A DNA stretch of 64,000 nucleotides from Pristiophorus japonicus (lineage: Eukaryota), in contig NC_091995.1 in NCBI RefSeq assembly GCF_044704955.1, positions 49,662,001 through 49,726,000 of the forward strand, in the 5' to 3' direction. Position numbers and translations under genes: made by a program. This document shows positions 1 through 64,000 of the stretch, piece after piece. The notes beneath the pieces were generated by a model. It was not told the origin of the DNA, did no database searches, and worked only from the letters and a program-made list of their open reading frames with translations. Within the stretch, counting starts at the first letter, position 1, and each line of letters starts with the position of its first letter.

Positions 1-193
1 GAGCAGGCTCGAGGGGCTGAATGACCTATTCCTGCTCCTATTACTTATGTTCTATATCAAGTAGGTATATATTCTGGTTCTGGTAACATTGCAATACTGT
101 GCTAGATTCCTATACATATATGCAAATTTCTCTCAATTTGGTGGGCCTATGTTCTTTGGTGGGTCTGGGGCTGCAGCCCCATCCGCCCCCTGG

Positions 194-207
194 TTAATCC
201 ACCCCTG
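194..207 (+). mobile_element. Right terminal inverted repeat of a hAT-like DNA transposon remnant
   Basis: TTAATCCACCCCTG is the reverse complement of CAGGGGTGGATTAA, nearly the same TIR as the hAT element at 11347-14345. Confidence 0.5.
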
Positions 208-224
208 CCCGCACCAGAGGATAT

Positions 225-420
225 TGGTTCTCCCTAAACCTCTCCACCTCTCTCTCCTCCTTTTAAGACGCTCCTGAAAACCTACCCCTTCATCCACGCT
301 TTTGGTCATCTGCCCTAGTAACTCCTTATATGGCTCAGTGTCAGATCTTGTTAATATTCCTGTGAGGTGCCCTGGGACATTTTACGATGTTAAAGGTGCT
401 ATATAAATGCAAGTTGTTGG
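225..420 (+). mobile_element. L2 LINE / L2-type 3' tail fragment
   Basis: CCCTAAACCTCTCCACCTCTC...TTTAAGACGCTCC...AAAGGTGCTATATAAATGCAAGTTGTTG; the same tail recurs at 23335-24055. Confidence 0.6.
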
Positions 421-481
421 ATCTACCCGATTGAATCTTTTTCCACACTGTAAAGTGATTTGAGTATTAATTTTCCCCCAG

Positions 482-757
482 GTGTTTTCTTTGTCCAGGG
501 AATGTGTGGCTGTGAGGTGATGGATGATAATTCCACAGACGGGTTTATAAAGTTGGGATATGGTGGGGAGGATGCGTATGTTTTTGACAAGGACACATCG
601 AGTTGGATGGCGCTGAATCCAGAGTTCCGGGCGTTAGCAGAGCGGTGGAATGCCAACTCCTTCATGAACAAATACTTCAAGGCTCTGTTGGAGAAGGACT
701 GCGTGAAATGGCTGCTGACATACGTCGAGTGTGGGCAAGGAGCACTGCAGAGGAGAG
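482..757 (+). CDS. MHC class I-like heavy chain, alpha2-domain exon (non-classical)
   Basis: Polypyrimidine-CAG acceptor at 479-481, GT donor at 758, phase 1/1, 276 bp (usual class I alpha2 exon size). Peptide VFFVQGMCGCEV..GYGGED..FDKDTSSW..ERWN..LEKDCVKWLLTYVECG keeps the C101/C164 pair, W133, W147, W167 and Y171 equivalents. Confidence 0.9.
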
Positions 758-995
758 GTACATTGTGGGACCGGCGACTGGAGGGAGTGTTCCCGACGGC
801 TCAGGTGGGGAGTGTGGTACAGACTGGGTTTTTATTTCCGGCTCTGTCCCGAGCCAGCTGTTCTTGGACAGGGTAGCAGTAAAGTGGCACTGCAACTGGC
901 CTCAGTACCCTTTGCTTCGGGGCAGCGGGGGAGGGGAGGTGGTGTAGGAATTCGGGCAAGTGACCTAAATCCGATTATTTACCCGGTAAGTAAGT

Positions 996-1380
996 AAAAT
1001 CTACGCTGACACTCCAGTGCAGTGCTGAGGGAGTGGCTGCACTGTCAGAGGTGCCGTCTTTCAGATGAGACGTTAAACCGAGGCCCTGTCTGCGTCAGGT
1101 GGATGTAAAAGATCCCACGGCACTATTTCGAAGAAGAGCAGGGGAGTCACCCGTGGTATCCTGGGGCCAATATTTATCACTCAATCAACATCTTGAAACA
1201 GATTATCCGGGTCATTATCACATTGTTGTTTCTGGGAGCTTGCTGCACGCAAATTGCTGCTGCGTTTCCCACATTACAACAGTGACTCCACTCCAAAAGT
1301 ACTTAATTGGCTGTAAAGAGCTTAGAGACATCTGGTGGTCATTAAAGGCGCTATATAAATGCAAGTCTTTCTTTCTTTCA
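996..1380 (+). mobile_element. SacSINE1/Deu-type SINE, 5'-truncated
   Basis: Deu-like core GCTGACACTCCAGTGCAGTGCTGAGGGAG...GATGAGACGTTAAACCGAGGCCC and L2-type tail GCGCTATATAAATGCAAGTCTTTCTTTC; colinear with the complete copy at 14348. Confidence 0.75.
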
Positions 1381-1529
1381 GTCACCTTGGCTGGAAAGTG
1401 CATGCATGTTGACATCGGGTGAGGATAGGATTAGACTAAGCTATAAGACCCCCTTGGTTGAATAGCTTCCTCACTGTGTCGGCCCACTCGTGAACGCTGG
1501 GTACTTGTGTGTGGTACAAGAGTGTGGCT

Positions 1530-2425
1530 TTACATAGAATTACATCGAATGTACAGCATAGGAAGAGGCTATTCGCTCAACTGGTCGATGCTGGCGATTA
1601 TGCTCCACTCGAGCCTCCTCCTACCCCAGTTCAGCATATCCTTCATTCTTTTCTCCCTCACGTGCTTAGCTAGTGTCCCTCAAAGTATTTGTGTTATTTG
1701 CCGCAACTACTCCCTGTGGTAGCGGGTTCCACATTCTCACCACTCTCTGGGTAAAGAGGTTTCTCCTGAATTCCCGATTGGATTTATTAGTGACTATCTT
1801 ATATTGATGGCCTCTAGTTCTGGTCTTTCCCACAATTGGGAACATTCTCTCTGCATCGACTCTATCAAATCCCTTCATAATGTTAAACACCTCACCCCCC
1901 AGCCTTCTCTTGTTCTCTTTCCTCTTGCTGTATCTCAGCATCAGTCACCTGCCTCCATCGAAGAAAGTTGATGGTGGGGGGGCAGAGGAAAGGAACAAAT
2001 AGTGAACGTCTCTCTAATACAAACACAAAATACCACAGAATCAGAGAAATTTACAGCACGGAAGGAGGCCATTTCGGCCCATCGTGTCCGCGTCGGCCGA
2101 CCAACAGCTATCCAGCCTAATCCCACTTTCCAGCTCTTGGTCCGTAGCCCTGTAGGTTACAGCACTTCAAGTGCACACCCATGTATCTTTTAAATGTGGT
2201 GAGGGTTTCTGCCTCGATCACCCTTTCAGGCAGTGAGTTCCAGATCCCCATCACCCTCTGGGTGAAGAAATTTCCCCTCAAACCTTCCCCAATTACTTTT
2301 TAATTCTATGTCCCTTGGTTGTTGATCTCTCTGCCACTCTATCCAGGCCCCTCATATGTTTATACACCTCAATCAGGTCTCCTCTCAGCCTCCTCTTCTC
2401 CAAAGAAAACAGACCCAGCATCTTC
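1530..2425 (-). mobile_element. Two CR1 LINE 3' fragments
   Basis: CR1 ORF2 C-terminal peptide KGFDRVDAERMFP..TRGH..FTQRVVRMWN and CR1 3' UTR stems. Confidence 0.8.
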
Positions 2426-2572
2426 AATCTTTCCATGGCTGCTGAACTAAAAAGAGAAAAGGCTGGAAATACTCAGCAGCATCTGTGGAGAGGGAAACAG
2501 AGGTAACGTTGCAGGTCGCTGACCTTTGACCCGAACCCGTCACTGATTTTAGTCTTTGTTTAACTCTCTCAG

Positions 2573-2842
2573 CCACCCCGGAGGTGTTCATTGGGGAGAG
2601 GAGCAACAGGGAGCGAGTGCTGAGGCTCTCCTGCCTTGTGACGGGCTTTTACCCACAGCCTATCGACGTGACGTGGCTGAGGAATGGTCAGGAGGTGCCT
2701 GACGTTGAATCCAGCGACCTGCTGCCCAACCAGGAGACGTATCGGATGATGAAAACTATTGAGCTAAGTGGAGATGACTGGTAGAGATACTCCTGTCGCA
2801 TCGAGCACGCCAACCTCCTTCAGGAGCTCGACGTCCCCTGGG
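2573..2842 (+). pseudogene. MHC class I-like alpha3 (Ig C1-set) exon with in-frame stop
   Basis: CTCTCTCAG acceptor, G|GTAAGT donor, phase 1/1. Peptide TPEVFI..LSCLVTGFYPQPIDVTWLRNG..LLPNQETY..DW*RYSCRIEHANL..VPW has the C1-set motifs; TAG at 2782-2784 precedes the second Ig cysteine. Confidence 0.88.
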
Positions 2843-2939
2843 GTAAGTGGCAGCTGGAGGGGGCTGTGTAACTAGGGCAAGAGACATGGCTTTGAACTAA
2901 TGAAGGAGCGGGCTGGTGGGGGGATTCAGGAAAGAGTAA

Positions 2940-3600
2940 AAGGCCATAGAAAAAAGCAAACCAGGCACGAGGGTTTATTTTTAGAGGGATAGAATTGTAA
3001 AGTAGGGGGGGTAGTGCTAAACTTGTATCGAATCTTGGTGAGACCACTCTGGGAGTACTTCACACAGTTCTGGTCACCATATTATAAAAAGGATATAGAG
3101 ACACTGGGGAGGGTGCAGAGAAGATTTACAAGGATGATACCAGAAATGCGAGGGTATACATATCAGGAAAGGATGAACAGGCTGGGTCCCTTTTCTCTTG
3201 AAAATAGAAGGCTGAGGGATGACCTAATAGAGGTCTTTAAAATTATGAAAGGTTTTGATAGAGTAGGCACAAAGATAATGTTTCCACTTGTGGGGCAGAG
3301 CATAACTAGATACGATCAATATAAGATAGTCAGCAAGAAATCCAATAGAGAATTCAGAAGAAAATTATTTACCCAAAGCAAGGTGAGAATGTGGAACTTG
3401 CTGCCACAGGGAGTGGTTGAAGCGAATAGTACAGTTATATTTAAGGGGAGATTAGACAAGCATTTGAGGGAGAAGAGAATAGAGGGGTATGCTGATAGAT
3501 TTAGGTGAGGAAAGACGGGAGGAGGCTCGAGTGGAGCATAAATGCCGGCATGGAGTGGTTGGGCCGAATGGCCTGTTTCCGTACCGTATATCCCATGTAA
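2940..3600 (+). mobile_element. CR1 LINE 3' fragment
   Basis: LYRILVRP..QFWSP..VQRRFTRMIP peptide plus CR1 3' UTR. Confidence 0.85.
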
Positions 3601-3689
3601 TCCAATGTAAATTTAAAAGCAGCAAGGGAAATATCAAAGTTCTGGAGCGGAGCAGAGTTTTGGGTAAAAATAAGCAGTGAGTGAGTGAG

Positions 3690-4398
3690 GAAGGGACAGA
3701 GAGAGTAACAAAGGTAATAGGGCATCAGTGACTAAGGTGACTTCAGGGAAAAATAGAAAAAAGTAAAAGCTAAAGGTACTGTATCTGAATGCCTGAAGCA
3801 TTCGCAATAAAATAGATGAATTATTTGCGGAGATAGAAATTAATAGGTTTCATCTAATAGCCATTATGGAGACGTGGTTGCAAAGTGACCAAGGTTGGGA
3901 ACTAAATATTCCAGGATACTTAACTTTTCGAAGAGATAGGCAAAATGGAAAAGGAGGAGGGGTAGCACTGATAATAAAGGATAGTATAAAGACAACCGAG
4001 AGAAAGGATCTTCCCTGGGAAAATCAAGAAGTAGAATCAGTTTGGGTGGAGCTAATAAACATCAGGGGGCAGAAAACATTGGTGGGAGTTGTTCATAGGC
4101 CCCCAAACAGTAATGGTAATGTAGGGCACAGTATTAATCAGGAAATTAGAGGTGCATATAACAAGGGTAATACAGTAAGCATGGGGTACTTTAATCTACA
4201 TGTAGACCGGACAAACCAAATTTGCAGTAATAGTGTGGAGGACGAGCTCATGGAATCTAAACAAAATAGTTTTCTAGATCAGTATGTTAAGGAGCCAAGT
4301 CGGGAACAGATCTAGTATTGTGCAATGAGAAAGGGTTCATTAATAACATTGAAGTAAAGGGGAACTTAGGGAAGAGTGACCTTAATATGAAAAAGGAT
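3690..4398 (+). mobile_element. CR1 ORF2 apurinic-endonuclease fragment
   Basis: ETWLQSDQGWELNIPGY..RRDRQNGKGGGVAL..RPPNS motifs. Confidence 0.85.
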
Positions 4399-4399
4399 A

Positions 4400-5290
4400 G
4401 AAACATAAGAACATAAGAAATAGGAGCAGGAGTAGGCCATCTGACACCTCGAGCCCGCTCCGCCATTTAATAAAATCATGGCTGGTCCGGTCATGGACTC
4501 AGCCCCACTTTCCTGCCCGTTCCCCATAACCCTTTACTCCTATCGCCCAAAAATCTGTCTATCTCCGCCTTAAATATATTTGATGATGCAGCCTCCACAG
4601 CTCTCTGGGGCAGAGAATTCCATAGATTTACAACCCTCTGAGAGAATAAATTCCTCCTCATCTCTGTTTTAAATGGGCGGCCACTTATTCTGAGACTATG
4701 TCCCCTAGTTTTAGTTTCCCCTGTGAGTGGAATTATCGTCTCTGCATCCACCTTGTCACGCCCCCTCATTATCTTATATGTTTCAATAAGATCACCTCTC
4801 ATTCTTCTGAACTCCAATGTGTATCGACCCAATCTACTCAACCGATCCTCATAAGTCAACCCCCTCATCTCTGGAATCAACCTAGTGAACCTTCTCTGAA
4901 CAGCCTCCAATGCAAGTATATCCTTCCTTAAATACGGAGACCAGAACTGCATGCCATGCTCCAAGTGTGGCCTCACCAATACCCTGTACAGTTGTAGTAG
5001 GACTTCTCTGCTTTTATACTCGATCCCCCTTGCAATAAAGGCCAACATTCCATTTGCCTTTCTGATTACTTGCTGTACCTGCATACTAACTTTTGCTCAC
5101 CTCTGTACTGCAGCACTTTGCAATTTTTCTCCATTTAAATTATAATTTGCTTTTCTATTTTTTCTGCCAAAGTGCATAACCTTACATTTTCCCACATTAC
5201 ACTCCATCTGCCAATTTTTTTCCCACTCACTTAGCCTGTCTATATCCCTTTGCAGATTATTTGTCTCCCCCTCACAATTTCCATTCCCAC
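4400..5290 (-). mobile_element. CR1 LINE 3' fragment
   Basis: ORF 4491-5084 is the CR1 ORF2 C-terminus; AGAACATAAGAACATAAG tail at 4400. Confidence 0.88.
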
Positions 5291-5389
5291 CCACCTTTGT
5301 ATCTCGGCCCCTTTGTCCAACTCATTATTGATCTTCCAGAATTCCCGAGAACAGTCCCCAAGGATTGGAACATAGCAAACGTAACCTCC

Positions 5390-5940
5390 GCACCCCCGCC
5401 AGACTCTCTCTCCCCCTCCCCCCCAGTCTCTCTCTCTCTCTCCCCCTCTCCCAGGCTCTCTCTCTCCCCTTCCCCCAGACTCTCTCTCCCCTTCCCCTGA
5501 GGCTCTCTCTCCCCTCCCCCCAGGCTCTCTTTCTCCCTCCCTCCCGCTTCCCCCAAGACTCTGTATTCTCCCATCCCAGGCTCTCTCTCACCCGCCCCCC
5601 TCCCCTCCCAGACGCGATCTCTCTATCTCCCTCCCTCCCTCCCACCCCAGACTCTTGCTCTTCCCTCCCCCCCCACCAATTTCTAGGCTCTCTCTCTTCC
5701 ACCGCCCCCACTCTTGGCCGCCTGCTCGGGTCGGGGCTGCTCAGGGGTCGGGGCCGCTCAGCGGTCGGGGCCGCTCGGGTCGGGGCTGCTCAGGGGTCGG
5801 GGTTGCTCGGGTCGGGCTGCTCAGGGGTCGGGGTTGCTCAGGGGTCGGGCTGCTCAGGGGTCGGGGCCGCTCAGCGCTGGCAGCTGCTCGAAGGCTCGGC
5901 AGTGTGGGAGGAGCAAGACGCTCAGCGGGGGACTCGGGGG
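5390..5940. repeat. CT-rich low-complexity tract followed by a GC-rich ~17-bp tandem (GGGGCTGCTCAGGGGTC-like)
   Basis: Direct inspection; explains the Pro/Ser/Leu- and Gly/Arg-rich spurious ORFs. Confidence 0.8.
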
Positions 5941-6092
5941 CCCAGGTCTGTCGGCAGGCTCGCGGAGGATCAGTAACACCGTGGTCAGAATGATTCAGGT
6001 TCGGGGCCGCACTTCCGGTCCGGGCGGGAGACATCGGGGGCGGAGTCTCGACAGACACATGCTCAGAAGGACAGAAAAAACACAGTCCCTTT

Positions 6093-6380
6093 AATGAAAG
6101 GGAAATTGTGTTTGACAAATCTGTTCGAATTTTTTGAAGATGTAACTAGTAGGATGGATAAGGGGGAACCAGTGGATGTGGTATATTTGGATTTTCAAAA
6201 AGCATTCGAAAAGGTGCCACACAAGAGGTTATTGCACAAAATTAGGACTCATGGGATTGGGGGTAATATGATAGCATGGATTGAGGATTGGTTAATGGAC
6301 AGAAAACAGAGAGTAGGAATAAATGGGACTTTTTCTGGTTGGCAGGCTGTAACTAGCGTGGTATCGCAAGGATCGGTGCT
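6093..6380 (+). mobile_element. CR1 RT fragment
   Basis: MKGKLCLTNL..YLDFQKAF..QGSVL. Confidence 0.85.
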
Positions 6381-6414
6381 TGCGATATCCCTTGGAACAG
6401 AGGAGGCTGAGGGG

Positions 6415-8600
6415 ACCCTCCGACAGTGCAGCAGTCCCTCAGTACTGATCTTCCGACAGTGCAGCGCTCCCTCAGCTGGTCTTCCGACAGTATAGCACTC
6501 CCTCAGTACTGTCCCTCCGACAGTGCAGCATTCCCTCAGTACTGCCCCTCCGACAATGCAGCGCTCCCTCAGTATTGATCTTCCGACAGTGTAGTATTCC
6601 TCAGTACTGCCCTCCGACAATGCAGCACTCCTCCAGTACTGATCCTCCGACAGTGCAGCACTCCCTCAGTACTGCCCCTCCGACAGTGCAGCACTCCCTC
6701 AGTACTGCCCTTCCAACAATGCAGCGCTCCCTCAGTACTATTAAAAGAGATGGCGGAAACTATAGCAGATGCATTCGTTATAATCTACCAAAATTCTCTG
6801 GACTCTAGGGAGGTACCAGCGGATTGGAAAGCAGCTAATGCAACGCCTCTGTTTTTAAAAAAAAAAAGGGGGAAGACAAAAGGCAGGTAACTATAGGCCG
6901 GTTAGTTTAACATCTGTAGTGGGGAAAATGCTTGAAGCTATCATTAAGGAAGAAATAGCAGTACATCTAGATATGAATAGTGCAATCAAGCAGACGCAAC
7001 ATGGATTCATGAAGTGAGAATCATGTTTAACTAATTTACTGGAATTTTTTGAGGATATAATGAGCATGGTGGATAGAGGTGTACTGATGGATGTGGTGTA
7101 TTTAGATATCCAAAAAGCATTCGATAAGGTGCCACACAAAAGGTTACTGCAGAAGATAAAGGTACGTGGAGTCAGAGGAAATGTATTAGCATGGATCGAG
7201 AATTGGCTCGCTAACAGAAAGCAGAGAGTCACGATAAATGGGTCCTTTTTGGGTTGGAAATCGGTGGTTAGTGGTGTGCCACAGGGATCGGTGCTGGGAC
7301 CACAACTGTTTACAATATACGTAGATGACCTGGAAGAGGGGACAGAGTGTAGTGTAACAAAATTTGCAGATGACACAAAGATTAGTAGGAAAGCGGGTTG
7401 TGTAGAGGACACAGAGAGGATGCAAAGGGATTTAGACAGGTTAAGCGAATGGGCTAAGGTTTGGCAGATGGAATACAATGTTGGAAAATGTGAGGTCATC
7501 CACCTTGGGGAAAAAAAAACAGTAAAAGGCAATATTATTTGAATGGGGAGAAATTACAACATGCTGCGGTGCAGAGGGACCTGGGGGTCCTTGCGCATGA
7601 ATCCCAAAAAGTTAGTTTGCAGGTGCAGCAGGTAATCAGGAAGGCGAATGGAATGTTGGCCTTCATTGCGAGAGGGATGGAGTACAAAAGCAAGGAGGTC
7701 CTGCTGCAACTGTACAGGGTATTGGTGAGGCCGCACCTGGAGTACTGCGTGCAGTTTTTGTCACCTTACTTAAGGAAGGATATATTAGCCTTGGAGGGAG
7801 TACAAAGATGATTCTCTAGGCTGATTCCGGAGATGAGGGAGTTACCTTATGATGATAGATTGGGTCTTTACTCGTTGGAGTTCAGAAGGATGAGGGGTGA
7901 TCTTATAGAAACATTCAAAATAATGAAAGGGATAGACAAGATAGAGGCAGAGAGGTTGTTTCCACTGGTCGAGGAGACTCGAACTAGGGGGCACAGCCTC
8001 AAAATACGGGGGAGCCAATTTAAAACCGAGTTGAGAAGGAATTTCTTCTCCCAGAGGGTTGTGAATCTGTGGAATTCTCTGCCCAAGGAAGCAGTTGAGG
8101 CTAGCTCATTGAATGTATTCAAATCACAGATAGATAGATTTTTAACCAATAAGGGAATTAAGGGTTATGGTGAGTGGGTGGGTAAGTGGAGCTGAGTCCA
8201 CGGCCAGATCAGCCATGATCTTTTTGAATGGCGGAGCAGGCTCGAGGGGCTAGATGGCCTACTCCTGTTCCTAATTCTTATGTTCTTATGTACTGTCCCT
8301 CTGACAGTGCAGCACTCCCTCAGTATTGTCCCTCTGACAGTGCAGCACTCCCTCAGTACTGCCCCTGCAACAGTGCAGCTCTCCCTCAGTACTGCCCCTG
8401 CAAAGTGCAACACTCCCTCAGTAGGGATCCTCTGACAGTGCAGCACTCCCTCAGTACTGCTCCTCTGACAGTGCAGCATTCCCTCAGTACCGCCCCTCCC
8501 ACAATGCAGCACTCCCTCGGTACTGCACTGGAGGGTCAGCCTAACTTTTTGTCCTTAAATCTCTGGAGTGGACTTGAACCCACGAGCTTCTGACCTCTGC
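6415..8600 (-). repeat. 33-bp minisatellite expanded inside a reverse-strand Deu-type SINE and split by a CR1
   Basis: Unit ~CCCTCCGACAGTGCAGCACTCCCTCAGTACTGC at 6415-6740 and 8290-8530 is the reverse complement of the SINE core; the SINE head remnant (GGACTTGAACCCACG) follows at 8530-8600. Confidence 0.8.
6741..8290 (+). mobile_element. CR1 LINE, 5'-truncated (RT plus 3' end)
   Basis: YLDIQKAFDKVPH, PQGSVLGP, FADDT motifs; TTCTTATGTTCTTATG tail. Confidence 0.92.
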
Positions 8601-9109
8601 CTTGTGGACTAATTGATAAGAGATTTATTTCTATGGTTTGTCAACAACTCTGTCACATGTGACTACTAGAATTGTAGAAGGCGAACTCGATGGTCTCTAT
8701 GTCCAGCGATTCCTATATTCCTACCTTCCTTCGTTGTGTGGCCTGGATTAGATGGGACACTTGTACAGGCTTCTGGCTTCTAACCATTATGCAGAAATCA
8801 GACACTTGCTGAAAGTGCTGGTGGTGATGACCTGCCCTTCTATCAATGACCTGCCAACACTCGCAGATTAGGCCACTTGGATAAGACACTGGAGGGTGGG
8901 CAGCACCTTGGAATCACCTCACAACAGGGAGCCAGTGCCTTTAGACCATATTTGGCCAATCAGGTGACTGACACATGTGGACACCCAACCACATCTCCAA
9001 ACTGAGAATGCCAGACAGACCGATTTTCTGTTTGCCTACTGTGGAGTCTGCGCTCTCTCCCTGTAAGGACAGCTGTCACTTACCCACGTCCAGAGAGATT
9101 TGGTGCTGG

Positions 9110-9640
9110 TTACATAGAATTACGGAGAATGTACAGCACAGAAACGGACCATTCGGCACAACTGGTCCGTGCCGGTGTTTATGCTCCACACGAGCCTCCT
9201 CTACTCTACTGCACCTCACCCTATCAACATAGCCTTCTATTCCTTTCTCCCTCATGTACTTATCCAGCTTCCCCTTAAATGCATCTGTACTATTCGCCTC
9301 AACCACTCCATGTGGTAGTGAGTTCCACATTCTAACCACTCTCTGGATAAAGAAGTTTCTCCTGAATTCCTTAATGGATTTATTAGTGACTATATTTATT
9401 CATGGCCTCTAGTTTTGGACTCTCCCAGAAGTGGAAACATCTTCTCTATGTCTACTCTAACAAAACCCTTTAACATTTTGAAAACCTCTATCAGATTACC
9501 CCTCTGCCTTCTCTTTTCCAGAGTTAAAAGCCTCAGCCTGTTCAATCTCACCTGATTGGTATAATCTATCAGTTCTGGTATCATTCTAGTAAACTTTTTT
9601 TTGCTCCTATAATTTTTATAATATGAAGACCAGAAATGTG
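9110..9640 (-). mobile_element. CR1 LINE 3' fragment
   Basis: ORFs 9076-9339 and 9396-9584 give CR1 C-terminal peptides. Confidence 0.8.
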
Positions 9641-10048
9641 GTTGACAGAGCTAAGGCTTAGGGAGCCCCAGTTCTATGCAGGAGCACTGGTGGAGTTTAA
9701 CCAGCTAAAGCCACACAGTCTCGCAGAACTGAGCACTGGTAAACTTCCTGTTGCTTGGCCAACCAGGGCAGTCTCACCAGTTAGGGTCTTGGTCTAATTG
9801 GGAAAAATGGCCACCCCCTGTGACAGATCTACTCTTAGATCAGTCACCAGGCTGGCTGGTCGATGGCCATCAGGGCCTGGAGTGCGATGGACTCCCTGGT
9901 TGAGTTATCAGGTTAAGCTACCTCGACCCAAAGAGGCCCCACTGAGCTCACTCCGAGCCACAATCACTTGCTGATGGTTAGACAACTGATCAAAGTGGCC
10001 AGGAACTCTTGGGAGGTGAGGATTGGAGCAATTTGGTGAGATGAACAA

Positions 10049-10333
10049 ATGGATGTAAAAGACCCACAGCACTCTTTGAAGAAGAGCAGGGGAGCTCTCC
10101 CTGGTGTTCTGGGGCCAATATTTATCCCCCAACCAACATCACTAGAACAGATTATCTGGTCATTATTACATTGCTGTTTGTGGGAGCTTGCTGTGTGCAC
10201 AATTAGCTGTTGCATTTCCTACATTACAAGAGTGACTGCACTTCAAAAGTACTTCATTGACTGTAAAATGCTTTGGAACATCCTGAGGTTTTGAAAGTTG
10301 CGATATAAATGCAAATCTTTTTTTTTCTTTCTT
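10049..10333 (+). mobile_element. SacSINE1/Deu-type SINE, 3' half
   Basis: Colinear with 14540-14810; tail GCGATATAAATGCAAATCTTTTT. Confidence 0.7.
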
Positions 10334-10944
10334 TCAAAAGCATATTTCCACCACCCTTGTAAGTATTTCACTGTGTTACACTGAGGATAAACCCCTTCAA
10401 TTGCCCATATAACACAATTAGTAAATGGACTGCCCAATGTGGAATTAAGACATGCAGACCAGAGAGTCCCAGGTTTAACCCGGGGCCTGTGCTAAGTGGG
10501 AGTATTTGAACTGGAGAGCCAGTCCGGTTCTTAAATAGAGAATGTACAACAGGGCATGTTAGAATGGTGGCACAGAGAGGGTTACTCCACAGGAGGCCAT
10601 TTGGTCCATTGTGTCCATGCTTCTTGCTAGAGTAATGCCAAACTAATCCCAATGCCTCGCTCTCTCCCCATTGCCCTGTGTCAATCCAAAACTAGTCCCA
10701 TTGCCCACTCTCGCCATAGCCCTGTATCAATCCTAAACTAATCACACTGCCCTGCTCTCTCCCCATTGCCCTGTATCAATTCCAAATTAAACTGAGTTTC
10801 TGAAAGACTCTACATAAATCTAAGACTTTCTTTACAATCGAGCAGGTACAGATCAAGTTTGCAGCTTAATGAAGTACATAATGAAATCATTAGGAAATTG
10901 TTATTGATCAATATTATTTTGAAGTACACTGTACATGTCTGCAG

Positions 10945-11058
10945 TGAGAGCATCACAAGGAGGCTTGAAGGTCAGGATTATGATTGCAGCAGCAGCCATC
11001 TCACTCAGTCTTCTTGCTATCATCGCTGGAATTGGCCTCTGGAGCAAGAGGCACAATG
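10945..11058 (+). CDS. Transmembrane exon of the MHC class I-like gene
   Basis: TCTGCAG acceptor in phase 1, compatible with the alpha3 donor. Encodes RASQGGLKVR-IMIAAAAISLSLLAIIAGIGLW-SKRHN (hydrophobic span plus basic stop-transfer). The donor position reads G|GCAAGA. Confidence 0.7.
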
Positions 11059-11060
11059 GC

Positions 11061-11340
11061 AAGACCGTCAGAGACCGTCAGAGACCGTCAGAGACCGTCA
11101 GAGACCGTCAGAGACCGTCAGAGATTAACAGAGACCATCAAAGACCAGCAGAGACAAGCAGATACCGGTTGAAACCCCAGCAGAGGCAAACAGAGACCAG
11201 CAGAGACTGGCAGAAACCAGCAGAGACCGAAAAAGACCAGCAGAGGCAAGCAAATACCAACAGAGACTGGCAGAAACCAGCAAAGACCGGCAGAGACCGG
11301 CAGAGACCAACAGAGACCCGCAGCGACCAAAAAATACCAG
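11061..11340 (+). repeat. 10-bp tandem repeat (CAGAGACCGT, degenerating to CAGAGACCAG/CTGG)
   Basis: About six near-perfect GAGACCGTCA units followed by degenerate units. Confidence 0.9.
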
Positions 11341-11346
11341 CATGTT

Positions 11347-14345
11347 CAGGGGCGGATTAAGGAGGGGGCACGGGGGCAGATGGGGCAGTCTAGAGTGGGG
11401 CCCATACAGGGTGGGATTATGGGTAAGGGTAAACAGTATTGACATGTGATGTAGCAAGAGCGAAGCCGCGAGGGCTCAGTGCATGTTATTCTCGACTTGA
11501 TGTAAACAGACTCTAGATGCCCTTTTTCTAGAGATGCATTCTACACACAAATCGGGGGCGAAAAACAGGAAAGAGCACCAGCTACGTGAGGAGCAAAAGA
11601 GACGAGAAGTAGCTAAACTGCTTAAACTAGATAATTTTTTCGAACAAAAAATTCAAGATCATGAAGACGAAGGCCAAGACGACGCTGTGCAGTCAACTTC
11701 AACAACAAAACCACGAGTGGCACCGGACCCGGAGTTGGGCGACTTGGAGCTCCAAGTCCCAAATGCTGAAGAAGATGAAAACCAACTGGTGCATACTGAG
11801 CTGAAAGAGGCGCAACTTACGAGTGGCATTGGGCTGTGGGGAGACAATATCTCAGAAGACACGCAAAGCCATTGGTTTGCAAAAGGTAGTGAGGATTGCT
11901 GAAACTGTGATAAAGGCTTCTAAAACTCCGGCGTGATTCATGTCAAAGAAGGATGTCGCCGATACTGTTCAAAGTCCTTCTTCACACATGTGCACCCGCT
12001 GACAGGGGAACGTGTGGAGTGAAGGGGGCTCTGTTATTCCCCACCCAACTGTAGAGTATACTGCTCTGCTTACAAGGCCACAGCACCAACAAGTAGCCAC
12101 TTTACTCATGGATTTAATGACTGGAAGCATGGAGATGACAGGATTTCATCTCATTAAGAAAAACAGCCACCAGCATAGAGAAGTCAAGGTAGTAATGTGC
12201 ACTAGACAAGCAGGCACTGGTTGTGTGGATGGTCATATTGTCTTCCAGTTTGAAAATGAGTGGCAGTACTGGCTCAAGGTGCTAGAGCGGGCTGTCTGTG
12301 TGATAACGTTACTCTGTGAACGAGGTCTTTTATTGCGAGGCAGAGACAAAATCGATGGGTCTCCAAGTAATGGTAATTATCTGAGTGTGTTGGAGGTTCT
12401 CGCAAACTACGATGCATTTCTTGCTGAAAACATCAAGCGGTTCACCAACAAAGGCAAGGGGCATACTTCATACTTGTCTCCTACCACTTGTAAAGAACTG
12501 ATTAGTCTGATGGGTGGCAAGTTACTTGAGATGGTCGTCCAGGAATTGAAATAAGTGAAGTTCTCTTCAATATCTGTTGATTCAACACCAGATGTCACAC
12601 ACTCAGATCAGCTGACATAATACTGGCCTTTCTGGATGAGAACGGGATCAACATATAAAATTGTCGCGGACAATCTTATGATAATGCTTCAAATATGAGT
12701 GGGAAATACATTGGTGTCCAAACTATCATCAAAGAGCAATGCCCATATGCAACATTTATACCATGCGCAGCACACTCACTCAACCTTGTGGGGAAAAACA
12801 GTGCTGAATACAGCCTAGTGATCGGCAGATGTTTTGACATTGTACAAAACTTTTCTCTTTGCATTGACGTATCGCTGGCGATTGGTTTATGAAAAACGAA
12901 AGCCTTTAGGGCTGTCTGTCGTCAAACAGCTTTCAGCTACTCGATGGTCAGCAAGGTATGAAGCAGTGTTAGCCTTGCTCAAAGGTTACACTCCCATATG
13001 CGCAGTGTTGGAATCCCTGACAACTGACATGGAACAGAAAGTTGAATGCCGAAATGAAGCTCAGTTGATCCTTAACAAACTTGGGCGAACTGGATTCAGA
13101 TATTCTCAATGTTATTTGGAACACAGTCTTGAAGCGCTTTCACCTGACCAATCTCTCACTTCAAGAGACCGGCATGAATCTGAATGTCATGGTGTCCTTA
13201 CTCGAGTTCCTTTTCGATTTTGTCGAGACCCAGCGGATAGAGTTTGAGGACTTCGAAGATCTCGGGATTAAACTGTGTGCCACAACGAGTACAATTCAGC
13301 TCAGAGGCGCGTCCGGGTACGCAACCGTCGCTATGACGATGGAGCTGCTGAAAGCACTGTGCTGTCACCCAAGGAGAAATTCTAAACTGAAGTGTTCCTT
13401 GTCATCATTGATCAACTAATCAGTACCTTGAAACACCGCCTTGAAGCATACAAGGAAATCAACTGTAAGTTTGGATTCCTGTCCAAGCTAGCCGCTCTCT
13501 CGACTCATGAGAGCAAGCAAGCTGCAACAAATCTTGCACGCTCCTATCCCAAAGATCTGGAACCTGTGATTGAAAGTGAATTTATCCAGTTTTCTTGCTT
13601 GGTGGCATCCTCACCAGAGCTTCAAACCTCAATTTGTGTCAAACAAACTAAGTCAGCAGAGCTGAGAATGTACCAATACCTCCATACACACGTCCTCAAT
13701 CAAACCTTTTATAACATTGAAATAGCTCTTCGGATATATCTGTCGATGATGGTATCAAATTGCAGTGGTGAGCGGTCCTTCTCGAAACTAAAACTCAACA
13801 AGGATGAGGTCAGGAACCAAATGGGACAAGATCGACAATAGTCTTTCAATCATGAGCATCGAGAGCAAAATACTGAGAGGACCTGACTTCTCGAAAATCA
13901 TTGACGAGTTTAGCCGACAAAAATCTAGAAAAATACCAATGTAATGTTATACTTGTAATTGCCTCTGTGGAGAAAATGGAATTAAATGACAAATGATGGT
14001 CTTCCAAAATGTCTTGTTTTAAATTGTCATCATTGTCAATTCAGTTTTAAAATGTAAGGATTTTTAAAAATTAAAGCGTTGTTGTTTGCTGTTTATACAG
14101 GGTTTCATCAAGGTATGGGTTTGATTGTTTGGAAACATACTATGACGACACACATTTAATATTTTATTATCAATGAGAACATAACCTGAGATGTAGACAC
14201 TGACCTGACCTTGACCTGATGCATACTCAGTATAATGCCCTGTGACTTAGCTCACTAATGTCATTTACTGCCGAATGTGAATGGGAGTATGGGGCCCATG
14301 GCCAAGGTACTGCCTGGGGCCTGAGGCACCCTTAATCCATCCCTG
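11347..14345 (+). mobile_element. Full-length decayed hAT DNA transposon
   Basis: TIRs CAGGGGCGGATTAAGG (11347-11362) and CCTTAATCCATCCCTG (14330-14345) match at 14/16 and enclose a transposase pseudogene. Confidence 0.9.
11534..13944 (+). pseudogene. hAT transposase (ZMYM1-like type) with stops and frameshifts
   Basis: Motifs SISVDSTPDVTHSDQL, CRGQSYDNASNMSG, CAAHSLNLVG, TRWS and C-terminal dimerisation LRIYLSMMVSNCSGERSFSKLKL spread over several frames. Confidence 0.88.
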
Positions 14346-14347
14346 AG

Positions 14348-14810
14348 TGTCAGCTAGTGGCTCAGTGGCCGGCACTCTCGCCCCTGAGTCAGAAGGTCGC
14401 GGGTTCAAGTCCAAGTCCAGAGACTTGAGCACATAAATCTAGGCTGACACGCCACTGCAGTGCTGAGGGAATGGCTGCACTATCGGAGGTGCCGTCTTTC
14501 AGATGAGATGTTAAACCGAAAGTCTGCCATCTCAAGTGGATATAAAAGATCCCATGGCACGATTTTGAAGAAGAGCAGGGGAGTTATCACTGATCTCCTG
14601 GCCAATATTTATTCTTCAATCAACATAACAAAAACAGATTATCTGGTCATTATCACATTGCTGTTGTGGGAGCTTGCTGTGTGCAAATTGGCTGCCGTGT
14701 TTCCCACATTACAACAGTGACTACACTCCAAAAGTACTTCATTGGATGTAAAGCGCTGAGACATCCGGTGGTCGTGAAAGGTGCTATATAAATGTAAGTC
14801 TTTCTTTCTT
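14348..14810 (+). mobile_element. Complete tRNA-derived SacSINE1/Deu-type SINE
   Basis: Box A TGGCTCAGTGG (14358) and box B GGTTCAAGTCC (14402), Deu-like core, L2-type tail ending in (TTTC)n. Confidence 0.85.
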
Positions 14811-14969
14811 GGCCTGTGGGACAGCTCTCCCAATTTTGGCACAAGTCCCCAGATGTTGGTGAGGAGGACTTTGCAGGGTCGACTGGGCTGGGTTTCCGTT
14901 ATCGTGTCTGGATCCGATGGCGAGGTCGATGTCGGGTGGTCCAACCAGTTTTATTATTATTATTTAGGA

Positions 14970-15195
14970 GTGTGCAGCAGAGCAGGTCTCCAGTCATCCT
15001 GGTTAACCCTTGTCACTGGATAAAGGCCTAGCTCTGTCAAGCCCGTGTGGGGCTGATGTACAACAGTCAGCACACGTTAAAAAAATCCACACACAGGCAT
15101 CTTCCACCCCTGGAATATTGGTTCATTCATTTAAACATTTGTGAACTCATGTGGAAGCAAGTCATCCTCGTTCGAGGGACCACCGATGATGATGA
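14970..15195 (+). mobile_element. Short non-autonomous retroelement with terminal hairpin and (GAT)n tail
   Basis: TCCTCG-TT-CGAGGGA stem followed by GATGATGATGAT, a LINE/SINE-type 3' end; family not identified. Confidence 0.4.
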
Positions 15196-15399
15196 TTTAG
15201 GAGTCAACCACACCTGGCCCGGTGGGTGAGGGGAAAGGAGAGTTAGATCCTTTTGAAAGATCCAAAGAGGTTAAATCTTTTTGAAATTGATAATAATGCA
15301 AAATGTTTTTAAAAATGTAGATCTGGAGGTGATGCATTGCAAACAATACAGGAGGGGAAACTGTTTTGGGAAATAGACATGAAGTCCTGTGTCTGATTT

Positions 15400-15795
15400 C
15401 GCCCGCTGGGCTGTTTCCCTGCGGTAAAGGCGCTGCATCAATGCAAGTTGTTGTTGTTGGTGGGCGGGGCTTTCTCCATTGTCTTTTCTCCCGCGCTCCC
15501 AGCGGCTCCTGGCAGTTGATTGGCCGCCCTGGTGAGGTGAGAGGTCAGCAGGCGGTGAGCGCGGGCCGGCGGTTGGTGCTCGCGCCGCGGCACCCGCTCT
15601 GTTTCCAGACTCCCCCTCCCCCCCTCTCTTTCCCCCCGGCCCGCGAGCGGCTCCCGCTCTGTTTCAAGGCTCCCCCTCCCCCCACTCTCTTTCCCCCCGG
15701 CCTGCGAGCGGCTCCCGCTCTGTTTCCAGGCTCCCCCCACCCCCGGGCCCGCGAGCGGCTCCCGCTCTGTTTCCAGGCTCCCCCTCTCCCTTTTT
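15400..15795 (+). promoter_or_regulatory. CpG-rich promoter-like island with a possible first exon
   Basis: GGGCGGGG GC box (~15462), reverse CCAAT (GATTGG ~15518), donor-like GCG|GTGAGC (~15555), then four ~55-60-bp GC-rich repeats CGAGCGGCTCCCGCTCTGTTTCCAGGCTCCCC. Confidence 0.4.
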
Positions 15796-15885
15796 AAATG
15801 TCATTATTCCACATTTCTGACCCAGAAACGGAACTTATTTGACAAGATGTAGAGATTCGGTCTGAAAATGTCCATCAATGACCCT

Positions 15886-16198
15886 TTAGTTTGTAGTTGC
15901 GACGTCCTGTGCTTCTGTCGGCTCACCGTCTGATTCTGTTCCTGCGGCATTTCTGTCAGAGATCTTTGCAGCGACTTTCTCCAGGGGCCCTTTTGTCACC
16001 AGCGGCCTGTCCATTGTGCACCGCAGGTATTGCTCTGATTGTTCCCCACACACACAATGCTCAAACTTACTCTCTCTCAGGCACTTCATCAAGTTCTCCT
16101 CATTATTTATATTGACCCAAGTGCTGGAGGGGGAAGGTGCTCGTGTTGGGCAGCCGCCGGCTCAAGCTCTTGTTCCTGAAATTCAGGGCGGTCGGCAT
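15886..16198 (-). pseudogene. COX19: Processed pseudogene of cytochrome c oxidase assembly factor COX19
   Basis: MPTALNFRNKSLSRRLPNTSTFPLQHLGQYK / EENLMKCLRESKFEHCVCGEQSEQYLRCTMDRPLVTKGPLEK aligns by eye to vertebrate COX19 (MSTAMNF..SFPLDHLGECK..FMKCL..C..ESKEYLECRM..EPLEK). Intronless, frameshift and stop near 16100, first CX9C Cys changed to Tyr. Confidence 0.85.
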
Positions 16199-16252
16199 CT
16201 TCCCACAGGCCAGGCCGGTTACTTCACCCAGCAGGCCGCAGATTCCAGTCTC

Positions 16253-17065
16253 TCGGCCCTCAGTAACCGGTCCCTCGGCCCTCAATAACCGGTCCCTCGG
16301 CCCTCAGTAACCGGTCCCTCGGCCCTCAGTAACCGGTCCCCTGGCCCTCAGTAACCGGTCCCTCGGCCCTCAGTAACCGGTCCCTCGGCCCTCAGTAACC
16401 GGTCCCTCGGCCCTCAGTAACCGGTCCCCTGGCCCTCAGTAACCGGTCCCTCGGCCCTCAGTAACCGATCCCTCAGCCCTCAGTAACCGGTCTCCTGGCC
16501 CTCAGTAACCGGTCCACTGGCTCTCAGTAACCGGTCTCTCAGTAACCGGTCCCTCGGCCCTCAGTAACCGGTCCCTCAGTAACCGGTCCCTCGGCCCTCA
16601 GTAACCGGTCCCTCGGCCCTCAGTAACCGGTCCCTCGGCCCTCAGTAACCGGTCCCTCGGCCCTCAGTAACCGGTCCCCTGGCCCTCAGTAACCGGTCCC
16701 TCGGCCCTCAGTAACCAATCCCTCGGCCCTCAGTAACCAGTCTCCTGGCCCTCAGTAACTGGTCCACTGGCCCTCAGTAACCAGTCCCTCAGTAACCGGT
16801 CCCTCGGCCCTCAGTAACCGGTCCCTCAGTAACCGGTCCCTCGGCCCTCAGTAACCGGTCCCTCGGCCCTCAGTAACCGGTCCCTTGGCCCTCAGTAACC
16901 GGTCCCCTGGCCCTCAGTAACCGTTCCCTCGGCTCTCAGTAACCGGTCCCTCGGCCCACAGTAACCGGTCCCTCGGCCCACAGTAACCGGTCCCTCGGCC
17001 CACAGTAACCGGTCCCTCGGCCCTCAGTAACCGGTCCCCTGGCCCTCAGTAACCAGTCCCTTGTC
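16253..17065 (+). repeat. 22-bp minisatellite (CCCTCAGTAACCGGTCCCTCGG)n, roughly 35-40 units
   Basis: Head-to-tail near-identical units with occasional shortened variants and no spacers. Confidence 0.95.
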
Positions 17066-17349
17066 ACTCAGCTACCTGTGCCCAGGCAGTTCACTAATTT
17101 TGTGATTTCTCTTGCCCATGAAAGATGTGGGGCCCTGTTGGGTGAATGTGGTGTCATTTCAGAGCTGAACCAAAGACCGTTGGAGATCCAGGGACCAGGC
17201 ACCGCCCTCCTCCCCTTCACTGCCTACAACACTGACAGACGGCGGGCTGTCCTTCTCCAGTCTGGGCCATCTTCGAGAAATCCCATCACAAACACCAGCC
17301 AGACCAGGTAGGGACGGCACCTTCCCTCCTGAAGCACCTCAGTTTTTGG

Positions 17350-17950
17350 AGCAAAGATTCACAAGGATGTTACCAGAACTGCAAGATTATCTCCAGCAGG
17401 AAAAACTGAACAGGCTGAGTCTCCTTTCTTTGGAAAAGAGACGATTGAAGGGTGACCTGATAGAGCTCTTTAAGATTATGAAATGGTTCAATAGGGTAGA
17501 CATGGAGTCGATGTTTCTACAAGTGGGGAGAGTCCAAAACTAGATACCATAAATATGAAGAAAGAACTTGCATTTATACAACACCTTTCACAACTTCATA
17601 ACATCCCAAAGCTCTTTACGGCCAATGAAATGCTTGATTTTTGAAGTGTAGTCACTTTTGTAATGTAGGAACGAATAATTAAAGATAGTCACGAATAAAT
17701 CCAATAGGGAATTCAGGAGAAATTTCTTCACCCAGAGAGTGGTGAGAATGTGGAACTCGCTCCCACAGGGAGTGGTTGAGGGAAATAGCATCGATGGATT
17801 TAAGGGCAAGGTAGATAAACACATGAGGGTGAAAGGAGTAGAAGGATATGTTGATGGGTTTAGATGAAGAGGGGTGGAAGGAGACTCGTGAGGAGCATAA
17901 ACACCGTCACGGACCAGTTGGGCCGAACGGCCTGTTTTTGTGCCGTACAT
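17350..17950 (+). mobile_element. CR1 3' fragment interrupted by a SINE tail
   Basis: QRFTRMLPEL..RRLKGDLIE peptide; a reversed AAGAACTTGCATTTATA SINE tail lies inside. Confidence 0.75.
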
Positions 17951-18759
17951 TGTATGTGAGCCAATATCACGAATGTTGTTGCTTGTACAGCCCACCAGAT
18001 TTATTCAGCTCAATTACGCAACTTGCCAGGGTGGGATTTGAGCTCGCAACCTCTGGGTTACTGGTCCTGGACCAGAACTGGTTCCTTCCTGTCCCTGGGG
18101 GGCCATCGGAGAGGCCTCCACTATCACAACACGGCAAATCCTGTCAGACAGGGTTGGGGTGTCTTCAAATTCTGCCCGGTGACAGATGCACCCAGTGGAT
18201 TGTGAAGGATGATCCTTTATTAGAATCTCACAGACCAGGAGGAGTCTATTTGTCCCATTGGGTCTGTGCTGGATCTTTGAAGGAGCTATACAATTAATCC
18301 CACTCCCCCTGCTCTTACCCCAGAGACCTGCAAATAATTCCCCTTCAAGTATTAATCCAATTTCCTTTTGAAAGTTACTGTTGAATCTGCTTCCACCGCC
18401 CTTTCAGGAAATGCATTCCAGATCACAACAACTCACTGTGTGAAAATATTTGTCTTCATCGCCCCCTCTGGGTCTTTTGCCAATGACCTAAAATCTGCGT
18501 CTTCTGGGAACAATTTCTTCTGATCTACTCTATCAAAACCTCAAGAAAGCTGAAGGTCATCTCTTGATTTATCAGCTCTCTTTTTGGCCCCTGCATTGTT
18601 CCTCGGTAATGCTTCAGAGAACCCAAGCTGTGGTGGGCAGTTGTGGAATGGGCATTGGGCACCAGGCGTCTCCAGTGCCACCAGACTTCTGCCCATCTCC
18701 CCATGGTGCTGAGGATTGGGTTCCACCAGCGTCGGGTGCCCTTTGGCAAATCTTTCTCC

Positions 18760-19165
18760 TGGAAAAAGAAGGCTGAAGGGTGACCTATTGGAGGTTTTTA
18801 AAAATTATGAAAGGTTTTGATAAAGTAGATATAGAGAGAATGTTTCCACTTGTGGGGAAGATCATAACTAGAGGCCAACAATATAAGATAGTTACCAAGA
18901 AATCCAATAGAGAATTCAGAAGAAACTTCTTTACCCCAAGAGGGGTGAGAATGGGAGTTACCACAGGGAGTGATTGAAGCGAATACTACAGATGTATTTA
19001 AGGGGAGGCTGGACAAGCATATGAGGAGAAGGGAATAGAGGGCTGTGCTGATAGATTTAGATGAGGAAAGATGGGAGGAGGCTCGAGTGGAGCATAAACA
19101 CTGGCATGGACCGGCTGGACCGAATAGCCTGTTTCTCTGCCGTATATACTATGTAATCCTATGTA
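18760..19165 (+). mobile_element. CR1 3' fragment
   Basis: KIMKGFDKVDIERMFPL..RRNFFT peptide and 3' UTR. Confidence 0.8.
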
Positions 19166-19659
19166 AGACAACCGACTTGGCCCTTTCAGGTCAGCTATAG
19201 GTCCAAATGTTGATCGTGGGGACCTGTTGCAGGACTCCAGGTCAAGGGCTCCCATCTTTGGGTCCAAGTTATGAGTATGGTAGTGGATGTTAGTTCCCCA
19301 GGTATCCTCCAGTGATTTGGGTGAGTATTGAGGAGGAGGGCTGGAATGAATGTCAGTCATGAAATGGTTGCTCCCTTGTTTACCTGTCCCAGTGAACAAC
19401 CTCTGAATGAATCGAGTGGCCTGGGTTGTGTCCCAGGTTGCTCATCAACAGGTCAGGATTTATATCAGCTGAACAAAGGCTCGCTGCCTCACATGCACAA
19501 GGAAACAAATCAACTCCAACCACAAAACCAAATATTCAAATTCACTCACACCCCTCTGACAGATTTCAGTATCATTCCCAGCTCCGCTCACTGGCTCCCC
19601 ACTCTCTCTGCTCTGAGTCAGGAGACACCATCCCATAATCCAGGCCCATACTCCTGGTG

Positions 19660-19995
19660 TCAGTACTGAGGGTCGCTGCACTGTCAGACATATATGTCTA
19701 TACTCTCGGAGTTGAGCTCATAATCCAGGCTGACAGTCTGTGTGCCAGCACTGAGGGAGCGCGGCACTGTTGGAGGTAGATGTGTGTACACTAGGACTTG
19801 AGCCCCATTATCCATGTCCCCAGTCCGGGTGCCAGTACTGAGGGAGTGCTGCACTGTTGGAGGTAGATGTATGTACACTGGGATTTGAGCCCCATTATCC
19901 ATGGCCCCAGTCCGGGTGCCAGTACTGAGGGAGTGCTGCACTGTCGGATGTAGATTTATACATTTGGTGTTCAGCTCATAATCAGGGTGCCAGTC
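19660..19995 (+). repeat. ~78-bp tandem units containing the SINE motif CAGTACTGAGGGAGTGCTGCACTGT
   Basis: Four related units visible. Confidence 0.65.
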
Positions 19996-19996
19996 C

Positions 19997-22900
19997 CGTT
20001 ATATATGCAGACTTTCGATATACTCTCAGTGTAGTCATGTATAGTTGCATAAGATGAAGACTTGTTTACTTGATGTACTATCGGTGGGGTTTATACTGTG
20101 TATATACATGCTGGCACCACTAGAGGGTGCAACTGGTGGAGATCGGGGTTTCCTGTCCTGCCTTGGTGGCAGGGGCTGTATAAAAGGGGAGCCACCATGC
20201 GACTGCCTCATTCTGGAGTTAGAAGTAAAGGACCAAGGTCACTACAGTTTGATTACAACACATTGCCTCATGGAGTCATTCACAAGTACACTACAGACAT
20301 AATAACTGGCAACGAGAATACGGACTTTCACGCGATTATGGCTACCTTTGGCACACTAAAAGACTTTGTAGAGGATGACGATTGGGATGCCTTCATGGAA
20401 AGGCTCGAGCTATATTTCAAGGCAAACTACCTGGCATGGGAGACGGACACATTGGTGGAGAAGTGCAACGCTATACTGCTGACCAGTTGTGGGCCCGAGG
20501 TCTACCAACTCATCAGGGACTTGCTGGCACCCACGAAGGCCAAGGATAAGACATATGATGAGCTGACTGAACTAATTCGCGTCCAACTTAAACCAGAAGA
20601 GAGCACCCTCACAGCCAGACACGGATGCTACACTCACCACAGACCTGCGGGCCAGGAGCTTGCAAAATATGCTGCCGATCTCAGGAGACTTGCGGCACCG
20701 TGTGATTTTGGCATGCACCTCAACGAAGCATTGCGAAACATCTTCGTTATAGAAATTGGCCACGAGGGCCTCCTTCACAAACTATTATCTGCCGACACCA
20801 CAATCAACCTGCAGAAAGCCATCAGCATCAGTCAGGCGTTCATGACCTCGACCTGCAGCACCAAGCAAATTATTCATCCTGTGGACTTTAACCCGGCAAG
20901 TACTGTACACAGAATGGTGCCTTTCACAGGCAAGACTGTAGAACGTGGCTCTGCCCAGGGTAGAAAGCACAGACCTCAGGGTATTAGAACTCAGAGTCCG
21001 CTGAGGGGTTCTAATCGAGTAGCACCATGTTAACCGGTTCACCAGTATCGGTTTGCTGAGTATATATGCAAAGCCTGTAACACGAAGGGCCACCTCCAGC
21101 TTATGCGTAAAAGAAATACGACTCATCGTCTGACAGAGGAGTCGGTAGATGACTTTGAATCCAGGGAGTATGATAATTTGGCCAGAGGAGCGGCTCAGCC
21201 CCAAGAAGTGGTGTATGGAGTGTATACCTGCACCACTGATTGTCCTCCAGTGAAGATGGAAGTTGAGATAAACGGCGTTCCAGTCTTCATGGAAGTGGAC
21301 ACGGGTGCGAGCCAATCAGTGATGAGCCAGGATGCCTTTGAGAGGCTATGGAATAAAAAACGACCCGAGCTGGTTCCAGTATAGGAAAAGTTACGCACCT
21401 ACATCAAGGAGCTGATCCCAGTCCTTGGTAGTGCGGATGTAAGTGTAACCCATAATGGCGTGGTGCACAAGTTACCTCTGTGGATTGTTGCAGGTGATGG
21501 CCCAACGGTACTCAGAAGAAGGTGGATGGGGAAGATCCCGTGGAAATGGGAAGACCTCTGCACTCCAGCAATCGATGTCCCCCGTGCTCAGAGTCAGAGT
21601 AAAACCTCACCTTCGCACCAGAGAACAGACCAGCGCAGCATCTGAGGCACAGACCATCCATCATGACTGCGTGGCAATTATCCGACTGGAACGACCTAAA
21701 AGTACCTTCCCGGCTTCAGTGGCAGGACTCCCTGGGAGGAAGGTGGAATTCACAGGCACTCTTCCAGCTTTTGTGGCAGAATCGCGGGAGAGATGGATCA
21801 AGGCAGTTGACCTCGAAGACAGAGGCAAGGTGGCGTCCCTGCTGCAGCAAGGAGCAGCATGGCGTGGCAGGGTTCTCTTAAAGGAGACCTGCAACTAACT
21901 GAACTTAAAGAGACATTATACGCATGGCAATCAATGTAATGAACCGATTAGGAATATAAAGAACAATACGTTGCGGGATGTCGGGAATAGAGTGTCCCCA
22001 AAAGTAGCAAGCCAGCGACCTCAGGAGGGTGAAGGCACTGATCCTGATAACCTGCCCCAGATCTATCCCATGCTACAGGCACCCGATGGCACCATTTGCC
22101 ACGGACCTGGAAACGAAAATGGCGCCAATACGCGCAGTCGGCCGCCGTTGCCCACCACCCGGGTGGAGACTGCGCAGCCCCCAGACCCAGTCACTATCTC
22201 GGCCATGTCCGGAAGCGAAAGTTCAGCACCAACGAGTTCCCCAAATGGGACCTGGAACAGCCAGGTTCCCAACACCGTTAGAGAGCAGGCAGAAGATTCT
22301 GCAGCCCTCAAAAGAGGACAGGGAGGCCACACACATCTGTTGCTCTGCTCACCACTAGGCAACAGCAAAGGCCCTGAGTCCTGGCAGGGTGAGTGAACCA
22401 AGCCTACCCTCCTAGCAGGGGGCGCAGCGCCGCCATCCGACGACTAGCACCCCGTCCGGTTGCTCTGGAACTAGCGTCCTCGCATACCTGTATTGCTACC
22501 TCAGTACTGACCATGACTGAACTAATTATGCAATCTATCCAATCCTGACGCACGACCATAAAACGTAATGAATGTAAGTCACTGAACCAAGGTGTCACGA
22601 TACAAACGATAAAATAAATGTTTTTTTTCTTCCTTTCTTTGTAATTGCACTGTGTCTGATCCTGTATGTTTATGTAATGGGCCAGCTGCATGATCTCGCT
22701 GTGGCAGGGGTTGGTGGTGATTGAATGGATGTAAGTAGCCATAGACACACATATGGATCATACCCAGAACCCCTCTGGAACCTCCACTGCATCATCGAAC
22801 CATCCAAACTGGTAACCACTACCCAACATTGTGGCAAAAGGACTTGGGGGTTAACAGGGAGTGAGCCAAGCCAAAGCACAGCCAAGGTGCAAGGGCTATT

Positions 22901-23286
22901 GGCACTTAAGTCTGGGGAGAGCTAAGCCAGAGCACATAGTGCAAAGGTAATCGGCACAAAGGACTTGGGGAGAGTGATGTTATATATGCAGACTATAGAT
23001 ATACTCTCTGTGTAGTCACTGTATATTTGCATAAGATGGAGATTTGTTTACCTGATGTACTATCGGTGGGGTTTACACTGTGTATATATATGCTGGCACC
23101 ACTAGGGGGTGCAACTGGTGTAGACCGTGGTGTCCTGTCCTGCCCTGGTGGCAGGGGCTGTATAAAAGGTGAGCCACCATGCGGCTGTCTCACTTTGGAG
23201 TTACGAGTAAAGGACCAAGGTCACTACAGTTTGAGTACAACACATTGCCTTGTGGAGTCATTCACAAGTACACTACAGACATAATA
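19997..23286 (+). mobile_element. Non-autonomous Gypsy-type LTR element A (Gag-PR, no RT/IN)
   Basis: LTRs 19997-20304 and 22978-23286 (~308 bp); PBS-like TGGCAACGAG; PPT GGGGAGAGTGA; near-TSD AGTCC/AGTTC. Gag from 20338 (MATFGTLKDF..WDAFMERL), CxxC..GHLQLM knuckle, protease MEVDTGASQS. Confidence 0.9.
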
Positions 23287-23334
23287 AGTTCCTTGTCTCT
23301 CGGCAAGCAATCTCTTTACTCTCAGCCCCCAGTA

Positions 23335-24055
23335 CCCTGTGCTCGCTGACTTACATTGACTTCTAGTTAAGCAACTCCTCGATTTAAAAATTTTCATCTT
23401 TGTTCTCAAATTCCTCCATGGGCTAGCCCTCCCTATCTCTGTAATCTCCTCCGACCCTATCTTACCCCGAGATCTCTACCCTCCGTCAATCCTGCCCTCT
23501 TGATCATCCCTGATTATAATCGCTCAACCAACATGCCTTCAGCTGCCTGGGTCCTAAGATCTGGAACTCCCTCCCTAAAGATCTCCACCTCTCTACCTCA
23601 CTTTCCTCCTTTAAGACGCTCCTTAAAACCTACCTCTTTGACCAAGTCTTTGTTCATCTGCTGTAATTTCTTCTCATGTGGCTTGGTGTCAAATGTATTT
23701 GTTTTGTCTTATAACACTGCTGTGAAGGGCCTTAGGACGTTTTGCCACGTTAAAGTCACTATATAAATAAAAGTTGTTGTTGTTGTTGTTGAGATCTCTG
23801 CACTCTGCCAGTTCTGGCCTCTTGACCATCCCCGATTTTAATTGCTCCACCATTGGCAGCCTTCAGCTGCCTGGATCCTAAGGTCTGGAATTTTTCCCTA
23901 AATCTTTGCGCCTCTACTTCTCTCCTCATTTAAGACGCTCCTTAAAACCTATCTCTTGGACCACACTTTTGACCGTGCGCCCTAACATCTCCTTATGGCT
24001 TTGTGTAAAATTTTGTTTCTTGATATTAAAGGCGCAACATAAATGTAAGTTGTTG
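23335..24055 (+). mobile_element. Two tandem L2-type 3' ends
   Basis: CTGGAACTCCCTCCCTAAA..TTTAAGACGCTCCTTAAAACCTA.. occurs twice, with (GTT)n tails. Confidence 0.7.
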
Positions 24056-24189
24056 TCCCTCGGCCCCCAGTCCCCTGGCCCTCAGTCCCATCAGCCGCCA
24101 CTCCAATTGCCCTTAGAATCTGGTGCTCAGGCGCTTAATAATTTTTGTTGTTTCTCTTCTCTAGGATGGAAGGGAAGTTGGGCTCTGCT

Positions 24190-25917
24190 GGAAGTGGCAG
24201 AGACGTTAAACAAATATTTTGTATTGGTCTTCACGGAAGAAGACACTAAAAACATCTCAACAGTGGATATTCAAGGGGCTAAAGGTAGGGAGGAACTTAA
24301 TACATCACTATCACTAATGAAGTAGTACTCGGTAAAATAATGGGACTAAAGGTGGTCAAGTCCCCTGGAAATGATGCCTTACATCCTAGGGTCATAAGAG
24401 AAGTGGCTGCAGCGATAGTGGATGCATTGGTTGTAATCTACCAAAATTCCCTGGATTCTGGGGAGGTCCCAGCAGATTGGAAAACCGAAAATGCAACACC
24501 CCTATTTAAAAAAGGAGGCAGACAAAAAGCAGGAAACTATAGACCAGTTCACCGAACATCTCTCGTTGGGAAAATGCTGGAGTCCATTATTAAGGAAGCA
24601 GTTGCGGGACATTTGGAAAAGCATGATTCAATCAAGCAGAGTCAGCATTGCTTTATGAAAGGGATATCATGTTTGACAAATTTGCTGGAGTTCTTTGAGG
24701 ATATAACGAGCAGGGTGACGAAGGGGGATCAATGAATGTGATGTATTTGGGTTTCCAGAAGGTGCCACGTAAGAGGTTACTGAACGAGATAAAAGCTCAT
24801 GGGGTTGGGATAATATTTTAGCATATATAGAGGATTGGCTCACTAACAGAAAACAGAGAGTCGGGATAAATGGGTCATTTTCCAGTTGGCAAACAGTGAC
24901 TAGTGGGGTGCCACAGGGATCGGTCCTCAACTATTTACAATCTATATTAATGACTTGGATGAAGGGACCGAGTGTAATGTAGCCACGTTTGCTGATGATA
25001 CAAAGATGGTTGGGAAAGCAACTTGTGAGGAGGACACAAAAAATCTGCAAAGGGATATGGACAGGCTAAGTGAGTGGGCAAAAATTTGGCAGATGGAGTA
25101 TAATGTGGGAAAATGTGAGGTTATCGACTTTGGCAGAAATAATAGAAAAGCAAATTATAACTTAACTGGAGAAAAATTGCAAAGTGCTACAGTACAGAGA
25201 GACCTGGGGATCCTTGTGCATGAAACACAAAAAGTTAGTATGCAGATACAGCAAGTAATCAGGAAGGCAAATGGAATGTAGGCCTTTATTGCAAGGGGAA
25301 TAGAGTATAAAAGCAGAGAAGTCCGACTACAAATGTACAGGGTATTGGTGAGGCCACACCTGGAGTACTGCGTACAGTTTAGGTCTCTGTATTTAAGGAA
25401 GGATATACTTGCATTGGAGGCTGTTCAGAGATGGTTCACTTGGTTGATTCCGGAGATGAGGGGGTTGACTTATGAAGATAGGTTGGGTAGGTTGGGCCTA
25501 TACTCATTGGAGTTCAAAAGAATGAGCGGTGATCTTATTGAGAGTTATAAAATAATGAGGGGGCTCGACAAGGTGGATGCAGAGAGGATATTTCCACTCA
25601 TAGGGGAAACTAAAACTAGGGTACATAGTCTTAGAATAAGGGGCCGCCCATTTAAAACTGAGATGAGGAGACATTTTTTCTGTGAGAGTTGTAAATCTGT
25701 GGAATTCTCTGCCCCAAAGAGCTATGGAGGCCGGGTCATTGAATATATTTATGGAGATAGACAGATTTTTGAGCGATAGGGGAGTAAAGGGTTATGGGGA
25801 GCAGGCAGGAAAATGGAGCTGGGCCCATGATCAGATTAGCCATGATCTTATTGAATGGCGGAGCAGGCTCGAGGAGCCAATTGGCCTACTCCTGCTCCTA
25901 TTTATTATGTTCCTATG
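24190..25917 (+). mobile_element. CR1 LINE, 5'-truncated
   Basis: KSPGND.LHPR, NYRPV, FADDT and C-terminal CR1 motifs; tail TATGTTCCTATG. Confidence 0.9.
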
Positions 25918-26425
25918 GTCTTCTGGATCAATTGTGTGTCACTTCGGAGCTAAATTAAAGACCTTTGGAGATCCTGGGACCAGGCACCACCCTCCTCCCC
26001 ATCACCACCTACAACACTGACAGACAGCAGGCTGTCCTTCTCCAGTCTGGGCCATCTTTGAGAAATCCCATCACAAACAGCAGCCAAACTAGGTAGGGAC
26101 GGCAGGTTCCCTTCCCTGAAGCACCTCAGTTAGTTTTTACGGCAAAGATTCACAAGGATGATACCAGAACTGCAAGTATATATCCATCAGTAAAGGTTGA
26201 ACAGGCTGGTGCTCTTTTCTCTCGAAAAGAGAAGGATGTGGGAAGGCCTTTAAGAATATCAAGGGGTTCAATAGAGTAGACGTTAAGAAGATGTACGAGT
26301 GGGGAGGGTCCAAAACTAGGTGCCATAATTATAAAGAAAGAACTTGCATTTATAAAGCATTGTTCACAACCTCAGGACATCCCAAAGCTCTTTACATCCA
26401 ATTAACTATTTAATGTCGGAACTAT

Positions 26426-29400
26426 TGGCCTCGAATTCCCGGCCTGCCAGGTCCGTATGGAGTGTGTACGAACCCGGGAAGGCATCGCAAAAGCATGCGC
26501 TGAAAACCGGCTTTTCCGATCTGTGAGCTGGAGCTTGACAGATCATCTGTATATCGGGAGCGAGGACATTTGCATGGACAAGATTGCGGTATTTACCATA
26601 TCTTGCCCAGCAAATGTCCTCAAAACTCTTGCGCCCGATAAAAGCAGGTGCATAACCTATTTCTACAGGCGTAAGAGTTTTAAAACATATAAAAACATAC
26701 AAAATAAAATTAAAAAACACATTTTATTTTTAAAAAGCCTGCCCATTACGTTAAATTTATTTTAAACCATAATTTTAAAAACTTTTTAAAAACTCGGAAA
26801 ATTTTTTCTCTAAGGTATTTATTAACTTTAATTTCAATTAATTTTAATTACGTGAGGTGTGTTTTTTATTTTTTATTTGGTATTGTGTTTGGGGTTTTTT
26901 TTCAATTACGGAGTTCCCATTGATATTAATTGAGAATATTTTACCTGATAGGCTGAGCAGTCACACATGACTGCATCTTCTGCGTGGGAACCTGGAGGAC
27001 GGGAACGTGTTTCGCAGCGCGAGAAGAGAAGGTATAGTATATGCAAACACTCTAATAACGACAAGGTAAGGATATAGTACTTGAACTGTAGTGACCTTAG
27101 TCCATTTATTGCAGCCCCTTGAGTGAAGACACAATGAGGTGAGCTCCCTTTTATACTTGGTTACCTGCGGTGTGCAGGTGATCCTTAGGTCTCCACCAGT
27201 AGCACCCTCTAGTGGTACAGGTATGGTGTATACAGTGTGAATATACATTCAGTGGTCCAGTGTTACAGTACATACATTAACATACACAACAACACTCCCT
27301 CCTAAGTCTTGTGCCACAGGCTTTTGCACTGTGTTCTCTGGCCCTCGACTTGAGTGCCCAAAGCCCTTGCACTTTGTCTTTGCTTGGGAATGGCTCTCTC
27401 CCTGTGGACCCCTAAATCCTTATTGCCATGACATTGGGAAGTGGTCAGCAGTGGACGGTTGGAGGTGTAGTGAGGGTTGTGTGGGTTCTGGGTGTGATCC
27501 ATTTCCCCCCGCCCCCCTCCCCCCCCCCCATGCATAGACCAAGTGTGTGGCTCAACACCTGCATTGGCATACATGTAGAGTGAGTGAGGAATCTGGTTGG
27601 TTGTGTCACTGTTTTTGAGTTCAGCAGTGGTGGAGCAAGTACATACATACATTATATTGTTTGGGTGGGTGAGGACATTTAGTGGTGGGCAGAACCACAG
27701 GGTGGTGTGGCCTCCCTGTCCTCCATTGAGGGCCGCAGGGCCACCCTGCTGCCCTTCATGGTGGTGGAAGTCTGGTCATCTCAGGTCCCGCCGGGAAAGC
27801 TGGAGGGTACTGGCCTCTTGCTCCCGGTGCTGGCCCTGGTGTCTACGGGGGGTAGGGCCGATCTGGGGCAGGTTGCCAGTGGTGGTGGCTGTGCCGTCCA
27901 TTGATCGCTGGCCCTGCAGTGGGTATGCTCCCAATGTGTGTGTGCACCCACCCTGGGACATCACATTGGTCCCGGAGGCTCAGGCTACATGATCAGTTAG
28001 CCCACTGGACCTGGGTGTTTCCCACGGGAGATTGCCTTTGGCATTGTCGGCATACATGTAGAACCCGGCATCATTTCTCATTTTATCATTAGCATTCATG
28101 ATACATTGGCTCCTACCGCAACCAGCCGACTCGACATTGTTATTTGTCTTTACACGTTCACATTTGTCCATTACAACACTTTCCTGTGTACTATCAGTAT
28201 CTCTGTGCAAGGTTATATTTGGGTACCTGCCTTTGTTAGTTACATTTGTCTCATTAGCATTACCAGCATCACTGTTTAACAGTACGAATTTGTCACTTAC
28301 ATCACTTTTTTGAGTACTATCAGCATTTCTGTGCAAGGTTACATTTGGATACCTGTCTTTGTAAGTTACATTTTTCTCATTAGCATTACCAGCATCACCG
28401 TTCAACAGTACATTTATATACTTGCATTCATTAATTACACTTTTATCATTAGTGTCACCTGCATCGCTGTACCAAGAGTGGACCTGTCCCTTTAATTGTC
28501 TTGGGTTGCCGGTCTCCTTTAAGAGGGCCTTGCAATCTTTACCCCAATCCGGTTCACTGCTCAGCATCACGTGTTGCTCCCTCAACGCTGCCCCTCGTGG
28601 TCTGGTCGTGGCCATCTTGATTTCACGTGCGGGCGCCATCTTCTTTCTCTCCAAGAGGTAGGCTGCGGTGACCCTTTTCTCCCCAGGTTCTGCCACGGAC
28701 GCCAATCTTCTTCGCTCTGAGGCCTGCCACTGGAGCCCGGAAGGTGAGGTCTGGTCGTTCAGGTTGGATCATCTCATAGTTGAGTTGTGCAGTCTGTGTC
28801 ATTGCCACACAGTCAAGCTGGATGGTAGGATTTCCAGGTGCTGCGATGGATCCAAGTTTGGGGCCGCGTAGGACGTTGATCGCTGGGGCCTAGAGGCTTT
28901 CCCCGCTCCAACAGATTTGGATTTGCTTCATCCATCTTCCCAGCAGCGATGGACCATCACCGGCAACAATCCACAAAGGAAGCTTATGCATCGCGCCGCC
29001 ATAGGACACCTGGACATCTACGCTGCCAACGACTGGGATGGTGTCTTTTGTGTAAGTGAGCAACTTCGCCTGGATTGGAAACATTTTGGGTCATTTGGCA
29101 GGATTGTCCCAGACTTTCTCGAAAGCCATCTGCTTCATCAGCGATTGGCTCACCCCTGTGCGAATCTCCATCGAGACTGGAACACTGTTGATTTCTACTT
29201 CCATTTTCTATGGGGAACTCTCGGTGGAGCAGGTATACAGTCCGTACACCTCTTTCAGGGGCTGAATCGCTTCGTCTTCATCACCTCTGGAGCCCTGGTG
29301 ATCAGCCAACTCATCAACAACTTGGTGAGTAAAATTTCTTCTACACATTCGCTGGAGATGACCTTTAGTGTTACAGCCTTTGCGGTATAGTCTTTGTATC

Positions 29401-30514
29401 GGCACTGGTGGGCCCTGTGGTTTCCTCCACAACGCCAGCACGGGGCTAGCCGGTTGGCCCCATGTGGCGGATTCAAGGTTGCGGGACTCGGGGCAGCAGC
29501 CATGCCTCTGAAAGGCACCATTCGGTTCACTGTACTCGTCGGGTTAGAGTCCTGGGGGTGAGTCACCATCCTCTTGGAGTTGCAGACCGAAATCATGAAT
29601 GCCTGGCTTACTTTGATTGCCTTCTGCAGGGTGACCGAAGTGTCCGCAGAGAGCAGCTTGTGGAGGAGGCCCTCGTGGCCGATTCCAATAACGAAGATGT
29701 TCCTGTGCTTTGGTGAGGTGGTCGCCAAAATCACACGGTGCAGCCAATCTTCTCAGGTCTGCAGCTTATTTAGCAATTTCTTGGCCTTCGGGCCGCCGGT
29801 GGGTGTAGAACCGATGTCTGGCTGTGAGGATGCTCTCTTTAGGTTTGAGTTGTTCTTGTATTATAGTTACGAGCTCCGCATAAGTCTTGGTTGTCATCTT
29901 CGCCGGGACTAGCAGGTCCCTGATGAGGTCGTAGACGTTGGGCCTACAACTGCTGAGCAGGATGGCTCTGCGCTTATCCGCCAGCGAGGTCGGTGTGTCT
30001 CCAGCCAGGCCATTCGCGATGAAAAAGTGTTCGAGCCTTTCTACAAAGGCATCCCAATCTTCCCCATCAGTGAATTGTTGGAAGTTGCTTAGGTTAGACA
30101 TGTTGTGCGTGGAAATTCGTAACCTCGTCGCCAGTTGTAGTATATGCAAGCACTCTAATAACGACTCCACAAGGTAAGGGTTTAGTACCTGAACTGTAAT
30201 GACCTTAGTCCATTTATTGCAGCTCCTTGAGTGAGGACACAATGAGGGGAGCTTCCTTTTATACTTGGTTATCTGCAGTGTACAGGTGACCCTTAGGTCT
30301 CCACCAGTAGCACCCTCTGGTGGTACAGGTATGGTGTATACAGTGCGAAGGTGCATTCAGTGGTCTAGTGTTACAGTACATACGTTAACATACATAACAG
30401 AAGGCCTCCCCAACAGAATTCCACGCTCCTCCGGGACCACTAGGTACTTTCGGAAAAATTGGCCGATTGGAGGCGTTTGTCTGAAAGAAGCCTCCGACCG
30501 GAATTTCAGGGCCA
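26426..30514. mobile_element. PIF/Harbinger-type MITE split by LTR element B
   Basis: Imperfect TIRs TGGCCTCGAATTCC (26426) and GGAATTTCAGGGCCA (30500-30514); non-coding, AT-rich interior. Confidence 0.55.
27033..30399 (-). mobile_element. Non-autonomous Gypsy-type LTR element B (Gag-PR, no RT/IN)
   Basis: LTRs 30136-30399 and 27033-27291; perfect 5-bp TSD GAAGG; PBS TGGCGACGAG; PPT GGAGGGAGTGT. Gag ATG at 30101, CWRCGGNHRAHQC knuckle, degenerate protease MEIRTGVSQS. Confidence 0.92.
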
Positions 30515-30694
30515 GTAATGTAAGATGGTCACTAATATATTAAATAGGGAATTCATGGGAAATGTCTTTATCCGGAGAGTGGTGAGAATGTGGAATTCGA
30601 TACCACAGAGACTGGTTGAGGCAAATAGCATGGATGGATTTAAGGGGAAGTTAGATAAACACATGAGGGAGAAAGGAATTGAATGATATGTTGA

Positions 30695-33550
30695 GATAAG
30701 AACATAAGAAATAGGGGCAGTAAGCCATCCAGCCCCTCGAGCCTGCTCCGCCATTTAATACGATCATGGCTGATCCGATCATGGACTCAGGTTCACTTTG
30801 CTGCCCGCTCCCCATAACCTCGGATTCCCTTATCGGTTAAGAAACTGTTGATCTCTGTCTTAAATTTATTCAATGTACCCAGCTTCCACAGCTCTCTGAG
30901 GCAGCGAATTCCACATATTTACAATCCCCCGAGAGAAGAAATTCCTCATCTCAGTTTTAAATGGGCGGCCCCTTATTCTTTGCCCACTCACTTAGCCTCT
31001 CTAGGTCTTTTTGCAGGTGTTTTGTGTCCTCCTCACACATTGCTTTTCCTCCCATCTTTGTATCATCAGCAAACGTGGCTACATTACACTTGGTCTCTTC
31101 ATCCAAGTCATTAATATAGATTGTAAATAGTTGGGGTCCCAGCATTGGTCTCTGCGGCACCCCACTAGTTACTGATTGCCAACCCTAGAATGAAGCATTT
31201 ATCCCGACACTCTGTTTTCTGTCAGTTAGCCAATCCTCTATCCATGCTAATATATTACCCCCAACCCTGTGAACTTTTATCTTGTGCAGTAACCTTTTAT
31301 GTGGCACCTTGTCAAATGCCTTTTGGAAGTCCAAATGCACCACATCCACTGGTTCCTCTTTATCTACCCTGTTCGTTACATCCTCAAAGAATTCCAGCAA
31401 ATTTATCAAACATGACTTCCCCTTCATAAATCCACGCTGACTCTGCCTGACTGAACTTTACTTTTCCAAATGTCCTGCTACTGCTTCTTTAAAAATGACT
31501 CCTCCAACATTTTCCCAACCACAGATGTTAGGCTAACTGGTCTATAGTTTCCCACTTTTTGTCTGCCTCCTTTTTTAAATAGGGACGTTACTTTTGCAGT
31601 TTTACAATCTGCTGGGACCTCCCCAGAATCCAGGGAATTTTGGTAAATTACAACCAATGCATCCACTATCTCTGCTGCTACTTTCTTAAGACCCTAGGAT
31701 GCAAGCCATCAGGTCCAGGGGATTTATCCGCCTTTCGTCCCATTATCCTACTGAGTACTACCTCCTTAGTGATTATGATTGTGGTAAGTTCCTCCCCCCC
31801 TGATAGCCCCTTGACTATCCACTGTTGGGATATTGTTAGTGTCCTCTACCGTAAAGACTGATACAAAATATTTGTTCAGAGTTTCTGCCATCTCCATGTT
31901 CCCCATCACTAATTTCCCGGTTTCGTCATCTAAGGGTCCAACATTTACTTTAGCCACCCTTTTCCTTTTTATATACCTGTAGAAACTCTTGCTATCTGTT
32001 TTTATATTTCATGCTAGTTTACTTTCATAGTCTATCTTCCCTTTCTGAATCATTTTTTAGTCATTCTTTGCTGGCTTTTAAAAGCTTCCCAATCTTCTGT
32101 CCTCCCACTAGTTTTGGCCACTTTGTATGCCCTTGTTTTTAATTGGATACCATCCTTTATTTCTTTATGGATGGCTATCTTTTCTTTTACACCCTTTCCT
32201 CCTCACTGGAATATATTTTTCTTGAGAGTTATGAAATATCTCCTTAAATGTACGCCATTGTTCATCAACCATCCGACACTTTAATCTATTTTCCCAGTCC
32301 ACTTTAGCTAACTTTGCCCTCATAGCTTTGTAGTCTCCTTTATTTAAGCTTAGTACGCTGGTTTGAGATCCAACTTTCTCGTCCTCCATCTGAATTTGAA
32401 ATTCAACCATGCTATGATCACTCATTCCAAGGGGATCCTTTACTCGGAGATTGGTTATTACTCCTGTCTCATTACACAGGACCAGATCTAAGATAGCCTG
32501 CCCCCTGGTTGGTTCCGTTACATATTGCTTAAGGAACCCATCCCTTATGCACTCTATGGAATCTTCCTCAAGGCTACCCTGACCAATTTGATTTGTCCAA
32601 TAAATATAGAGGTTAAAATCACCCATAATTATTGCTGTTCCATTTTTACAAGCCCCCACTATTTCTTGGTTTATACTCCGACCAACAGAGTTACTACTGT
32701 TAGGGGGCCTATAGACTACGCCCACCAGTGACTTTTCCCCTTATTATTCCTTATCTCCACCCAAACTGTTTCAACATCCTGATTATTTGAGCCAATATCG
32801 TTTTTCACAATTGCATTGATTCCATCCTTTATCACAGAGCTACCCCACCTCCTTTTCCTTTCTGCCTGTCCTTCCGAATTGTCAAATACCCCTGAATATT
32901 TCGTTCCCAGTCCTGGTCACCTTGCAACCACGTCTCTGTAATGGCTATCAGATCATAACCATTTGTATTTATTTGTGCTGTCAACTCATCTATTTTGTGC
33001 ATTTAGACAAAGAGCTTTTAAATTTGTTTTTTTTACCTCTTTTTTTTTTCTGCTTTGTTCCTCTGTCCTTCAAACTTACTTTCTTCATTTTTGCTTTCTA
33101 ATTCCAGCTTTATTCACTTCTCTACTGAATCTATCCTCAGGTTCCCATCCCCCTGCCAAGCTACTTTAAACCCTCCCCAACAGCACTAGCAAACCTCCCC
33201 GCGAGGATATTGTCCTGGCTCTGTTAAGGTACAACCCTTCCGACTTGTACAGGTCCCATCTCCGCCAGTAGCGGTCCCAATACCTCAGGAAACTAAAGCC
33301 CTCCCTCCTACACCATCTCTCCAGCCATGCATTCATCTGCCCTATCCTCATATTCCTGTACTCACTAGCTCCTGACACTGGGAGTAACCTGAAGATTACT
33401 ACCTTTTGAGGTCCTGGTTTTTAATCTCTCTCCTCGCTCCCTAAACCCTGCCTGCAGGACCTCATCCCTCTTTCTATCTATGTCATTGGTCCCAATATGG
33501 ACCACAACCTCGGGCTGTTCACCCTTTTCCCCCCAGAATGCCCTGCAGCC
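30695..33550 (-). mobile_element. CR1 LINE with internal deletions (ORF1 esterase end, endonuclease, RT, 3' end)
   Basis: VVVHIGTNDI, YRPPNS..MGDFN, NYRPVSLTS, LDFQKAFDKVPH and FADDT motifs. Confidence 0.9.
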
Positions 33551-33719
33551 GGATGAAGGGATGGGAGGAGGCGCATGTGGAGTATAAATACCGGCAAGGA
33601 CCTGTTGGGCCAAATGGCCTGTTTCAGTGCTGTACATTGTATGTGAGCTGACCGATTTCCTGAATGTTGTTGCTTATGCCAGTGCACCAGATTTATTCTG
33701 CTCAATTACACAACTTGTC

Positions 33720-34915
33720 ATTTAGTCATAGATATTTACAGCACAGGAGGAGACCTTTCAGCCCATTGTGTCTGTGCTGAATGAAAAAGAACTATTCAGC
33801 CTAATCCCAGTTTTCAGCTTTTGGTCCAGAGTCTTGTAGGTTATGACAATTCAAGTACATATCCAAGTGCTTTTTAAATGTGGTGAGCGTTTCTGCCTCT
33901 ACCATGCTTTCAGGCAGTGAGTTGCAGATCTCCACCACCCGCTGCGTGAAAGTAATTCTCCTCAACTCCCCTCTAATCCTTCTACCAATTACCTAAAATA
34001 TATGTTCCCTTAACCTTCCTGCTAAGGGAAATAGGTGCTTCCTATCCATTCTATTCAGGTCTCAAATTAAGTCTCCCCTCAGCCGCCTCTGTTCCAAAGG
34101 AAACAACCCCAAAATATCCAATCTTTCCTCATAGCTAAAATTCTCCAGTCCAGGCAACATCCTCGTCAATCTCCTCTGTACCCCCTCATGCAATCATATC
34201 TTTCCTGTAATGTGCTGACCAGAACTGTATGCAGAATTCTAGCTGTGGCCTACAGTTTTATACAGTTCGAGCATTAGCTCCCTTCTCTTATATTATATTC
34301 TATTCGAAGTCTAATAAAGAACTGTATCCAGTGTGCCTTTTGAACCACCTTATCGACCTGTCCTGCTACCTTCAGGGATCTGTGGACATGCATTCCATGC
34401 ATTTCTCTACACTTCTCAGTATCCTACCATTTATTGAGTATTCCGTTGCCTTGTTAGACCTCCCCAAATGCATTACCTCACACTTCTCTGGATTGAATTC
34501 CCTTTGCCACTTTTCTGCTCATCTAACCAGTCCATTCATATCTTCCTGCAGTCCACAGCTTTCTTCCTAACTATCAACCACACGACACGGCTATTTCTGT
34601 ATTATCTGGCAACTTCTTAATCATGCCCCCTACATTGAACTCCAAATCATTGATGTATACCACAAAAAGTAAATGATCTAGTACTGAGCCCTGTGGATTC
34701 TCACTGGAAGCAGGCTTCCAATCACAAAACCAGCAGTCGACCATTACCATTTGCTTCCTACTTCTGAGCCAATTTTGGATCCAACTTGCCACCTTCCCTT
34801 GGGTCCCATGGGCTTTTACTTTTCAGACCAGTCTGCCATGTGTGACCTTGTGAAAGCCTTGTTAACATCCATGTAAATGCGCTACCCACATCGACCCTCC
34901 ATGTTACCTCCTCAT
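33720..34915 (-). mobile_element. Older CR1 RT/3' fragment
   Basis: WIQNWL..PQGSVL..YINDL peptide, degenerate. Confidence 0.75.
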
Positions 34916-35254
34916 GTTGGGATTTGAGCTTGCAACCTCTGGGTTACTAGTCCTGGACCAGAACCAGTTCCTTCCTGTACCTGGTGGTGCCATCAGAGAG
35001 GTCTCCACTATCACAACACTGCAAATCCTTTCAGACAGGGGCAGGGCCTTCAACTTCTGCCCGGTGCAAGAATCATGCAGTGGAGTATGAAGGATGATCC
35101 TTTATTAGAAGGTCAGGATTTGCATCAGCAGAAAAAGGCTCACTGTCCCACACACACAAATAAACATATCACCTGCAATCCCAAAACAATTCCGCTGCTG
35201 CTGATGGCTCACAGCGCCTCATGGATGCCTAGTTTTGAGCTGCTAGATCCCCAC

Positions 35255-35935
35255 CATTAACATCCTGGAGGTCACCATTGATCAGAAACTTAACTGGACC
35301 AACCACATAAATACTGTGGTAACAAGAGCAGGTCATAGGCTGCGTGTTCTATGGTGAGTGCCTCACCTCCTGACTCCCCAAAGCCTTTGCACGATCTACA
35401 AGGCACAAGTCAGGAGTGTGATGGAATACTCTTCACTTGCCTGGATGAGTGCAGCTCCAACAACGCTCAAGAAGCTCGACACCATCCAGGACCAAGCAGC
35501 CCATGTGATTGGTACCCCAACCACCACCTTAAACATTCACTCCTTCCACCACCGGCGCACCATGGCTGCAGTGTGCACCATCTACAAGATGCACTGCAGC
35601 AACTCGCCAAGGCTTCTTCAGCAGCATCTCCCAAATCCGCGACCTATACCATCTAGAAGGACAAAGGCAGCAGGCGCATGGGAACACCACCACCTCCAAG
35701 TTCCCCTCCAAGTCACACACCATCCTGACTTGGGAGTATATCGCAGTTACCTCATGTCACTGGGTCAAAATCCTGGAACTCCTTTCCTAACAACACTGTG
35801 GGAGAACCTTCACCACAAGGACCACAGTGGTTCAAGAAGCCAGCTCACCACCATCCTCTCATGGGCTTTTAGGGATGGGCAATAAATGCTGGCCTGCCAG
35901 CGATGCCTACATCCCAGGAACAAATAAAAAAAAAA
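35255..35935 (+). mobile_element. CR1-group (Crack/Daphne-like) LINE 3' end
   Basis: TIYKAQVRSVMEYS.LAW..LDTIQD peptide; tail GGGATGGGCAATAAATGCTGGCC..poly(A). Confidence 0.7.
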
Positions 35936-36035
35936 GTTTGCCAACCTGAAAATGACCCATTTATCTCGACTCTCTGTTTTCTGTTAGCCAATCTTCCATC
36001 CATGCTATATATTACACCCAACACTATGAGTTCTT

Positions 36036-36749
36036 GGGGCCGAAATTGCCCCCGACTGAAAGTAGGCGCACCTATCGTTTCTGAAGATTTTTCTCTGCGT
36101 CAACCATGGGGCGGAGAGTGGAGCACCATTGAGGACTTTAAAATACATTTCATCTCCAGGCGGTGTTCAGGTCAGCTGCGAGGTGGAAGTGCGTGTGGAG
36201 CGTGTCGGACGTCGGTATGTGCCATCATGCCGTGCTGATAACGTCAGCGCCTGCTCCTTCAGGAGAGGGCCGCAGCGAACTCTGCATTAGCTTCAGTGGC
36301 ACCCACTGGGCCACCAGGGTGGGTTACGGCCAGGCCGGTGGCCCGGCACCCAGAAGGGGGTGCTGGGCTGAAGGCTGGCAGCCCGGCCGAACCCATGGCC
36401 ACCAATGTCGGGCCAGCCTTGAAGTCAGCCGAAAATGAACATAAAATGGTGGCCGAGGCAGTGCACCCTCACCTTTAAGGGCTGACACGCCGCCCAGGCA
36501 CACACAGCTTCCCACAGGGGAAAGCTGTCGGGGGCATCGACCGGCAGCCGATCTGCTCCCATGGGGCAATTTCATCCGCGGGTTGAAAGGGGTCATCGCC
36601 GGTCAGAAGGGGGTCGGCACGTGCCCGAGGGAGCGGCAATACGTGGGGACAATTTAGAGTCGGCCCATCTGCCTGCTCCCGGTCGGTGAGGCGTATCCGC
36701 TCCATTAGAGGCGGTAATGGACCTTAAGGAGGATGGCAATTTCGGTCCC
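36036..36749. mobile_element. PIF/Harbinger-type MITE
   Basis: 15-bp TIRs GGGGCCGAAATTGCC / GGCAATTTCGGTCCC; 3-bp TSD CTT. Confidence 0.75.
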
Positions 36750-37105
36750 CTTATATTGTGCAGTAATCTTTTATGTGGCACCTTATCGAATGCCTTTTGG
36801 AAATCCAAATACACCACATCCACTGGTTCCCCTTTATCCATCCTGCTCATTCCATCCTCAAAGTGCTCGAATAAATTTGTCAAGCACAATTTCCCTTTCA
36901 TAAAACCATGTTGACTCTGCTTGATTGTATTATGATTTTCTAAATGTTCAGCTACTACTTTCTTAATAATGAATTCCAGCATTTTCCCAACGACAGATGT
37001 TAGGCAAACTGGTCTATATTTTGGTGCTTTCTGTTTTCCTTCTTTCTTGAATAGAGGCGTTACATTTACGGTTTTCCAATCTGCTGCGACATTTCCAGAA
37101 TCTGG

Positions 37106-40100
37106 GGTATGTCTTTAGGTGCTCTGACAATGATTCCACGAGACAATGTGTTGTATTTGAACTGTAGTGACCTTAGTCCTTTAATGATAACTCCAGAATG
37201 AGGATCACACATGGTGGCCTGCCTTTTATACTAGGCCAGGCAAGTACATTCGACTGGTGAGATACATTTTTGATGCGTACTGGGAATCGGTACGGGTGTC
37301 AGCACAAGTGTGTAAGGACAAGCTAGTTCTAGAATTGCTGGATGGTGTCCAGGTAGTCTGGTGGCGGCGCGGTGCCCAGTGCTGGCAGTGGGAACCCGAT
37401 TGGCTCAAGTTTCCTGCTCTCGGGGCTTTCGTCGTTGATCCTAGCGTCGGGCAGGTTCACAGATGCCTGTGACCTTCCTGTCCTTTCCTGGGTCACTGCT
37501 GCTCCCTGAGGAGCCGGTGTCTAGCAGTGCACAGGGAACTGCTGACTCGCTTGCCAGTCGAATGTACTTGCCTCACAACTGAACCACCAATGTAATGGTG
37601 TTAATGCAAATCTTTTTTCTGGACTTGAATGTATTTGAATGTAATGAGTCTCCAGCATAATCTATATGTGGCGGGGGTGGGGGGGGAGAGAGAATGAAGT
37701 GGTCATGGACACACAACGAAACACCAACCACTCACCCAAGATGGAAACGACCCGTCAAAGGTCAACCAGATAGAGCCAAACCCGAGCACAGTCAATGCAG
37801 AGGCGATTTGCACTAAAGGCTTGGGAGAGAGTGATGTCATATATCCTGCATGGTTACTGCTTGTACTATTACAAGGTGTGCCACCAAAGGGCACTGCAGT
37901 GGGAGACTTGCAGGTTAACTGTACAGGTCTTTGATTTGGGATCCTGGTTGGTCCCGGTCCCATTTGGGAGAACTGTTGCGGGTGACCCTTCGTTTCCGGC
38001 TATGGCTTGGGGGTGATGGGGTCTGGGGGCTGCGCCTTGGCACAGTTTGCTCTTTCAGGCTCATGGCGGTTGATGCCATCAGGTGCCTGAGAGGTGGAGC
38101 CGATCAGGGGCAGGGTATCGATACCGGTGCCGTTGCCCTCCTGAGATCGCTTGCTCTGCAATTCGTATGTATTGGCTGCTTGAGCCACACTCCATGGTGC
38201 ATAACTCTGGTCCCAGGGACGCAGGCTACTAAATTGGATAGCTCGCTGGACCTGTGTGCTCCCGATGGGTGTCTGCCCGCTGCATTGACTGTATGCAGTT
38301 GAAATCCTACATCGCGCAACGTTTCATTACTCATGTAAATAACCTGTAGCTCCGATCATGATCGCGCGCCTTTTCTTTGCTTATTGCATGTACACAACGC
38401 TGATCATCAATTACACATCTTACATCTAACTCACAGTTGCTCTTACATTGATTGAAAATGTGGAACTGTCCCTTTGAGAGAGCCTTGCTTGCTTTACCCC
38501 AATCCTCTTCTCCGTTTGGTGCCACGTCTTGCTCCATCAGCGCTGCACCTCGTGGTCTGGCCGCCGCCATCTTTTTCTTCAGCGCCTCACCTTGTGGTTT
38601 GGGCGCCATCTTTCCACCATCCACGATGTCGACCGCGGTGATCCTCTTCTCCCCGGGTTCTGCCACCGAAGCTGGGAAGTCGCCTTTGGATCTGATTTTC
38701 TTCCTTCGGAGTTCTGCCACCGGAGCCTGGAAGGTACGTTCGGTTGGTCTCAGCTGGATCATCTCCACGCAGTCGCGCTGAGTGGTCTGTGCCTCTGGTG
38801 CTGTGCTGGTCTGCTCTCTGCTGCCGGGTCCACCCTCAGGTGAGGGCTTGCTTTACCTCTGAGCGCGGAGGACGTCGATCGCTGGAGGGATGAAGTCTTC
38901 CCAACTCCAATGGATCTTCTCCATCCACCTTCTTCTTAGTAGCATTGGTCCATCACCTGCAACAATCCACAGAGGTAACCTGTGCACCGTGCCATCATGG
39001 AGTACCTTTACATCTGCACTACCAACGACTGGGATAAGTTCATCAGTGTAGGTGCGCAGCTTTGCCTGAACCGGGACCAACTTGGGTCATTCAACTTGAT
39101 TGTCCCATAGCCTCTCAAAGGCTTCTTGATTCATTACTGACTGCCTCGCCTCTGTGTCCACTTCCATGAAGACTGGAACGCCATTTATCTCGACTTCCAT
39201 TCTCAACAGGGAACACTCGGTGATGCAGGTAAACATGCTACATATCTCATCGTGGGGCTGAGCTGCCTCTCTGCCTATCGATTCATAATTGCGCTGGATT
39301 CATGGCCATCTGCAGACTCTTCATCAACACAGTGAGTCATATTTCTTTTACACATTCGCTGGAGATGGCCCTTTGTGCTGCAGCCTTTAAAGCGGCACTG
39401 GTGAGCCCTGTGATTCCCTCCGCAACGGCAGCATGGAACTACTCGATTAGCCCCCGTCGGCAGATTTTGAGTTAAGGGATTCGGGGGCCTATTCTCTCTT
39501 CCCAGAGAAGGTTCACGTTCTACAGTCCAGCCTCTAAAAGGCGCCACTCTGTGCACAGTACGATGAGTCATCTGCCTAGAGCCACAGGTCGAGGTCATGA
39601 ATGCCTGGCTCACGGAGATGGCCTTCTGCAGTGTGACTGTGCTGTCCGGAGACAGTAGCTTATGAAGAAGGCCCTCATGGCCGATTCCAATGACAAAGAT
39701 ATCCCACAGCGCTTCAGTGAGGTGGTTACCGAAATCACACGGTGCCGCCAGCCTCCTGAGGTCTGCAGCATATTTCGAGATTTCCTGGCCTTCGGGCCGT
39801 CGGTGTGTATAGAACCAGTGTCTGGCTGTGAGGATGCTCTTTTTGGGTTTCAGTTGCTCTTGGATCAGCGTTACAAGCTCCTCGTACGTCTTGGTCGTTG
39901 TCTTTGCTGGTGCCAGCAAGTCCCTGACGAGGCCGTAGACAGTGGGCCCACAACTGGTTAGCAGAATAGCTCTGCGCTTATCAGTCAGTGTGGCCTGATT
40001 GTCGCCTGCCAGGTTGTTTGCTGTGAAGAAGTGGTCACGCCTCTCCACAAAGGCGACCCAATCATCACCATCAGCGAACTGCTGCAATGTACCAAGGGTA

Positions 40101-40371
40101 GCCATTTTCGCGTGAAGTTCCGTAATCTCGTCGCCAATTGTTATGTCTTTTGATGCTCTGACAATGACTCCACGAGGTAATGTGTTGTACTTGAACTGTA
40201 GTGACCTTTGTCCTTTAATGATAACTCCAGAGTGAGGATCACACCTGGTGGCCTGCCTTTTATACTAGGCCAGGCACACCTGTACAGGTAACCTGCAAGT
40301 CTCCCACTGCTGTGCCTTCTGGTGGCACATCTTGTAATAATACAAGCAGTAACCATGTAGGATACATGACA
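37106..40371 (-). mobile_element. Non-autonomous Gypsy-type LTR element C (Gag-PR, no RT/IN) with internal inversion
   Basis: 5' LTR 40139-40371; 3' LTR split into 37106-37242 and an inverted 37835-37928; PBS TGGCGACGAG; near-TSD TCTGG/TCAGG. Gag ORF 39275-40105 with CCRCGGNHRAHQC; protease MEVDTEARQS. Confidence 0.88.
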
Positions 40372-43300
40372 TCAGGCAATTTGGAAGATTACAACCAATG
40401 CATCCACTGTCTCTGCAGTCATTTATTTTAAGACCCTAGGATGCAGGCCATCAGATCCAGGGGACATATTAGCCTTGTCCCATTAGTTTGCCTAGTATTT
40501 TTTCTGTGAAGACCGATACAAAATATTTATTCAAAGTCTCTGCTATTTCCCTGTTTCCCATTATTAAATCTACAGTCTCATCCTCTAAGGAACCAACACT
40601 TCATAAGCATGGAAAGTAGTTGCCCATTAGATCCAGATAACAATTGCTCAAAGATGCTGGAAAATGTTATGCCAGGAAGTCTCGTTTAAGGGAAATGGTT
40701 GTGAGGTAAATAATTGCAAATTGTTTACATATTATGTCTGTTTCCAGAGGATTTGGGAAATGAATATGTCATTTTGACATTTTTTTTTGTTGTAATCAAA
40801 ATATGATGTATAAAGGACCATGGTTTTCAACAGTTTGTGTATGCTCGAAAGATACAGAAACAGGTAAAGTCACTCCCTGTATACAGATACCTTTACTGTG
40901 TAGAAATAAAGTTTGTTCCGTATACGAAGTTTCGTGCTCACTCGAAACGTGTTGTTGTGAAGCAGAGAAGAAAGGAGGTTGCTTAACATTTGCTGCCTTG
41001 AACTCGTCCAACTAATGCACGGATGGTGAGTATGATTTAACATCGATAGTTGGTATAACTAGCTTGTGGGAATCGCGATCTAGGGAATAGGATGGAATCA
41101 GACAAAATAGATGATTTCTCGACCTCATCGGTCCCTTTGAAAATTTCTAGGATTAACAGTAAGGGAGGTCTTACATTTTTTTCCAAGGAAATTTTAAATG
41201 GGAGCTGGGAGGAGATTGAGCAGGCACTGGAGAATGTGTGTCTGCAGAGATGAAACGAGAGTAGACGGAAAATGTTCCTGTTTCAGCCAGAAACAAAATG
41301 AAAGGAGGCAGAGAATATACCTATTGCCAAGAAAGCATGCTCAGACACAGGCTTAAAAATAGGGTCTTGGGCACAAATAGATGCTTAAAGAGGAGTTTGA
41401 TGCAGTCAGGCTCCATGCTGTGTTATCTCCTAATTCCTGTCTGGCTCGTCATGATGCTGTGGTGCAAATATGTGATGAGAGATTGGAATTGGAAGATGAA
41501 GTACGCAGCTTAGAATCTGAGGTGGACAGACTACAGTTAGAAAAGATGCTGGAAAAAGTGTGCGTACAGAACCAGAAACAAATACAGAAACTGGCACAGA
41601 AGCAGAAACAAAGCCTTGGACAATGAACGAAGAGCCTGAGGTGTTGCTCATTCATTCAGTGATGGGAAACTGATACAGAAACATTTAGAGATGAAAGGAA
41701 TGGGAGAAGCTTGCTCAGAAGCACCTTCTGCAGGAATGGGCTGTCTCAGAACTGATGAGCTGCTCAGTGAAAAGCTAAAATGTGGGAGTTATAAGTATGG
41801 TCTAAAGGGACGTGGAATGGAAGTTGGAATGTCGAAAATGTTTAGAGAGGCAGATATAGCATTTCCAAAGCGTGAACTGTGAAAAGGATTGTGACTCTCG
41901 ACTGAATATCCAACATTACCATCACTCTTTGCTGTATGTCGTTACACACATTCTATTAACGGGAGAAAATTGCTAAGAACTGTGCAGGAGATAACCGGTT
42001 TGATTCAGGACACAGATTGTGAGCTTGAAATTTTGAATCAGTACAGAATGGGATTCAGTAGAAAATATCAGAAATTGAAAATTAGTTTCAGGGAAAAAGA
42101 TAAACAGTTTATGATGGAATGAAGGAGAAAAGGGAAGCTCATGACTATTTTTTTCTGTTCTACAGAGCATTTTTTTGTTTTCAGTGTGAATTTTAATGTC
42201 TCTTTACAAAGCATGTGCAAATGTTACTGTGGCACCTCCCCCTTTTTCAAGCTGGAATGTGTGTTGAGTGGGAGAAATTCGTCTGAATTAAATTGGCGTT
42301 ATTTAGGTTAACTAACCTTTTAAATTGTGAAGAACAGCCTTTAATTTTGGCCAAGGTGAAGTTCTGGTTATTGTAAATTGTGTAAAAGCCTCTGGTTCCA
42401 GTCATGAGGCAAATTACATCAATAATTAGCATTTTTATTTTAAAATTTCTGACCACTTTCTGCACTGAATGTTTTCAGATGGTTGTTCATTCATCTTAGT
42501 GACACTGGAATGTGTGACGAGGGGACGGAGCGGGGTGGGGAATGCTACTGCTGTGTGTATGATAATGACGTCTGATATTTTTCACCTGCGGAATTCAATT
42601 GATCAGGATTTTCGTAAAGGCACAAAGAGTTTGCAAAAGTAATTTTTTAAATCAAATTTGGCAAAGGTTTTTAAAATATACATGCAAGCTGAGTGACACA
42701 AGCTGACATTGGTTGATGATGTCTGGGGTTGTCTTGTTTTGCAATGCAAAAAAAAGTTAACACTTTTCACAAGCAGCTGTGTGTTTTTTTAATACTTTCT
42801 GGCATCATATTAACTCTGTTTTAATTCACTATGCAACAACTTGTGCATGATTGACTGGCTGTACATATTTTGGGCATTTTGAAATTTTACGTTTTTAATT
42901 TGAATGGCTGTTTCCCCATACTGACAGGAGGGCTTCAGAAATTGACAAAGGACAAATTAACCCTTTCAGCTGTCAGGAACCGCAATGGTTTTCTGTGTTT
43001 TCATTTAAGCAGAGGACCATATGATGGTGCAAGATTACCAGGACCTCCCTTTACCTCTCAGAAAACAAGACTGGATGAGGTATCTGTTTTGCAAATCCTT
43101 TGAAAACAGACTATCTATGTAAACAGTTTGCAATGGTTAACCTCAGAACCATTTCCCCTACTCGAGACTTCCTGACTTAACATACATTATCATCTTTGAA
43201 GTTAAAGCTGTGCCGACTGCTATCTGTATCGAACCGATTGCTACACCTGTTTTATTACCCTTAATCTCATTTTACATGTTATAACCTGAACTTATTCCCT

Positions 43301-43539
43301 TACAAAAGCAATTTCCATCTCATAAAACAGCAATACATTCTTCAAAATCATCCTGTTTATATCCTGGAAAGCCTGGAAGCACATTAATTAAGATACAAAG
43401 AAGTTTGATTAACCCTTAACTCCCCAAGATTTCCAACATGCAACCCTCAAGGATGCCCAACATATCCACCACTTTTAATTTCTTCTAATGCGTGCTCTTA
43501 TTGAAGTAGACTTTTTATACAGTATAATTCTAGTCCATA

Positions 43540-45832
43540 GGTGCTGAATTATGTTTTAAACCGACACCCACCATTCATGATTTCCAGTGGTAGATGTTCC
43601 TTTTTGCACTTCTCCCCTCTCATATACTCTGTCATCCAAAATCCCGATGCTAACACTTCTTTACTCTATAACTTTCCTACTCTCCTGCTGCCGTCCCAGA
43701 CTGGACTCCCTTTTAGACAAGTCTGCAGCTTCCCTCTGTGCCTCTCTTGGCATCCTCCGAAGGGCCCATCGTGGCACTCGTCGCTTTCTCCTCACAAGCA
43801 GCAACCCCAACTGTCCCATCCGACCTTACCGCCCAGCTTCCCCGCGGGGGGCTAACCTTGCAAATCTCCACCTCGTCCAACTCATCCCTCCAAGCACTGA
43901 CCATGTGTATGTTGGCAGTAGATCAGCCATCACGGATCCTCTCAAAATCTCCTTGTAGAATGTCCATTCACTTGCAAACAAGGCCCTTGCCTTCCATGAC
44001 CTTATCGTGGATGACTGCATCGGCATCATGGCACTAACGGAAACTTGACTGAGGGATAATGACACTTTACCCTAATTGAAGCCTCCCCTCCCGGCTATAC
44101 CTTCCACCACTTGCCCTGCCCAGACCGCCGTGGTGGCGGTATAGCCCTCATCACCAAATCATACCTTGGTCTGTCCCCCAACTCCTCAGCACTTTCTCAT
44201 CTTTTGAATATCTCGCCTCATTCCAATCATCTCACCTCTCATTCAAAATTCTCATTCTCTACTGCCCACCCAAATATGATAACATTTTTTTATCACAGAT
44301 ATATCCTCACTGCTTTCCTCCCTCAGCCTCTGCACCGAGCAACTTCTCATCCTCGGTGACTTCAACATCCATCTCAATTCATCATGCTCTCCTCTGAGTT
44401 CATTACTCTCCTGCCCTCCTTTAATCTCTCCCTCCATGTAAATTCCTCAGCCCATATTCACGGCCACCCCCTTGATCTTGCAATCTCTGGTGGCCTTGCT
44501 ATTCCAACCGTATCAATTAAAGATAAAGACATCTCTGACCATTTCCTTATATTGTCCTCGACCCACGTTCCCCTTCCTCAATCCAAACCTACTTCCTTCT
44601 GCATCCGCGCCTGGAAAAAACTCTCTCCAAATTCTCTTACAACTGCACTTATCAACTCGAAACTGTCCAACCGTTGGCCCTCTTTTAACAATGACATTTC
44701 TGCAGCCACCGATCTGCTCAGCGACACCCTCACCACCACCTTTGATGCCCTAGTCCCTATTAAAGAGATTACTCTCTCCCACACTGGCCATTCCCCAGGT
44801 ACAGCCCTCATCTTCGCTTGCTCAAGTCAAAAGGGCGTAGACTTGAACAGATGTGGTGGACAACTGGTTTAGCCATTCATTGCCAGATCTGACTCAAACA
44901 CATAAAACATTATCGGTTCCTACTCTTGTCTACAAAAACTGCTCACGATTCAAGGATCATTCTGGAATGCAAAAATAACCCCAGGCTACGATTCTCTACT
45001 GCTAACCGTCTCCTTAAACTCCTCTCCCCTGTCTCCACCACACTAACCACCAACAACAAGTGTGAAGAGTTCATGGACTTCTTTGTCTCAAAGACTGAGA
45101 CCATCCGAACAGCTGCCTCTGCGAGTTCCCTTCCTTCACCTCGCCCTCCAGGCCAAACTTCATCTGAGGCTCCCACCAACCCTAGCTCGAAACTCACATC
45201 TTTCTCTAGTTTCTCTTTGATCTCCCCTCTTGATCTCTGCAAGCTCATCTTATCCATGAGACCCATTTCCTGCTCCCTTGACCCTAATCCCACTAAACTG
45301 CTGACCACCCAACTTCCTTTTTTGACTCCCATATTAGCCGACATTGTTAACGGTTCTCTCTCCTCAGGTATTGTTCCCGTCTCCTTCAAATCTGCTGTTA
45401 TCATCCCTCTCCTTAAAAAAAAACCCTTGACCCCACTTTGCTTGCTACCTGTCACCCCATCTCCAACCTCCCTTTCCTGTCCAAAATACTTGAACGTGTT
45501 GTTGCCTCCCAAATCCGTGACTATCTTTCCATAAATTCAATGTTTGAATCTCTTCAATCTGGTTTTCACCCCTGCCACATTACCAAAATGGCTCTCATCA
45601 AAGTCACAACTGACATCCTTTGTGACTGTGACAAAGGTAAGCTATCCCTCCTCGTCCTTCTTGACCTGTCTGCAGCCTTTGACACAGTTGACCACTCCAC
45701 CCTCCTCCAATACCTCTCCACCACCGTCCAGCTCGGTGGGACTGCACTCGCCTGGTTGCATTCTTATCTATCTAATCGTAGCCAGAAAATCACCTGCTAT
45801 GGCTTCTCTTCCCACTCCCGCATTGTTACCTC
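43540..45832 (+). mobile_element. L2-clade LINE (endonuclease plus RT), decayed and 3'-truncated
   Basis: NVHSLANK..ALTET, DRRGGGIALI, LILGDFNIH, GHPLDLAI, SDHF, PISNLPFLSKILERVV, LLDLSAAFDTVDH. Confidence 0.88.
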
Positions 45833-46142
45833 TGGCAGATGGGCCGACCCTTCCTAAATTGTTCCCACGCCGGGAGCGGCGGAAACTGGTTTCTGTACCG
45901 GCCCTGTTGCCACCCCCTCGGGCATGCGCCGACCCCCTTCTGACTGACTGGTAAAGTGTGGCCACCAGTTCCAGTTGGCAACAGGTCTTCTTCCAGCAAG
46001 CTACAAATATCTGCCATGATCTGACGCAATACCCTGACCCCCCCTGAGGCATTCGACTTCGGTCATTTCAATGAAGCTGATCCTCTGCCAATATACACTG
46101 TGTTGTGGGCATTGCCTCCTACGAGCTGCACCTCTGTGCTCA

Positions 46143-46990
46143 TAACATAAATAGGAGCAAGTGTAGGCTGCTTGGACCCTCGAGCCTGCTCCGCCTTTCA
46201 ATAAGATCATATCTGATCTGATCGTGGACTCAGCTCCACTTCCCTGCCCGCTCCCCAAAACCCTTTATTCCCTTATCGCTCAAAAATCTGTCTATCTCCG
46301 CCTTAAATATATTCAATGACCCAGCCTCCACAGCTCTTTGGGGCAGAGAATTCCATAGAGTTGCAACCCTCTGAGAGAAGAAATCCCTCCTCATCTCAGT
46401 TTTAAATGGGCGGCCCCTTATTCTGAGACTATGCCCCCTAGTTTTAGTTTCCCCTATGAATCGAAATATCCTCTTTGCATCCACCTTGTCGAGCCGCCTC
46501 ATTATCTTATAAGTTTCAATAGATCACCTCTTATTCTTCTGAACTCCAATGTAAATAGATCCAACCAACTCGACCTATCTTCATAAGTCAGCACTCTCAT
46601 CTCCGGAATCAACCTAGTGAACCTTCTCTGAACAGCCTCCAATGCAAGTATATCCTTCCTTAAATACGGAGACCAAAACTGTACGCAGTACTCCAGGTGT
46701 GGCCTCACCAATACCCTGTACAGTTGGAGCAAGACTTCCCTGCCTCTATACTCTATCCCCTTTGCAATAAAGGCCCGCATTCCATTTGCCTTCCTGATCA
46801 CTTGCTGTACCTGCATACTAGTCTTTTGTGTTTCATGCACAAGGACCCCCAGGTCCCTCTGTACTGCAGCACTTTGCAACTTTTCTCCATTTACATTATA
46901 ATTTGCTTTGCTTTTATTTATGCCAAAGTGGATAATCTCACATTTTACCACATTATACTCTATCTGCCAAATATTTGTCCACTCACTTCG
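46143..46990 (-). mobile_element. CR1 3' fragment (contains an empty TTCATGCACAAGGA site at 46832-46845)
   Basis: ORFs 46230-46951 give the CR1 C-terminus. Confidence 0.9.
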
Positions 46991-47774
46991 CCTGTTTCTC
47001 CTGTGGAGCTGTGAGGAGAAGGCTGCTGCTGGTCCTGCTGCTGTTGATCATCATGGTCCTTATCTGAGGTCCAAGGTGAAACAGCAGAAGTCACACCAAC
47101 ACAGAACTTATATATGACAGATGTAAAGTGGGATCAGATGCACAAATCTCCATCGTACTGAGGATGACCTCCAATGTAGTAAGTGTGAGCTGCATGTAGT
47201 GAGAGTAACCTCCACTGCAGAGAAAGTCAACTCTATAGTAATGAGGGTGATCCACAAAGTATTGGAAATCACCTCCAAATTTTTGGAAATCACCTGGAAA
47301 TTACTGAAAGCAAATTCTCAGAACAAGTGCTGTGAGCAAAAGCCTTTCACTTGGGCACGGAAGCAGGTGTGAGGTCTCAGTGCTTACCTCATTTTTGCCT
47401 GTCATTACGTCAGCCCCTTCAGTTGCCGCTGTGCTCTGGTGTTGTTTTCACTGGCGAGGTCCAGGAAGCCCAGGAAATTCATGCATCACAGTGAAAGTTG
47501 AAAACCTCTGTCTAAAAGCTATTAACCCACTCGTAATAGCTTCCCTTTGGTAACCTGCCTTTCCTGAGGGGGTTTCTCGCTCGCAGCTGAACGCCCTCGA
47601 GTGAAATGTGGAAGTCGGCAGGTTGGAGCCAGCTTCCACATTGTTACTTTCAGTGGATTTAACCTTCCAACTGTTCTTTGATGCTACTCCCCCCACCCCC
47701 ACCCCACAGAACGAGAAACTGAAACAGACAGAGTGACTGACACAGACACAGAGAAATAAAGAGAAAAAGACAGA

Positions 47775-49098
47775 GGGCCCAAATTTCCACAGGATAAAAA
47801 ACGGGCACCCCCCGTGCTGGGCTCCCGTTTTTCGCGCCTAAAACGGCGCCTAAAAAAAATCGGGATTCTGTAGCGCCCTGCAGCTCCTTGTCTGTTTGGC
47901 GCGGCGCCCAGGGGGGCGGAGCCTACACTCGCGCCGATTTTGTAAGTGGGAGGGGGGCGGGTACTATTTCAATTAGTTTTTTTCCTGCGGCAATGCTGCG
48001 TGTGCTCGTTGGAGCGTTCGCGCATGCTCAGTGTGAAAAATACATTGGCACTCGGCCATTTTTGTAGTTCTTTGTCGCTGTTTAATTTTTGAAATTTTTT
48101 TTAATAAAAGCATATTGCCATCAGCACATCAGCACTTGCAGCCTTCTCACTGTCTCCTTCCCCTCCCTCCCTTCCGCGGCGGCAAACCGCTGTCTCCTTC
48201 CCCTCCCTCCCCTCCGCGGCAACAAACCGCTGTCTCCTTCCCCTCCCACCCCTCCACGGCAACAAACCGCTGTCTCCTTCCCCTCCCTCCCCTCCGCGGC
48301 AACAAACTGCTGTCTCCTTCCCCTCCGCGGCGGCAAACCGCTGTCTCCTTCCCCTCCCTCCCCTCTGCGGGAAAGAACGGGCGCCTCCTCTCCCCTTCCC
48401 CCCCCCCCCCCCGCGGGCAGAATGGGCACCTTCCCCCCCCCCCCCCCCCCGCGGGCAGAACGGGCGCCTCCAACCCCCCACAGGAAAGAACGGGCGCCTC
48501 CTCTCCCCTCCCCCCCCCCCCCACGGGCAGAACGGGCGCCTCCTCCTCCACCCTACTCCCCCGCCCCCCCCCCCGCGGGAAGAACGGGCACCTCAGGCTG
48601 ACTGCAGAATTCTCTGTGCCTGAAGCACTTTCACACAGGTAGGAAGATGGTTTATTTAATCTTTTCTTTGCTTATAAATGTTTATTCAGGTTGGATTTAT
48701 TTGTATAATATTTGTAGGAGTATAAATAAGGATTTATTGTAGAATTTAATGACTTCCCTTCCGCCCCCGCCTCCCCCACCACCTCGTTCTGGACGCCTAA
48801 TTTGTAACCTGCGCCTGATTTTTTAATGTGTAGAACAGGTTTTTTCAGTTCTACAAAATCTTCACTGGCTCCATTCTACTTTAGTTTGGAGTACGTTTTC
48901 ACTGTGGAAACTTTGAAATCAGGCGTCAGTGGCCGGACACATCCCCTTTTGAAGAAAAAATTCTGTTCCAAAGTAGAACTGTTCTACCTGACTAGAACTG
49001 CAGAAAAAAAAATGTGGAGAATTGCGATTTCTAAGATAGTCCATTCTCCACCAGTTGCTCCTAAAAGTCAGGCGCAAATCATGTGGAAACTTGGGCCC
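47775..49098. mobile_element. PIF/Harbinger-type MITE, copy 1
   Basis: TIRs GGGCCCAAATTTCCACAGGAT / ATCATGTGGAAACTTGGGCCC; TSD AGA; internal ~42-bp tandem expansion at 48140-48600. Confidence 0.85.
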
Positions 49099-49919
49099 AG
49101 AGAGTGGGAGATCCAGAGGGAACAGGAGAGACATGGTAGGAAAAAGTAAGAGAAAGTGAGAGATGTTGGGTAAATTTTAACCCCAGAAATGGTCAGGTTG
49201 GGTGGGTAAGATGTTAAAACTTTAAAAATCTCAAACATGACACCAAACACCCCAGCCCCAACCCCTTTCTGGGTTTAATGGAGTTGGTGTGGCAGTGGTG
49301 GGCAGCCAACCTGTTCCCAGGAGGCGGGTCTCCATTTAAATATTTGTACTTGCCTTGTAGGTTTAATAATGGCCGCCTGGGTTTCCTAGGCCTCTGGAAA
49401 CCTGGCAGCTGAAGAGAGGCGAGGTCAGCTTCAGGGAGGAGGTGAGTGCCTTTACAGCACTGTTTGTGGGCCAGGAGGAGCAAGACTGCTTCCCCACGCC
49501 CCATCCCCCCACATCGCACTCTCCCCACATTAGACCCCGTCCTTTACAAAGACCCATGGGATCGATGCCCCCCGCCCCGCCCCCCGGGATTGAGGATCAG
49601 TCTTATCTAATCTTGCGGCCTGCCCGGGAGTGCTCCCCGTCCGACTGTGAGCCAAGCCTGTCCATCAGGCTGACATCTGGGTGGAGATACTGGTAAAGAC
49701 AAAAGGCGCACGCTATCGAGTAAATCTCCGCCTACGCAACCCACCCCTTTCAAGATCGGGACCATTATATCGATATGAGGTGTGAACATTGGAAGGGTGA
49801 GTCACGAACCAAGGTTTTCAATTGAGGTAAGGCTGACTTTTGAGGGATGAGGCAGGAATTAACCAATATAGACTGGGCAGAACTGTTAGTGTTACCCATT
49901 ACCAGTTCCTTCCTGGTCT

Positions 49920-51690
49920 TTGGTTTATTACTGGGTATATGGTTTATTACTGGGTATATGGTTTATTACTGGGTGTACAGTTTATTACTGGGTGTACGGT
50001 ATATTACTGGGTATATGGTTTATTACTGGGTGTACGGTTTATTACTGGTGTATGATATATTTCGGGGCGGATGGTATATTTCGGGGCAGACGGTATATTT
50101 CAGGGTGGACGGTATATTTCGGGGTGGACCATATATTACTGGGTGTAAGGTTTGTTTCTGGACATACGGTATTTTTCTGGTTGTCCAATTTATTACTGGG
50201 TGTACGGTATATTACTGGGTGTACGGTATATTACTGGGTGTACGGAAAATATCTGGTTGTATGGCATACTAATGGGTGTACGTTTTATTACTTTTTTTTT
50301 ATTCGTTCACGGGATGTGGGCGTCACTGGCAAGGCCAGCATTTATTGCCCATCCCTAATTAACCTTGAGAAGATGGTGGTGAGTCACCTTCTTCAACTGC
50401 TGCAGTCCGTGTGGTGATGGCACTCCCACAGTGCTGTTAGGGAGGGAAATCCAGGATTTTAACCCAGCGACGATGAAGGAACTGTGATATGCTTCAAAAT
50501 CAGGATGGTGTGTGACTTGGAGGGGAACGTTGGGGTGGTGGTGTTCCCATGTGCTTGCTGCCCTTATCCTTCCAGGTGGTAGAGATTGCGGGTTAGGGAG
50601 CTGCTGTGGAAGAAGCCTTGGCGAGTTGCTGCAGTGCATCTTGTAGATGATGCACACTGCAGCCATGGTGCGCCGGTGGTGGAGGGAGTGAATGTTTAAG
50701 TTGGTGGATGGGGTGCCAATCAAGCGGGCTGCTTTGTCCTGGATGGTGTTGAGCTTCTTGAGTGTTGTGGGAGCTGCACTCATCCAGGCAAGTGGAGAGT
50801 ATTCTATCACACCCCTGATTTGTGCCTTGTAGATGGTGGAAAGGCTTTGGGGAGCTAAGAGATGAGACACTCGCCGCAGAATACCCAGCCTGTGCCCTGC
50901 TCTTGTTGACACTGTATTTACGTAGCTGGTCCAGTTAAGTTTCTGGTCAGTGGTGACCCTAGGATGTTGATGGTATGGGATTCGGTGATGGTAATGCCAT
51001 TGAATGTTAAGGGGCGGTGGTTAGACTCTCGCTTGTTGGAAATAGTCATTGCCTGGCACTTGTGTGGCGCGAATGTTACTTGACACTTATCAGCGTAAGC
51101 CTGAATGGTGTCCAGGTATTTCTGTATGTGACATCGACTACGCCGTTATCTGAGGAGTTGCGGTTGGAACTGAACACTGTGCAGTCATCAGCGAACATCC
51201 CCACTTCTGACCTTATAATGGAAGGAAGGCCATTGATGAAGCAACTGAAGATGGTTGGGCCTAGAACACTGCCCTGAAGAACTCCTGCAGCGATGTCCTG
51301 GGGCTGTGATGATTGACCTCCAACCCCCACAACCATCTTCCTTTGTGCTACGTGTGATTCCAGCCACTGGAAAGTTTTTACCCTGATTCCCTTTGACTTC
51401 AGTTTTACTAGAGCTCCTTGATGCCACACTCTTGTCAAATGCTGCCTTGATGTCAAGGGCAGTCACTCTCACTTCACCTCTGGAATTCAGCTCTTTTGTC
51501 CATGTTTGCACCAATCTCTGAGTTTATGATTTATTACTAAGTGTATAGTATATTTCTGGGTGAACGGTATATTTCTGGGTGAACAGTATATTTCTGTGTG
51601 TACAGTTTATTTTTGGATGTATGGTTTATTTTTCGGTGTACGGTTTATTGCTGTGTGTATGGTATATTACTGGGTCTATGGTTTATTACT
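49920..51690 (+). repeat. 21-bp minisatellite (TATTACTGGGTGTACGGTTTA-like) split by a LINE
   Basis: Units at 49920-50290 and 51520-51690. Confidence 0.8.
50292..51514 (-). mobile_element. CR1-group (Crack/Daphne-like) LINE, RT and 3' end
   Basis: ALDIKAAFD, QGSVLGP, MFADDC, RAGHRLGILRR..IYKAQ; same family as 35255-35935. Confidence 0.8.
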
Positions 51691-52367
51691 AGGTGGAGCA
51701 CAGGGTGATGGGTGAATGGGGATAGGACTGGGAATGGTACTGAGAGGAAAGCTCTTTCAGAGATTTCATTGCCTTGTACTACAGTGTACATGTGCTAACT
51801 CTCCCCATTACACTTTGACAATTTGAATACATTCAATGAGCTAGCCTCATCTGCTTCCTTGGGCAGAGATTTCCACAGATTCACAACCCTCTGGGAGAAG
51901 AAATTCCTTCTCAACACGGTTTTAAATTGGCTCCCCTGTATTTTGAGGCTGTACCCCCTAGTTCTAGTCTCCCCGGCCAGTGGAAACAACCTCTCTGCCT
52001 CTATCTTGTCTATCCCTTTCATGATTTTAAATGTTTCTATAAGATCACCCCTCATCCTTCTGAACTCCAACGAGTAAAGACCCAGTCTACTCAATCTATC
52101 ATCATAAGGTAACCCCCTCATCTCCGATATCAGCCGAGTGAATCGTCTCTGTACCCCCTCCAAAGCTAGTATATCCTTCCTTAAGTAAGGAGACCAAAAC
52201 TGCACGCAGTACTCCAGGTGTGGCCTCACCAATACCCTGTACAGTTGCAGCAGGACCTCCCTGCTTTTTGTACTCCATCCCTCTCGCAATGAAGGCCAAC
52301 ATTTCATTCGCCTTCTTGATTACCTGCTGCACCTGCAAACTAACTTTTTGGGATTCATGCACAAGGA

Positions 52368-52835
52368 AGTTGTTTGATGGTGGTGCAGTGGTAAGAATGG
52401 TTGCCTTCCAAGCAGTTGACTTGGGTTCGCTTCTCTCCCATCACATTTTGTCAATTTTCAACCTGACTGCCTGCCTCTCTTCAGCTCTTACATCCGGTCC
52501 AGGGTGTCCTTGGAGATGGAGCACGCGGTGTCCACCGGTACGCTCGCGGCCTTCCGCGAGAGGTGGGCACCGGAGGGACTGGAGTGCATCATCACGCCCG
52601 GCAACCAAATTTTAATTTGATTTTACGTTTTTAAGTTTAATTTGTTTAAATTGCCGGTGCTTTTAGTGTCCCCCTTCCCTTTTATAGGGGGCACTGGAAA
52701 AATTTGATTTTAGCGCCCCAAAAAAAAAAACCAAAAAACAAAAAAAAAAAGGGGCCTTGAAAATGTCTGGAGTGTCACCCAGGTCGGGTGGCACCGTTTA
52801 ATGTTTTTATGTTTTGCAGGTAAACTCAAAAGAGT
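52368..52835 (+). mobile_element. Chimeric SINE-like element copy 1: tRNA-Gly head plus Tx1-LINE 3' end
   Basis: Flanked by TTCATGCACAAGGA (52354-52367, 52836-52849). Tail encodes QPDCLPLFSSYIRSRVSLEMEHAVSTGTLAAFRERWAPEGLECIITPGNQILI*, recognised as Tx1-type ORF2 C-terminus, followed by a structured 3' UTR. Confidence 0.8.
52374..52445 (+). tRNA. tRNA-Gly(TCC)-derived sequence (element head)
   Basis: 72 nt, colinear with eukaryotic tRNA-Gly-TCC: anticodon arm TTGCC-TTCCAA-GCAG, GGTTCG T-loop, acceptor TGATGG/CCATCA; followed by TTTT. T-stem and box B are degenerate. Confidence 0.8.
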
Positions 52836-52849
52836 TTCATGCACAAGGA

Positions 52850-53304
52850 AGTTGTTTGATGGTGGTGCAGTGGTAAGAATGGTTGCCTTCCAAGCAGTTG
52901 ACTTGGGTTCGCTTCTCTCCCATCACATTTTGTCAATTTTCAACCTGACTGCCTGCCTCTCTTCAGCTCTTACATCCGGTCCAGGGTGTCCTTGGAGATG
53001 GAGCACGCGGTGTCCACCGGTACGCTCGCGGCCTTCCGCGAGAGGTGGGCACCGGAGGGACTGGAGTGCATCATCACGCCCGGCAACCAAATTTTAATTT
53101 GATTTTACGTTTTAAAGTTTAATTTGTTTTCATTGCCGGTGCTTTTAGTGTCCCCCTCCCCTTTTATAGGGGGCACTGGAAAAATTTGATTTTAGCGCCC
53201 CAAAAAAAAAAAAAAAAAGGGGCCTTGAAAATGTCTGCTGTGTCACCCAGGTCGGGTGGCATGGTTTTAATGTTATATGTTTTTGCAGGTTAACTCAAAA
53301 GAGT
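52850..53304 (+). mobile_element. Chimeric SINE-like element copy 2
   Basis: Same head and Tx1 tail; third target copy at 53305-53318. Confidence 0.8.
52856..52927 (+). tRNA. tRNA-Gly(TCC)-derived sequence (element head, copy 2)
   Basis: Identical to 52374-52445. Confidence 0.8.
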
Positions 53305-53859
53305 TTCATGCACAAGGACTCCCAGGTCCCTCTGCACCGCAGTATGTTGTAATTTCTCCCCATTCAAATAATATTCCTTTTTACTGTTTTTTTTCCCAAG
53401 GTGGATGACCTCACATTTTCCGACATTGTATTCCATCTGCCAAACCTTAGCCCATTCGCTTAACCTATCTAAATCTCTTTGCAGCCTCTCTGTGTCCTCT
53501 ACACAACCCGCTTTCCCACTAATCTTTGTGTCAACTGCAAATTTTGTTACACTGCACTCTGTCCCCTCTTCCAGGTCATCTATGTATATTGTAAACCGGC
53601 AAGGCCAGCATTTATTGCCCAACTCTTATTGCGCTTAAGCAGGTGGTCATGATCTACCTTCTTGACTACATCTGAGTGACTATCTGAGCCACTTTTGAGA
53701 GAAGTTAAGAGTCAACCTCATTGCTGTGGGTCTGGAGTCACATATAGGCCAGACTGGGTAAGGAGGGCAGATTTCCTTCCCTAAAGTGGTCACCATTACT
53801 GCTGCTAGTTTTTAAAAAATACAGATTTATTTAATTATTTTGAAATGAATATGCCTAGC

Positions 53860-55272
53860 GAGAAAACGGGTAATTATAGACCGGTTAGCCTGACATCAGT
53901 AGTGGGGAAATAATCAATTATTAAACATGAAATAGCAGCGCATTTGGAAAGCAGTGACAGGATCGGTCCAAGTCAGCATGGATTTATGAAAGGGAAATCA
54001 TGCTTGACAAATCTTCTGGAATATTTTGAGGATGTAAGTAGTAGAGTGGACAAGTGAGAACCAGTGGATGTGGTGTATTTGGACTTTCAAAAGGCTTTTG
54101 ACAAGGTGCCACACAAGAGATTGGTGTGCAAAATCAAAGCACATGGTACTGGGGGTAATGTACTGACTTGGATAGAGAACTGGTTGGCAGACAGGAAGCA
54201 GAGAGTCGGGATTAACGGGTCCTTTTCAAAATGGCAGACAGTGACTGGTGGAGTGCCACAGGGCTCAGTGCTGGGACCCCAGCTCTTTACAATATGCATT
54301 AATGATTTAGATGAGGGAATTGAGTGTAATATCTCCAAGTTTGAAGATGACACTAAACTGGGTGATAGTGTGAGCTGTGAGGAGGACGCTAAAAGGCTGC
54401 AGGGTGACTTGGACAGGTTAGGTGAGTGGGCAAACGCATGGCAGAGGCAGTATAATGTGGATAAATGTGAGGTTATCCACTTTGGGGGCAAAAACACGAA
54501 GGCAGAATATTATCTGAGTGGCGGCAGATTAGGAAAGAGGAAGGTGCAACAAGATCTGGGTGTCATGGTTAATCAGTCATTGAAAGTTGGCATGCAGGTA
54601 CAGCAGGCGGTGAAGAAGGCAAATGGTATGTTGGCCTTCATAGCTAGGGGATTTGAGTATAGGAGCAGGGTCTTACTGCAGTTGTACAGGGCCTTAGTGA
54701 GGCCTCACCTGGAACATTGTGTTCAGTTTTGGTCTCCCAATCTGAGGAAGGACGTTCTTGCTATTGAGGGAGTGCAGCAAAGGTTCACCAGACTGATTCC
54801 CGGGATGGCGGGACTGACAGATGAGGAGAGACTGGATCAACTGGGCCTTTATACACTGGAGTTTAGAAGGATGAGAGGAGATCTCACAGAAACTTACAAG
54901 ATTCTGATGGGACTGGTCAGGTTAGATGCGGGAAGAATGTTCCCGATGAAGGGGAAGTCCAGAACCAGGGGACAGTGTCTTAGGATAAGGGGTAGGCCAT
55001 TTAGGACTGAGATGAGGAGAAACTTCTTCACTCAGAGAGTTGTTAACCTGTGGAATTCCCTACCATAGAGAGGTGTTGATGCCAGTTAATTGGATATATT
55101 CAAGAGGGAGTTAGATATGGCTCTTACAACTAAAGGGATCAAGGGGTATGGAGAGAATGCAGGAAAGGAGTACTGAAGGAATGATCAGCCATGATCTTAT
55201 TGAATGGTGGTGCAGGCTCGAAGGGCTGAATGGCCTACTCCTGCACCTATTTTCTATGTTTCTATGTTTCTA
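53860..55272 (+). mobile_element. CR1 LINE, 5'-truncated
   Basis: 334-aa RT ORF 54064-55068; (TTTCTATG)n tail. Confidence 0.92.
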
Positions 55273-55274
55273 TA

Positions 55275-56064
55275 AGGAGACCCCAAAACTACAGAGTACC
55301 CCAGGTCTAGTATCATCAAAGCCCTGTACAATTGGAGTAAGACGCCCTTACTTTTGTACTCCAAACCCCTTGCAATAAAGGCCAACATGCCATTTGCCTT
55401 CCTAATTTCTTGTTGTACCTGCTTGTTAACTTTCTGTGTTTCCTGTATGAGGACACCTAAATCTCTCTGAACACCAGCATTTAATAGTTTCTCACCATTT
55501 AAAAAAGATTCTGTTATTTTTATTCTTCCTACCAAAGTGAATAACCTCACATTTCCCCAAATTATACTCCATCTGCCACCTTATTGCCCACTCAATTAAT
55601 CAGTCCATATCCCTTTGCAGGCTCTTTGTGGCCTCCTCACAGCTTACTTTCCCACCTAGCTTTGTATCATCAGCAAACCTGGATACATGGTCCCATCATC
55701 TAAGTCATTAATATAGATTGTAAATAGCTGAGGCCCACGCACTGATCTTTGCTGCACCCTACTAGATACAGCCTGCCAACCGGAAAATGACCCACTTATC
55801 CCTCCAGACTACCTTTGTCAATTTGATTTGCCCAATCTATATAAAAAATTTAAGTCCCCCATGATTATTTGTTACCTTTGTTACAAGCTCCTATTATTTG
55901 TTGATTAATACTCTATCCTACGGTATAGCTTGTGTTTGGGGCCTATAAACTATTCCCACCAATGTTTTCTTTTTATTCCTTATCTCCACCCATACTGATT
56001 CTACTTCCTGATCTTCCTAGCCAAGATCCTTTCCCACTACTGTCCGTATGTCATTCTTTATTAT
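55275..56064 (-). mobile_element. CR1 fragments (host of the full-length CR1; continues at 61749-62029)
   Basis: QRDLGVLIQE..ANGMLAFIARG peptide. Confidence 0.75.
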
Positions 56065-56065
56065 C

Positions 56066-56592
56066 GAGCAGCGCGAGTCCGGGGTGTGTGGTGAGGCCTA
56101 TAAAAGGCCCAACGTTGGAGGAGGAGCGGCAGTTCGAGCAGCGCGAGTCCGGGGTGCGTGGAGAGGCCTATAAAAGGCCCAACGTTGGAGGAGGAGCGGC
56201 AGTTTGAGCAGCGCGAGTCCGGGGTGCGTGGAGAGGCCTATAAAAGGCCCAACATCGGAGGAGGAGCGACAGTTCGAGCAGCGTGAGTCCGGGGTGTATA
56301 AAGAGGCCTATAAAAGGCCCAACGTCGGAGGAGGAGCGGCAGTTCGAGCAGCGCGAGTCCGGGGTGCATGAAGAGGCCTATAAAAGGCCCAACGTCGGAG
56401 GAGGAGCGGCAGTTCGAGCAGCATGAGTCCGGGGTGTGGGAGAGGCCTATAAAAGGCCCAACGTCGGAGGAGGAGCGGCAGTTCGAGCAGCGTGAGTCCG
56501 GGGTGTGGGAGAGGCCTATAAAAGGCCCAACGTCGGAGGAGGAGCCGCAGTTCGAGCAGCGCGAGTCCGGGGTGTGGGAGAGGCCTATAAAA
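56066..56592 (+). promoter_or_regulatory. 69-70-bp tandem 5' UTR monomers, each with a TATA box
   Basis: Units start at 56066, 56136, 56206, 56276, 56346, 56416, 56485 and 56554; each carries GGCC-TATAAAA (GGCC-TATAAAA-GGCC in the seven complete units) and is CpG-rich. Confidence 0.75.
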
Positions 56593-58678
56593 GCGGGGCT
56601 TGTGCAGCTGCAGCGGGGACAGAAGGCAAAAAACAAGTAGAAAGAAATCAAAAGGTGACGTCACAGCCAAAGTGGTAAGAGATTGGCTGATGATTGGTCA
56701 GTAGCTTTCTTTTTCTTTTCTATTTCAGTAATTAACCTTTAGCATTGTGGTTGCCAAATTAAGTTAATCTAGGGGTTAATTCATGGCAGGAGAGCTCGGA
56801 CACGTGTTATGCTCCTCCTGTACTATTTGGGAAATCAGTGACGCCTCCGGAGTCCCTGACGACTACGTGTGCGGGAAGTGTATCCACCTCCAGCTCCTGA
56901 CGAACCGCGTTGCGGAACTGGAGCTGCGGGTGGATTCACTTTGGAGCATGCACGATGCTGAGAATGATGTGAATAGCACATTTAGTGAGTTGGTCTCACC
57001 GCAGGTAAAGGGTACAAAGCCAGATAAGGAATGGAAGACCAACAGGAAGAGCAGTGGAAGGAAGGTAGTGCAGGCGCCCCCAGCGGTCATCTCCCTGCAA
57101 AACAGATACACCGCTTTGGGTACTGTTGAGGGGGATGACTGATCAGGGGAGAGCAGCAGCAGCCAGGTTCATGCTACCGTGGGTGGCTCTGCTGTACAGA
57201 AGGGCAGGAAAAAGAGTGGAAGAGCAATAGTGATAGGGGATTCGATTGTAAGGGGAATAGATAGGCGTTTCTGCGGCCGCAACCGGGACTCCAGGATGGT
57301 ATGTTGCCTCCCTGGTGCAAGGGTCAAGGATGTCTCGGAGCAGGCGCAGGACATTCTGAAAAGGGTGGGTGAACAGCCAGTTGTCGTGGTGCATATAGAT
57401 ACCAACGACATAGGTAAAAAACGGAATGAGGTCCTAAGAGACGAATTTAGGGAGCTAGGAGTTAAATTAAAAAGTAGGACCTCAAAAGTAGTAATCTCAG
57501 GATTGCTACCAGTGCCACGTGCGAGTCAGAGTAGGAATCACAGGATAGCTCAGATGAATACGTGGCTTGAGCAGTGGTGCAGCAGGGAGGGATTCAAATT
57601 CCTGGGGCATTGGAACCGGTTCTGGGGAGGTGGGACTAGTACAATCCGGACGGTCTGCACCTGGGCAGGACCAGAACCAATGTCCTAGGGGGAGTGTTTG
57701 CTAGTGCTGTTGGGGAGGAGTTAAACTAATATGGCAGGGGGATGGGAACCAATGCAGGGAGACAGAGGGAAACAAAATGGAGACAGAAGCAAAAGACAGA
57801 AAGAAGATGAGGAAAAGTGGAGGGCAGAGAAACAGAGAAACAGAGAAGGCAAAAAACAAAAAGGGCCACTTTACAGCAAAATTCTAAAGGCTCAAAGTGT
57901 GTTAAAAAGGCAAGCCTGAAGGCTCTGTGCCTCAATGCGAGGAGTATTCGGAATAAGGTGGACGAATTAACTGTGCAGATAGCAGTTAACGGATACGATG
58001 TGATTGGCATCACGGAGGCATGGCTCCAGGGTGACCAAGGCTGGGAACTCAACATCCAAGGGTATTCAACATTTAGGAAGGATAGACAGAAAGGAAAAGG
58101 AGGCGGGGTGGCGTTGCTGGTTAAAGAGGAAATTAATGCAATTGTAAGGAAAGACATTAGCTTGGATGATGTGGAATCGGTATGGGTGGAGCTACGGAAT
58201 ACCAAAGGGCAGAAAACGCTAGTGTGAGTTGTGTAGACATCCAAACAGTAATAGTGATGTTGGGGAGGGCACCAAACAGGAAATTAGGGGTGCGTGCAAT
58301 AAAGGTGCAGCAGTTATCATGGGTGACTTTCATATGCATAGAGATTGGGCTAACCAAATTGGAAAAAATACGGTGGAGGAGGATTTCCTGGAGGGCATAA
58401 GGGATGGTTTTCTGGACCAATATGTCGAGGAACCAACTAGGGGGGAGGCCATCTTAGATTGGGTGTTGTGTAATGAGAGAGGATTAATTAGCAATCTCGT
58501 TGTGCGAGACCCCTTGGGGAATTCTACATTAGGATGGAAAATGAAACAGTTAATTCAGCAACCATGGTCCAGAACTTAAAGAAGAGTAACTTTGAAGGTA
58601 TGAGGCATGAATAGGCTAGGATAGATTGGCGAATGATACTTAAGGGCTTGACAGTGGATGGGCAATGGCAGACATAAA

Positions 58679-59638
58679 GGGCCCAAGTTTCCACACGATA
58701 AAAAACGGGCGCCCCTCCAAGCTGGGCACCCGTTTTTCGCACCTAAAACGGCGCCGGAAAAAAAACGCGCGATTCTGGAGCGCCCTGCAGCTCCTTGTCT
58801 GTTTGGCGCGGCGCCCAGGGGGGCGGAGCCTACACTCGCGCCGATTTTGTAAGTGGGAGGGAGCAGGAACCATTTAAATTAGTTTTTTTCCTGCCGGCAA
58901 CGCTGCGTGTGCGCGTTGCAGCGTTCGCGCATGCGCAGTGTGAAGGAAACATTGGCACTCGGCCATTTTTGTAGTTCTTTGTAGCTGTTTAATTTTTGAA
59001 CATTTTTTAATAAGGGCACATTGCCATCAGCACATCAGCACTGAGGCTTCTTGCAGCCTTCTCACTGTCTTCTTCCCCCCCCGCCCCCCGCGGGAACGAA
59101 CGGCTGTTTCCTTCCCCCCCCCCCGCGGGAACGAACGGCTGCAGCATTCTCTGTGCCTGAAGCACTTTCACACAGGTAAGAAGATGGTTTATTTAATCTT
59201 TTCTTTGCTTATAAATGTTTATTCAGGTTGGATTTATTTGTATAATATTTGTAGAAGTATAAATAAGGATTTATTATAGAATTTAATGACTTCCCTTCCC
59301 CCCGCCTCCCCCCCCCCCCACCTCGTTCTGGACGGCGAATTTGTAACCTGCGCCTGATTTTTTAATGTGCAGACAAGGTTTTTTCAGTTCGACAAAAATC
59401 TTCACTTGCTCCATTCTAAGTTAGTTTGGAGTACGTTTTCACCGTGGAAACTTTGAAATCAGGCGTCAGTGGCCGGACACGCCCCCTTTTGAAGAAAAAA
59501 TTCTGTTCCAAAGGAGAACTGTTCTACCTGACTAGAACTGCAGAAAAAAAAATGTGGAGAATTGCGATTTCTAAGATAGTCCGTTCTCCACCAGTTGCTC
59601 CTAAAAATCAGGCGCAAATCATGTGGAAACTTGGGCCC
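58679..59638. mobile_element. PIF/Harbinger-type MITE, copy 2 (same family as 47775-49098)
   Basis: TIRs GGGCCCAAGTTTCCACACGAT / ATCATGTGGAAACTTGGGCCC; inserted in CR1 ORF2. Confidence 0.88.
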
Positions 59639-62029
59639 TTAGAGACTGCATGGATGAACTACAACAATTGTACATTCCTGTCTAGCGTAAAAATAAAAAA
59701 GGGAAGGTGGCTCAACCGTGGCTATCAAGGGAAATCAGGGATCGTATTAAAGCCAAGGAAGTGACATACAAATTGACCAGAAATAGCAGCGAACCCGGGG
59801 ACTGGGAGAAATTTAGAACTCAGCAGAGGAGGACAAAGGGTTTGATTAGGGCAGGGAAAATGGAGTACGAGAGGAAGCTTGCAGGGAACATTAAAATGGA
59901 CTGCAAAAGTTTCGATAGATATGTAAAGAGAAAAAGGTTAGTAAAGAGAAACATAGGTCCCCTGCAGTCAGAATCAAGGGAATTCATAATGGGGAACAAA
60001 GAAATGGCAGACCAATTGAACAAGTACTTTAGTTCGGTATTCACTAAGGAGGACACAAACAACTTTCCGGATATAAAAGGGGTCAGAGGGTCTAGTAAGA
60101 AGGAGGAACTGAGGGAAATCCTTATTAGTCGGGAAATTGTGTTGGGGAAATTGATGGGATTGAAGGCCAATAAATCCCCAGAGCCTGATGGTCTGCATCC
60201 CAGAGATGGACTTGGAAATAGCGGATGCATTGACAGTCATTTTCCAACATTCCATAGACTGGATCAGTTCCTATGGAGTGGAGGGTAGCCAATGTAACCC
60301 CACTTTTTAAAAAAGAAGGGAGAGAGAAAACAGCGAATTGTAGACTGGTCAGCCTGACATCGGTAGTGGGTAAACTGATGGAATCAATGATTAAGGTTTT
60401 CATAGCAGCGCATTTGGAAAGAGGTGAAATGATAGGTCCAATTCAGCATGGATTTGTGAAAGGGAAATCATGCTTGACAAATCTTCTGGAATTTTTTGAG
60501 GATGTTTCCAGTTAAGTGGACAAGGGAGAACCAATTGATGTGGTGTATTTGGACTTTCAGAAGGCTTTCGACAAGGTCCCACGCAAGAGATTAATGTGCA
60601 AAGTTAAAGCACATGAGATTGGGGGTAGTGTGTTGACGTGGATTGAGAACTGGTTGGCAGACAGGAAGCAAAGAGTAGGAGTAAATGGGTACTTCTCAGA
60701 ATGGCAGGCAGTGACTAGTGGGGTACCGCAAGGTTCTGTGCTGGGGCCCCAGCTGTTTACATTGTACATTAATGATTTAGACGAGGGGATTAAATGTAGT
60801 ATCTCCAAATTTGCGGATGACACTAAGTTGGGTGGCAGTGTGAGCTGCGAGGAGGATGCTATGAGACTGCAGAGTGACTTGAATAGGTTCGGTGATTGGG
60901 CAAATGCATGGCAGATGAAGTATAATGTGGATAAATGTGAGGTTATCCACTTTGGTGGTAAAAACAGAGAGACAGACTATTATCTGAATGGTGACAGATT
61001 AGGAAAAGGGGAGGTGCAATGAGACCTGGGTGACATAGTACATCAGTCATTGAAGGTTGGCATGCAGGTACAGCAGGCGGTTAAGAAAGCAAATGGCATG
61101 TTGGCTTTCATAGCGAGGGAATTTGAGTACAGGGGCAGGGAGGTGTTGCTACAGTTGTACAGGGCCTTGGTGAGGCCACACCTGGAGTATTGTGTATAGT
61201 TTTGGTCTCCTAACTTGAGGAAGGACATTCTTGCTATTGAGGGCGTGCAGCGAAGGTTCACCAGACTGATTCCTGGAATGGCGAGACTGACATACCAAGA
61301 AAGACTGGATCAACTGGACTTGTATTCACTGGAGTTCAGAAGAATGAGAGGGGATCTCATAGAAACATTTAAAATTCTGACAGGTTTAGACAGGTTCGAT
61401 GCAGGAAGAATGTTCCCAATTTTGGGGAAGTCCAGAACCAGGGATCACAGTCTAAGGATAAGGGGTAAGCCATTTAGGATCGAGATGAGGAGAAACTTCT
61501 TCACCCAGAGAGTGGTGAACCTGTGGAATTCTCTACCACAGAAAGTTGTTGAGGCCAATTCACTAAATATATTCAAAAAGGAGTTAGATGAAGTCCTTAC
61601 TACTAGGGGCATCAAGGAGTATGGCGAGAAAGCAGGAATGGGGGACTGAAGTTGCTTGTTCAGCCATGAACTCATTGAATGGCGGTGCAGGCTCGAAGGG
61701 CCGAATGGTCTACTCCTGCACCTATTTTCTATGTTTCTATGTTTCTATCCCACCACCCCTCTGCCCCGCCCCCCGCCTCCTGCTTTTTCATTCTGCCTGT
61801 CTTTTCAAAATGTGAAGTAGCCTGGAACATTCAGTTCCCAACCTTGGTCACCTTGCAACCACATATCTGTAATGGTTATTAGATCAAAGCTATGTATCTC
61901 TCTTTGTACCACTAATTTGTCTAACTTCGTACGAATGCTTCACACATAAAGAGCCTTTAATTTGAACTTTTTACCATTATTCCCTGCTTTCACTATATTC
62001 ACTGATGTACTTTTACCGTTAAACTCTCT

Positions 62030-63560
62030 GGGCTAGATTTTCCACTTTTGTGCTTACGCCCAAAAATGTGCGTTATTTCCGGCATAAGCGGTAAAAAAGA
62101 TTTTTCAGATCGCCAGCTTCTTGCCCATTCTCAAAGCACATAGTTTCCATTTTTGAAAATGGGCTTCACCGCGAGCGATATGAAATGGGCGGTAGCGTTA
62201 AATCTTTTTGACCTTCTGCCGTAAAGTGTGGCCATCCTTATCAATGACATGGCATGCTCGATTCCTGCGATTCAGGGGGTCAAGGGTCATCATGACATGC
62301 GCAGAAGAGGAGACAGAGAGAGAGGGAGCTCAGAGGGACTAAAGGCGTGTCTGGGTGTGGTGTGGCTGCTTTGGGAGGAAGGAGGGAGACTTTCGAGCTT
62401 CACAGCAAGTAGTCAAACAAAAATTAGCTGTTACCAGCCACATATTTGCCTGAATTTGGCTTATAATGGAGATAGAGGAGAAGGCATCAGAGCACGCTGT
62501 GGTAACTGACTGTGAGGTGGGAGAGGAGCACATTGGAGGGCGCAAAAGAGCCATGAGGTTTTCGGACGAGGCAAATGCCTCCCTCCTGCAGGAGGTCAAG
62601 TGAAACTGGAGTGATTTGACACCGGGGAGGGCGTGGGAAGCCCACCCCAAAGGCCTACCAGAGGATATGGACCAAGATAGCAGAGATGGTCTCGTCGACG
62701 TCCAGCAAGGTTCGTGAGGGCAATCAATACTGCAAACGATGGAACGACATTGTAGGATCTGCAAGAGTAAGTACTTCATTGATTTACATGGACTTATGTA
62801 TTTATATAATTTGATTTGTAAGTCATGAGTGGCTATCAGCAGATGTGAGGTCTTTCACTTTTACCGGGAATGTTTTAATCAAAGCCTGCAGTCACGTTGC
62901 ATATCCTTAGATAAAGAATGATAATTTTCATAATAATCATGATTACATCTGTGGGTTATGTGTTGTGTCAGTCTCTGTGACAGTACCGAGCAATGATATC
63001 ACGCAATGATCTCATGCCATGTTGTCCTGTCACGTTTTACAGAAGAAGCTATTGACAATGAGGTCTATGCAGAGGTGAATGGGTGGGGGGCCACCAGTCC
63101 CCAGCGACATCACTGAGATGGAGGAGCTGGTGCTCGCACTCGTGGGGAAGGACACCCGAACAACCACGACGCATCTGCAGACCCTGAAGTGATACCACGT
63201 GAGCAAAGCTTACACCATGACGTGATGTGAAGTCAATAGATGCCACACACACACTTATCCGAACAACCACATATGATAGATGATTTCTAAAATTGTCATA
63301 GAAATAATGATGGCCTAATGAAAATCATTGCAATGCAAATGTGTTGATGGTCATGAAATGTGATGTCTGCGATGATTTTGAGAGTGGTGGTGCTTTTGCC
63401 GTGCATATGTTGTGTGTAGCGCTGGTCTCACCTTGTGACCCTAGCACCCCTTTCTCCTCCAATAACCTCATTTGTGTTTTGCAGCTCAGCCAGCAGCACG
63501 TCCGAAGGCAAGACCACAGAGGCCAGAAGGTGGGGGCGCGGGGCCCGACTCTCTGGAAGA
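62030..63560 (+). mobile_element. PIF/Harbinger transposon remnant with an intron-containing Myb/SANT-like gene (pseudogenised)
   Basis: Terminus GGGCTAGATTTTCC. Exon 62466-62766 reads RKRAMRFSDEANASLLQEV*..AYQRIWTKIAEMVS..REGNQYCKRWND|GTAAGT; next exon from 63043 reads KKLLTM..MGGGPP. Confidence 0.7.
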
Positions 63561-64000
63561 TCCTGTCTATCCTTCCTAAATGTTGAATATCCCTGGATGT
63601 TGAGTTCCCAGGTCACCCTGGAGCCATGTCTCCGTGATGCCAATTACATCATACCCGTTAACTGCTATCTGCGCAGTTAATTCGTCCACCTTATTACGAA
63701 TATTCCTCGCATTGAGGCACAGAGCCTTCAGGCTTGTCTTTTTAACTCACTTTACCCCTTTTTGTTTTTTGCCTTGGATTTCTCTGCCCTCCACTTTTAC
63801 TTTTCTCCTTTCTATCTTTTGCTTCTGCCTCCATTTTATTTCCCTCTGTCTCCCTGCATAGGTTCCCATCCCCCTGCCATATTAGTTTAACTCCTCCCCA
63901 ACAGCACGAGCAAACACTCCCCCTAGGACATCGGTTCCGGTCCTGCCCAGGTGCAGACTGTCCAGTTTGTACTGGTCCCACCTCCCCCAGAACTGGTTCC
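63560..64000 (-). mobile_element. CR1 ORF1/ORF2 junction fragment
   Basis: Reverse-complement match to 57630-58090. Confidence 0.85.

What the first reader, a model, noticed from the sequence alone, without database searches (positions are those of the whole stretch)
19997..40371. Three diverged RT-less Gypsy-type LTR elements share one architecture: LTR-Gag-knuckle-protease-X-LTR
Elements A (19997-23286 +), B (27033-30399 -) and C (37106-40371 -) are each ~3.3 kb with paired LTRs, TGGCG/AACGAG PBS, PPT and 5-bp TSD (perfect GAAGG in B). None shows RT, RNase H or integrase motifs. All leave the normal pol path just after the protease tail (PAIDVPRAQ / PAINVLRG / PAIDVLRAQ). Their LTRs differ in length and sequence (~308, ~260, ~233 bp), so this is a diversified lineage that transposed in the deleted form, not one accidental deletion. 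It resembles plant TR-GAG elements; I am not aware of a description in cartilaginous fish.
Basis: partly seen in the sequence, partly recalled or inferred. Interest (0 to 1): 0.75.

Follow-up and report, generated by a model that had tools for sequence, protein, structure and literature searches.

The report
Parasitic retrotransposons keeping a ghost pol
These are old, broken copies of three abundant jumping-gene families in a likely shark genome; they kept their capsid and protease genes, lost their copying enzymes, likely borrowed those enzymes from complete relatives, and still hold the wrecked enzyme gene open as a long readable tail whose protein sequence seems not to matter.

Summary
The three elements are real, and each belongs to a high-copy family. 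One protease motif has 5,807 exact matches in the genome; none is followed by an RT motif, against 11,598 for a control. A, B and C form one clade and share the same RT deletion junction, so pol was lost once and the lineage then diversified. It is eroded pol: an RT-thumb scrap and RNase H/linker relics, with the RT core and integrase deleted. It continues the gag-protease frame for about 290-410 codons with no shared stop. Capsid and protease are under purifying selection (dN/dS 0.11-0.40); the distal tail is not (about 1). A complete 4.55-kb Mag-like family of the same age, with matching LTR ends, tRNA-Ser PBS and PPT, is the likely helper. The design is known: wheat Sabrina_SA and WHAM are Gag-protease-only. 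TR-GAG, defined as lacking protease, is the wrong label. The open but sequence-neutral pol tail is the unusual part. The scan noted similar Gag-protease elements on other DNA, one with in-frame filler. All copies seen are old (LTRs about 7% diverged).

The parts
19997..20304 (+). Element A 5' LTR (TSD AGTCC at 19992-19996)
20307..20316 (+). A PBS, complementary to the tRNA-Ser(GCT) 3' end (one mismatch in this copy)
20338..22396 (+). A gag-protease-tail frame (about 714 codons in the family; broken in this copy by private stops and frameshifts)
21220..21588 (+). A aspartic protease (DTG)
21690..21760 (+). A RT C-terminal (thumb) relic, just after the RT-core deletion junction (approximate)
22060..22270 (+). 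A RNase H end / linker relic (about 45% aa identity to helper copies; approximate)
22960..23286 (+). A PPT and 3' LTR (22978-23286; TSD AGTTC at 23287-23291)
30136..30399 (-). Element B 5' LTR (TSD at 30400-30404)
30124..30133 (-). B PBS TGGCGACGAG (tRNA-Ser GCT)
27750..30101 (-). B gag-protease-tail frame (about 785 codons in the family), with a 126-bp in-frame tandem duplication at about 28162-28411; broken in this copy
28860..29240 (-). B protease (catalytic Asp mutated in this copy; DTG in 27 of 43 family copies)
27033..27310 (-). B PPT and 3' LTR (27033-27291; TSD at 27028-27032)
40139..40371 (-). Element C 5' LTR (233 bp; TSD CCTGA at 40372-40376)
40127..40136 (-). C PBS TGGCGACGAG
37930..40105 (-). 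C gag-protease-tail frame (about 830 codons in the family; cut here by the rearrangement). Residues 1-180 model as an Arc/Ty3-like capsid
37940..38510 (-). C eroded RT-connection / RNase H / linker relic (185 aligned columns, 31%, HH probability 83%; approximate)
37238..37926 (.). Rearranged 3' part of this C copy: an inverted block with PPT and LTR start, then a displaced block in normal orientation
37106..37242 (-). Remaining 3' half of the C 3' LTR (TSD CCAGA at 37101-37105)

Best explanation
A, B and C are old copies of three sister families of a Mag-like Ty3/Gypsy lineage that lost its RT core and integrase, kept capsid and protease under selection, likely borrowed RT and integrase from a complete relative in the same genome, and kept the eroded pol remnant open as an in-frame tail, likely because translating the RNA favoured its own spread. 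Shown: structure, copy number, one clade, shared RT junction, pol relics, open frame, selection pattern, and a same-age complete family (g7) with matching LTR ends, PBS and PPT. Inferred: Gag acts preferentially on the RNA that made it, since otherwise its sequence would not be selected in a parasite. Inferred: helper Gag-Pol co-assembles into those particles to supply RT and integrase. Inferred (about 50%): the tail is selected for being translatable (RNA stability, or packaging coupled to translation) rather than for its product. The helper makes Gag and Pol from one frame, so a Gag-protease-only partner would add surplus capsid (inferred).
For: Copies: DNA searches scored 40 candidates per family out of 12,106-12,786 and returned mostly colinear copies at 83-90%. 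LTR pairs were found in 56 of 63 copies. TSDs were perfect in 30 of 56, against 0 of 56 in a mismatched-flank control. No pol: a complete Gag-Pol matches only its residues 1 to about 380-417 in all 63 copies. 0 of 60 protease-picked loci and 0 of 30 position-ordered loci have pol downstream. The family protease motif has 5,807 exact hits and 0 with an RT motif behind it; the control has 11,598. One origin: one clade at 100/99-100 in capsid and protease trees against all autonomous groups sampled, and the same RT junction in A, B and C copies. Selection: net dN/dS between families is 0.11-0.15 for capsid, 0.19-0.40 for protease, 0.45-0.96 for the proximal tail and 1.0-1.5 for the distal tail. 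Open tail: 0 shared stops in 294, 365 and 410 codons, against 4-29 in each of the other five frames; neutral simulation expects 3.0-6.7 per family. 13 of 17 shared tail indels keep frame, against 53 of 161 private ones (p=0.0009; about 8 of 11 after merging duplicates by hand, p=0.009). Helper: g7 LTRs score highest against the three families, and median LTR divergence is 0.070 against 0.066-0.073.
Against: No trans-mobilisation, translation or packaging was observed; every copy examined is decayed. Net dS is lower in the tail (0.3-0.6) than in the capsid (0.6-1.1), and the capsid tree joins B with C while the protease tree leaves the three unresolved. Modules may therefore have been exchanged, and part of the gag divergence could predate the shared tail. 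The proximal tail shows some constraint between B and C (0.45, CI 0.27-0.77), so it is not purely neutral. Distal-tail alignments are uncertain and inflate dN. NG86 gives 0.6-0.8 even for presumably neutral within-family divergence. Four shared tail indels are not multiples of 3. One B stop passed the 40% threshold and vanished once copies with large insertions were dropped. At a low divergence (0.10 per branch) the no-stop chance is only 0.015-0.05 per family. The RT-motif pattern would miss a partner with a changed motif or spacing. B's junction is clear in one of two B copies tested and B's pol relics are weak. The g7 partnership rests on likeness and age; g6 (L205) scores nearly as well for A.
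Confidence: 0.8

Rival explanations
1. The tail is a functional protein module (a disordered spacer or an accessory product released by the protease) and is selected for its product.
For: The frame is conserved and stays in phase between A and C. The proximal tail has dN/dS 0.45-0.61 in two of three comparisons. It is low in hydrophobic residues (0.22-0.25 against 0.34 in capsid), which fits a disordered region. A sawshark gene model holds protease and tail in one frame at 41% identity to B's tail.
Against: Distal dN/dS is about 1 or more. Near its end B reads the RNase H relic in a different frame from C and still stays open (phase map). Lengths differ (294-410 codons), and in-frame duplications of 42-126 bp are tolerated. 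No Pfam or Atlas match.
Confidence: 0.25
2. The open tail is only inherited from the old pol frame, and too little time has passed for stops to fix.
For: The tail derives from an open frame, and its relics still lie in the native pol frame. At 0.10 substitutions per site per branch the no-stop chance is 0.015-0.05 per family.
Against: The families differ by about 0.3-0.5 per site in the tail. At 0.18 per branch the no-stop chance is 0.001-0.009 for each of three families. Shared indels mostly keep frame, while private and 3' UTR indels do so only about one time in three.
Confidence: 0.08
3. Each family is a separate recent deletion product of its own, still unseen, autonomous parent, so the selection on gag-protease was inherited from those parents.
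For: Autonomous Mag-like diversity is large (at least 7 groups seen) and was sampled, not catalogued. dS differs among regions.
Against: 0 of 5,807 motif hits have an RT motif behind them. 0 of 90 loci have pol. The RT junction is shared. The relics are eroded far beyond the 7% LTR age.
Confidence: 0.07

Closest known systems
RLG_Sabrina_SA and RLG_WHAM of wheat ('semi-autonomous' Gypsy; PMC9744471; passages and section 17 read)
   Same: High-copy Gypsy families that encode Gag plus protease, lack RT and integrase, and are proposed to co-evolve with an autonomous partner.
   Different: Plant elements of 6.6-8.3 kb whose partner shares only minimal motifs. Here the elements are 3.3 kb, in an animal, and traceable to Mag-like relatives. 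The passages read mention no long open pol-derived tail.
RLG_Quinta / RLG_Cereba (PMC11302176; passages read)
   Same: A non-autonomous derivative that keeps Gag and shares LTR termini, PBS and PPT with its helper; recombination around gag is reported.
   Different: Quinta encodes Gag plus a domain of unknown function and no protease, and it targets centromeres.
TR-GAG (PMC4350172; abstract and 5 passages read)
   Same: Under 4 kb; LTRs, PBS, PPT and Gag; no RT, RNase H or integrase.
   Different: Selected as lacking aspartic protease. These elements keep a selected protease and a pol-derived tail.
Zebrafish Bhikhari (Bik-1/2) and mammalian ERVL-MaLR (PMC12067270, PMC11359688; passages read)
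   Same: Vertebrate LTR elements that spread without pol.
   Different: They are retroviral (ERV) lineages, not Ty3/Gypsy. Bik encodes gag only; MaLR lacks pol and env.
Mouse IAP I-delta-1 (Saito et al. 2008, pmid 18456863; only the title and a citing sentence seen; text not held)
   Same: By its title, translation from a non-autonomous LTR element determines its transposition. From memory, its deletion is in frame.
   Different: A young retroviral deletion variant with near-intact residual pol (recalled), not an old lineage whose pol remnant has eroded to near neutrality.

Membership tests
Ty3/Gypsy, Mag lineage | Gag-protease homologous to Mag-type (K02A2.6-like) Gag-Pol | tested here: met
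   13 Gag-Pol proteins at 27-33%, E down to 2e-30, one named K02A2.6-like. That K02A2.6 is Mag-type is recalled.
Ty3/Gypsy, Mag lineage | PBS for tRNA-Ser or tRNA-Leu; mostly 5-bp TSD; short LTRs | tested here: met
   PBS matches the tRNA-Ser(GCT) 3' end (ARAGORN called that gene in 3 of 6 loci). TSDs. Mag features from PMC3286476 passages.
Ty3/Gypsy, Mag lineage | RT phylogeny groups with reference Mag elements | not tested
   The elements have no RT core, and no named reference Mag RT was in hand for the helper.
Ty3/Gypsy, Mag lineage | Retroelement capsid fold and two CCHC knuckles (the two-knuckle trait of Mag is recalled) | tested here: met
   Model (mean pLDDT 69) hits dArc1, PNMA2, Copia and Arc capsids; best E 0.008, probability 1.0, none at E<=0.001. 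Two knuckles in 52 of 109 decayed copies, at least one in 98.
TR-GAG | Under 4 kb with LTR, PBS, PPT and Gag, in more than one copy | tested here: met
TR-GAG | No aspartic protease | tested here: not met
   Pfam Asp_protease_2 above cut-off in A; DTG in 63 of 109 copies; purifying selection
Semi-autonomous Gag-Pro elements (Sabrina_SA/WHAM type) | Gag and protease kept, RT and integrase absent across the family | tested here: met
Semi-autonomous Gag-Pro elements (Sabrina_SA/WHAM type) | Contemporaneous autonomous partner sharing termini, PBS and PPT | tested here: met
   g7 family. This is likeness and age, not proof of partnership.
Semi-autonomous Gag-Pro elements (Sabrina_SA/WHAM type) | Mobilisation in trans demonstrated | not testable with these tools
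   All copies seen are decayed

The most novel reading that the evidence does not exclude
A vertebrate Gypsy lineage amplified to about ten thousand copies under selection to keep a dead pol gene translatable rather than functional: 290-410 codons stay open across three families while the amino acids drift freely. Translation through the ghost pol would license the parasite's own RNA for packaging or stability. Such an open, unconstrained tail would also be a ready slot for captured host coding fragments, as the scan noted in other shark Gag-protease elements.
Probability: 0.45. Interest if true: 0.68.

Novelty: new variant of a known kind. Interest (0 to 1): 0.5.

Why it matters
It extends the semi-autonomous Gag-protease strategy from cereals to a vertebrate Gypsy lineage. 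It also separates two pressures usually confounded in retroelements: selection on a protein's sequence (capsid, protease) and selection on mere translatability (the pol ghost). With thousands of copies and an identifiable helper family, the cis preference of Gag and translation-linked mobilisation can be studied from the fossil record. In practice, Pfam-based annotation sees almost nothing in these elements, and pieces of them already contaminate shark gene models.

Tried and rejected
Pfam on all 18 frames found only the protease and knuckle, so it cannot see the relics; gag has no Pfam hit either. Host-gene cargo in X: the C tail found no homologue. The B tail found only two sawshark gene models containing the same element type. 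The Atlas gave no usable hit. Short host fragments were not excluded by a nucleotide search against transcripts. Sequencing runs: no RNA holder listed, which is no evidence on expression. The first RT search returned groups g1-g5, which are more distant; the closer g6 and g7 came from the control pattern. Two pol hits near sampled loci (L167 on the opposite strand, L196 upstream of the protease) were judged neighbouring elements. Literature: 10 searches found no description of such elements in cartilaginous fish. The library lacks most subscription papers, and Repbase/Dfam could not be checked, so a library entry may exist. No supplements were read. PMC13343379 and PMC3945221: outline and abstract only. 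PMC8556966, PMC5381603, PMC3391268 and PMC10924933: passages only; the first three added little.

Full report
Observation. All three elements are at the stated coordinates. A has 308/309-bp LTRs at 91.6% identity and a 4/5 TSD. B has 262/257-bp LTRs at 90% and a perfect GAAGG TSD. C has a 233-bp 5' LTR and sits in a LINE that continues across a 4/5 TSD, but its last 690 internal bases are rearranged and its 3' LTR is split. Pfam finds only a protease and a knuckle in 18 frames. The PBS matches the 3' end of tRNA-Ser(GCT), found in this genome and called by ARAGORN in 3 of 6 loci. The Gag matches K02A2.6-like Gag-Pol proteins, and its model resembles Arc/PNMA/Ty3-type capsids, weakly by E-value. 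PBS, 5-bp TSD and short LTRs fit the Mag lineage as tabulated for Culex; I did not test Mag membership by RT phylogeny. The genome is 5.9 Gb.

The deleted form is what spread. Each interior retrieves colinear copies at 83-90% on many contigs. Of 63 copies examined, 56 have LTR pairs, and 30 of those 56 have perfect 5-bp TSDs against 0 of 56 in a control. A complete Gag-Pol matches only its first 380-417 residues in all 63. To avoid bias from querying with the deleted form, I searched with the protease alone: 0 of 60 loci had pol behind it. Neither did 30 loci taken in positional order (13 A-like, 13 C-like and 4 B-like by my count). A clade-specific protease motif has 5,807 exact hits and none has an RT motif at the expected spacing, whereas the equivalent pattern for complete relatives has 11,598. 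The motif survives in 39 of 63 good copies, which suggests at least about 9,400 protease-bearing copies.

One origin. In capsid and protease trees, A, B, C and the unbiased loci form one clade (100/99-100) apart from every autonomous group sampled. Natural A, B and C copies follow the closest complete elements for about 100 nt past the protease and then jump about 535 nt, removing the RT core with its YxDD. The junction falls at the same place in A, in C and, less clearly, in B. No integrase relic was detected.

X is eroded pol. Same-genome profiles place two relics in order in A: an RT-thumb scrap and an RNase H end/linker stretch at about 45% amino-acid identity. Reversed controls are empty. 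In C the relic spans the RT connection, RNase H and linker (185 columns, 31%, probability 83%). B's relics are weak, but its tail aligns confidently to C's.

The tail stays open. Counting stops shared by at least 40% of copies, the gag frame has none for 294 (A), 365 (B) and 410 (C) codons past the protease; the other five frames have 4-29. Neutral simulation expects 3.0-6.7 stops per family, with no-stop chances of 0.001-0.05 each depending on the divergence assumed. Shared tail indels keep frame in 13 of 17 events, against 53 of 161 private ones and 11 of 30 shared 3' UTR ones. Net dN/dS between families is 0.11-0.15 for capsid, 0.19-0.40 for protease, 0.45-0.96 for the proximal tail and 1.0-1.5 for the distal tail. 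Against a clean story: the distal alignment is uncertain, the method reads 0.6-0.8 on presumably neutral within-family divergence, the proximal tail is somewhat constrained, four shared indels break frame, and regional dS differences suggest module exchange.

The helper. Complete 4.5-4.7 kb elements with the same PBS core, PPT and LTR termini abound. The g7 family is closest. It gives the best gag-protease profile scores and LTR scores up to 97-136 for two of its three copies tested, against 26-68 for g1-g5 and about 20 for shuffles. Its 5' LTR/PBS junction is the same as C's, and its median LTR divergence is 0.070 against 0.066-0.073. It encodes Gag and Pol in one frame of about 1,350 codons. 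g6 (L205) is a close second for A.

Mechanism (inferred). Selection on gag and protease in elements that cannot copy themselves implies these proteins helped the RNA that made them. The simplest model is a particle nucleated by the parasite's own Gag-protease on its translating RNA, into which helper Gag-Pol (about 52% identical capsid) co-assembles to supply RT and integrase. Because the helper makes Gag and Pol in one frame, surplus capsid from the parasite could be tolerated or useful, as proposed for wheat. The open tail is best read as selection on translation itself; a functional disordered product is the main rival. A precedent is mouse IAP I-delta-1, of which I saw only the title. Against easy generalisation, the Ty1 abstract reports Gag binding translating RNA without cis preference. 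The idea that filler is kept for translatability was also put forward in an earlier scan note on another genome (e1-8576812); I tested it here independently on these families.

Comparison and verdict. It works like wheat Sabrina_SA/WHAM (Gag plus protease, no RT or integrase) and meets that description. It fails the TR-GAG definition, which excludes the protease. Vertebrate pol-less precedents (Bhikhari, MaLR) are retroviral. Ten literature searches found no description in cartilaginous fish, but repeat libraries could not be checked. The scan has noted Gag-protease-only elements before, in this genome and others. Verdict: real, a new variant of a known kind, with the open, neutrally drifting pol tail as the noteworthy feature. 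Interest 0.5.

Noticed in passing
window 454-760 (+) and about 10950-11360 (+): An MHC class I alpha-2-like exon (Pfam MHC_I, E 6e-17), and downstream a possible transmembrane exon followed by a repetitive charged stretch. The window may start inside an MHC class I-like gene.
   Followed up: partly
window 11500-13841 (+): Decayed hAT DNA transposon (Dimer_Tnp_hAT above cut-off).
   Followed up: partly
window 56780-57688 (+): CR1/L2-type ORF1 with a GDSL esterase domain, ahead of endonuclease-RT remnants; many CR1-like fragments throughout the window.
   Followed up: partly
window 37238-37926: The C copy's 3' end is doubly rearranged (one inverted block with PPT and LTR start, one displaced block), yet the element keeps a 4/5 TSD. 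Whether this arose during reverse transcription or later is unexplained.
   Followed up: partly
A, B and C copies against L205/L208: At the RT deletion junction a 14-20 nt patch aligns to the same spot inside the deleted RT in most pairwise alignments, hinting at two deletions or a template switch rather than one cut.
   Followed up: no
P0014, P0015, P0016: Sawshark gene models (S-arrestin-like, tetraspanin-4-like, uncharacterised) include gag or tail pieces of this clade: annotation contamination or exonisation.
   Followed up: partly
L183, L199 and several C-like loci among L175-L204: More diverged subfamilies with variant tails, so the clade has more than three families.
   Followed up: partly
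G000, genome-wide: At least seven groups of complete Mag-like Gypsy elements (4.5-4.7 kb) with over 11,000 exact double-motif hits. A review passage describes the elephant shark genome as poor in non-LINE/SINE elements.
   Followed up: partly
window 16245-17087, 56064-56593, 6416-6739: Tandem repeat arrays.
   Followed up: no

What the first reader, a model, noticed from the sequence alone, without database searches (positions are those of the whole stretch)
52354..53318. tRNA-Gly/Tx1 chimeric retroelement inserted twice at one site inside a CR1 LINE: a candidate site-specific parasite of a parasite
Seen: the layout is TSD-element-TSD-element-TSD, with three identical copies of TTCATGCACAAGGA interrupting a CR1 RT region. 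The same site is empty in other CR1 copies here (46832-46845; reverse complement near 25211). Each ~460-bp unit is a 6-nt leader, a 72-nt tRNA-Gly(TCC), TTTT and a short trailer, the last ~54 codons of a Tx1-type ORF2, and a 3' UTR ending AAAAGAGT with no poly(A). The heads are identical but the 3' UTRs differ at several positions, which fits two successive insertions better than one recent duplication. Known: Tx1-clade LINEs are often sequence-specific, and SINEs borrow the 3' tail of their partner LINE. Inference: this is a Tx1-mobilised SINE family that uses a very abundant CR1 motif as a safe-harbour target and builds tandem arrays by re-targeting its own TSD.
Basis: partly seen in the sequence, partly recalled or inferred. 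Interest (0 to 1): 0.9.

Follow-up and report, generated by a model that had tools for sequence, protein, structure and literature searches.

The report
Pre-tRNA/LINE chimera duplicated in CR1
Two adjacent copies of a small hybrid retrocopy (a whole tRNA-Gly-like primary transcript fused to the last 379 bases of a site-specific LINE) sit at that LINE's usual landing site inside a CR1 element. They look like a reverse-transcriptase template-switch chimera copied on the spot, not a proven new SINE family.

Summary
Three exact copies of a 14-base target bracket two head-to-tail units (468 and 455 bases) inside a minus-strand CR1-like reverse-transcriptase gene. Other CR1 copies in the window show the same site empty.

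Each unit is a 6-base leader, a degenerate tRNA-Gly(TCC)-like sequence and a trailer ending in a T-run. This is joined in sense to the last 54 codons and 3'UTR of a LINE ORF2.

The SINE-family reading is not supported:
- The head looks like one complete Pol III primary transcript, as in U6/L1-type chimeras.
- Each unit carries ten or eleven T4-5 runs, the first directly after the tRNA.
- In public runs of the same organism the head is about 30 to 30,000 times rarer than the LINE tail.
- No second locus was found.

All differences between the units lie in the 3'UTR, and they spare or compensate three hairpins. So the two tails look like two functional LINE variants. The second unit is therefore probably a local recombinant: either a new insertion that copied its neighbour, or a duplication followed by conversion.

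This scan had already found, elsewhere in this genome, the CR1-targeting Tx1 LINE, its stacking, and 5S and pre-tRNA-Ile chimeras. I did not test Tx1 clade membership here.

The parts
52354..52367 (+). Target-site copy 1 (TTCATGCACAAGGA). On the CR1 sense strand it encodes V-L-V-H-E of the RT.
52368..52456 (+). Head of unit 1: 6-nt leader, tRNA-Gly(TCC)-like sequence (52374-52445) and a trailer ending in a T-run. It looks like a complete Pol III primary transcript.
52457..52620 (+). Unit 1: last 54 codons of the LINE ORF2 plus the stop (TGA 52618-52620). TT at 52457-52458 could come from either partner (microhomology).
52621..52835 (+). Unit 1: LINE 3'UTR with three hairpins (52661-52699; 52708-52762 with an A-run loop; 52770-52795). 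It ends in AAAAGAGT with no poly(A).
52836..52849 (+). Target-site copy 2, between the two units.
52850..52938 (+). Head of unit 2, identical to the head of unit 1.
52939..53102 (+). Unit 2: ORF2 tail plus stop, identical to unit 1. Contigs of organisms B and C match from 52939 onwards; upstream of it they read different, authentic ORF2 sequence.
53103..53304 (+). Unit 2: 3'UTR variant with hairpins at 53143-53181, 53190-53230 and 53237-53265. It differs from unit 1 by 10 substitutions and 4 indels.
53305..53318 (+). Target-site copy 3.
51795..52353 (-). Host CR1-like LINE, the part 3' of the insertion in its own sense (ORF pieces 52102-52362 and 51795-52307).
53319..53622 (-). Host CR1-like LINE, RT part 5' of the insertion. 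It gives a weak RVT_1 match.
46832..46845 (+). Empty target site in another CR1-like copy.
25211..25224 (-). Empty target site in another CR1-like copy.
7588..7601 (-). Empty target site (one mismatch) in the CR1-like copy closest to the host copy.

Best explanation
A site-specific LINE inserted once at its usual 14-base target inside a CR1-like copy. Earlier follow-ups of this scan call this LINE Tx1-type; I confirmed only that the tail is a LINE ORF2 C-terminus.

In that event the cDNA was only 379 nt long when the reverse transcriptase left the LINE RNA. It then continued on the U-tailed 3' end of a complete Pol III primary transcript of a degenerate tRNA-Gly(TCC)-like gene, using a 2-nt TT microhomology. 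Prior RNA ligation would give the same product. The result is a pre-tRNA/LINE chimeric retrocopy flanked by one target duplication.

The second unit was made on the spot from the first. The more likely route is a new target-primed reverse transcription at the regenerated target. It would have been primed on a LINE RNA carrying another 3'UTR variant. Its cDNA then switched, in the homologous ORF2-tail region, to the resident unit (its DNA or a read-through RNA), copied it through the head into the target sequence, and annealed there.

Shown: the anatomy, the junction, the rarity of the head, and the recombinant pattern. Inferred: the template switch and the route to the second unit. This is not an established Pol III-driven SINE family.
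For: 1. **Junction.** Contigs of organisms B and C match 52939-53141 and 52939-53093 with 1-2 differences. Upstream of 52939 they read a sequence that translates in frame to SRQRAVEGV, the motif that relatives carry at that position. So the LINE is truncated inside ORF2, and the head ends in its own T-run.
2. **Head.** The head is a leader, a tRNA-like sequence and a trailer with two T4 runs. That is one whole Pol III transcript, as in U6/L1 chimeras (PMC4476161, PMC6789731).
3. **Abundance.** LINE-tail bins sum to 0.5-1.0 million in X1 and 29-56 thousand in X5. Head bins sum to 3.5-17 thousand in X1 and 1.7-10 in X5. This meets Kojima's criterion for chimeras as opposed to a SINE family (PMC4494074).
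4. **Pol III terminators.** Each unit has 10-11 runs of T4-5, the first at unit position 79.
5. **Recombinant pattern.** All 10 substitutions and 4 indels lie in the 3'UTR (P about 4e-4 if spread uniformly). They fall in hairpin loops, in linkers, or on opposite arms of hairpin 3, where both versions still pair. No 'other letter' row appears at those positions despite summed depths of 19-268 thousand. Each version therefore seems to be shared by many other LINE copies.
6. **Local origin.** With the head so rare, a second independent hit by the same chimera at the same site is very unlikely, so the second unit probably arose locally.
7. **Leads from the scan, not tested here.** Notes describe stacking of this LINE at the CR1 site (s1-877521, s1-877177, s1-874695), a 5S/LINE chimera present three times in one local pile (s1-876471), and a pre-tRNA-Ile/LINE chimera (s1-877432).
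Against: - I could not search the whole genome, so a small dispersed family with the same junction is not excluded.
- Summed contig depth is not a copy number. The X1 head bins (3.5-17 thousand) are far above a single-copy level of roughly 10, either because similar tRNA-like repeats also map there or because more copies exist.
- The tRNA-like head is degenerate (34 bits), so its source was not a canonical tRNA gene. It could be the head of an existing repeat family.
- The covariation rests on two sequences only.
- Copying of a resident unit by a nascent cDNA has not been demonstrated for Tx1 elements.
Confidence: 0.55

Rival explanations
1. One chimeric insertion was followed by a DNA-level tandem duplication, by unequal exchange or replication slippage between the 14-base target copies. 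The 3'UTR of one unit was later overwritten by ectopic gene conversion from one of the many other LINE-in-CR1 insertions.
For: - The layout target-unit-target-unit-target is exactly what exchange between target copies gives.
- The first 264 nt of the units are identical, including 13 CpGs.
- Thousands of homologous LINE 3' ends followed by the same target and CR1 flank would be available as donors.
Against: - It needs two separate rare events.
- 14 bases is very short for homologous exchange.
- The conversion tract would have to end just after the stop codon.
- Stacking by repeated insertion is reported as frequent at this site in this genome (scan notes, not tested here).
Confidence: 0.22
2. 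One reading: a genuine tRNA-Gly-headed, Tx1-tailed SINE family with a constant junction. The site-specific LINE mobilises it in trans, and it has hit this CR1 site twice.
For: - The head keeps recognisable A- and B-box-like motifs and is degenerate, as old SINE heads are.
- The tail is the partner LINE's 3' end.
- Two units share an identical junction but have different tails.
- X1 head bins are well above single-copy depth.
- SINEs are known to arise from tRNA-LINE chimeras (PMC5786205), and SINEs mobilised by target-specific Tx1 elements are known (PMC4494074).
Against: - No second locus turned up: none in the window, none in a junction-spanning protein search (a blank of little weight), and none among the notes on 453 windows of this genome.
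- The head is 30 to 30,000 times rarer than the tail, so two independent hits at one site are improbable.
- Pol III would meet 10-11 terminators, the first two within 12 nt of the tRNA end.
- Differences confined to the 3'UTR are not what two family members should show.
Confidence: 0.15
3. One event inserted a dimeric RNA, a read-through transcript of a pre-existing two-unit array elsewhere. Alternatively, the two-unit array is an assembly artefact of a single unit.
For: - Head-to-tail arrays with the target copy between units are reported as common for this LINE (scan notes).
- Logan contigs show other stacked, truncated tails, for example the joint 52839 to 52559.
Against: - It only moves the origin of the dimer to another locus.
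- An artefact would not create 10 substitutions with paired changes in a hairpin.
Confidence: 0.05

Closest known systems
U6/L1 and other small-RNA/LINE chimeric retrocopies made by template switching or RNA ligation (PMC4476161, PMC6789731, PMC2104539, PMC11838501)
   Same: - A full-length Pol III transcript in sense, ending in its own U-run, is fused to a 5'-truncated LINE that keeps its native 3' end.
- One target-site duplication surrounds the whole.
- The chimeras are far rarer than the LINE.
   Different: - The partner is a sequence-specific LINE without poly(A), not L1.
- The captured RNA is an unprocessed tRNA-like precursor with leader and trailer. The reported primate tRNA/L1 chimeras are mostly tRNA halves in antisense (PMC11838501).
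- The chimera is present twice, in tandem, with recombinant 3'UTRs.
SINEU families and Tx1-Mar in crocodilians (Kojima 2015, PMC4494074)
   Same: - Short retroposons with small-RNA heads are mobilised by target-specific Tx1 LINEs that aim at another transposon.
- Template switching adds heads.
- Elements sit next to each other at the target.
   Different: - SINEU are true families (dozens to thousands of copies, shared internal deletions, several master copies), and no LINE shares the SINEU-1 tail.
- Here only one locus is known and the LINE tail is hugely abundant.
- The target is a CR1-like LINE, not a Mariner.
Tx1L in Tx1D (Xenopus) and other target-specific Tx1-clade LINEs such as Keno, Kibi, Koshi, Tx1-8_Crp and Tx1-4_AMi (as reviewed in PMC4494074)
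   Same: - A LINE that inserts at one fixed sequence inside another repeat.
- There is a target duplication and no reliance on poly(A).
   Different: - The target here is the RT gene of a CR1-like LINE. This scan had already noted that on other DNA of this genome.
- I did not test clade membership of the partner.
SINEs whose body and tail come from the 3' part of a LINE, born from tRNA- or 5S-LINE chimeras (Kojima 2018, PMC5786205; Okada and Ohshima model)
   Same: The architecture is a tRNA-like head, then the end of the LINE ORF, then the LINE 3'UTR.
   Different: - No evidence of amplification beyond the spot.
- Internal Pol III terminators have not been purged.

Membership tests
SINE (tRNA-headed, SINE2 type) | Head derived from a Pol III gene with an internal promoter | tested here: met
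   ARAGORN calls tRNA-Gly(TCC) and Rfam tRNA scores 34.1 bits. A- and B-box-like motifs were read by eye. The T stem is degenerate.
SINE (tRNA-headed, SINE2 type) | The whole element can be transcribed by Pol III, with no terminator before the 3' tail | tested here: not met
   Each unit has 10-11 runs of T4-5. The first two are at unit positions 79-82 and 88-91, directly after the tRNA.
SINE (tRNA-headed, SINE2 type) | 3' tail shared with a partner LINE | tested here: met
   The tail is the ORF2 C-terminus plus 3'UTR. It is very abundant in runs of the same organism and present in two other organisms.
SINE (tRNA-headed, SINE2 type) | Many copies at independent loci with a constant head/body junction | tested here: inconclusive
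   Only the two adjacent units are known. The head is 30 to 30,000 times rarer than the tail. No other note exists in this genome. No whole-genome search was possible.
Small-RNA/LINE chimeric retrocopy (template-switch type) | 5' part is a complete small RNA in sense, ending at its native 3' end | tested here: met
   Leader, tRNA-like sequence and a trailer ending in a T-run at 52455-52458.
Small-RNA/LINE chimeric retrocopy (template-switch type) | 3' part is a 5'-truncated LINE with its native 3' end | tested here: met
   Contigs of organisms B and C continue upstream of 52939 with in-frame ORF2 sequence (SRQRAVEGV).
Small-RNA/LINE chimeric retrocopy (template-switch type) | One target-site duplication flanks the whole chimera | tested here: met
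   Exact 14-base repeats and empty sites.
Small-RNA/LINE chimeric retrocopy (template-switch type) | LINE copies with the same tail greatly outnumber the chimera | tested here: met
   Depth table. This is a rough measure: summed contig depth, not copy number.
Tx1 clade of non-LTR retrotransposons (the partner LINE) | RT and endonuclease group with Tx1 in a phylogeny | not tested
Relatives found are C-terminal fragments only. The Tx1 label comes from earlier follow-ups of this scan.
Tx1 clade of non-LTR retrotransposons (the partner LINE) | ORF2 C-terminal zinc knuckle region | tested here: inconclusive
   Relatives ending in the same tail carry Pfam zf-RVT (PF13966). The fragment here starts downstream of the knuckle. 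The domain is not specific to Tx1.
Tx1 clade of non-LTR retrotransposons (the partner LINE) | Sequence-specific insertion | tested here: inconclusive
   One filled site and three empty sites share the motif in the window. The exact empty-site joint appears in three runs. No well-supported loose ends follow the LINE 3' end. Independent filled sites were not seen here.

The most novel reading that the evidence does not exclude
The locus may show a SINE at its birth, or a new way in which site-specific LINE stacks grow. A Pol III-transcript/LINE chimera, once placed at the LINE's own regenerated target, is copied again in cis. A fresh LINE cDNA switches onto the neighbouring unit, so that chimeras with 5S or tRNA heads multiply on the spot. 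Such chimeras could seed a CR1-site-specific, Tx1-tailed SINE lineage.
Probability: 0.15. Interest if true: 0.7.

Novelty: new member of a known kind. Interest (0 to 1): 0.38.

Why it matters
The locus is a clean natural example of a LINE reverse transcriptase capturing an unprocessed Pol III transcript. It comes from a LINE group and a vertebrate lineage (cartilaginous fish) where such chimeras are little documented.

Its two units, with one shared 5' part and two different structured 3'UTR variants, hint that stacks at a regenerated target can grow by copying the neighbour. If that were confirmed genome-wide, it would bear on how SINEs are born and how site-specific LINE arrays expand.

As it stands, the locus does not establish a new SINE family. 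The CR1-targeting LINE was already noted by this scan on other DNA of the same genome.

Tried and rejected
- **Other copies in the window.** BLASTN of the unit against the window, word size 7, found none.
- **Junction-spanning protein search.** The frame-2 ORF across target, tRNA and LINE tail (52843-53094) gave no hit against 5.8 billion proteins. Such spurious ORFs are probably not in that collection, so this is no evidence.
- **Metagenome scan.** A 28-base piece of the ORF tail gave no match.
- **Representative protein search.** P0002, P0005 and P0010 were rejected as repeat-protein false positives (SEA-domain mucin, SprB-type repeats).
- **Profile search for source names.** Only mis-annotated alligator and turtle gene models came back, none named Tx1. 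The PDB search was blank. The Atlas gave only 'hypothetical protein, zf-RVT' clusters.
- **Upstream sequences from other contigs.** Two loose-end sequences, from contigs of other organisms and from another run of organism A, were searched in the window and are absent.
- **Simple tandem duplication with neutral decay.** Rejected because all differences lie in the 3'UTR and spare the hairpins.
- **Literature.** No paper in the searchable library describes Tx1 targeting CR1 in sharks.
- **Copy number.** The only read-laying run used Logan contigs, so copy numbers, transcript ends and the array itself could not be measured.
Full report
**1.

The 14-mer TTCATGCACAAGGA stands exactly at 52354, 52836 and 53305. 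Shuffles of the window give 0.04 matches. It brackets two units, 52368-52835 (468 nt) and 52850-53304 (455 nt).

ARAGORN finds only two tRNA-like genes in the 64 kb, both tRNA-Gly(TCC), at 52373-52446 and 52855-52928. Rfam's tRNA model scores them 34.1 bits (gathering score 29) with mismatches in the T stem. They are degenerate, tRNA-like sequences rather than canonical tRNAs.

**2. The host and the empty sites**

The flanks belong to a minus-strand LINE reverse-transcriptase gene. The ORF pieces 53290-53622 and 52102-52362 read ...RDLGVLVHE | SQKVSLQVQQ... across the site. The upstream piece gives a weak RVT_1 match.

Three other copies in the window carry the same motif uninterrupted: 46832 (+), 25211 (-) and 7588 (-, one mismatch). 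The 7588 copy is 97% and 93% identical to the left and right flanks of the filled site. Logan contigs of three runs contain the exact empty-site joint, 52353 to 53305, with 14 shared letters. I did not test the label CR1.

**3. Where the two parts of a unit meet**

A frame is open from 52447 to the stop TGA at 52618-52620. Its last 53 residues were searched with phmmer against 1.84 billion representative proteins. The real hits, at 52-67% identity, are six fragments that all end at this same C-terminus. Upstream of it they carry a CCHC zinc knuckle, Pfam zf-RVT. Three further hits were repeat-protein false positives.

In the alignment the relatives read ...SRQRAVEG..DCLPLF.... Contigs of two other organisms (X8 and X12) match unit 2 from 52939 onwards with 1-2 differences over 155-203 nt. 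Upstream of 52939 they read a sequence that translates, in the same frame, to SRQRAVEGV.

So the LINE-derived part begins at 52457 in unit 1 and 52939 in unit 2, inside ORF2. It is 379 nt long in unit 1: 54 codons plus a 215-nt 3'UTR. What lies before it belongs to the head, which ends in a T-run. Two T's could come from either partner.

**4. What the head is**

The head (52368-52456) has three parts:
- a 6-nt leader starting with a purine;
- the tRNA-like sequence;
- a trailer in which a first T4 directly follows the tRNA and a second T4 ends the head.

This is the anatomy of one complete, unprocessed Pol III primary transcript that read through a weak terminator and stopped at the next. A full-length Pol III RNA, in sense and ending in its own U-run, joined to a 5'-truncated LINE within one target duplication, defines the U6/L1-type chimeras. 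These are ascribed to template switching of the LINE reverse transcriptase, or to prior RNA ligation (PMC4476161, PMC6789731, PMC2104539). tRNA/L1 chimeras are known in primates, but they are mostly tRNA halves in antisense (PMC11838501).

**5. Is it a SINE family?**

Kojima's criteria for telling a family from independent chimeras (PMC4494074) go against a family here.

- *Abundance.* In the same organism the LINE tail is extremely abundant and the head is rare.

| Run | LINE-tail bins (summed contig depth) | Head bins (summed contig depth) |
|---|---|---|
| X1 | 0.5-1.0 million | 3.5-17 thousand |
| X5 | 29-56 thousand | 1.7-10 |

  Depth summed over contigs is not a copy number, and similar tRNA-like repeats may add to the head bins. 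The gap is nevertheless 30-fold to 30,000-fold.
- *Pol III terminators.* Each unit holds 10-11 runs of T4-5, two of them within 12 nt of the tRNA end. Pol III starting in the head should hardly ever reach the 3' tail that the LINE enzyme needs.
- *Other loci.* I found none. There is no copy in the window, none in a junction-spanning protein search (a blank of little weight), and none among the notes on 453 windows of this genome.

**6. Why there are two units**

The units are identical over the first 264 nt, which cover the head, the ORF tail and 13 CpGs. All 10 substitutions and 4 indels lie in the 3'UTR. If differences fell uniformly the probability would be about 4e-4.

The 3'UTR folds into three hairpins in both units:

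| Hairpin | Unit 1 | Unit 2 |
|---|---|---|
| 1 | 52661-52699 | 53143-53181 |
| 2 | 52708-52762 | 53190-53230 |
| 3 | 52770-52795 | 53237-53265 |

The differences fall as follows:
- in the loop of hairpin 1;
- in the A-run loop of hairpin 2;
- in AU-rich linkers;
- as two dinucleotide changes (GA to CT, CC to TG) on opposite arms of hairpin 3. Both versions still pair there: 10 pairs with a bulge in unit 1 and 12 pairs in unit 2.

The read table lists no 'other letter' at those positions, although summed depths there are 19-268 thousand. It does flag a private letter of unit 2 at 53131. I read this as two functional 3'UTR variants of the LINE population, not decay in place. Each unit is thus a recombinant: a shared 5' part with its own 3'UTR.

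Because the head is so rare, a second independent trans-insertion of the same chimera at the same site is very unlikely. The second unit must derive locally from the first.

**7. The mechanism I think most likely (inferred)**

The target is regenerated by the duplication. Earlier follow-ups of this scan report that this LINE stacks there repeatedly. One search also shows contigs with other truncated tails stacked behind a LINE 3' end.

A new target-primed reverse transcription would start on a LINE RNA with the other 3'UTR variant. In the homologous ORF-tail region the cDNA would switch to the resident unit (its DNA or a read-through RNA). It would copy that unit through the head into the 14-base target, then anneal to the target overhang. 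This yields target-unit-target-unit-target in one step.

The main rival is a DNA duplication between the 14-base repeats followed by ectopic gene conversion of one 3'UTR. It fits the sequence equally well but needs two rare events.

An earlier follow-up (s1-876471) described a 5S/LINE chimera present three times in one pile and used the phrase 'multiplied on the spot'. I did not check that locus, but it is the same pattern.

**8. Comparison and verdict**

- *Site-specific Tx1-clade LINEs aiming at other transposons.* These are known: Tx1L in Tx1D, Tx1-Mar in a Mariner, and others in LTR elements (PMC4494074).
- *SINE-like passengers of such LINEs.* Known as SINEU.
- *SINEs born from tRNA-LINE chimeras.* Known (PMC5786205).
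- *The CR1 target.* This scan had already noted it on other DNA of this genome (s1-874695, s1-877521, s1-877177).

What this locus adds is a sense-oriented whole pre-tRNA chimera of that LINE, present twice with recombinant tails. I file it as a new member of the known kind 'small-RNA/LINE chimeric retrocopy'.

I did not test Tx1 clade membership of the partner. The relatives found are C-terminal fragments from alligator and turtle gene models without informative names, and no solved structure matches.

Noticed in passing
window 52491-52581 (contig of run X5): A 360-nt contig of depth 892 from another run of the same organism matches the LINE tail only from 52491 onwards. Upstream it carries at least 255 nt of unrelated sequence. 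This may be an abundant non-autonomous element, or a second chimera type, that shares this tail.
   Followed up: partly
window 52367/52828 joint (run X1): Three contigs join the target motif, four extra letters (CTCT) and only the last 8 nt or so of the LINE 3' end, followed again by the target. These look like ultra-short insertions at the same site, and the inserted piece is nearly palindromic.
   Followed up: no
window 52377-52406 and 52856-52888 (run X12): In organism C a 31-nt contig of depth 1450 and a 1277-nt contig match only the 5' half of the tRNA-like head, then continue with a different T-arm. The head's 5' half resembles an abundant tRNA-derived repeat in a related species.
   Followed up: no
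window 52939-53141 (runs X8 and X12): The ORF2 tail is 99% identical in contigs of two other organisms, at depths near single copy. The LINE family is shared across at least three species and is strikingly conserved there.
   Followed up: no
window 54064-55068 (+): An adjacent, oppositely oriented CR1-like copy has an intact 334-aa RT ORF (RVT_1, E 7e-20). Its sequence at the equivalent position does not carry the 14-base target.
   Followed up: partly
window 52200-52353 + 53305-53375 (run X12 record 9): A 440-nt contig of organism C shows the empty site with 98% identity to both flanks. It is either the orthologous empty locus or a close paralogue, and I cannot tell which.
   Followed up: no
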